Shown: piece after piece, positions 1 through 26,201 of the stretch
Position numbering within the stretch: the stretch's first letter is position 1
How the letters are laid out: each line of letters starts with the position of its first letter
From: Leptospirales bacterium
GTDB taxonomy: Bacteria; Spirochaetota; Leptospiria; Turneriellales; JAOUFE01
Assembly: GCA_040326155.1 (NCBI GenBank)
Contig: JBEQLE010000062.1
Coordinates: forward strand, 1-26,201
Length of the DNA: 26,201 nt
Direction: 5' to 3'
Notes under the pieces: model-generated
The model's input: only the letters and a program-made list of their open reading frames with translations
The model's database searches: none
Told to the model about the DNA's origin: nothing
Made by a program: the position numbers and the translations under genes

Positions 1-105
1 GGTGAGGCAGGGATGTCGAAGAATTTATTAATAAGCAATTAAGCTGTTATTTCATATTTTTAACGCCGCAAATCACCTGTGTCGCTTGAATTTGCATTGT
101 CAGTT

Positions 106-615
106 TTAATTACTGCTATTTGGTCGGTTATAGCATTCGCTTTCGTTCTTATTTGCTCTTCGAAATGAGATGATTCGATATCGCATTTTACCTATTTCAT
201 CTCTAAATGTATAAATCGCGGTATATAACTTTCCGTCAACATTTCCAATCAGTTTGCCTCTAATTGGATCAACGTTCCCTTCATTTCTGTCAATAGAAGG
301 AGCCAAGTTGCTTAGGTCTTCCCACTTCTCTTTTTTTTCGACCATTTGCCTCATTTTATCGTCATTGAAAAGATCATGTATGCGATCAAAAGCGATATTG
401 TGCTTTTCAATATTTTTTTGGTTTTTATTTTTATCCCACTCAAACTGATTTTCTTTTTTGTATTCTAGGTAGTGCTCACAGGAATCATCAAGATTTTGTA
501 GGATCAAAAAATCGCCTGGCCGAGGACTGTTCCTTTTATTCATACAACGAATATTCATATTAAAAAATCTAAGGTCTATAAGAAATTTACAACTTCCACA
601 ATTCATAATTAGCAT
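106..615 (-). CDS. BrnT-family ribonuclease toxin (start uncertain: 615, 606, 558 or 543)
   Basis: Motifs FEWDKNKNQKNIEKHNIAF and LIG...YTAIYTFR...RIISFRRANKNE match the BrnT (DUF497) pattern, with an internal insertion. Confidence 0.8.
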   Translation of the reverse strand: MLIMNCGSCKFLIDLRFFNMNIRCMNKRNSPRPGDFLILQNLDDSCEHYLEYKKENQFEWDKNKNQKNIEKHNIAFDRIHDLFNDDKMRQMVEKKEKWEDLSNLAPSIDRNEGNVDPIRGKLIGNVDGKLYTAIYTFRDEIGKMRYRIISFRRANKNESECYNRPNSSN

Positions 616-620
616 ATCCT

Positions 621-730
621 ATTCAAAATAGTTGTTAACTTTCTCTGCCCAAAATATCAATCTAAAGTCTGTTTAATTCATTTTTTCAAAGTGCATTAGG
701 GAAAAAATCGAGTTGAAACAAATGTTATCG
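621..730 (-). other. Degenerate attC-like site
   Basis: Minus strand, 2 nt after the stop at 733: CGATAAC-ATTTG-TTTCAACT ... AGTTAAC-AACTAT-TTTGAAT. This has attC R''/L''...L'/R' spacing, but R' has T instead of the crossover G. Confidence 0.35.
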
Positions 731-732
731 GG

Positions 733-1251
733 TTATAGAGCAAAGGTTATCCATTGATTCAAAAGGTCATTAATTACGTTATGAAGATCAACAGCTTGAC
801 CGTCAATCTCTACTGAATATTTATAACGTTTGAAAAAACCAGCTCCTGCTGTAACATTACCAGCATACATGTTATTACATGTAGAAAGTAAATGCCTGTC
901 TTGAATTTCTATTGTAGTCTTCTTAAAATGTTTACCCTTGTTGCAAAGCAATCTGATACTTTCTTGACTGCTGTTTGGATTTGGAAAATTCTGGATTTTA
1001 TTATAATATTTTTTAAGATCAGCAGATACTTTATCAATTGATTGAAATGGATTGAATATTTCAATACATGAAAGTCGTTTTGCTTTCGGTATCGAATCAT
1101 CTTTTAAATACCATTCAAATAAGTGGCTTAAACTCAACACAGCATCGAACATTACATAATCGTATTCAGGATGCGTTTCGCAATTTGCAAGTGCAACCTG
1201 ATCACGTTGGCATTTTTCCAAAAGATCTATTGCATGATTTAGTGAAAACAT
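733..1251 (-). CDS. Hypothetical protein, possibly HEPN-like
   Basis: 172-aa helical-looking ORF in a low-GC segment, containing SLSHLFEW and IRLLCNKGKH (RxxxNxxKH). Confidence 0.6.
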   Translation of the reverse strand: MFSLNHAIDLLEKCQRDQVALANCETHPEYDYVMFDAVLSLSHLFEWYLKDDSIPKAKRLSCIEIFNPFQSIDKVSADLKKYYNKIQNFPNPNSSQESIRLLCNKGKHFKKTTIEIQDRHLLSTCNNMYAGNVTAGAGFFKRYKYSVEIDGQAVDLHNVINDLLNQWITFAL

Positions 1252-1514
1252 CTAAGTGCCTATTCGATTTTGCCGCAGAACATATTATCATGAATTGTCA
1301 TTATATACGGAAATCTATAGATTAATTTCATTACGTCAAATTGTTTTTATTTTTTGCGAGCACACGGAGGTGCGAGTTTTTGTATAATCCGCATTTATTT
1401 CCGATAGCGCTCCTTGCATATAATTACCATTCACATTTCCAAAATAAGTTGCTACATTTTTCAAAAATATTCGTAAAAGTGAAAAAAAATGATCTTTTTG
1501 GCTATTACATATAT

Positions 1515-2063
1515 ATGTATAATAGAAATGAACGCTACTGGAAAATACCAGTTCACCCTGATCATATTTTAGAAATTCGGTTGAAACCAGAGATCTGGGC
1601 CAGAGTGGTTCAAATTGCGGACCGGAAAGATTGCAGTTATTCATGGGTAGTACGATATTGTGTTTTCAGGATGATAAAACGAAAAGACCCGAGGCGTTAT
1701 GTCGGGAACTGTATCGTAAAAAACAATAGCGTAAAATTCGAAAAAATGGATGCTGCAGCGCGCGAACACATCGGGGACGACAATTTGCATCGCCATAAAT
1801 TGTGTTTGTACGAAGAGGACGAGTTTTTCATTCGAATGACGGCAGGTTTAATGCACTGTACAATGTCACATCTGGTTCGCCTGGCTCTAGAATGGAACCT
1901 GGATGAACTGGAGCGGTTGTCCAACGGGAGGTCTTCTTTGTTTCACGATCTGGCGTTTTACTGGCTGGGTATTAAATTATACCATGGTGTTGTTTTCCCC
2001 ACCATGGACCTAATAAACAAAGACTTCCGCCTGGACCGTCTCAACGAACACGATTACTGGTAA
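1515..2063 (+). CDS. Putative tandem ribbon-helix-helix DNA-binding protein
   Basis: Likely start is ATG 1515. Two RHH-like segments: LEIRLKPEIWARVVQIADRKDCSYSWVVRYCV and HKLCLYEEDEFFIRMTAGLMHCTMSHLVRLAL. Confidence 0.55.
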   Translation: MYNRNERYWKIPVHPDHILEIRLKPEIWARVVQIADRKDCSYSWVVRYCVFRMIKRKDPRRYVGNCIVKNNSVKFEKMDAAAREHIGDDNLHRHKLCLYEEDEFFIRMTAGLMHCTMSHLVRLALEWNLDELERLSNGRSSLFHDLAFYWLGIKLYHGVVFPTMDLINKDFRLDRLNEHDYW

Positions 2064-2107
2064 CTTGCCGATATTCCACATTTATAATTGAGAAAAACCC
2101 AAGTAAA

Positions 2108-2749
2108 CTACAGGTCAACCACACGAAGGAGTTCCGAGTTTGCCAAATCGCCCGGAGCAATAACCGTTTGTTTATAGGGAATTGATTTCCCATACACTCT
2201 TTTCAGAGCGGCGCGAACAACAGGGTGGTCCAGTGAGTAATCGCTTAACCGACGAAGAGAAGCCAGCTTAATGCCAAAGGCTCTGTCGTACAATTTCCAG
2301 ACAAGTTCAGAACAGTACATTCTGGAGTCGCTCCAGCGATAGGTGCCATCGTAATTCTTGCCCGCCCAGTTTGAGGCAAGCGCTCTAAACTTTTTTGTTT
2401 TATTGTCCGTCATTACGTTGTCATTTTTCAGACGTTTAACCAGGACCAGGTTTCCGCGTGCCATGAACTTGTTTAAAGAGGTAAATCGTACTGGCTGAAC
2501 AGCCTCGAAAACCATTAAACTTTTTCCCGTACGAATGACTACACCAACATGCGAGTAGGGTGACTTGCTGGCAATTTGGATGGCTTTTGCCCTTGCAGAG
2601 TTCGAAGCGAGGAATATAATATCCCCTTCTTTAATAATATTATTGATTACGTTTGTACGGTTACCGTTTTTTTGATAACCGTACAATACTGTAAAAAGAA
2701 CTGCTGTAAAAACAAGTAAAGCAAAACTCTTTTGTTTTAACAGTTTCAA
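2108..2749 (-). CDS. YiiX/YebB-like permuted papain-like (NlpC/P60) amidase
   Basis: GDIIF, SPYSHVG, EAVQPV, GKNYD and MYCSELVW motifs (His before Cys, permuted order); N-terminal hydrophobic anchor. Confidence 0.88.
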   Translation of the reverse strand: MKLLKQKSFALLVFTAVLFTVLYGYQKNGNRTNVINNIIKEGDIIFLASNSARAKAIQIASKSPYSHVGVVIRTGKSLMVFEAVQPVRFTSLNKFMARGNLVLVKRLKNDNVMTDNKTKKFRALASNWAGKNYDGTYRWSDSRMYCSELVWKLYDRAFGIKLASLRRLSDYSLDHPVVRAALKRVYGKSIPYKQTVIAPGDLANSELLRVVDL

Positions 2750-2761
2750 AATTTAAATGCC

Positions 2762-3730
2762 TTAAAGTTTAAAAGAGCCTTTTTCTTTAATATTTAGTTT
2801 TACCGGCTTTTTGGATATCGAGGCTGGAAGCATAATTTTCCCGGTAGCCTGAATTTCATAATCACCTTTTCTGTTTTCAATAGCTTTTAACTGGGCTGTT
2901 GTTAAATCATTGATCTTTAACATACTTTCAATTGGCAGAACAATCGCTTCTCCATCGTCGTGCGGTTTTCCCGATTTCCCTTTTAAGAAAGGGCTACCGG
3001 CAAGTTTGAAATTATAATTAAGTTCAGAGATTTTCATTTTATTTGGTGTCTCATTAATAACTAATAGATCAAATGAAGTCTTTAATCGTAAATTGAGTTT
3101 TCTGATGATTTTCGATTTTGACCATTTTCCTTTTTTAAAGACAAGATCATACTCTTTTTTAAGTTTAATTGCATTAGGAGGATTTTTCAGATTTTTGACT
3201 ACAATCTTCATAAACTCTTTAAAAGTCGGCGGGTGAATTTTAAAGTTTGCAATTCGAAACTTCGGACGTATAACCGGAATCTCTTTTTGCAGTCGAATTG
3301 GAATAACAAGCGGATTTTTACCATCTTTTGATAAAGGAATAGAGATATCGATATGAAATTCCCCATCAAGATAATCTTTTTTACGATAATTTTGTACGGT
3401 CTGATAAATTTTTGCAAATTCGACACGGGCAACAAACCTATTTTTACGTTTTGCTTTTGCGCCTATCGTAAAGCCATCTTTTGTTGTGGTTTTCAATATA
3501 CGTGCTTTTTCTACAAAAACCGAAATATCGACACCACCCAATTTTATTCCAATGGAGAACGGATTATCTATAACCACATCGAACTCGAAAAGAATAGATT
3601 TGAAACTCATTTCAGTAATTTCAAAGCTTTCGACGGTCACTTTGGGTTTCTTTTTCAAGTTTGAAAGACAAGAAGGGGCGATGGTCATTGTTAAAAGAAA
3701 AACGACCGGGTAGAGTAAATATTTCTTCAT
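2762..3730 (-). CDS. LEA_2/WHy-domain lipoprotein
   Basis: Signal peptide ending in IAPSC; motif VVIDNPFSIGIKLGGVDISVFVE and a second similar domain (LLVINETPNKMKISELNYNFKL). Confidence 0.7.
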   Translation of the reverse strand: MKKYLLYPVVFLLTMTIAPSCLSNLKKKPKVTVESFEITEMSFKSILFEFDVVIDNPFSIGIKLGGVDISVFVEKARILKTTTKDGFTIGAKAKRKNRFVARVEFAKIYQTVQNYRKKDYLDGEFHIDISIPLSKDGKNPLVIPIRLQKEIPVIRPKFRIANFKIHPPTFKEFMKIVVKNLKNPPNAIKLKKEYDLVFKKGKWSKSKIIRKLNLRLKTSFDLLVINETPNKMKISELNYNFKLAGSPFLKGKSGKPHDDGEAIVLPIESMLKINDLTTAQLKAIENRKGDYEIQATGKIMLPASISKKPVKLNIKEKGSFKL

Positions 3731-3777
3731 GGTTTAAAGTATAGAAAGGTATAAAGTTGACAAGCAAAATAAATATT

Positions 3778-4353
3778 TTAATCGCGACCAAGTTCTTCTG
3801 GTGTTTTTAATTCGCTGTACCATCCTTTTACGATCGCGATATGAATTCTACGGGCCAGCCCTGAAAGAAGCCTGTCGGTAGCCACTTGTCGACTTTCAAA
3901 CGGGGCAATTCTAGGTGAAAATGTGGTGTCATAACGAACTATTTTTAAATCGGGCAGGGCGTAGTTTTCTTCTTCAGCGTTTTGCACTCTTGCCCGTACG
4001 GTAGAAATAATCGTCATATTAAAACTCTGGGCTTCGCCAAATTGATCAATGTTTCGAGGTTGCAACGAAAACAGATCAATTACACCATAGACGATTAGCT
4101 CAGCACTCTCTTTTTCTGTTTCTATTAAAAAACGTCCATCGGTGCTAAATTCCAGAATAAGGTAATCTTTCAAAAGGCTGGAAAGACCGCCTTCATATGT
4201 TTTGTTCTCAAAATTATGAATATAGATCGTTTTATAGTTTCGAGGGATAATTTCACCGCCATCGATAACCGATTTTCCATCTTTTTGCCCCGAAGCGCAA
4301 CCGCCGATTACAATAAGAATAAAAAGAATATATCCGAGTAGTTTTTTTATCAT
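3778..4353 (-). CDS. LptE-family (LPS assembly-like) lipoprotein
   Basis: Start ATG 4353 (MIKKLLG...IGGC lipobox); KTIYIHNFENKTYE and AELIVYGVI patterns are typical of LptE-like proteins. Confidence 0.7.
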   Translation of the reverse strand: MIKKLLGYILFILIVIGGCASGQKDGKSVIDGGEIIPRNYKTIYIHNFENKTYEGGLSSLLKDYLILEFSTDGRFLIETEKESAELIVYGVIDLFSLQPRNIDQFGEAQSFNMTIISTVRARVQNAEEENYALPDLKIVRYDTTFSPRIAPFESRQVATDRLLSGLARRIHIAIVKGWYSELKTPEELGRD

Positions 4354-4412
4354 CTTGCACAAGAATGAGAATAATATACTTGACGACAAACAAAATTCAA
4401 ATATTTTCCCAT

Positions 4413-5636
4413 ATGAATAAAAAATCGAACCAGATACTATTAATAGGTATAATGGTCGGCGTTGCCGCCGGGGTTATAGGTGGTATATATTTTGCCGATA
4501 CGATGAAGCAGCTCTCTTTTCTGGGTAAAATCTTCTTAAGCACGTTGAAAATAATTGCCGTACCACTTGTGGTGTTATCGATGATTTCGGGCATTAACTC
4601 CTTGGGGAACATAAGAAAAGTAGGGACGTTTGGCGGTAAAACGATCCTGTATTATATGGTGACAACCGCAATTGCCGTTACTATCGGACTAATTCTTGTA
4701 AATATTATAGAGCCGGGTGGTTCCTCGGTCGCTCCCGACCTGGAAGTGCCAGATATTGTAAAAGCCAAAGAGGCATTTACCTTTATGGATATCATTAAAG
4801 GTTTTTCCCCGGTAAATCTTTTTTACTCTCTGGTTCGGGGAGATTTATTAGCCATCATTATATTATCTCTGGTCACCGGAGCGGTGTTAAGCACAATTGA
4901 AAAAGCGAAGCCGTTTCTGAAAATTATCGATAATTTAAATGAGTACGTTTTAAAGGTAGTTCAGCTAATCTTGTGGTTTACACCGATTGGAGTTTTCGGT
5001 CTTATTGGCGCGAAAGTTGCGCAGGTTGGGGCAGAAAACCTGATGTCAGAATTGTCCAAGCTTTTTATGTATTTCTGGACTGTGGTCGGAGGGTTGTTTA
5101 TTCATGGAGTTATTGTTCTGCCTGTCATTTTTTATATTTTTACGAAAAGGAATCCTCTGGTTTACGCAAAAAACGCCTTACCAGCTCTTTTAACGGCTTT
5201 TTCTTCGGCTTCCAGCACAGGAACTTTGCCCGTTACCATTGAGTGTGCCGAAAAAAACAACAATATATCGCCTAAATCGGCTGGTTTTGTTTTACCTCTG
5301 GGCGCAACGGTCAATATGGATGGAACAGCGCTATACGAAGCAGTAGCGGCAATTTTCATTGCCCAGGTATTTAATGTCGAATTAACTTTCTCAGATCAGA
5401 TTATTATATTTTTAACTGCTACGCTTGCGGCCATAGGGGCGGCGGGAATACCAGAGGCTGGCCTTGTCACGATGGTAATTGTGTTAAATGCGGTCGGTTT
5501 ACCGCTCGAAGGGACAGCCATGTTGCTTTCCATTGACTGGTTTTTAGACAGATTTCGTACGACGGTGAATGTCTGGGGGGACTCTGTCGGAGCGGCGGTT
5601 TTAGAAAAACATGTGATTAAAGAACATGAACAATAA
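4413..5636 (+). CDS. Dicarboxylate/amino acid:cation symporter (DAACS, GltP-like)
   Basis: Multiple TM helices; AFSSASSTGTLP, LPLGATVNMDGTALYE and DWFLDRFRTTVNVWGD signature motifs. Confidence 0.95.
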   Translation: MNKKSNQILLIGIMVGVAAGVIGGIYFADTMKQLSFLGKIFLSTLKIIAVPLVVLSMISGINSLGNIRKVGTFGGKTILYYMVTTAIAVTIGLILVNIIEPGGSSVAPDLEVPDIVKAKEAFTFMDIIKGFSPVNLFYSLVRGDLLAIIILSLVTGAVLSTIEKAKPFLKIIDNLNEYVLKVVQLILWFTPIGVFGLIGAKVAQVGAENLMSELSKLFMYFWTVVGGLFIHGVIVLPVIFYIFTKRNPLVYAKNALPALLTAFSSASSTGTLPVTIECAEKNNNISPKSAGFVLPLGATVNMDGTALYEAVAAIFIAQVFNVELTFSDQIIIFLTATLAAIGAAGIPEAGLVTMVIVLNAVGLPLEGTAMLLSIDWFLDRFRTTVNVWGDSVGAAVLEKHVIKEHEQ

Positions 5637-5690
5637 AAAACGCTTGCCTTTGTATTCAGAAGTGAATCCATTGCCTTTCGGAGGATTTCA

Positions 5691-6155
5691 ATGAAAAAAG
5701 TTTCTGCACTAGTTTTATCTTTATTAATGATTTCATCGGCCATTTTAGGTGCCGATAGCAAAACAGTTGATGAGTATCGCGCTGATTTATCATCAGATGA
5801 CGATCAAGTTGTAATGGACGCGGCTACTGCCCTGGGTTTGAAAAAAGCCAAGGATGCCATGGATGATTTAATCGTAGTGATTAAAACACATGACAATCCG
5901 CAAGTACGTATTCGTGTTGCTGATACACTTGGTCGAATGGGTACTAAAGAAGAACCCACAAATGCTCTTAATTATGTAATACGTAATGACGACGATAATG
6001 CTGTAGTATACGCCGCTTTGCTGGCAATTTTAAATCTGGGTGATTTTGGAAATCCATCTGCTGAAGAGGCGATTGATTATTGCGAGCAAAACAAAAGCGA
6101 TGATCCATATATTGCTGATGTCGTAAAAAAATTGCGTGAAGCAATAAAAAAATAG
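5691..6155 (+). CDS. Secreted HEAT-repeat protein
   Basis: Signal peptide; repeats VVMDAATALG, VRIRVADTLG and VVYAALLAI; GGAGG SD upstream. Confidence 0.75.
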   Translation: MKKVSALVLSLLMISSAILGADSKTVDEYRADLSSDDDQVVMDAATALGLKKAKDAMDDLIVVIKTHDNPQVRIRVADTLGRMGTKEEPTNALNYVIRNDDDNAVVYAALLAILNLGDFGNPSAEEAIDYCEQNKSDDPYIADVVKKLREAIKK

Positions 6156-6186
6156 ACGTTTTTTACTTTTATTTGTTTCCGGTTGA

Positions 6187-6909
6187 ATGTTTGAAAAAGA
6201 TGAACTGGAACGATACGCCAGACAAATATTACTAATCGGTCGCAACGGCCAGAAAAAGTTAAAAGAAGCTCGTGTGCTTGTTATTGGTGCCGGAGGTTTA
6301 GGTAGCGCTATTTTGCCTTATCTAGCCTCTTCCGGCGTCGGTTATATTCGACTGGCCGAACATGACACGGTGGAACAGAGTAATTTAGGTCGGCAGATTT
6401 TATATAAACCGGAAAATGTTTCTGGTTTAAAAGGTCCGCACGCTGTAAATTTCCTGAACAGTTTAAATCCATATGTAAACGTCGAATGGTCGGCGGACAA
6501 ATTTTCAAAAAGTACATCTGAGAAATATTTATCGGGAATTGATTTTGTTCTGGAAGGTTCTGACGACATTGAAATTAAATTCCTGACAAGTGATCTGGCT
6601 GTTAAGAATAATATAAGCGCAATTATTGCAGGCATTGGTCCGAAACAGGGTCATATACTCCCGGTTTCCAAAGGCGGAGCCTGTTATCGCTGCTTGTTCG
6701 AAAAACCACCGGAAAACCCCGAAGAGGTACCAACTTGCTCGACAGAGGGCATTTTATCCCCGCTTCCCGGTATTATCGGTTCGATGATGGCTTATTTAAC
6801 GGTCCATGCTTTGATCGAAGGGCAGCTTCCACACCGGTTATACCTGTTTGAAAATACAAACTGGCGAACACTGGCATTTGAAAAAAATCGAGAATGCAAT
6901 TATTGTTGA
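6187..6909 (+). CDS. ThiF/MoeB/HesA-family adenylyltransferase
   Basis: ERYARQI, VLVIGAGGLG, SNLGRQ, CYRCLF and C-terminal CNYC zinc motifs. Confidence 0.92.
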   Translation: MFEKDELERYARQILLIGRNGQKKLKEARVLVIGAGGLGSAILPYLASSGVGYIRLAEHDTVEQSNLGRQILYKPENVSGLKGPHAVNFLNSLNPYVNVEWSADKFSKSTSEKYLSGIDFVLEGSDDIEIKFLTSDLAVKNNISAIIAGIGPKQGHILPVSKGGACYRCLFEKPPENPEEVPTCSTEGILSPLPGIIGSMMAYLTVHALIEGQLPHRLYLFENTNWRTLAFEKNRECNYC

Positions 6910-7115
6910 AATTAACTCTGAATCAAAGAAACCAGATCTGAAATAATTATCTAATAAACCGAGTATGCCCGCATTTTTTTGTATGGAAGACGAATTGTTG
7001 AATCTAAGGTTTGACGGTTTTCAACTTGTCTAAAAACTAAAATCCAGATCGACAATATGAACCATAAGTATGAAAACACTTTACACCGGTTTTCGTACAA
7101 CCATTATTGAATTCG

Positions 7116-8522
7116 ATGTTTCGATATTACGTTATTTTATTATTAATGTGCATTAGCTTTCATCCGGTTTATTCCCAGTCCGAAGAATCGGTTGAAAAAT
7201 CCATAGAAAGTGTGACCCGGCAGGCCGAGTTGATGTTAAGCATTAAGTATGCAACCGATGAGCGTCATATGGAGCAGCTGGTGATCTTGCTGGAACAAAA
7301 GATCGACTTACCAAAGGAATATTGGAAAAAGATATTAGTTCTTGTTCATGATACAGGGCACAGGGGTGTAAGAACATATCTAATTTCAAGGTTTTTAAAG
7401 CAATATCCTTTTGATACCAATGACCAGGACAATAGAAAGAAATTTGTTAATGTGGTGAATGATGAATTTATCTATTTACTTGATCGGGACCATCATAGTG
7501 ACGAAGAACTAGTTTCGATTCGTTCAACATTGGCTATTGTTGAAAAGTTAGAGCTCGGAGAACTTTTTTACCCCACGGCGGCATTTATTGCCTATCCATT
7601 AATCGATATACGAAAATTATCGTATAAAGCATTGGCAAAGTTCAACGATGATCGTATGTTTCCTCTGCTTTTACAGTTAGCAGATTCAAAAAGTCCGGTG
7701 GAAAGAACATATGCTGTAGACGCCTTTTACTATATAAAAGATGATCGAATAATACCTGTTTTATTGAATTTAATTAACGATCGAAATAAGACCGTTCGGT
7801 ATTACGTAATTCGAACTCTGGAAAATATGGAAGCAGCAGCGGCAGTACCTTATATTATTCGAATTGTCAGGTCTGATGTAAATCCTGAGGTCCGGGTCAG
7901 GGCTATACAAATGCTTGAGAAAGTAAAGCCCAGGTCAGGTTTTAGTGCGTTAAACCAGGCAGTTTTCGATGATAGTTCACAGGTACGAGAAGCGGCGTTA
8001 AATGCATTAATTGCCTATGGCAATCGTTCTTCAGCCTATTATATCTCAGAGCAGCTTGAAAAAGAAAAAAAAGATAAATTAAAATTGTTACAAATTCAAG
8101 CCTTGTTAAGACTCAACTCCAGTGGAAAAATGGAAGGGTTAAATAAAATAATGAGGAAAGAGAAAAACCGGGAAATTGTAATCTGGGCCATCTATGTAAC
8201 GGGACGGTTAAAAGACCACAAAGGGCTTGATGCGATTATAAAAAATTTAACTCATGATGATGAACGTGTGAGGGTCGAGTCGGCACATGCTCTGGCTTAT
8301 ATTAAAAGCCGCCACTCGATATCGCATTTGATTAAAAGATTAAGCGACGAAAAAGAGAAGTATTCCGTACAAGTCGCAGCGTTATATGCTTTAGTGAGTA
8401 TTGATGATAGTTCAGTGATACCGGTTTTATTCGACCTTTCTGAAGAGCATAGCAATGCGTATTTGCGCAAACAAATAAAGCAAATGCTGCGCAAGATGCT
8501 GGCCCAGAGGTTTGAAAAGTGA
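7116..8522 (+). CDS. Secreted HEAT-repeat protein
   Basis: Signal-like N terminus from ATG 7116; many HEAT/PBS repeats (VRYYVIRTL, VRVRAIQML, VREAALNAL, VRVESAHAL). Confidence 0.8.
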   Translation: MFRYYVILLLMCISFHPVYSQSEESVEKSIESVTRQAELMLSIKYATDERHMEQLVILLEQKIDLPKEYWKKILVLVHDTGHRGVRTYLISRFLKQYPFDTNDQDNRKKFVNVVNDEFIYLLDRDHHSDEELVSIRSTLAIVEKLELGELFYPTAAFIAYPLIDIRKLSYKALAKFNDDRMFPLLLQLADSKSPVERTYAVDAFYYIKDDRIIPVLLNLINDRNKTVRYYVIRTLENMEAAAAVPYIIRIVRSDVNPEVRVRAIQMLEKVKPRSGFSALNQAVFDDSSQVREAALNALIAYGNRSSAYYISEQLEKEKKDKLKLLQIQALLRLNSSGKMEGLNKIMRKEKNREIVIWAIYVTGRLKDHKGLDAIIKNLTHDDERVRVESAHALAYIKSRHSISHLIKRLSDEKEKYSVQVAALYALVSIDDSSVIPVLFDLSEEHSNAYLRKQIKQMLRKMLAQRFEK

Positions 8523-8983
8523 AAAATGTTCGCCTGTTTATAGCAGTCATATTTCACAACGAAGAAGAACTCATTGAACTTTTACCGGCTATTGAAAAAA
8601 GAGCAGGAAAGTATGATTATTTTACGCAGAATATTCCTTTGGAACCTTCCTTTTACGGTCCTGGTTTTAACGTAAGACTCTTTTCGTTTTCGGGTTTATA
8701 TGATGTTTCTAAATTGACCGCTTTTATAAAAAAAAATAAGAAGCATTTTGAAATTGGTGAAACTGGTGAAATTCATATGGGTTATGCAAATAAGTTTCAT
8801 GTTGTAACGGTGCAAGAATCAGAAGGGATGTACCGAGTAGAAACATCAGAACAAAACTTCAGTCAACTCCAGTTGATATTTAAAACGAAAACCTGCGAGG
8901 CAGTAGTGGGGAATTTATCTTTTTTTAATGAATTGAGGGTGAAACAATACTTCAACGATTTGCACCGGGTCATTATAAAATAG
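8519..8983 (+). CDS. Hypothetical protein, DUF4416-like
   Basis: GTGA overlap with the upstream gene; N-terminal RLFIAVIF and C-terminal QYFNDLHR resemble DUF4416 proteins (recollection, not searched). Confidence 0.5.
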   Translation: MKNVRLFIAVIFHNEEELIELLPAIEKRAGKYDYFTQNIPLEPSFYGPGFNVRLFSFSGLYDVSKLTAFIKKNKKHFEIGETGEIHMGYANKFHVVTVQESEGMYRVETSEQNFSQLQLIFKTKTCEAVVGNLSFFNELRVKQYFNDLHRVIIK

Positions 8984-9001
8984 TTATTATAGTTCTAATC
9001 G

Positions 9002-10273
9002 TTACAACACATTTATCGATTTGTAATCTTTAAGCCCGAAAATAGACAGTGGTATAAAAAATACCTCTTCTTCGTTTTCCGGGTTACAATATAAAATTAC
9101 ATTCGACCTCTGCCTTTTGGAGAGCTTTTTTTCGCTGAAAATTTTTGTAATAGACTTTTTACCAAAGGCCAGCTGAATAAAATGTTTTTTAGAAATTTCA
9201 TTGTTGCGAAGCTTTATAAAGTCCGATAGACCTTTTTCATTTCTTTGCAGGTAAAGATTGTTTCTACCCCGGCGAAATACAACATGAATTTGACCATGCC
9301 AGTTCTCATAATCAATAGAAAAATTTTTATATGCAAATGGAATAGTTTCAAGTTGTTTTCTAATCGAGCGTGAAAAAGGACCGAAACCAACTTTTTTTAA
9401 ACCCCAGCGTAGTATTTCACGTTTTCCTCTTAAAGAAATTTCATTCACAATGCTGGCTGCAATTTTATACTCCCGGCCCGGTTTTACAGGCTCCAGTAAG
9501 TTTACCAGAGTTTCGACCTCTTTACGGGTCTCTTTTTTTTGAGTTAAGAACTCAATAGCGGTTTTTTGCAACCCTTTCGCATTTACGGGTAGCCCGCTTT
9601 CACGAATACGACTTCTCATATTACTCTGGTTTGTATTTTCAGGATCTTGCCAGAAGGGCAGCTCTTTTTCTATGCAATACTCCCGAATAGACTCTCTTTC
9701 AGCTAAAACGAGAGGACGAAAAACTCCATGCCCAGATTCTTGTTCCCAGAAGTCGAAGGGGTAGACTGTTTCAGGCGAGCTTCCTCGGTTGATACGCATA
9801 ATTAAAGTTTCATACCAGTCGGTTAAATTATGACCCAGGACTATAATAGAATTTTCACTGTTACGGGCGATTTGGGCCAGGTGTTTTTTGCGCACCATGG
9901 CGCCAGTGAATTCAAAAGAACATTTTAACCTTTTCGAAAGTTTTGCAATATCGCGTTTCTTTTTAGTAAACCGGACTTCTAACCCGCTTATTTTTTCGGC
10001 GGCTTTTACCCAGTGGTTAAAAACGGATGTGCGTTGAGCTGTAATTTTAAGACCATGTTTTTGCCCATGGTCCAGATAGTAGATGCAGAGTTTCCTTTTT
10101 TTATTGGATAGTCTTTGAAACTCCAGCAAGAGTTGTAGACACAATACGGAATCACCGCCACCGGAAAATCCGAGAATCCAGTTTTGGTTCTCAAGGTTCC
10201 CCAGGTCTGAATTATTCAGCTGAAGAAGGTTTTGCGACAGTACCAAGTTTGTATCGTGAGAGGACATCATCAA
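9002..10273 (-). CDS. tilS: tRNA(Ile)-lysidine synthetase (start uncertain)
   Basis: PP-loop GFSGGGDS, DHG, GHNLTDWYETLIMRINRG, RPL and DPEN...R.RIR motifs; follows pth. Confidence 0.9.
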   Translation of the reverse strand: MMMSSHDTNLVLSQNLLQLNNSDLGNLENQNWILGFSGGGDSVLCLQLLLEFQRLSNKKRKLCIYYLDHGQKHGLKITAQRTSVFNHWVKAAEKISGLEVRFTKKKRDIAKLSKRLKCSFEFTGAMVRKKHLAQIARNSENSIIVLGHNLTDWYETLIMRINRGSSPETVYPFDFWEQESGHGVFRPLVLAERESIREYCIEKELPFWQDPENTNQSNMRSRIRESGLPVNAKGLQKTAIEFLTQKKETRKEVETLVNLLEPVKPGREYKIAASIVNEISLRGKREILRWGLKKVGFGPFSRSIRKQLETIPFAYKNFSIDYENWHGQIHVVFRRGRNNLYLQRNEKGLSDFIKLRNNEISKKHFIQLAFGKKSITKIFSEKKLSKRQRSNVILYCNPENEEEVFFIPLSIFGLKDYKSINVL

Positions 10274-10823
10274 TATCCTGTGTTAAAATAGAACGTAACG
10301 CCGCCTCGGCGTCATTGATTACTTCAATAATTTGCATGTTTTCATCAAGGTTAAAGTCCGAATCGAGATATTTTCGAGTTTTCCCTTTATCTTTAATATC
10401 AAATTGAAAACCGCTTAATGGGGCTATACCTACTCGTATTCGAATAAATTTTTCAGATTTCAAAGCTTTAGCAATAGAACCAAGCCCGATATGATCTATA
10501 TAACTTTTTTCGCAGGCAACTTGGACGTCACCATACCCGATAGAGTAGTCATCATGAATAACAATAATATTAGCGACAGGGATGCGTAGAAAAGAAGCTA
10601 TGTAAAGAACCGCCTCACCACTCAAATCCATAAAGGTCTGCGGTTTTAGTAAAACAATTTCGTGTTTTTCAAACTCACCGGTGCCTAAAAGAGATTTCTT
10701 CTTTTTGGTTTTAATTTGAATATTGGTATTATTCGCTAATACATCAACAATTTTAAAACCAATATTGGCTCTGTTGTTCATATATCGGTCTCCGGGATTC
10801 CCGAGACCGATAATTAATTTCAT
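10212..10823 (-). CDS. pth: Peptidyl-tRNA hydrolase homologue with divergent active site
   Basis: MKLIIGLGNPG, LLKPQTFM.LSG, IHDD and RIRVGI motifs; canonical prs-rplY-pth synteny. Confidence 0.9.
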   Translation of the reverse strand: MKLIIGLGNPGDRYMNNRANIGFKIVDVLANNTNIQIKTKKKKSLLGTGEFEKHEIVLLKPQTFMDLSGEAVLYIASFLRIPVANIIVIHDDYSIGYGDVQVACEKSYIDHIGLGSIAKALKSEKFIRIRVGIAPLSGFQFDIKDKGKTRKYLDSDFNLDENMQIIEVINDAEAALRSILTQDIDDVLSRYKLGTVAKPSSAE

Positions 10824-10859
10824 ATTCGAACTCAAATTTTTCTCCTGACAAACGAGAAA

Positions 10860-11489
10860 TTATTCGCCGGAAGTTTCGTCTTTTGGTTCAGTACCCTCTG
10901 GTGTTTCTTCTTCCGTTACGGCTTCTTCATCATCGATTTTTCCACGAGTCGGTGTAGTTATGTGACAGATAATAGGATTACCTTCTGCAAGAACTTTAGC
11001 CCCTTCCGGTAAAGTCAGGTCTTCGGCATGCATGGCATCACCAAGCTGAAGTTCAGAGATATCGATGCTGATGGCAGCAGTCAAGTTTTTAGGCAAAATT
11101 TCAATTTCAATGTCGTGAGCAAACACTTCAAGTACTCCGCCCTCTTTAACCCCGATAGAACTACCTACGAGATGGATGGGAATATGGGTACGGACTTTTT
11201 CTCCATATGTAATACGGAAAAAATCCATGTGTAGAACTTCTTGAGACACAGGGTGAACCTGGTAGTCTTTAATGAATGCTTCTTCACTTTTATCGCCTAT
11301 TTCGACCGAATAAAGTTGAGATTCTGAAATACCGGCTGCTATAAGTTTTTGTACATCTTTCGCGTTAATTTTCAGCAAGTCGGTTTTCCCGTGATTGTAC
11401 ATTACAGCGGGAATATTTCCTTCTTTTCTACATAGGGCCGCTCTTTGTCCGGCCTTTCTTGGTTCAGCTTTTAATACAATTTTTTCCAT
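10860..11489 (-). CDS. rplY: 50S ribosomal protein L25/Ctc
   Basis: IPAVMY, IKDYQVHPV, LHMDF and GVKEGG motifs; acidic tail. Confidence 0.95.
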   Translation of the reverse strand: MEKIVLKAEPRKAGQRAALCRKEGNIPAVMYNHGKTDLLKINAKDVQKLIAAGISESQLYSVEIGDKSEEAFIKDYQVHPVSQEVLHMDFFRITYGEKVRTHIPIHLVGSSIGVKEGGVLEVFAHDIEIEILPKNLTAAISIDISELQLGDAMHAEDLTLPEGAKVLAEGNPIICHITTPTRGKIDDEEAVTEEETPEGTEPKDETSGE

Positions 11490-11520
11490 TTGTTACCTCT
11501 ATTTATATAGCATTTAAATA

Positions 11521-12462
11521 TTACAAAAACAATGTGCTGACGGACCGTTCGTCGTGAATTCTTAAAATGGCTTCTCCAAATAAAGAGGCCACACTCAATA
11601 CGGTCATTTTTTTCATCTGTTTTTCAGGTGAAATAAGTAAGGTGTCTGTTACTATAAGTTCTTCAATAGGAGATTTTTCAAGCCTTTCAATGGCTGGACC
11701 CGATAAAACGGCGTGAGTGGTGCCAGCTATAATTTTTGTGGCTCCGTGTTCTTTTAATGCCTGGGCGCCCTTGGCTATGGTTCCCGCTGTATCGATCATA
11801 TCGTCGATCATAATACAGGTTTTACCTTTGACTTCACCAATAATGTGCATAACTTCAGATTCATTGGCTCTTTCTCGTCTTTTATCGATAATAGCAAGGC
11901 TGCTGTTCAGGTGTTTTGCAAAAAAACGAGCTCTTTCAGCTCCACCTGAATCGGGAGAGACGATAACGGCGTCGTTAATTCCCGCTTGTTTAAAGTAATC
12001 AACCAATATGGGGGCAGAAAAAAGGTGATCAACCGGAATATCAAAAAAACCTTGTATCTGGTCGGCGTGAAGATCCATAGCCAATATCCGGTCTGCACCA
12101 ATAGCTTCGAGAGCTTTCGCTACAACTTTAGCTGAAATGGGAACCCGTGGTTCGACTTTACGATCTTGTCTTCCGTAACCATAATATGGAATAACGACAG
12201 TTATTCGGCGGGCTGATGCTCGTCGAAAAGCGTCCATCATAAGTAATAATTCCATTATGTTTTCATTAGCGGGGTAACCAGTAGATTGGATTATAAAAAT
12301 ATCCGCGCCTCGAACGTTTTCAGTAATTTTAACGCTTACTTCTCCGTCCGAAAATCGTTTAATGTCGATTTTTCCGGTATCAATACCAATAGACTCTGCA
12401 ATTTTATCGGCTAAAGGATTGTTAGAAGTGCCGGAAAATATTTTTAATATTTTATTATTCAT
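11521..12462 (-). CDS. prs: Ribose-phosphate pyrophosphokinase
   Basis: [35 protein letters not shown] and DDMIDTAGT motifs. Confidence 0.98.
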
Positions 12463-13232
12463 GAACTCACCTGAATTTCTTCTTCAACTTCTAGTAATTG
12501 TTCTTTGGAATTTATTCCGCGAAACTGGTTTGCGTCTTTCGAGAAATAAGTTCCCACAGTTTTAGTATTCTTGTTGAGTATTTTCACCATATCTGTTAGG
12601 TAATACTCTTTCTGGGAATTTTCAGCAGCAAGCTCGTCGATGCAATTCCAAAGATCGGTGTTATTAAAAATAAAGATTCCAGTGTTTACTTCATCCACTT
12701 TTTTATCAACGTCAGTTGCATCTTTTTCTTCTATAATACTTTGAATGTTTCCATTGCCATTGCGAATAATTCTTCCATATCCGGTGGGGTCATTCAGTTT
12801 TGTGCTTAACACAACTGAGGATACTCCGGATTTTGTTAAGGTTTCAAATGCCTCAGAAATAGTGTCGGGCTTAATAAAAGGGACATCACCCAGCAGTACA
12901 AGAAGGTATTGTTCGTCTTCTACGAGATGTTTTTTGGCCGATAATACAGCGTGTCCGGTTCCAAATTGTTCTATCTGTTCTGAGAACACAATTTGAATGC
13001 CTGTTACACTTTTTGCCCAGTCGGTAACGGTCTCCATGACCTGTTCTTTTCCGTAACCAACCACAACGACAATTTTTTCAAGCGAGGTTTTTTCCAGAGT
13101 TTCTAATAAATACAAGATCATCGGTTTCCCGGCGATCTTGTGAAGGACCTTCGGTAAATCGCTGTTCATTCGTGTGCCTTTACCTGCGGCGAGAATGACA
13201 GCTTGAGTTAACTTTTTTTCAGGATAGGTCAT
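12459..13232 (-). CDS. glmU: GlmU-type sugar-phosphate nucleotidyltransferase (N-terminal domain only)
   Basis: [43 protein letters not shown] and EYYLTD motifs. True start is ATG 13232; the ORF-track extension runs through the tRNA. Confidence 0.88.
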
Positions 13233-14496
13233 AGATATTAGAATATCTGGGCTGGGAGGGATCGAACCTCCGAATGCCAGTACCAAAAACTGGTGCCTTA
13301 CCACTTGGCGACAGCCCAAAGTTTGATTTAAACGTTGTCCAAAATACTCCCGGATGTTTTTTTTGCAGCATCTTGTTTACCTTTTCAATCGTTTCCGTTG
13401 TTTTACTCATTAAACGATTTCCCGCATCTTGCCCGAGGCTCAGAACGGAAAAAAAGGCAGACCCTGAACCGCTCATGGATGAAAAAACTGGTTTATCGAG
13501 GTCTATAGCTTGTAACTGCCTCGCCAGGTTTTCTTCCAGATCACGATTGAGCTGCTCCATCTCGGAATATTTTTCGAGATATACATCCCGCGCCACCCGT
13601 GTAAAATCGTTCTTTATGGTAATCTTCCCTTCTTCAAGGGGAGAAAGAACACTCCTGAAATCTTTTTCGGTCCCGACAATGTTTCGGAACTTTTGAAAGC
13701 TCAGGTCTACCTGGGAGACTAACCGATCGAATCCAAATTTTAAATCCGATAGGATAAGAATACTTGATTCGTCACCTTGTAAACTCTTTTTTGATTTGCC
13801 AAACGGATCGCTCGATGGAACGACAGGTAAGTCGAGGTTTTGAAACATTGTCTTTGTCGAAAACCCGAAAGGGGGTACCCCGATAATTCCGGCAAGGGGG
13901 GCCATGTCTTTATAGGTAGTTTCCACTTGGCCAATTCCGCTGACCAGAGCAGGGCCGTTTGAAAGAAAAAACGGGATGTCTGCTCCGAGTTTAACTGATG
14001 CGTTTCGAACTATTTGTAATAATTTAGTGTGAGTTTCCTCTTTAATAAGGGTTTTGAGGTAATCGAGTAAACCGATTAACATACCAGCGGCGTTCGAACT
14101 GCCGCCACCGAGTCCCGAAGGCGAGGGTATTCGCTTCATTAGCTTTATTTGAGGCGGTGGAATCAGATCGATTTTTTGTTTTACGTCGTTGAACTCTGGT
14201 TCCTTAGGTAAAAAAGAGGCTTCGCAAAACCATTTGTAAGCTTTATACACCAGATTTTGCTCCGGCGCTTTGTTAAAAGCCATATCCATCTGTTCAGAAC
14301 CGGAAAAAGCAGGCGGCAAATGATCTTCCCAGGAAAAGGAGAACCGGGTGTTGTTTCGATCGAAAATAACATGCAGGGTGTCGTAAAGGTCGGTGGGCAG
14401 CAAAAGGCTGACAATGTGGTGGTAGCCGTTTTGATACTGAAAGGGAATTTTCAGGCCGAAATTTATTTTTGCGGGCGTCGCATAGGTTCGTTCCAT
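13219..14496 (-). CDS. ispE: 4-diphosphocytidyl-2-C-methyl-D-erythritol kinase (enlarged; frame reads through tRNA-Gln)
   Basis: PAKINFGL, GYHHIVS, KRIPSPSGLGGGSSNAA, LGADIPF, NDF and MSGSGSAFF motifs; likely start ATG 14496. Confidence 0.9.
   Translation of the reverse strand: MERTYATPAKINFGLKIPFQYQNGYHHIVSLLLPTDLYDTLHVIFDRNNTRFSFSWEDHLPPAFSGSEQMDMAFNKAPEQNLVYKAYKWFCEASFLPKEPEFNDVKQKIDLIPPPQIKLMKRIPSPSGLGGGSSNAAGMLIGLLDYLKTLIKEETHTKLLQIVRNASVKLGADIPFFLSNGPALVSGIGQVETTYKDMAPLAGIIGVPPFGFSTKTMFQNLDLPVVPSSDPFGKSKKSLQGDESSILILSDLKFGFDRLVSQVDLSFQKFRNIVGTEKDFRSVLSPLEEGKITIKNDFTRVARDVYLEKYSEMEQLNRDLEENLARQLQAIDLDKPVFSSMSGSGSAFFSVLSLGQDAGNRLMSKTTETIEKVNKMLQKKHPGVFWTTFKSNFGLSPSGKAPVFGTGIRRFDPSQPRYSNIYDLS
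13247..13318 (-). tRNA. tRNA-Gln(TTG)
   Basis: TGGGCTGTCGCCAAGTGGTAAGGCACCAGTTTTTGGTACTGGCATTCGGAGGTTCGATCCCTCCCAGCCCAG: 7-bp acceptor stem, anticodon stem CCAGT/ACTGG with loop TTTTGGT, GTTCGA T-loop; no encoded CCA. Confidence 0.97.
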
Positions 14497-14506
14497 CTGG
14501 TGAAGG

Positions 14507-14809
14507 TCACTTTTTGTCGTCTGTTGTATCAATGCTGCGTATAAGATTCATAAGCCCCGCTGAAAAACCGAGAATAACACCGCCAAGAAGAAACCAGGGC
14601 GATGCAGTGAATTGGTGGTCCAAATACATTCCCCCCCCGAGAAAAACTCCAAACGTAATAATAAATTCAAAACCGGCCCCGGCGTGGCGCATAGAAGACT
14701 CTTTATCGTTCTTTGAATCTAGCGACACACTCTTTTTGAATCGCTCTTCATTCTGTTTTAAATTCTCAATGCGCTTTTCAATCTCTTCTTTATCTTCCTT
14801 CGAAAGCAT
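14507..14809 (-). CDS. AtpZ/AtpI-family (ATPase gene 1) small membrane protein
   Basis: GFEFIITFGVFLGGGMYLDHQFTASPWFLLGGVILGFSAG two-TM pattern (G..LD......PWF); start ATG 14809. Confidence 0.8.
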   Translation of the reverse strand: MLSKEDKEEIEKRIENLKQNEERFKKSVSLDSKNDKESSMRHAGAGFEFIITFGVFLGGGMYLDHQFTASPWFLLGGVILGFSAGLMNLIRSIDTTDDKK

Positions 14810-14897
14810 TACCGTCTGCCTACAGCTTTGACACGGCCCGACAAGCAAATTCAGTAGTTGCACTGGAATTTCATATTTCCACTGGAAGAAATTTACT

Positions 14898-15021
14898 AAG
14901 GAATACAGGAAGGGGAAGGAAGGCAGGAAGGGAGAAGAAGTTTAGACAGGATTTACAGGATTGACATGATTTAAGAAAAGATGAACAGCCAAGGTTGACC
15001 GATTTAATTCCTCTTTTCCTG
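14898..15021. repeat. Modular repeat element, locus 1 (arm A, arm B, internally deleted)
   Basis: A units (CAGGAA) at 14898-14930; B arm GACAGGATTTACAGGATTGACATGATT at 14945-14971, identical to 17440-17466; A' fragment TTCCTCTTTTCCTG at 15008-15021. Confidence 0.85.
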
Positions 15022-15154
15022 CACTAAGTAAAAACCATTTCCAAAGTCTTGAATTTCAGACCAGTAATGCAGGTTGGAGGTCTATTTATGCAAAATATAG
15101 TAAAATTTCGAAATTTTTTATTGACCTCGTACATGTTTCATTATTACATTAAGC

Positions 15155-16684
15155 ATGTTGAAATTTAGATTTATAACCACTGTTGTTTTATTAATACTTT
15201 TTTCTTTTTCTTCCAGCAAAGTAATGGCAGAAGGCGTAGAAAATGCCAGAATTATGGGGGTGGCCGACTTTTTAGTTGAGCGTGCAAATGCAAACTATAT
15301 GTATATTGTGGAAAGCAAACTGAAAAAATCGATAATATTACAAGAGTTTTTTCCAAATATTTATCGACAGTTAACATTTTCCGGTTTGACTCATCTGTTT
15401 TTAATTCCGGAAAAAGTATGGAAAGATACGATCGAAAAGGATATTGAGTTTTTAGGCGATAAGATTTCAAAAAGTATTGATACAAAGATAATCAATCCTG
15501 CTATTGAAGAAATTACAAATTTTATACAAAGGGATATTTATTCGAAGCTCGAAATATCGATTGACGGTAAAAAGTGGTGGTCTTTAGGCCTGGATGACCC
15601 GCCTGATGAATTTATGAATCAACCGGCCTACGCAGCAGTGCACAATATATTGTATGCTCCCTTAGCTCAGCTGGTGGATTTTAATATAAGAAAACAAATA
15701 GGTTTACATAATCAAACAGTCGACTTAAAGAATTTAAAAACAATAAGAGAATTCTTGCATGAAATTTCAGGATTATTAAAACAAGATGTAAATAACATGG
15801 GTGCGGTTTTGAAAAATATCAATATCAGTGTAGGTAAGCAAGCTCTGAAAAGTGAATTAATGGACATACAATTTCGTGTTATAAAAGATGAAAGTTCACT
15901 CGAGTCTAAACAGATGAGTAAACTTTTAAAAGAAGGTACAAATGTACTGAATAAGTTTTTTGGGCTTGTAGATATTTATGATTTAATAAATGAAATAAAA
16001 AGCGCAGATACCTATACCGAAAGAATGCAATATGCTCTGTTAGTACTGGAAAAAGCTATTAAGTTTGATCTTCAAGTATTTAAACCCAAAGACAGTAAAC
16101 AAAAAAATCGCGATCTGGCAAATAAAATTATGGTAGAGTTGGACAATTATAAAAAATATCTACTTCTATTTGCCCAAATGGCAGACGCAACAACAAGAGA
16201 AGAAGTAAAACAGGCTCTAAAGGCGATTACCATGCCCGATGTTAGTTTTGCCTCAGCGCGCGCTCCCGGTTTTCATATTTTCATTTCAGGATATCTCGGC
16301 GTTGCCTATGGTTATGGTCCCTTAAATATAACCGATGCATCGAAACGTACAAATTCCGGGTTTTTATTCGCCCCCGTCGGTATAGAATTGGTATGGGGTC
16401 TTGCCGGAAAATGTGGCCGTGGCTCATCGCTGGGAATATTACTTAGCCCTTTTGACTTTGGTAACCCGGTTAACACCGTGATATTTGATGACAATAAAAC
16501 ATTTACCTACACTGATATTATTTCCCCAGGTGTTTACCTGCAATGGGGTTTAAAAGATATTCCTCTTGCCATACAACTGGGTTTAAACAGACGGCCGGTA
16601 ACCGGCACCGATGTAAAAAACCACTATGAGAATCGCCTGATCATTGCGGTCACGATGGATATGCCGTTGTTTCAGCTTTATTGA
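15155..16684 (+). CDS. Hypothetical secreted/outer-membrane protein
   Basis: 509 aa with a signal peptide, a helical-looking N-terminal two thirds and a beta-strand-like C terminus ending in aromatic residues (MDMPLFQLY). Confidence 0.75.
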   Translation: MLKFRFITTVVLLILFSFSSSKVMAEGVENARIMGVADFLVERANANYMYIVESKLKKSIILQEFFPNIYRQLTFSGLTHLFLIPEKVWKDTIEKDIEFLGDKISKSIDTKIINPAIEEITNFIQRDIYSKLEISIDGKKWWSLGLDDPPDEFMNQPAYAAVHNILYAPLAQLVDFNIRKQIGLHNQTVDLKNLKTIREFLHEISGLLKQDVNNMGAVLKNINISVGKQALKSELMDIQFRVIKDESSLESKQMSKLLKEGTNVLNKFFGLVDIYDLINEIKSADTYTERMQYALLVLEKAIKFDLQVFKPKDSKQKNRDLANKIMVELDNYKKYLLLFAQMADATTREEVKQALKAITMPDVSFASARAPGFHIFISGYLGVAYGYGPLNITDASKRTNSGFLFAPVGIELVWGLAGKCGRGSSLGILLSPFDFGNPVNTVIFDDNKTFTYTDIISPGVYLQWGLKDIPLAIQLGLNRRPVTGTDVKNHYENRLIIAVTMDMPLFQLY

Positions 16685-16692
16685 GAAAAATT

Positions 16693-17004
16693 TATAAGGA
16701 AAGCAGGAAGTCAGGAAGGGAAAGAATAATACTATGGAACGGCCATCAAAAACCACGTTTTTTAATGGCTAAATACTTCAAATTATTGTCGAACGAAGCG
16801 GCATAAAAAAACCAATGGATTTTTTTATGGACTAAGGAGACAGGATTTACATGATTGGGAGATGTGGCCGGATTGGACTATGATGACTCGAGTGTCTTCT
16901 AAACGAAATTACAAAGTCTGGATCTTTAATCATGCATAATCCTGTTAATCCTGTCAAATATTCTTTTATGTTTCTTACGTCTCTTTTCCTGTAATTCTTG
17001 CTTT
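16693..17004. repeat. Modular repeat element, locus 2 (A-C-B-core-B'-A')
   Basis: A 16693-16717; double hairpin C 16742-16829; B 16839-16856; B' AATCATGCATAATCCTGTTAATCCTGTC 16928-16955; A' about 16986-17004. Confidence 0.88.
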
Positions 17005-17046
17005 GCTTTGTTTTAATTTTGAATAAAAATACTTCTAACTTTGTAT

Positions 17047-17379
17047 ATGGCCGGGTTTTTTAATAAAAAAAAGTTAATTGAAGTAAAGGACATTAACGGA
17101 GCCGTAAAGGCAGTTCCTATATTGCCAGAAAAATCGGCAATGGAGGCGATTGTCAAGGCGAAGTTAAAAATGGAAGCTTCATGTGGCGGCGAGTGCTCTT
17201 GTTCCACCTGTCATGTGTTGGTTGACCCGGCAGACCTGTCACGTCTACCCGAGCCTACCGTTGAAGAACAAGAGATGATAGATTATGCATATAACCCCCA
17301 ACACAATAGTAGACTGGCTTGCCAGATAAAACTAGATGAAAACCTGGAAGGTTTAAAACTCGAAATTGCTCATGGTTAA
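17047..17379 (+). CDS. fdx: 2Fe-2S ferredoxin (adrenodoxin/Fdx type)
   Basis: CGGECSCSTCHV and SRLACQI cysteine motifs. Confidence 0.93.
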   Translation: MAGFFNKKKLIEVKDINGAVKAVPILPEKSAMEAIVKAKLKMEASCGGECSCSTCHVLVDPADLSRLPEPTVEEQEMIDYAYNPQHNSRLACQIKLDENLEGLKLEIAHG

Positions 17380-17399
17380 TATCATTTATAAGAAACAGT

Positions 17400-17726
17400 T
17401 ATAAAGAAAGCAGGAAGCCAGGAATGGAGAAGAAGTATAGACAGGATTTACAGGATTGACATGATTAAGAGAAGAGGAATAGACGGGGCTGACCCGAGAG
17501 TCTTCTAAACGTAAGTACAAATTCTGGATCTTTAATCATGCATAATCCTGTAAATCCTGTCAAATTTTCTTTTCTTAGTTTTCACAAAAAAATCCTGCGG
17601 TTTTTTTGTGTCGCTTCGTTCGATTATATTTTAAAGTAATTTGTTTTCAAAAAGCGTGGTTTTTGAAAACCAGCTTCGTGGTATTTTTTCTATTCCTGTA
17701 ATTCCTGCCTTCTTTATAGCTAACTC
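17400..17726. repeat. Modular repeat element, locus 3 (A-B-core-B'-C'-A')
   Basis: A 17400-17424; B 17440-17466; B' 17534-17561; inverted C 17583-17670; A' 17693-17718 followed by GCTAACTCT, which also occurs at 25446. Confidence 0.9.
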
Positions 17727-17786
17727 TCGCTTTGCGCCTTCGTGGCCCTTTTCTCTTTATTCTATTTATCCATGTTCAATAATACG

Positions 17787-17862
17787 TAAGGGGTGGCTAT
17801 CGCAACCCAGCGGGTAGTGTAGAACGTGAAACGTTCGGAACGAGGGGCAGGCTTGCCCCTTA
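17787..17862. other. GC-rich three-hairpin element upstream of rpsB
   Basis: Hairpins at 17791-17808, 17822-17836 (GAACGT-GAA-ACGTTC) and 17843-17860 (AGGGGCA-GGCT-TGCCCCT). Confidence 0.55.
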
Positions 17863-17947
17863 TGTCACATCTTTTCTTGTTCTGTTATTTTTAATCATTT
17901 ACAAAACGTTTTCGGTTTGAAACTTGGTATGGTTCAAGGAGATAAAT

Positions 17948-18778
17948 GTGGCTACAATATCGATGAAAAGTTTATTAGAAGCGGGAGTACACTTTGGTCA
18001 CCAGACCAGGCGTTGGAATCCCAAAATGAAGAAATATATTTTTACGGCAAGAAACGGCATTCATATCATTAACCTGCAAAAAACAATAGGTCTTGCGAAA
18101 ACCGCATACGAAGCTATGCGCGAAATTGCCTCACAGGGCGGCAAAATTCTATTTGTTGGAACTAAAAAACAGGCCCAGTCCGAAATTAAAAGAGCCGCTG
18201 AAGAGTGCGGTATGTATTATATTAACAACCGATGGTTGGGTGGTATTTTAACAAATTTTAATACAGTGAAAAAGTCTATTCAACGTCTTCGTAAGCTTGA
18301 AGACGCTTTTGAAAAGGATACTGTTTCTCAATTGGTTAAAACCAAAAAAGAGACTCTTTTGCTTCAACGAGAGTTGAACCGATTAAGAAGATACTTAAAC
18401 GGTATTAAAGATATGACGGCTTTGCCTGACGCTCTTTTTGTTATTGACCCTGTTCGTGAGCATATTGCAATTAAAGAAGCTCGCCGAAATAACATTCCTA
18501 TATTCGCTCTTGCTGATACCAACTGCGACCCTAATCTCGTTGATTATGCAATTCCTGCTAACGACGATGCTATTCGTGCGGTTGCTTTGTTCCTTCAAAT
18601 TATGGTTGGCGCCATTGAAGAAGGAAAACAAGGCGGTGAGTTCTCTCAAGTTGAAATTGAACAAGATGATGAAAACATGGACCAAGCAGAGGCCGCCCCT
18701 GAAGGCAAAGAGACCACTAAGCTTGATGCAATTGAAGAGCTTGAAACAAAGTACGACACTGTCGAAACTGAAGATTAA
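17948..18778 (+). CDS. rpsB: 30S ribosomal protein S2
   Basis: [28 protein letters not shown] and [11 protein letters not shown] motifs; GTG start after an AAGGAGA SD. Confidence 0.98.
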
Positions 18779-18789
18779 GGAATATTAAT

Positions 18790-19377
18790 ATGGCGGTAGA
18801 TACCCAAAAGCTGAAAGAGCTGAGAAGTATGACTTCGGCTGGAATACTTGATTGCAAAAAGGCCCTGGAAGAAAACGATAACGATCTTGAAAAATCGGCT
18901 GAATACCTTCGTAAAAAAGGTATAGTAAAAGCTGTAAAAAAAATGGATCGCGAAGCCACCGAAGGCGGCATATTCTCCTATATTCATCACAACGGTAAGC
19001 TTGGTGTGTTATTACAGCTGAATTGTGAAACTGACTTTGTTGCGAAAAACGATATGTTTAAAGAACTAGGTAAGAATATCGCTATGCATATCGCTGCAAG
19101 TAACCCTGTTTATATAAGCCCTGATGAAGTACCTGAAGATATTGTTAACAAAGAAAGAGATATTCAGAAAGAGACCTTACTTAAAGAGGGTAAACCTGAG
19201 AATGTAATTGAAAAAATTCTGGAAGGGAAAATGGCTAAGTATGTAAATGAAATTTCTTTATTGAAACAAGCTTACGTGAAAGACCCGAAATCTTCCATTG
19301 AAGACTTACTTAAAGAAGGGATTTCAAAACTTGGTGAGAATATCTCTATTGGTAAATTCACCAGGTACTCTATTTAG
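18790..19377 (+). CDS. tsf: Elongation factor Ts (short form)
   Basis: LKELRSMTSAGILDCKKAL and LNCETDFVAKN motifs; follows rpsB. Confidence 0.97.
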   Translation: MAVDTQKLKELRSMTSAGILDCKKALEENDNDLEKSAEYLRKKGIVKAVKKMDREATEGGIFSYIHHNGKLGVLLQLNCETDFVAKNDMFKELGKNIAMHIAASNPVYISPDEVPEDIVNKERDIQKETLLKEGKPENVIEKILEGKMAKYVNEISLLKQAYVKDPKSSIEDLLKEGISKLGENISIGKFTRYSI

Positions 19378-19383
19378 GAAATT

Positions 19384-20139
19384 ATGTCTGAATTACCGGA
19401 GAAAGGATTCAAAAGAATTTTATTAAAACTCTCCGGTGAAGTCTTAGCCGGTAAAGACCAGTATGGTATTAACGCCTCTGTCGTTGAAAAACTGGCTGAC
19501 CAAATAATCGCAGTACATAACCTCGGTGTTGAAATAGCTATTGTTATTGGCGGCGGGAATATTTTTCGTGGTGTCAGTGGAGCCTCCAAAGGAATGGACC
19601 GCGCCACTGCCGACTATATGGGCATGATGGCTACCATCATTAATGGACTGGCATTGCTCGATTTTCTTGAAAAAAAAGGAATTGTTACCCGATTACAGTC
19701 TGCTATTGAGATAAAATCGGTCGCCGAGCCCTTCATTCGCAGAAGACTTCTTCGTCATCTTGAAAAAAAGAGAGTCGTTATTTTAGCCGGTGGAACTGGA
19801 AACCCCTATTTTACCACGGATACAACTGCAGCTCTTCGCGCTGTAGAACTTAAAACCGACATTATATTTAAAGGAACAAAAGTCGATGGGGTCTATGAAG
19901 ACGATCCTATGGAAAACCCTTCAGCTCGTCGTTATAGCAGAATCTCCTTTATGAATGCTCTTCAGCAACGATTAAAAATAATGGACTCCACCGCCTTTTC
20001 TCTTTGTATGGATAATAAAATGCCGATACTTGTTTTTGATATTGAAAATGAGAATAGTCTTATGCAAGCTGTGCTTGGAGAGTCTGTCGGTACTTTAGTT
20101 GATTCGAGAGAAGGAGCAGAGTTTTATGGAAGTTCATGA
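19384..20139 (+). CDS. pyrH: UMP kinase
   Basis: RILLKLSGE, GGGNIFRG, ADYMGMMAT and GTGNPYFTTDTTAALRA motifs. Confidence 0.98.
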   Translation: MSELPEKGFKRILLKLSGEVLAGKDQYGINASVVEKLADQIIAVHNLGVEIAIVIGGGNIFRGVSGASKGMDRATADYMGMMATIINGLALLDFLEKKGIVTRLQSAIEIKSVAEPFIRRRLLRHLEKKRVVILAGGTGNPYFTTDTTAALRAVELKTDIIFKGTKVDGVYEDDPMENPSARRYSRISFMNALQQRLKIMDSTAFSLCMDNKMPILVFDIENENSLMQAVLGESVGTLVDSREGAEFYGSS

Positions 20140-20695
20140 AGAAGTTGAACTAATTTTATCTGACGCTGAAGAGCGTATGGAAAAAACGAATAACGAACTC
20201 ATTAATGCGTTGGGTTTAATTCGTTCAGGAAGAGCTACTACCGGTCTTGTTGATGATATACGTGTGGAAGCGTATGGCGATGTCTTGCCGTTAAACCAGG
20301 TTGGGGCTATTTCTATTCCCGAAGCCAGAACTATTACCATTGATGTCTGGGATAAGGCTATTTCCCAGGATGTTGAAAAGGCCATTCAAAAGTCTGGTAG
20401 AAATTTAAACCCCCAGAATGATGGCGGTTTTATTCGTATAAATTTGCCTGACTTAACCGAAGATCGGCGTAAAGATCTGGCTAAGCTTGCAAAGCAAAAA
20501 GCCGAAGATTTTAAAGTTGCTATTCGTAATATTCGTAGAGACGCTAATGATTCACTCAAACGATTGAAAAATGAAGGTATCTCTGAAGATGAAATGCGCA
20601 CGAACCAGGACAAAGTACAATCGCTTACGGATGGAAGAATTCGTAAAATGGACGATCTCTGTAGCGCAAAAGAAAAAGAGATAATGACAGTCTAA
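20126..20695 (+). CDS. frr: Ribosome recycling factor
   Basis: IRSGRA, NPQNDG, P.LTEDRRKDL and AIRNIRRDAN motifs; start ATG 20126. Confidence 0.97.
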   Translation: MEVHEEVELILSDAEERMEKTNNELINALGLIRSGRATTGLVDDIRVEAYGDVLPLNQVGAISIPEARTITIDVWDKAISQDVEKAIQKSGRNLNPQNDGGFIRINLPDLTEDRRKDLAKLAKQKAEDFKVAIRNIRRDANDSLKRLKNEGISEDEMRTNQDKVQSLTDGRIRKMDDLCSAKEKEIMTV

Positions 20696-20698
20696 TTT

Positions 20699-21478
20699 GT
20701 GGAACCTGTCGACAATACAAACAACTCCCCGGATATGCCTTTAAATGAAGCATGTATTCCCAAACATTTGGCAATTATTATGGACGGGAATGGCCGTTGG
20801 GCGCAAGATAGAGGCTTGTCGCGCTTAGATGGACATAAGCATGGAGCGGATATTCTGGATCGTCTTTTAGATACGATACTCGAATTAAAAATTCCTTATG
20901 TTTCATTGTATGCTTTTTCTACGGAAAACTGGAAACGTCCCAAAACTGAAGTGACTGCGCTGTTTGAATTGTTGAATCGTTATTTAAAAGATCGCCTTAA
21001 TAAAATGGTGGAAAAAGGAATTTGCATGAGGGTCTCCGGCGATATACAAGGCCTCCCTTTTATAAGTAGAAATTTAGTAAACGGCGCTCTCGAAAGAACA
21101 CGAAATGGTACAAATCTTGTAGCCAACTTTTGCATTAATTATGGCAGTCGTGATGAGATTGTACACGCTGTAGAATCTTTAATTGCCGAACGTTCTTCCC
21201 ATAAAGTAAAGAAGTCGGCAAACTTGACCTGGGAAGATATTGACAGTTTTCTTTACACAAGCGGTATGCCAGGAGTAGACTTACTTATTCGCACTGGCGG
21301 TGAAAAAAGACTTTCTAACTTTTTACTGCTTCAGTCGGCTTACGCTGAAATTTACTTTACAGAAACTCTCTGGCCTGAATTCAACGAGAAAGAATTATTA
21401 GAGATTCTGCAATGGTACCAAAGCCGGGTCCGAAAATTTGGAGGACTTGAAAATTCGGAAAAGGTAAAAACCGTATGA
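20699..21478 (+). CDS. uppS: Undecaprenyl diphosphate synthase
   Basis: IPKHLAIIMDGNGRWA, YAFSTENWKRP, NYGSRDEI and IRTGGEKRLSNFLL motifs. Confidence 0.97.
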   Translation: MEPVDNTNNSPDMPLNEACIPKHLAIIMDGNGRWAQDRGLSRLDGHKHGADILDRLLDTILELKIPYVSLYAFSTENWKRPKTEVTALFELLNRYLKDRLNKMVEKGICMRVSGDIQGLPFISRNLVNGALERTRNGTNLVANFCINYGSRDEIVHAVESLIAERSSHKVKKSANLTWEDIDSFLYTSGMPGVDLLIRTGGEKRLSNFLLLQSAYAEIYFTETLWPEFNEKELLEILQWYQSRVRKFGGLENSEKVKTV

Positions 21479-22374
21479 AAGACATTTTAATAAAAATTTT
21501 AGTTGGTATAGTCGTAGCTTCTGTATATCTTTTTTCATTTCATTTTGAAGGTTATGGGTATGTAAGGTTTTATATCTTCATATTGGCCGTCATCAGTATA
21601 TGTATATTTGAACTTTTTCGTATGTACCAGAAAGATGTAACTTTTAAAGTCATGTTGCCTGCTTTTGTTTTATCATTTAGCTGGTTAACTCTTATATACG
21701 CATTGTCCCTTTCTATTTATTATAATATCGATTCTATTCCAACAGGGCTACTTCCTGTTGTTTCGGGTCTTTCTACTTTAGATGTTGTTGACATTGCTTC
21801 GATGCTACCCATACTCGCTATGTTTGCCATAGCTTATTTTGTTATTTTCAGTGAAGAATCTAAAATTCAATTAAACCTGGGCTTAACTTTTGTATCATTT
21901 TTTTATATTGCAATACCATTATCAACTGTGTTACTTCTTCGGGCTATGGAGCAAGGGGTTTTTCTACTCTGGTTTCTCAGTTTTGCGGTAGCCATGTCTG
22001 ATACGATGGGTTTTGTTTTCGGTAAACTTTTCGGAAAACATAAGGTAAAATGGACATTAAGCCCGAATAAAACCTGGGAAGGTTATATAGGTGGTTTTTT
22101 CGGACAAAGTCTAATGGTGATATTGTTTCACTACGTTGCATCTTTGCTGGGTGATGTTCCGACGCTCGGTTATGTACAACTTATATTTATTGCCGGAACG
22201 ATTTACTTTGTTTCGGTGTTGGGAGATTTAAGCGAGTCGCGATTAAAAAGAGCAGCCGGGGTAAAAGATTCCGGTACTTTTTTGCCAGGTCATGGCGGTT
22301 TTTTAGATCGAGTCGATTCGATTATATTTGCAGCGCCTTTTTTCTATTTTTTGCTTCGATATTCTTCCATGTAA
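21475..22374 (+). CDS. cdsA: Phosphatidate cytidylyltransferase
   Basis: SDTMGF..G..FGKHK, SPNKTWEG and GDLSESRLKRAAGVKDSG.FLPGHGGFLDRVDS motifs. Confidence 0.96.
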   Translation: MKDILIKILVGIVVASVYLFSFHFEGYGYVRFYIFILAVISICIFELFRMYQKDVTFKVMLPAFVLSFSWLTLIYALSLSIYYNIDSIPTGLLPVVSGLSTLDVVDIASMLPILAMFAIAYFVIFSEESKIQLNLGLTFVSFFYIAIPLSTVLLLRAMEQGVFLLWFLSFAVAMSDTMGFVFGKLFGKHKVKWTLSPNKTWEGYIGGFFGQSLMVILFHYVASLLGDVPTLGYVQLIFIAGTIYFVSVLGDLSESRLKRAAGVKDSGTFLPGHGGFLDRVDSIIFAAPFFYFLLRYSSM

Positions 22375-22380
22375 AGCAGT

Positions 22381-23517
22381 ATGAAAAAAAACAGAGTTGT
22401 AATACTAGGCGCAACCGGTTCTATTGGAGAAACCGCCCTTCGAGTTTTCAGGAATTTTCCTGAGCGATTTGAACTTTCTGGTTTTACGTATCATTCCAAT
22501 TTTGAACTGGCTGTAAAAATTCAAAAAGAGTTTCATGTAAAATATATTGTTTGCACTGCTGAGCCTTCTGAACAGGAGAAACTTCACTGGACCGGGTTAA
22601 ATTGTGAACTTTTGCATGACACCGAAGAACTTGCTCAAGTTGATTATGACAAGATTTTAATTGCCGTTGTAGGCGCAGTAGGTGTAAAACCTTGTCATGC
22701 GGCTATATTACGGGGAAAAGAAATATTATTGGCAAATAAAGAGAGTCTGGTAATGGCCGGTTCCATATTAATTTCAGATGCAAAACAATATGGGGCAAAA
22801 TTATTACCCGTCGATTCTGAACATAATAGTATTTACCGTTTAATGCATTCTGGCGCCGAATATCGTAAAATTAAAATAACTGCCAGCGGGGGAGCCCTGC
22901 GCGATTTTAATACAGAACAGATTAAAAAAGCGACCATTGTGGATGTTCTAAAACATCCCACCTGGAGTATGGGCGCCAAAATTACGGTAGATTCTGCGTC
23001 TATGGTAAACAAAGCTCTTGAAATTATGGAAGCTCATCATCTTTTTGGAATTGAGTATGAAAACCTTGGCGCGGTTATACACCCCGAAAGTTTTATTCAT
23101 GCTATGTTACAAGAGAAAGATGGAACCTGGTTTTTTCATGCTTACCGACCTGATATGGTTTACTCCATTGCTCATTGTCTATTTTATCCTGATAAATCTC
23201 CTTTAATTGAAAAAACCTCAGAAAGAGATGATCTTCCCGATATTCATTTTTTACCTATTGACGCAAAAAAATACCCGGCTTATTATATTGGTTTAGAGGC
23301 GGGAAAATTAGGGGGGGCATATCCTGCTATTTTTAACGCAGCCAATGAGGCAGCTGTTGAGGCTTTTCTTGACAAAAGAATTTCTTTTCACGAGATCTCA
23401 ACATATATAGATCGTATATTAGAGAAATCGGTGCCAGTTACTTTTTCAAGTGATTTGAATGGACTATTTGAGGCTGATCTCTGGGCTCGACGTTTGCTCC
23501 GTGAAAGTATAAAATAA
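22381..23517 (+). CDS. dxr: 1-deoxy-D-xylulose-5-phosphate reductoisomerase
   Basis: ILGATGSIG, LANKESLV, PVDSEH, HPTWSMGAKITVDSA and NAANE motifs. Confidence 0.97.
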   Translation: MKKNRVVILGATGSIGETALRVFRNFPERFELSGFTYHSNFELAVKIQKEFHVKYIVCTAEPSEQEKLHWTGLNCELLHDTEELAQVDYDKILIAVVGAVGVKPCHAAILRGKEILLANKESLVMAGSILISDAKQYGAKLLPVDSEHNSIYRLMHSGAEYRKIKITASGGALRDFNTEQIKKATIVDVLKHPTWSMGAKITVDSASMVNKALEIMEAHHLFGIEYENLGAVIHPESFIHAMLQEKDGTWFFHAYRPDMVYSIAHCLFYPDKSPLIEKTSERDDLPDIHFLPIDAKKYPAYYIGLEAGKLGGAYPAIFNAANEAAVEAFLDKRISFHEISTYIDRILEKSVPVTFSSDLNGLFEADLWARRLLRESIK

Positions 23518-23518
23518 A

Positions 23519-24637
23519 ATGGATTTTAAAGAAAATAACGAAGCTATACGAAATTATTTAGCGGAGTGTACCCACGTTGTCATTAAACTGGGAACTAATA
23601 TTTTAACTCCCCATATTGAATCTTCCGATATGAGTTATTTTAAGGGTTTGGCCCTGCAAATTAAAAAACTTGTTGAAAACGGAAAAAAAGTACTGGTTGT
23701 TAGTTCTGGAGCGGTTGGTTTTGGGAAAAAAATTAAAGATATTAAAACTGGTGAACTAAAAAAAAAGGAAACTATCGCAGAAAAACAGGCTTTTGCGTCC
23801 ATGGGGCAGGGGCTCTTAATTGATACATATCGAGAAAATTTTCAAACGGCCAACCTTGAGACCGGTCAGATTCTGGTGTCGCTCTCTGATTTTTTAAGTC
23901 GAAATCATTATAAAAATTTAAAACGTACGCTTGACCAGCTGATGGAGTGGGGAGCTATTCCTGTCATCAATGAAAATGACGCAATTACAGTCGAAGGTCT
24001 GAAATTTGGAGATAACGATACATTGTCCGCTTTTATAGCAGGCATGTACCCCCAGAGCTTGTTAATTATTCTAACGACAGTGGATGGATTTTATCTCGAC
24101 GACAAAAAAGTAGACTTAGTCACCCGTTTAGATGAAACTCATTTTGCCGCAGCCGGAGGCGCTACAGCAGGTGGCATCGGGGGAATGAAAACAAAGCTTC
24201 ACGCTGCTAAAAAGATTTTGTTGTCTGGGCAGGCCATGAATATTGCTTCGGGCGAACATCCTGCAGTAATTGAAGAAATTATTCAAGCGCAAAACGTAGG
24301 CACCTGGTTTTATCCTTTGATATCATCGTCGCTTAGTTTTCGAAAAAGGTGGCTGGTACACCATCGTCATGTCATGGGTAAAATTACAATTGATTCTGGT
24401 GCCAGAGAAGCTCTAAAAGACGGCTCGGCCTCTTTGCTTCTAGTTGGGGTGTTAAGTGTCGAAGGGAATTTTTCAGCCGGTTCGGTAATTGAAATTGTTG
24501 AAGCGAACAAAAATGAGTTGGCTCGCGGGATCGCCGCATACTCCAGTGACGAAATACATGAGATGCTTGAAGTAAATGAGAAACGACGCGGCGTTTACGT
24601 TGTTCACCGCGATAATATGATTATGACCAACGAATAA
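23519..24637 (+). CDS. proB: Glutamate 5-kinase with PUA domain
   Basis: VVIKLGT, VSSGAV, PVINEND, FGDNDTLSA, GGMKTKL and C-terminal VVHRDNM motifs. Confidence 0.96.
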   Translation: MDFKENNEAIRNYLAECTHVVIKLGTNILTPHIESSDMSYFKGLALQIKKLVENGKKVLVVSSGAVGFGKKIKDIKTGELKKKETIAEKQAFASMGQGLLIDTYRENFQTANLETGQILVSLSDFLSRNHYKNLKRTLDQLMEWGAIPVINENDAITVEGLKFGDNDTLSAFIAGMYPQSLLIILTTVDGFYLDDKKVDLVTRLDETHFAAAGGATAGGIGGMKTKLHAAKKILLSGQAMNIASGEHPAVIEEIIQAQNVGTWFYPLISSSLSFRKRWLVHHRHVMGKITIDSGAREALKDGSASLLLVGVLSVEGNFSAGSVIEIVEANKNELARGIAAYSSDEIHEMLEVNEKRRGVYVVHRDNMIMTNE

Positions 24638-24657
24638 TATTTTTAAGGAAGAAACAC

Positions 24658-25185
24658 ATGCCATTAATTAAAAAACTACTCATTGCCATACTTGGTACCA
24701 TGGCACTCTTTATGTTCGTCTCTTTATTCTTAGAGTCACAATGGGAAATTAAAAGAGAGATCGTCGTTGAAGCGTCTAAAGAAAAAGTATTCCCCTTAAT
24801 AAACAGTCCAAGAAACCATGCCAAATGGACTCCCTGGGATAGGAATTCGGATATAACAATCGTGTATTCTTTTGAAGGACCGGAAACCGGCAAAAACTCT
24901 GCCGTTATATGGAATGGGGCAAACACCAAACCGGGAAAACGAGTCATAACGAAAAGTGTCTTAAATGAAAAAGTAGAGTATATGATTTATCTCGATAATA
25001 AATTTTCAGCGCGCGGAGAGTTAGTACTTGAAACAGTTGAAAAAGGGACCAGGGTTACCTGGCGCGACTACGGAGACCTTGGCTGGAATCTCATGGGTCG
25101 CTTGATCGCCTCAAGTGCTAACGAACAAATCGGCTACGCCTTCGATAAGGGACTAATGAAGTTAAAAGTATTGGCTGAAAAGTGA
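24658..25185 (+). CDS. SRPBCC/polyketide cyclase-family protein with N-terminal TM helix
   Basis: IKREIVVEASKEKVF, W.PW, GTRVTW and FDKGLMKLK patterns. Confidence 0.85.
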   Translation: MPLIKKLLIAILGTMALFMFVSLFLESQWEIKREIVVEASKEKVFPLINSPRNHAKWTPWDRNSDITIVYSFEGPETGKNSAVIWNGANTKPGKRVITKSVLNEKVEYMIYLDNKFSARGELVLETVEKGTRVTWRDYGDLGWNLMGRLIASSANEQIGYAFDKGLMKLKVLAEK

Positions 25186-25203
25186 CAAAAGAAGAAGAGT
25201 ATA

Positions 25204-25471
25204 GACAGGATTGACATGATTTACAGGATTGGGAGAAGAAGCTGGTTTATATTAAAGGTCATGTTTAACATGGTTTTAAAATAATAGTATGTGTAGATTT
25301 GCAAAGATATTATGTATTATAAGTAATTATTCGAAATTCAGTCTCCTCTTCATTTCTTACATGTCAATCCTGTAAATCCTGTCAAAATTTCTTTTTCTCC
25401 GGTTCCTCTTTTCCTGTATTTCCTGTATTTCCTGCCTTCCTTGTAGCTAACTCTTTCTTGCTTTCCTTATA
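25204..25471. repeat. Modular repeat element, locus 4 (B-core2-B'-A'-A')
   Basis: B GACAGGATTGACATGATTTACAGGATT 25204-25230; B' 25360-25383; A' (TTCCTGTAT)2TTCCTGCCTTCC 25411-25440; second A' TTCTTGCTTTCCTTATA 25455-25471. Confidence 0.88.
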
Positions 25472-25478
25472 AAAATAG

Positions 25479-25510
25479 TTGACAAGTCTGCATAATCTAT
25501 GCATACTTGT
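25479..25510 (+). promoter_or_regulatory. sigma70-like promoter with overlapping palindromic operator for vapBC
   Basis: TTGACA (25479-25484), 17 bp, CATACT (25502-25507); inverted repeat ACAAGTCTGCATA-atc-TATGCATACTTGT at 25482-25510 with one mismatch. Confidence 0.75.
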
Positions 25511-25514
25511 ATGT

Positions 25515-25703
25515 ATGAGAACGACTTTGGTTATAGACGATGATCTCATGGAAAAAGCAAGTAAGCTTACCCATATTAAAAGTAAAACTGCCTTAATACA
25601 TGAAGGGTTAAAAGCGTTAATTATAAGAGAAAGCAGCCAGCGCCTTGCCCTGCTTGGTGGCACCGAAAAAAATTTAAAAGATGTAATCAGGCGCCCCGCT
25701 TGA
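25515..25703 (+). CDS. vapB: VapB-family antitoxin
   Basis: MRTTLVIDDDLMEKA..LT.IKSKTALIHEGLKALI...LALLGGTE; TTGA overlap with a PIN gene. Confidence 0.9.
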   Translation: MRTTLVIDDDLMEKASKLTHIKSKTALIHEGLKALIIRESSQRLALLGGTEKNLKDVIRRPA

Positions 25704-26059
25704 CTCTGGTTGATACGTCAGTCTGGATTGACCATTTCAGAAATACGAATGCAAAACTTGTGGAGCTGCTCCAAAATTTTGAAGTGTTGATTCATCCAAT
25801 GGTTCTTGGTGAAATTGCCTGCGGTAATTTGCAAAATCGAGATGAATTATTAACCTTACTGGGCCAACTGCCTGTAGCAGAAGAAGCGGCCCAATCTGAA
25901 ATTTTTACCTTCATAGAGAACAACCGTCTTTACGGGAAAGGACTGGGTTATGTCGATATAGCGCTTTTAGTCTCAGCGCTTATAAGCCGAGTAGAACTGT
26001 TCACACTGGACAATAGACTTCAAAAGGCCTGGGAAAAACTACGTAAAAAAATGGTGTAA
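25700..26059 (+). CDS. vapC: VapC PIN-domain toxin
   Basis: LVDTSVWIDHFR, HPMVLGEIACG, GLGYVD and LFTLD..L PIN motifs. Confidence 0.92.
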   Translation: MTLVDTSVWIDHFRNTNAKLVELLQNFEVLIHPMVLGEIACGNLQNRDELLTLLGQLPVAEEAAQSEIFTFIENNRLYGKGLGYVDIALLVSALISRVELFTLDNRLQKAWEKLRKKMV

Positions 26060-26093
26060 AATACACGGGGCAAGAAGGGAAAAGATTAGAATC

Positions 26094-26201
26094 GACAGGA
26101 TTGACATGATTTACAGGATTGGGGGAAGAAGCTGGTTTATATTAAAGGTCATGTTTAACATGGTTTTAAAATAATAGTATGTGTAGATTTGCAAAGATAT
26201 T
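26094..26201. repeat. Modular repeat element, locus 5 (direct copy of the start of locus 4; truncated by window end)
   Basis: 108 nt identical to 25204-25311 except one base (25234 A vs 26124 G). Confidence 0.95.

What the first reader, a model, noticed from the sequence alone, without database searches (positions are those of the whole stretch)
14898..26201. Candidate undescribed gene-cassette system: nested modular inverted-repeat elements bracketing single accessory genes
Seen: five intergenic loci built from the same parts. Arm A is tandem CAGGAA units (8-9 nt spacing), arm B is tandem 9-mers (G/T)ACA(G/T)GATT, each closed by an inverted copy, nested as A(B(core)B')A'. There are two interchangeable cores and an optional hairpin module C. 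They occur only around a secreted 509-aa gene, fdx and vapBC, and never inside the housekeeping operons. No transposase, integrase or cas gene is in the window, and they do not have attC, dif or CRISPR geometry. Inference: recombination or insertion sites for a trans-acting enzyme that captures, shuffles or inverts small genes, analogous to integron cassettes or pdif modules. From unverified recollection, similar ACAGGATT-type arms flank GxxExxY-family and TA genes in other bacteria.
Basis: partly seen in the sequence, partly recalled or inferred. Interest (0 to 1): 0.88.

Follow-up and report, generated by a model that had tools for sequence, protein, structure and literature searches.

The report
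Gene-less hairpin repeats tied to GxxExxY nuclease
The five repeat blocks are copies of a genome-wide family of hairpin-forming "junk-like" DNA whose arms are the same short tandem motifs that, in many other microbes, frame the gene of a small uncharacterised nuclease, so they look like hitch-hiking relatives of an undescribed selfish element and not like a gene-capture system.

Summary

They are not a local cassette system. The genome holds 51 loci with B arms, 50 of them intergenic, and 69 A-arm termini. Module C is a separate, more abundant repeat family.

Among 41 related genomes, B arrays occur only in this genome and one other. A arrays occur only here. The B 24-mer recurs in at least 124 loci across many phyla, mostly beside ordinary genes.

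Inverted arrays of such tandem 9-mers frame GxxExxY (PDDEXK_3) nuclease genes in 11 of 15 genome loci and 40 of 69 metagenome loci. No shifted control reached that score. The repeat unit co-varies with the nuclease clade. This genome's single GxxExxY gene belongs to the A-type clade and lies in the densest A-array cluster.

Best reading: non-autonomous, REPIN/MITE-like derivatives of a GxxExxY-plus-array element. Action of the nuclease on the arrays is inferred, not shown. The gene-cassette idea is only partly supported.

This scan has met the GxxExxY-array pairing before on other DNA. My literature searches found no description of it.

The parts
14898..15026 (.). Locus 1: a decayed composite element. 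It has an A arm (14899-14931), a B arm (14945-14971, three 9-mers), a short core, and degenerate B' and A' remnants (about 14998-15026).
   Evidence: families D1, I2. The remnant arms were read directly from the sequence.
16684..17010 (.). Locus 2: a complete nested palindrome. Parts: A (16696-16721), inserted module C (16746-16829), B (16839-16856), core 1 (16857-16937), B' (16938-16955) and A' (16981-17010).
   Evidence: (D4, D6, D8, D10, I1).
17391..17735 (.). Locus 3: a complete nested palindrome. Parts: A (17405-17428), B (17440-17466), core 1 (17467-17543), B' (17544-17561), inverted module C (17583-17666) and A' (17688-17721).
   Evidence: I5, I24; DNA fold z -8.9.
25186..25475 (.). Locus 4: B (25204-25230), core 2 (25231-25365), B' (25366-25383), A' (25406-25442) and a second outer A'-like end (25455-25473). 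It has no left A arm.
   Evidence: D3, I12, I23; z -2.9.
26082..26201 (.). Locus 5: B (26094-26120) plus the start of core 2. It is 96% identical to 25192-25311, in direct orientation, and is cut off by the end of the contig.
   Evidence: (D3).
16746..16829 (+). Module C copy (second copy inverted at 17583-17666). It belongs to an independent, abundant repeat family that has been inserted into loci 2 and 3.
   Evidence: I1, 80% complementary; 74 BLAST hits across many contigs, often in tandem.
15155..16684 (+). Flanked gene, not part of the element: a 509-aa protein that matches no Pfam or NCBIfam family.
   Evidence: It is not adjacent to the rpsB block in G001-G003.
17041..17379 (+). Flanked gene, not part of the element: a 2Fe-2S ferredoxin.
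   Evidence: Fer2. Homologues at 46-51% identity lie elsewhere in G001-G003.
25479..26059 (+). Flanked genes, not part of the element: the vapB (25479-25703) and vapC (25700-26059) toxin-antitoxin pair, lying between two near-identical core-2 elements.
   Evidence: VapB_antitoxin, PIN; D3.
17924..25185 (+). Repeat-free conserved block of nine genes: rpsB, tsf, pyrH, frr, uppS, cdsA, dxr, proB and an SRPBCC gene. The elements sit exactly at its two ends.
   Evidence: The block is syntenic in all three same-family relatives, where the end gaps are short.

Best explanation
The five loci are copies of a lineage-specific family of gene-less, hairpin-forming intergenic repeats. Their arms are two nested arrays of short tandem units: an outer array of CAGGAA-type units (A) and an inner array of NACAKGATT 9-mers (B).

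Elsewhere, each array type is the kind of inverted array that frames the gene of a roughly 125-residue GxxExxY (PDDEXK_3, TIGR04256) PD-(D/E)XK nuclease. The window elements are therefore most likely non-autonomous derivatives of GxxExxY-gene-plus-array elements. They stand to those elements as REPINs stand to RAYT genes, or MITEs to insertion sequences.

The proposed history is that a B-type hairpin came to lie inside the loop of an A-type hairpin and the composite then multiplied. A third repeat (C) later inserted into two copies.

Shown here:
- The family exists, is intergenic, and is confined to this lineage among the relatives searched.
- The same arrays frame GxxExxY genes.
- The repeat unit tracks the nuclease clade.
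- A gene-plus-array module is present at one site in one genome and absent from the same site in a relative.
- The protein has a nuclease fold with a conserved D...ExK.

Inferred:
- The nuclease recognises the tandem units and copies or moves the arrays in trans.
- The genes lying between elements in the window (509 aa, fdx, vapBC) are bystanders at insertion-tolerant operon borders, not cargo.
For: (1) Genome-wide family. There are 51 loci with B arms on 25 of 171 contigs, and the reversed-genome control gave 0 (the strict pattern gave 67 arms on 24 contigs). Of the 51, 50 do not overlap an ORF of 150 aa or more. The A terminus AAGGAARGCAGGAA occurs 69 times.

(2) Patchy distribution. The B 18-mer is in 2 of 41 related genomes (G000 with 66 matches, G013 with 13). 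The A 14-mer occurs 69 times in G000 and at most once in any of the other 40. In G001-G003 the ends of the rpsB block carry gaps of 3-386 nt and no such repeats.

(3) Same arrays frame GxxExxY genes. G013:C24 and an Acidobacteriota chromosome each carry a GxxExxY gene framed by NACAGGATT arrays. Flank-to-flank inverted-repeat score reached 13 or more in 11 of 15 genome loci, against 0 of 59 shifted controls (maximum 11). It did so in 40 of 69 metagenome loci, against 0 of 57 controls.

(4) Unit class follows the protein tree. There are 8 changes for 42 labelled rows. In 300 label shuffles the minimum was 19 and the mean 23, and none reached 8.

(5) This genome's single GxxExxY gene lies at C126:27686-28060. 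Its nearest relative (53% identity, SH-aLRT 93) is a metagenome gene framed by A-type arrays. Five of the 69 A termini lie within about 800 nt around the G000 gene.

(6) Gene and arrays go together for another unit. CACAGAG arrays number 153 in G041, 21 in G013 and 6 in G026, and each of these genomes has a GxxExxY gene next to such arrays. They number 0 in G000 and 0 in G021, which lack one.

(7) Empty site. G013 has a module of about 450 nt (array, GxxExxY gene, array) between two convergent genes. In G009 those genes are about 6 nt apart. About 180 nt of extra DNA that holds a gene-less B array lies one gene away.

(8) The AlphaFold model has pLDDT 95. Its best structural matches are PD-(D/E)XK nucleases: BpuSI nuclease domain (Z 8.3) and Cas4 SSO0001 (Z 8.0). 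G, G, L, E, Y, D and E are invariant and K nearly so in 39 sequences.

(9) The two arms of a pair are never of the same variant type (0 of 12 pairs) and differ at 3-10 of 27 positions. This fits distinct element ends better than selection for a perfect stem.
Against: - No GxxExxY gene of the B-type clade was found in this genome, although it has 66 B arms (the assembly is 94.7% complete). Whatever moved the B arrays may be gone or unassembled.
- The one GxxExxY gene present is surrounded by A arrays, but not in the canonical 'forward array, gene, reverse array' layout.
- One genome with a B palindrome (G042) has no PF13366 match.
- Only 2 of 124 cross-phylum B loci have the gene within 400 nt. 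None of 20 viral stretches has it within 600 nt.
- In 29 of 69 metagenome GxxExxY genes no framing repeat was detected.
- Unit-clade covariation could reflect simple co-inheritance of a gene with its flanks.
- The nearest A-type relative (L238) carries an internal stop codon.
- No target-site duplication could be defined, because the ends read (T)AT|AAGGAAGG and are palindromic.
- Copies are only about 75-90% alike, so any spread was not recent.
- No insertion polymorphism was shown for the window's own copies.
- No biochemical work on this protein family turned up in the paper searches.
Confidence: 0.6

Rival explanations
1. Gene-cassette or recombination system. On this view the palindromes are sites for a trans-acting recombinase or nuclease that inserts, excises or shuffles the small genes lying between them, in the manner of integron attC sites or pdif modules.
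For: - B loci are strongly clustered: 11 of 26 same-contig gaps are under 2.3 kb, against a mean spacing of about 83 kb.
- The 11 bracketed intervals include vapBC twice, yefM-yoeB, an RHH gene, and several small genes with no family.
- The bracketed window genes are not syntenic in same-family relatives, while the operon between the elements is.
- vapBC lies between two elements that are in direct orientation and 96% identical over 120 nt.
- GxxExxY genes themselves behave as a cassette framed by arrays and show an empty site.
Against: - Bracketed genes also include guaB and a 698-aa aldolase/dehydrogenase.
- A conserved nine-gene housekeeping block is equally 'bracketed'.
- About half of the 75 strict-pattern clusters are single arms (37), and the composites are mostly lone hairpins.
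- Across phyla the B arrays flank ordinary genes.
- The relatives compared are only family-level kin (RpsB about 75% identical), so loss of synteny outside operons is expected anyway.
- No circular, inverted or alternative junction could be examined, because no sequencing run was listed.
Confidence: 0.12
2. Host-kept structural or regulatory elements. On this view the hairpins are kept because they act in cis as terminators, transcript stabilisers, insulators at operon borders, or small RNAs, and have no present link to a nuclease or to mobility.
For: - The elements are strictly intergenic and sit at operon borders. Of 47 classifiable loci, 27 lie between convergent or divergent genes, against 34% of all gene pairs.
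- Locus 3 folds far better than shuffled sequence (z -8.9).
- The inner hairpin of locus 3 gives a sub-threshold, full-length match to Rfam NsiR8 (30.8 bits against a gathering score of 61; E 0.006 in a 3-kb search). NsiR8 is a 171-nt heterocyst-specific small RNA of Nostoc whose consensus arms also show a 9-nt period. Its transcription was verified by Northern blot according to passages of PMC4734099.
Against: - Divergent gaps are used as often as convergent ones (13 against 14), which does not fit a terminator role.
- Arm pairs carry systematic mismatches (3-10 of 27) and are never of the same variant type.
- The unit sequence, not just the pairing, is the same across many phyla and one archaeal genus.
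- 39 of 41 related genomes do without B arrays and 40 without A arrays.
- The Rfam match is well below threshold, and long hairpins also hit plant microRNA models.
Confidence: 0.15
3. MITEs of an ordinary insertion sequence. On this view the A termini are the inverted repeats of a catalogued DDE-transposase element, and the GxxExxY link is coincidental.
For: - The elements have long terminal inverted arms.
- The ends often read (T)AT|AAGGAAGG...CCTTCCTT|AT(A), which would be compatible with a TA target.
- The internal regions are variable, as in MITE families.
Against: - None of the 15 ORFs bracketed by element pairs has a transposase domain. The only hint is a weak Zn_ribbon_IS1595 match (E 0.0048).
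- No transposase was found among the window's 32 ORFs.
- No Y1 transposase was found in the genome.
- The element has no match in 72,556 plasmid records.
- The A-type array frames a GxxExxY gene in a metagenome contig.
- No IS database could be searched here, so this rival is not excluded.
Confidence: 0.08

Closest known systems
REP/REPIN elements and their RAYT (REP-associated tyrosine transposase) genes, described in Pseudomonas and enterobacteria (PMC3116915 and PMC3337134; I saw only the search listing and abstracts)
   Same: - Short palindromic intergenic repeats are present in tens to hundreds of copies.
- They are gene-less, and are matched by one or a few copies of a small enzyme gene that is itself flanked by the same repeats in inverted orientation.
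- Repeat sequence and enzyme clade go together.
- The repeats persist in single lineages.
   Different: - The partner here is a roughly 125-aa PD-(D/E)XK nuclease, not a Y1 HUH transposase. PF01797 was not found in this genome.
- The arms are arrays of tandem 6-9-nt units, not a single 20-40-nt palindrome.
- The same unit recurs across many phyla and in viral contigs, whereas those abstracts describe REPIN-RAYT systems as mostly vertically inherited.
Convergent pairs of GGGAATC heptamer arrays in Xanthomonas campestris and X. axonopodis, and GGGGA(C/T)T arrays in Nostoc (Rehm et al. 2015, PMC4692102; passages read)
   Same: - Dispersed, mostly intergenic arrays of a short tandem unit.
- The arrays often occur as two arrays in convergent orientation that could form a stem-loop (70 and 75 such pairs are reported).
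   Different: - That paper interprets the arrays as G-quadruplex formers and reports no general association with mobile elements. The word 'nuclease' does not occur in its text.
- The unit here is not G-rich.
- The arms here are compound (A plus B).
- A partner gene family is identified here.
MITEs and mosaic repeats such as BIMEs of E. coli, Correia elements of Neisseria and BOX elements of pneumococci (recalled from general knowledge, not looked up here)
   Same: - Modular, hairpin-forming, non-coding intergenic elements.
- They have terminal inverted arms and interchangeable internal modules, and nest within each other.
   Different: - No parent transposase element was found.
- The arms are built of tandem units.
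- The target-site duplication is undefined.
Integron attC sites and gene cassettes
   Same: - Imperfect palindromes lie between single genes, in one orientation.
- Toxin-antitoxin genes are common among the flanked genes.
   Different: - No integrase lies in the window.
- The ends read AAGGAAGGCAGGAA rather than a GTTRRRY-type core (read).
- Copies are scattered singly over 25 contigs and not in one array.
- The sequence, not only the structure, is conserved across phyla.

Membership tests
GxxExxY-gene-plus-array elements (no name in print; met repeatedly by this scan) | The arms are inverted arrays of a tandem 6-9-nt unit. | tested here: met
   B arms hold 2-3 tandem 9-mers. A arms hold CAGGAA units at 8-9-nt spacing.
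GxxExxY-gene-plus-array elements (no name in print; met repeatedly by this scan) | The same unit frames a GxxExxY (PF13366/TIGR04256) gene somewhere. | tested here: met
   The B unit frames genes in G013:C24 and in G043, and is adjacent to the gene in L014 and L058. The A-type unit frames the gene in L238.
GxxExxY-gene-plus-array elements (no name in print; met repeatedly by this scan) | A cognate GxxExxY gene is present in the same genome. | tested here: inconclusive
   There is one gene, of the A-type clade, lying among A arrays but not in the canonical frame. No B-clade gene was found. The assembly is 94.7% complete.
GxxExxY-gene-plus-array elements (no name in print; met repeatedly by this scan) | The nuclease binds or cuts the arrays, and the arrays move. 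| not testable with these tools
   Only indirect evidence exists: unit-clade covariation and one empty site in G009 against G013.
REPIN-RAYT system | A RAYT gene (Y1 HUH transposase, PF01797) is present and flanked by the repeats. | tested here: not met
   There are 0 matches in G000, while the control genomes do match.
REPIN-RAYT system | There are dispersed inverted doublets of a short palindromic repeat. | tested here: inconclusive
   Dispersed inverted pairs are present. However, the arms are tandem-unit arrays of 18-90 nt, not single REP palindromes.
MITE of a known insertion sequence | The terminal inverted repeats are shared with an autonomous transposase-encoding element. | tested here: inconclusive
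   No transposase domain was found in the 15 bracketed ORFs or the 32 window ORFs. No IS database was available.
MITE of a known insertion sequence | There is a target-site duplication. | tested here: inconclusive
   The ends read (T)AT|AAGG...CCTT|AT(A). A TA duplication cannot be told apart from a longer palindromic end without an empty site.
Integron / attC cassette array | An IntI-type tyrosine integrase lies next to an array of cassettes. | tested here: not met
   There is none in the window. The genome has four PF00589 genes. One (C106:5242-5751) lies about 130 nt from a single element, and no array lies beside it.
Integron / attC cassette array | Sites are conserved in structure but not in sequence, with a GTTRRRY core. 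| tested here: not met
   The sequence of the arms is conserved within the genome and across phyla. The ends read AAGGAAGGCAGGAA.
CRISPR array | Identical direct repeats alternate with unique spacers of similar length, with cas genes nearby. | tested here: not met
   The repeats are inverted pairs with variable cores. No cas domain is in the window.
Rfam NsiR8 (RF02593) | The score reaches the family's gathering threshold. | tested here: not met
   The score is 30.8 bits against a threshold of 61.

The most novel reading that the evidence does not exclude
GxxExxY genes with their tandem-unit arrays are a so far undescribed class of prokaryotic mobile element. In it a minimal, roughly 125-residue PD-(D/E)XK nuclease reads arrays of 9-mers through a clade-specific code and spreads across phyla, partly on viruses.

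This genome would then record a burst of 'two-key' gene-less derivatives that carry the arrays of two different nuclease clades nested in one hairpin. By piling up at operon borders, these copies also promote the exchange of the small genes that lie between them, toxin-antitoxin pairs above all.
Probability: 0.3. Interest if true: 0.85.

Novelty: new variant of a known kind. Interest (0 to 1): 0.62.

Why it matters
- It would give a function to an orphan protein family. PF13366 is listed as 'Unknown' with 'multiple transfers' in the 2012 PD-(D/E)XK survey (PMC3424549, passage read).
- It would explain a class of intergenic tandem-repeat hairpins that recurs from spirochaete-like bacteria to Acidobacteriota, Chloroflexota, Verrucomicrobiota and Methanoperedens.
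- The unit-to-clade correspondence suggests a simple, possibly programmable, protein-DNA recognition rule that can be tested directly.
- For genome annotation, it warns that such hairpins mark synteny breaks and contig ends and can be mistaken for small RNAs or cassette sites.

Tried and rejected
- Sequencing runs: none was listed for window 14500-18200. Junctions, polymorphism and expression could therefore not be examined, and read laying was not used.
- Earlier findings by sequence: no look-alike stretch.
- Four-helix-bundle (PF05635) partner suggested by earlier notes: 0 matches in G000 and 0 among 246 flanking ORF fragments of 124 cross-phylum loci.
- RAYT (PF01797): 0 matches in G000.
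- Rfam at gathering thresholds: only a tRNA at 13247-13318. At E-value thresholds there were sub-threshold hits to NsiR8 and to plant microRNA precursors, which I read as generic long-hairpin matches.
- Plasmid collection: blastn of locus 3 found no match.
- Solved structures by sequence: nothing relevant.
- Target-site duplication: not definable.
- CsrA-type GGA decoy idea: I dropped it without a test. The GGA-rich arm is paired with its complement in the hairpin, and the motif also occurs in an archaeon.
- DnaA-box and promoter -35 resemblances of the 9-mer: considered from memory and dropped as unsupported.
- Papers: six 17-nt versions of the B motif gave 0 papers. 'GxxExxY' gave 3 papers; 2 were listed and 1 was read in passages, and that one does not mention repeats. 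'PDDEXK_3/PF13366/TIGR04256' gave 2 papers, and neither is about repeats. Supplements were not consulted.
- One paper reading failed on a bad search term and was not repeated, so the Beggiatoaceae TAACTGA paper (PMC4679880) was seen only as a listing and abstract.

Full report
**What is in the window**

The B motif (two tandem 9-mers) gives 10 matches within 14945-26120 and none in 100 shuffles. The A motif gives 5 matches. Neither occurs in 1-14897.

Reading the sequence and the repeat finder give five loci:
- 14898-15026: decayed.
- 16684-17010 and 17391-17735: complete A(B(core 1)B')A'.
- 25186-25475: B(core 2)B'A'.
- 26082-26201: B plus core 2, cut by the contig end.

An 84-nt module C lies in locus 2 and, inverted, in locus 3. 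Locus 3 folds as one nested DNA hairpin (z -8.9). Locus 4 folds less well (z -2.9).

Pfam gives the gene map. The genes in order are: a 509-aa gene with no family, a 2Fe-2S ferredoxin, a nine-gene block from rpsB to an SRPBCC gene, then vapBC. No transposase, integrase or cas domain was found in 32 ORFs.

**The family in the whole genome**

The window is one whole contig of a 4.26-Mb, 171-contig assembly with 39.6% G+C. Earlier notes of this scan call it an uncultured spirochaete or Leptospira-like bacterium. I did not check that.

Counts:
- The strict B pattern gives 67 arms on 24 contigs.
- A looser pattern gives 51 B-bearing loci. The reversed genome gives 0 B arms.
- The A terminus AAGGAARGCAGGAA occurs 69 times.

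The general layout is: outer purine-rich A array, B array, variable core, B', A'. Cores are many. Cores 1 and 2 are almost private to this contig. Module C has 74 BLAST hits, often in tandem, and is a separate repeat family.

Position relative to genes:
- With a crude gene call (89% coding), 50 of 51 loci avoid ORFs of 150 aa or more.
- 20 loci lie between tandem genes, 14 between convergent genes, 13 between divergent genes and 4 at contig edges. The baseline of gene pairs is 2415, 633 and 633. The elements therefore favour operon borders but not 3' ends in particular.

Clustering and bracketed genes:
- 11 of 26 same-contig gaps are under 2.3 kb.
- The genes inside these 11 short intervals are a mixture: vapBC twice, yefM-yoeB, an RHH gene, ferredoxin, the 509-aa gene, an MBL-fold gene, and several small genes with no family. 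They also include guaB and a 698-aa aldolase/dehydrogenase.

Arm pairs are never of the same variant type (0 of 12) and differ at 3-10 of 27 positions.

**Relatives**

Among 41 related genomes the B 18-mer is found only in G000 (66 matches) and in G013, a different family (13 matches). The A 14-mer is found 69 times in G000 and at most once elsewhere.

The rpsB-to-SRPBCC block is syntenic in all three same-family genomes. The 509-aa gene, fdx and vapBC are not next to it there. The gaps at the ends of the block are short in those genomes. These genomes are distant kin (RpsB 73-77% identical), so the loss of synteny is weak evidence.

**Other phyla**

A 24-nt B pattern was expected about 0.15 times by chance in the collection (my own estimate). 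By record title these lie in Acidobacteriota, Chloroflexota, Verrucomicrobiota, Bacteroidota, Planctomycetota, Gamma- and Betaproteobacteria, Desulfobacterota-type MAGs, Chlamydiota and Methanoperedens. They typically occur as short palindromes.

Of 246 flanking ORF fragments from these loci, most that matched a family were ordinary metabolic or housekeeping genes. Two were PDDEXK_3 and none was PF05635.

The pattern also occurs in 20 stretches of 18 viral contigs, often directly beside arrays of another unit class. None has a GxxExxY gene within 600 nt.

**The link to GxxExxY**

Presence of the gene:
- G000 has one such gene, at C126:27686-28060. It matches TIGR04256 at 128.6 bits.
- 11 of 41 relatives have at least one.

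Framing by arrays:
- In G013 one gene is framed by NACAGGATT arrays.
- In five other relatives the gene is framed by inverted arrays of other 9-mers.
- I scored the best ungapped inverted repeat between the two 160-nt flanks. In genome loci, 11 of 15 genes scored 13 or more, against 0 of 59 shifted controls.
- In 80 metagenome loci found with an alignment of these proteins, 69 had enough flank. Of these, 40 scored 13 or more, against 0 of 57 controls.

Covariation of unit and protein:
- I built a quick maximum-likelihood tree of 93 proteins. The five unit classes of 42 labelled rows need 8 changes. In 300 label shuffles the minimum was 19.
- Kin share labels, so this shows linkage of gene and unit, not recognition.
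- The G000 protein's nearest row (53% identity, SH-aLRT 93) is L238, a gene framed by A-type arrays. L238 carries one internal stop.
- Five of the 69 A termini surround the G000 gene, though not in the canonical frame.

Gene and arrays in the same genome:
- CACAGAG arrays number 153, 21 and 6 in three genomes that have a gene next to such arrays.
- They number 0 in two genomes that do not.

Empty site:
- Comparing G013 with G009 shows a module of about 450 nt (gene plus arrays) between two convergent genes in G013. In G009 those genes are about 6 nt apart. About 180 nt of extra DNA that holds a gene-less B array lies one gene away.

Protein fold:
- The model has pLDDT 95. Its best structural matches are PD-(D/E)XK nucleases: BpuSI at Z 8.3, rmsd 2.5 over 94 residues, and Cas4 SSO0001 at Z 8.0.
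- These Z values are middling and show the fold class only.
- D68 and E78 are invariant and K80 nearly so.

**Reading**

The window elements are best seen as gene-less derivatives of GxxExxY-plus-array elements, compounded from two array classes and later invaded by repeat C. That the nuclease acts on the arrays is inference.

Points against this reading:
- No B-clade gene is found in this genome.
- Arrays exist in genomes and loci without the gene.
- 29 of 69 metagenome genes have no detected frame.
- No target duplication could be defined.
- Copies are only 75-90% alike.

The cassette idea keeps some support from the clustering, the toxin-antitoxin content, and the direct 96% identical repeats around vapBC. 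It fails as a general rule.

A cis-regulatory or small-RNA role remains possible and is not exclusive of the main reading. It is hinted at by a sub-threshold match to NsiR8.

**Novelty**

This scan has met the GxxExxY-array pairing before on other DNA: 68 notes hold the search words.

In the paper library:
- The motif strings gave no paper.
- 'GxxExxY' gave three papers (two listed, one read in passages) and the family accessions gave two. None of those I saw concerns repeats.

The nearest described things are:
- REPIN-RAYT systems (listing and abstracts).
- The convergent heptamer arrays of Xanthomonas (passages).

Noticed in passing
G000 contig C35:1-263 and contig C98:1-228 (outside the window): Both contigs begin with a head-to-tail series of alternating B' and B arms at a period of about 140 nt, separated by two conserved spacers. 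This may be a satellite-like array or a collapsed repeat at an assembly break.
   Followed up: no
window 16746-16829 and 17583-17666; 74 BLAST hits genome-wide: Module C is an abundant repeat of about 84-110 nt in its own right. It contains terminator-like hairpins and is often found in tandem, for example at C120:15888-16113 and at several sites on C108.
   Followed up: partly
window 17441-17614 (+): There is a full-length but sub-threshold match to Rfam NsiR8 (30.8 bits against a gathering score of 61). The consensus arms of NsiR8 also show a 9-nt period, so this cyanobacterial small RNA may itself derive from an array hairpin.
   Followed up: partly
window 17790-17822; also C84:47408-47440 and C92:8470-8497: A G+C-rich stretch of about 33 nt just upstream of rpsB recurs at 93-94% identity at two other places. 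A look-alike stretch lies right of the GxxExxY region at about C126:28440-28490 (read). No Rfam family matches it.
   Followed up: no
G000 C28:6093, C106:12422, C125:18877, C128:13202 and C138:46858: Several elements sit directly after near-identical gene 3' ends. These ends read like the last beta-strand of paralogous outer-membrane proteins and finish in F-stop; this is my own reading of the flanks.
   Followed up: no
viral loci L266, L267, L269, L270 and L277: In viral contigs the NACAGGATT array lies directly beside arrays of other unit classes (CGCGGAG, CGCGGAT and CACAGAG types). Compound arms like the A+B arms here are therefore not peculiar to this genome.
   Followed up: no
G000 C106:5242-5751 (+) and the element at C106:5932-6010: One of the genome's four tyrosine-recombinase genes ends about 130 nt before an A-B half element. 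By my rough estimate one such adjacency in four is within chance.
   Followed up: no
window 26201 (contig end) and G000 C51:1-66: The contig breaks inside locus 5. Contig C51 starts with an A' arm that is 91% identical to that of locus 4, so C51 may be the continuation. These repeats appear to cause assembly breaks.
   Followed up: no
window 106-615 (-) and 13247-13318 (-): There is a BrnT-family toxin gene at the left end of the window. There is also a tRNA gene that mechanical ORF calls run across.
   Followed up: no

Follow-up and report, generated by a model that had tools for sequence, protein, structure and literature searches.

DH, an interspersed double-hairpin repeat with co-varying stems in a Leptospirales genome

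Analysis of a 26,201-nt stretch of a Leptospirales bacterium genome (GCA_040326155.1, contig JBEQLE010000062.1, positions 1 to 26,201 of the forward strand; hereafter the window) uncovered two inverted copies of a double-hairpin module whose stems differ between the copies and yet remain paired. The 88-nt module forms the core of a longer unit (~107–115 nt) whose family, here named DH, is dispersed through the genome. DH is probably a lineage-restricted, non-coding interspersed mosaic repeat that works in a REP/BIME- or BOX-like manner and acts as a folded single strand. On the best reading it is a new example of a class familiar from many bacteria, small folded "junk-or-regulator" repeats, and not a single hidden RNA gene.

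A first-pass annotation had described the layout of 16742-16829 and that of the reverse complement of 17583-17670 as identical, and the order of hairpin, linker and hairpin can indeed be read in both sequences (Table 1). The paired stem differences between the two copies are real on direct reading, and the linker motif TCGAACGAAGCG is kept in both. A repeat search of the window recovered the pair as arms 16746-16829 and 17583-17666 (84 nt, 80% complementary), and blastn of copy 1 against the genome returned copy 2 at E = 6e-11. Repeat coverage rises at ~16747 and falls at ~16836 for copy 1, which has an nhmmer match (C130:16747-16829, E = 2.5e-17) and a covariance-model match (16735-16841, 100.2 bits). 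For copy 2 it extends from 17583 to ~17686, with corresponding matches at 17665-17583 (E = 8.1e-21) and 17571-17677 (113.1 bits). The 88-nt limits first drawn around the module hold for the core but are slightly narrow, since comparison with other copies adds a 5′ head and a 3′ tail to the unit. Likewise, both members of the pair proposed at 16742..17670 are present, but they are not isolated, being 2 of ~100 genome copies.

Table 1 Features of the window, and sites empty in this genome but filled in a close relative
Feature	Location	Strand	Evidence and remarks
Repeat A, left outer arm	16684..16721	+	CAGGAAG-type words; D5 and D2; inverted partner 16982-17004
DH copy 1	16727..16836	+	sequence, repeat coverage, nhmmer, covariance model
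Copy 1, degenerate head	~16727-16741		
Copy 1, hairpin 1	16742-16769		28 nt
Copy 1, linker	16770-16801		32 nt
Copy 1, hairpin 2	16802-16829		28 nt
Copy 1, tail	16830-16836		
Family B repeat	16838..16975	+	abuts copy 1; direct repeat D1, inverted repeats I5/I6
2Fe-2S ferredoxin gene	17041..17379	+	between two repeat-filled spacers; Fer2 PF00111, E = 4.4e-8
Repeat A, second copy	17391..17428	+	inverted partner 17689-17721
Family B, second copy	17439..17575	+	abuts copy 2; I2 arms 17427-17457 / 17544-17574
DH copy 2 (inverted orientation)	17574..17686	-	sequence, repeat coverage, nhmmer, covariance model
Copy 2, tail	17574-17582		
Copy 2, hairpin 2	17583-17610		
Copy 2, linker	17611-17642		
Copy 2, hairpin 1	17643-17670		
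Copy 2, head	17671-17686		
Sigma-70-like site inside copy 2	17623..17650	-	consensus scan 11/12; a consensus match alone
rpsB (ribosomal protein S2)	17924..18778	+	first gene downstream of copy 2; Ribosomal_S2, E = 9.1e-96
Empty here, filled in relative	C83 near 67200		
Empty here, filled in relative	C160:51564-51726		
Empty here, filled in relative	C15:7318-7451		
Empty here, filled in relative	C116 near 6190		
Empty here, filled in relative	C94 near 5125-5170		
Empty here, filled in relative	C116 near 44100		

The unit consists, in order, of a head (ATACCAC-GAAGCG), hairpin 1, the linker, hairpin 2 and a tail (ACTAA). In hairpin 1 the outer stem of 6–7 bp is hypervariable and the A5/T5 inner stem invariant; a C:G pair and a loop of 3 nt complete it. 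The linker includes ACTTYAAAC, a variable NANNAT hexamer and TCGAACGNAGCGAC. The stem of hairpin 2 is A7/T7 and contains one bulged A (present in 73/75 copies); its apex is CC-GNA-GG, in which a G (70/75), any base and an A (74/75) are closed by a C:G pair; this apex is a predicted GNA triloop pattern that exists on the sense strand only. The half-units align collinearly (score 34 vs 12.5 ± 5.0 for shuffled sequences, a score inflated by the A and T runs), and the two halves resemble a ~50-nt sub-unit that was duplicated and then diverged. The unit ends carry no terminal inverted repeats, both palindromes being internal. Parts of the unit also occur separately: about a dozen nhmmer matches end at model positions 53-62 and hold hairpin 1 only, others begin at positions 39-45 and hold hairpin 2 only, and tandem half-hairpin-2 pieces are present. 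Outside full units lie 44 of 120 occurrences of the hairpin-2 core and 51 of 123 of the linker. Sub-modules that stand alone or in variable tandem number are the architecture of BOX-type elements.

Three rounds of nhmmer on the genome gave 90, then 105, then 106 matches, 75 of them near full length, at about 76 loci on 47 of the 171 contigs of the 4.26-Mb assembly. A covariance model (R1), of the kind that the first-pass annotation had proposed, found 90 copies. Among the 342 contig ends, 7 have a copy within 300 nt, so the copy count is a lower bound. Almost every DH copy is intergenic, standing alone or in a head-to-tail array: 68/106 nhmmer matches are clear of every crude ORF of at least 80 aa, and of the 38 ORFs overlapped, 35 are no longer than 150 aa and lie in repeat DNA. 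Adjacent copies with no ORF between them are arranged head to tail in 29/30 pairs, with gaps mostly of 15–31 nt and an array period of about 107 nt. The 98 copies with both neighbouring genes called are distributed over the contexts -+ (36), -- (29), +- (17) and ++ (16); 29/98 are antisense to both neighbours, 33/98 lie downstream of a co-oriented gene, and no fixed relation to genes was found among them, neither a consistent orientation nor a constant distance to start codons. Where inverted copies enclose a gene, it has a housekeeping function (FAD oxidoreductase, UbiD, ferredoxin). Relative to local GC skew, orientations divide 48:29 (p = 0.04). This bias is weak, comes from non-independent loci and runs counter to the one known for IS200/IS605-type elements; as a replication-strand bias it was set aside as too weak to use.

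Pairing in the stems lies far above that in the controls. Across 60 copies, 90.7% of stem cells are paired, compared with 78.9% in shuffles, double-change cells number 174 vs 56.5, and the covariation score is 0.307 vs 0.101 shuffled and at most 0.073 when slid. Hairpin 2 is 97.1% paired, and 8 of its 12 pairs show changes on both sides. In 113 copies, the outer arms of hairpin 1 are 78.9% paired (46.7 ± 1.6% shuffled), with every arm cell paired in 64, and their columns are highly variable (entropy 1.05–1.98 bits, ~1.9–2.0 in the central columns, against a linker maximum of 1.62). These copies contain 83 distinct arm pairs, only 3 of which are common to the sets from the two organisms described below, which rules out a few sub-families as the source of the stem covariation. 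The annotation's view that covariation between the window copies reflects constraint on a folded strand of RNA or ssDNA is therefore borne out by pairing, double changes and score alike, and the additional copies do co-vary, where it had named additional copies showing no covariation as the outcome that would speak against it.

The distribution of the family is narrow. The covariance model found DH in 0/40 related genomes, and a DNA search of relatives gave a single 31-nt match at chance level. Among 185,579 species genomes, a strict pattern had 0 matches; a looser one had 1, from a Xenorhabdus record, that was not confirmed with nhmmer; there were 0 matches in viral contigs and none in plasmids or phages. 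Rfam, where the annotation had left room for a known family, has none over the units, whether at gathering thresholds or at relaxed E-values. The only window match at threshold is a tRNA-Gln (13247-13318), and with E up to 10 on 16600-17800 the best overlaps are bantam (23.1 bits vs a threshold of 61) and NsiR8 (30.8 bits vs 61), the latter mostly over the neighbouring repeat B. For similar repeats in Leptospira-like bacteria, literature searches found only general repeat papers and a note of unrelated intergenic repeats in L. interrogans (PMC5243855). Judged by these searches, the DH family is previously uncatalogued and restricted to the lineage of this genome and a close relative.

The relative is represented by 34 metagenome contigs or loci, whose flanks are 76–89% identical to this genome and which carry 63 copies. 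Base-by-base inspection identified six sites that are filled in the relative and empty here (Table 1), and projection from flanking anchors found no counterpart here for 21 copies at 17 loci of the relative. Array length also differs between the two, with 4 copies in L093 vs 1 at C99 and 3 in L077 vs 0 at C160. The six empty-vs-filled alignments show no clear target-site duplication, and extra repeat DNA often blurs the junctions. In positional orthologues, hairpin 1 diverges more quickly in its outer stem than the remainder of the unit does, and that stem is still paired: C120:16014 and L090:1943 are 90–96% identical in linker and hairpin 2 but have two adjacent stem pairs swapped on both arms, and C110:7933 and L103:2475 differ in three stem pairs, all of which stay or become paired. 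Mean copy identity amounts to 0.746 in one organism's set, 0.739 in the other's and 0.741 between the two. Species-specific homogenisation (concerted evolution) is ruled out, since identity within sets equals that between sets. Because copy identity is only 74–75% and equal within and between genomes, the family is taken to be old. That resident copies are still paired then argues for selection, or correction from a template, continuing at every locus and not only at copying. Such per-locus upkeep would suit an RNA or protein-binding role at host level no less than it suits the DNA repeat favoured here.

A strand signal favouring the sense strand appears in the stem changes, modest and position-dependent. 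The ratio of G-T to A-C cells is 46:20 here and 38:31 in the relative. Over both sets, pair 73:96 is CG in 73, TG in 21, TA in 13 and CA in 1, while pair 70:98 has the opposite bias (CA 11, TG 5). Predicted folding energies are lower for the antisense strands of the window copies (-24.2 and -22.0 kcal/mol) than for the sense strands (-17.7 and -19.0). Inside copy 2, a sigma-70-like site places TTGAAA in the 3′ arm of hairpin 1 and TATAAT in the linker, separated by a 16-nt spacer, and would read towards hairpin 2. A promoter-like score occurs at the same position in 41/113 copies on the sense strand and in 0/113 on the antisense strand (13.9/113 in mononucleotide shuffles), with the pattern TTGNNN-16/17-NANNAT; of the two key -10 positions, one is A in 89% and the other T in 100% of 75 copies. 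The site is absent from 72/113 copies and, where present, predicts a transcript of hairpin 2 only. A scan of 16600-17950 returned 0 terminator-like sites, and a terminator reading was rejected on this result together with the small share of copies that follow a co-oriented gene.

The annotation had proposed either an unannotated ncRNA or a HUH/Y1-type recognition structure. As a single ncRNA gene the unit does not hold up, being instead a dispersed, tandem-prone family with 106 nhmmer matches, no consistent gene orientation and no Rfam match. A wider version, that DH is a host-level structured RNA module transcribed from its own promoter-like site or within neighbouring UTRs, is unlikely. Its units may act as 5′ or 3′ stabilisers, as sites for RNases or RNA-binding proteins, or as very small RNAs of hairpin 2. 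Conserved loops with co-varying stems are typical of functional RNA, and such a role would be in keeping with pairing kept in old diverged copies, with paired changes between positional orthologues, with the G-T excess on one strand and with a promoter-like site at a fixed position in the sense direction only. In addition, pneumococcal BOX elements of similar build are described in PMC3049150 as transcribed and as affecting neighbouring genes. The orientation of DH copies is, however, untied to genes, and the many copies that lack the promoter-like site, the limited reach of its predicted transcript, and the lack of a terminator-like site, an Rfam match or a fixed start-codon distance all weigh against an RNA module. 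Moreover, beside the same housekeeping genes many loci are filled in one organism but empty in its relative, which would be unusual for a needed regulatory RNA.

That the hairpins are recognised by a HUH/Y1 transposase of the RAYT or IS200/IS605 type, and that the unit is cut and moves as ssDNA, we consider improbable. Hairpin 1 is conserved in structure and not in sequence, the loops and the bulged base are invariant, one strand is apparently favoured and presence differs between relatives, all of which speaks for this proposal. It found no support in the enzyme searches: the assembly has 0 matches to Y1_Tnp (PF01797) and 0 to the TnpB domain (PF07282), where the same searches were positive in 6/14 and 8/14 control genomes, although a single-copy Y1/HUH gene could be missing because the assembly is incomplete (94.66%) and fragmented into 171 contigs. 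Y2_Tnp (PF04986) also had 0 matches, an uninformative result since the control search had 0 as well; no IS91 gene was found in the assembly, and the 23S-IVS-type gene PF05635 had 0 matches in the genome. The genome does contain three IS110-family genes and two DDE_Tnp_1 fragments, but the scanned regions around the IS110 genes hold no sub-motif of the unit except one hairpin-2 core 2.7 kb away. Further points against HUH/Y1 mobilisation are the head-to-tail clusters, where the REP palindromes of BIMEs alternate in orientation (PMC2817692), the housekeeping nature of the genes between inverted copies, and a GC-skew bias that is weak and in the wrong direction for lagging-strand-template transposition. 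Among the domains searched no dispersal enzyme was found, and the six alignments gave no clear target-site duplication; both points weigh against the reading favoured here, as do the modest strand signal, the weak GC-skew bias, the age of the family and the predicted folding of the antisense strands. Most improbable of all is that the palindromes are operators for dimers binding duplex DNA, or bidirectional intrinsic terminators, spread by duplication. The succession of A-tract, short GC part and T-tract superficially resembles a bidirectional terminator, and in its favour are also the palindromic cores and the DNA bending caused by A/T tracts. Yet the hypervariable arms stay complementary, of which a protein reading the duplex would have no need; only 1–2 bp of the stem are GC, and the T run is inside the stem and not after it; and orientation and position do not track gene ends.

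If DH is the REP/BIME- or BOX-like folded repeat that we favour, the unit would multiply as DNA. Locally, head-to-tail units and repeated CGNAG heads would be the substrates of slippage or unequal exchange; spread between loci would depend on recombination or a trans-acting enzyme. The hairpins would persist through use of the sense strand in folded single-stranded form, most likely as ssDNA exposed during replication or repair, with protein recognition at the invariant loops. Where units are transcribed, the hairpins would fold too, with side effects on neighbouring genes. An improbable variant is that DH is the substrate of a system not yet described, in which a protein recognises A/T-tract hairpins with a C-GNA-G tip, on one strand and as ssDNA or RNA, without a RAYT/IS200-type enzyme, and the hairpin-1 outer stem is free or even driven to change on both arms together. 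The fast yet paired change of that stem could represent hairpin-templated self-correction in replication or a per-locus "address".

In its working, DH resembles REP/BIME, BOX and RIME-type elements, and it is a member of none of them. RIME1 of Sinorhizobium/Rhizobium is an intergenic repeat of ~108 bp built on two large palindromes, and the MIRUs of Mycobacterium tuberculosis are dispersed intergenic loci with a variable number of head-to-tail 40–100 bp units. DH shares the two-palindrome build of the one and the variable head-to-tail arrays of the other, but these elements belong to different phyla and have no known sequence similarity to it, and hairpins are not the basis of MIRUs. The attC sites of integrons and the subterminal hairpins of IS200/IS605 elements are structure-specific substrates for recombination of single strands: it is their shape that is read, their paired parts vary, their unpaired or bulged bases are conserved, and only one strand is active. 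The bulged A and invariant loops of DH are similar, whereas no Y1 transposase was found and the variable part of DH lies at the base of the stem, not near the loop; array spacers of 15–31 nt leave no cassette genes between units. As in REP/BIME, DH offers short imperfect palindromes in ~100 or more extragenic copies per genome, species- or genus-specific composite mosaic clusters, and compensating stem changes in elements thought to act as folded single strands. It differs from REP/BIME in having A/T-tract stems in place of GC-rich ones, in clustering head to tail with no Y1/RAYT found, and in being a fixed dimer of two different hairpins with a conserved 32-nt linker. Neither the alternating clusters and RAYT gene of REP/BIME, nor the terminal inverted repeats of MITEs, nor the TnpA/TnpB of IS200/IS605 were found.

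In architecture, as opposed to sequence homology, DH is also like BOX (boxA-boxB(n)-boxC) of Streptococcus pneumoniae, as described in PMC3049150; no relationship in sequence is expected. Like DH, BOX elements are modular, with sub-modules absent or in tandem and varying in number between strains. Both have extensive predicted secondary structure and form clusters or nests with other repeat families, RUP and SPRITE in the case of BOX, and the mobilising enzyme is unsettled for BOX as for DH. The differences are the terminal inverted similarity of boxA and boxC, where the DH ends are unrelated, and the demonstrated transcription of BOX.

Small structured intergenic repeats are common in bacteria, yet outside a few model species they are poorly understood, and their origin, spread and effect on the host are debated. 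DH is an unusually clean case, with ~100 copies, invariant loops, a near-random paired stem and matching sites in a second organism, and is a good natural data set for asking whether hairpin pairing is kept by selection or by templated repair. It is also a warning for ncRNA discovery, where strong covariation alone does not indicate an RNA gene. In practical terms, DH units end contigs in the assembly, and model R1 can be used to annotate related genomes.

The two window copies lie among other repeats (Table 1). The ferredoxin gene and rpsB are context and lie outside the element. Family B, which abuts both copies, is palindromic and ~139 nt long, with arms of tandem 9-nt words and 115 nhmmer matches; the I2 arms of its second copy are 31 nt long and 84% complementary. 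Repeat A at 16684..16721 is covered by about 8 other loci, and the second copy contributes to inverted repeat I4 (17397-17416 / 17702-17721), whose arms are 90% complementary.

The two double-hairpin (DH) units in the window are copies of a small interspersed mosaic repeat that forms a new family restricted to its lineage. The first-pass annotation had described 16742-16829 and the reverse complement of 17583-17670 as a 28-nt hairpin, a 32-nt linker and a second 28-nt hairpin, and the sequence bears out this layout for both copies. They share a linker motif, and each of the two stems shows differences that are paired. The likeness of copy 1 and copy 2 is far beyond chance and not accidental (blastn E = 6e-11; 84-nt arms, 80% complementary, in an inverted-repeat search of the window). 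Both members of the reported pair are real, but they are only two of 106 nhmmer matches in the assembly (4.26 Mb, 39.6% G+C, 171 contigs, the window being C130). Iterated nhmmer rounds returned 90, 105 and then 106 matches, 75 of them near full length, at approximately 76 loci spread over 47 contigs, and a covariance model trained on 60 copies recovered 90 in this genome. DH matches cover 7,806 bases (0.18% of the assembly). Of 342 contig ends, 7 have a copy no more than 300 nt away; the assembly breaks at the repeat, and the counts are thus minimum values. The contigs concerned (C116, C134, C27, C30, C53, C93 and C95) all end near a DH copy on the right-hand side. DH copies lie essentially between genes: 68 of 106 matches are clear of crude ORFs (≥80 aa), and 35 of the 38 ORFs overlapped by matches are ≤150 aa and sit inside repeat DNA.

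Alignments of copies with their flanks define a unit of approximately 107–115 nt in five parts. The C:G pair of hairpin 1 is replaced by T:A in 2 of 60 aligned copies, and a CGNAG pentamer with a free middle base is present in the head, the linker and the hairpin-2 apex. The two half-units align collinearly (score 34 vs. 12.5 ± 5.0 for shuffles, a test inflated by A and T runs), and the DH unit thus looks like a dimer of a ~50-nt sub-unit. Incomplete units are frequent. About a dozen matches contain hairpin 1 only, stopping at model positions 53–62, while others contain hairpin 2 only, beginning at positions 39–45; half-hairpin-2 pieces occur in tandem, and sub-motifs are also found outside full units. 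Within arrays, 29 of 30 adjacent pairs are arranged head to tail with gaps mostly of 15–31 nt, which implies a period of ~107 nt.

Features of the DH unit, its surroundings in the window, and transposase genes elsewhere in the assembly
Feature	Position	Strand	Description
DH copy 1	16727-16836	+	
DH copy 2	17574-17686	-	
Head	5' part of DH unit		ATACCAC-GAAGCG
Hairpin 1	DH unit		6-7 hypervariable outer pairs, invariant A5/T5 stem, C:G pair, 3-nt loop, one unpaired Y
Linker	DH unit		ACTTYAAAC, variable hexamer NANNAT, TCGAACGNAGCGAC
Hairpin 2	DH unit		A7/T7 stem, bulged A in 73/75 copies, apex CC-GNA-GG
Tail	3' part of DH unit		ACTAA
ORF, 509 aa	15155-16684	+	Directly upstream of copy 1
2Fe-2S ferredoxin gene	17041-17379		Flanked on both sides by repeat-filled spacers, one DH copy in each
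Repeat A (CAGGAAG-type words)	16684-16721 with 16982-17004		Outer inverted pair
Repeat A (CAGGAAG-type words)	17391-17428 with 17689-17721		Outer inverted pair
Repeat B	16838-16975; 17439-17575		Palindromic element, ~139 nt
GC-rich hairpin	17844-17859		GGGGCA-N4-TGCCCC, upstream of rpsB
IS110-family (DEDD) transposase genes	C161:704-1162; C100:34646-35080; C104:23977-24417		Three genes

As the first-pass annotation had claimed from two copies, the stems co-vary, and they continue to do so in larger sets. In the 60-copy alignment, 90.7% of cells in the assigned structure are paired (78.9 ± 0.6% when shuffled), 174 cells are changed on both sides (56.5 when shuffled), and the covariation score is 0.307, compared with 0.101 for shuffles and at most 0.073 with partners slid by 1–3 columns. 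None of 500 shuffles matched any observed covariation value, and RNAalifold independently yields hairpin 2 as well as the outer hairpin-1 stem. When the set is enlarged to 113 copies (60 from this genome and 53 near-full copies from a relative recovered in metagenomes), the hairpin-1 outer arms are 78.9% paired vs. 46.7 ± 1.6% for shuffles, and every arm cell is paired in 64 copies. Entropy of the arm columns ranges from 1.05 to 1.98 bits, reaching ~1.9–2.0 in the central columns, with a linker maximum of 1.62. The 113 copies hold 83 distinct hairpin-1 arm pairs, which rules out a handful of inherited sub-families as the source of the covariation.

Several features bear on which strand folds. 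The hairpin-2 apex (GNA, closed by C:G) exists on the sense strand only and has the pattern of the GNA triloops that occur in mini-hairpins of high stability, both DNA and RNA. G-T cells exceed A-C cells by 46:20 in this genome and 38:31 in the relative, and pair 73:96 occurs as CG (73), TG (21), TA (13) and CA (1), the expected route of compensation via a wobble pair; the terminal pair 70:98 shows the opposite bias (CA 11, TG 5). The antisense strands of copies 1 and 2 are predicted in silico to fold at least as well as the sense strands. Together, the apex, the G-T excess and pair 73:96 give only a moderate signal that the sense strand may be the one that folds.

A sigma-70-like site can be placed at a fixed position: its first hexamer falls within hairpin 1, on the 3' arm, with NANNAT of the linker as its second element. 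Among 113 copies, 41 carry it on the sense strand and none on the antisense strand (13.9 expected from shuffles), with 11 of 12 consensus matches in copy 2, and we read it as a consensus match in AT-rich DNA. The study that mapped TSSs in L. interrogans cautions that promoter predictions of this kind are unreliable in AT-rich genomes (PMC5243855). No terminator-like sites were found in a scan of the DH region of the window. Neither co-orientation with nor a fixed distance to neighboring genes was found for the 98 copies with both neighbors called (contexts relative to the unit: -+ 36, -- 29, +- 17, ++ 16). Set against local GC skew, DH orientations split 48:29 (p = 0.04, with loci that are not independent).

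None of 40 relatives (3 from this organism's family, 30 from its order and 7 from its class) gave a covariance-model match, and a DNA search returned nothing but one 31-nt match (E = 4.8e-4). DH patterns gave no matches and then one unconfirmed match across 185,579 species genomes, and none was found in viral contigs, plasmids or phages. A metagenome scan uncovered 34 DH loci with 63 copies in two data sets, whose coding flanks are 76–89% identical to this genome; the loci therefore belong to a separate organism that is a close relative. Copies are on average 0.746 and 0.739 identical within sets and 0.741 between sets, indicating that the family predates the split and has no ongoing homogenization.

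Projection of the relative's loci by flanking anchors placed 21 copies at 17 loci without a counterpart here; six of these sites, compared here at single-base level, are empty in this genome, and about eight positions are common to both organisms. Array lengths also differ (4 vs. 1, 3 vs. 0). The relative's locus L096 carries ~1.2 kb of extra DNA beside its DH copy (~520-1700), and the site is empty at C116:~44100. Between positional pairs, arm identity averages ~0.50 and that of other unit parts ~0.79–0.89, compared with 0.34 for random cross-set pairs. In C120:16014 and L090:1943, the linker and hairpin 2 are 90–96% identical and the stem has two neighboring pairs swapped, on the 5' and the 3' arm alike, while C110:7933 and L103:2475 differ at three stem positions, all paired in outcome. 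The hairpin-1 arms of C110:5984-6066 (L007) are mismatched, the 5' arm being of the window copy 2 type and the 3' arm of another; its positional match, L103:379-455 of the relative, has no mismatches. The mixed arms of C110:5984-6066 suggest recombination between copies that broke within the loop.

The earlier idea of a HUH/Y1-type recognition structure found no footing, as the assembly, 94.66% complete, contains no Y1_Tnp or TnpB matches; Y2_Tnp also gave none, as did its control search. Two DDE_Tnp_1 fragments are present, and no DH units adjoin any of the three IS110-family genes. A repeat near the C104 gene recurs where metagenome locus L090 begins. DH fails the defining tests for IS200/IS605 ends, and the lack of terminal inverted repeats at unit ends excludes it from MITEs; empty and filled sites reveal no clear target duplication. 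In mode of action DH comes nearest to REP/BIME and to repeats of modular build, pneumococcal BOX among them. It fails the alternating-orientation and RAYT tests for REP/BIME membership. Where inverted copies bracket genes, these have housekeeping functions.

DH matches no Rfam family, a check that the first-pass annotation had proposed alongside its reading as an unannotated ncRNA. That reading holds insofar as a folded strand is constrained, but DH is a dispersed family and not one RNA gene. We favor DH as a DNA element that would multiply by slippage or unequal exchange, be dispersed between loci by a further route, and depend on its hairpins when a single strand folds. The chief alternative assigns DH a host-level role as a putative RNA, and it stays alive because pairing is retained in old resident copies.

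BOX-type repeats are described as clustering and nesting with other repeat families (PMC3049150), and DH does likewise with repeats A and B. Repeat A pairs enclose DH and B units in both spacers beside the ferredoxin gene, making each spacer a nested palindrome of ~320–330 nt; the inner order is DH-B in one and B-DH (inverted) in the other. The 31-nt arms of repeat B consist of three tandem 9-nt words (ACAGGATTW), and its 115 nhmmer matches genome-wide apparently represent ~57 loci, each found on both strands. Against Rfam, repeat B gave only sub-threshold matches, to long-hairpin families. A search of the genome for 23S-IVS-type genes (PF05635) returned no match. The 509-aa ORF has no Pfam matches at E up to 0.001, and rpsB-tsf-pyrH lies downstream of copy 2. 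Near-identical versions of the GC-rich hairpin, which is probably another small repeat family, occur just downstream of DH copies on C132, C155 and C89.
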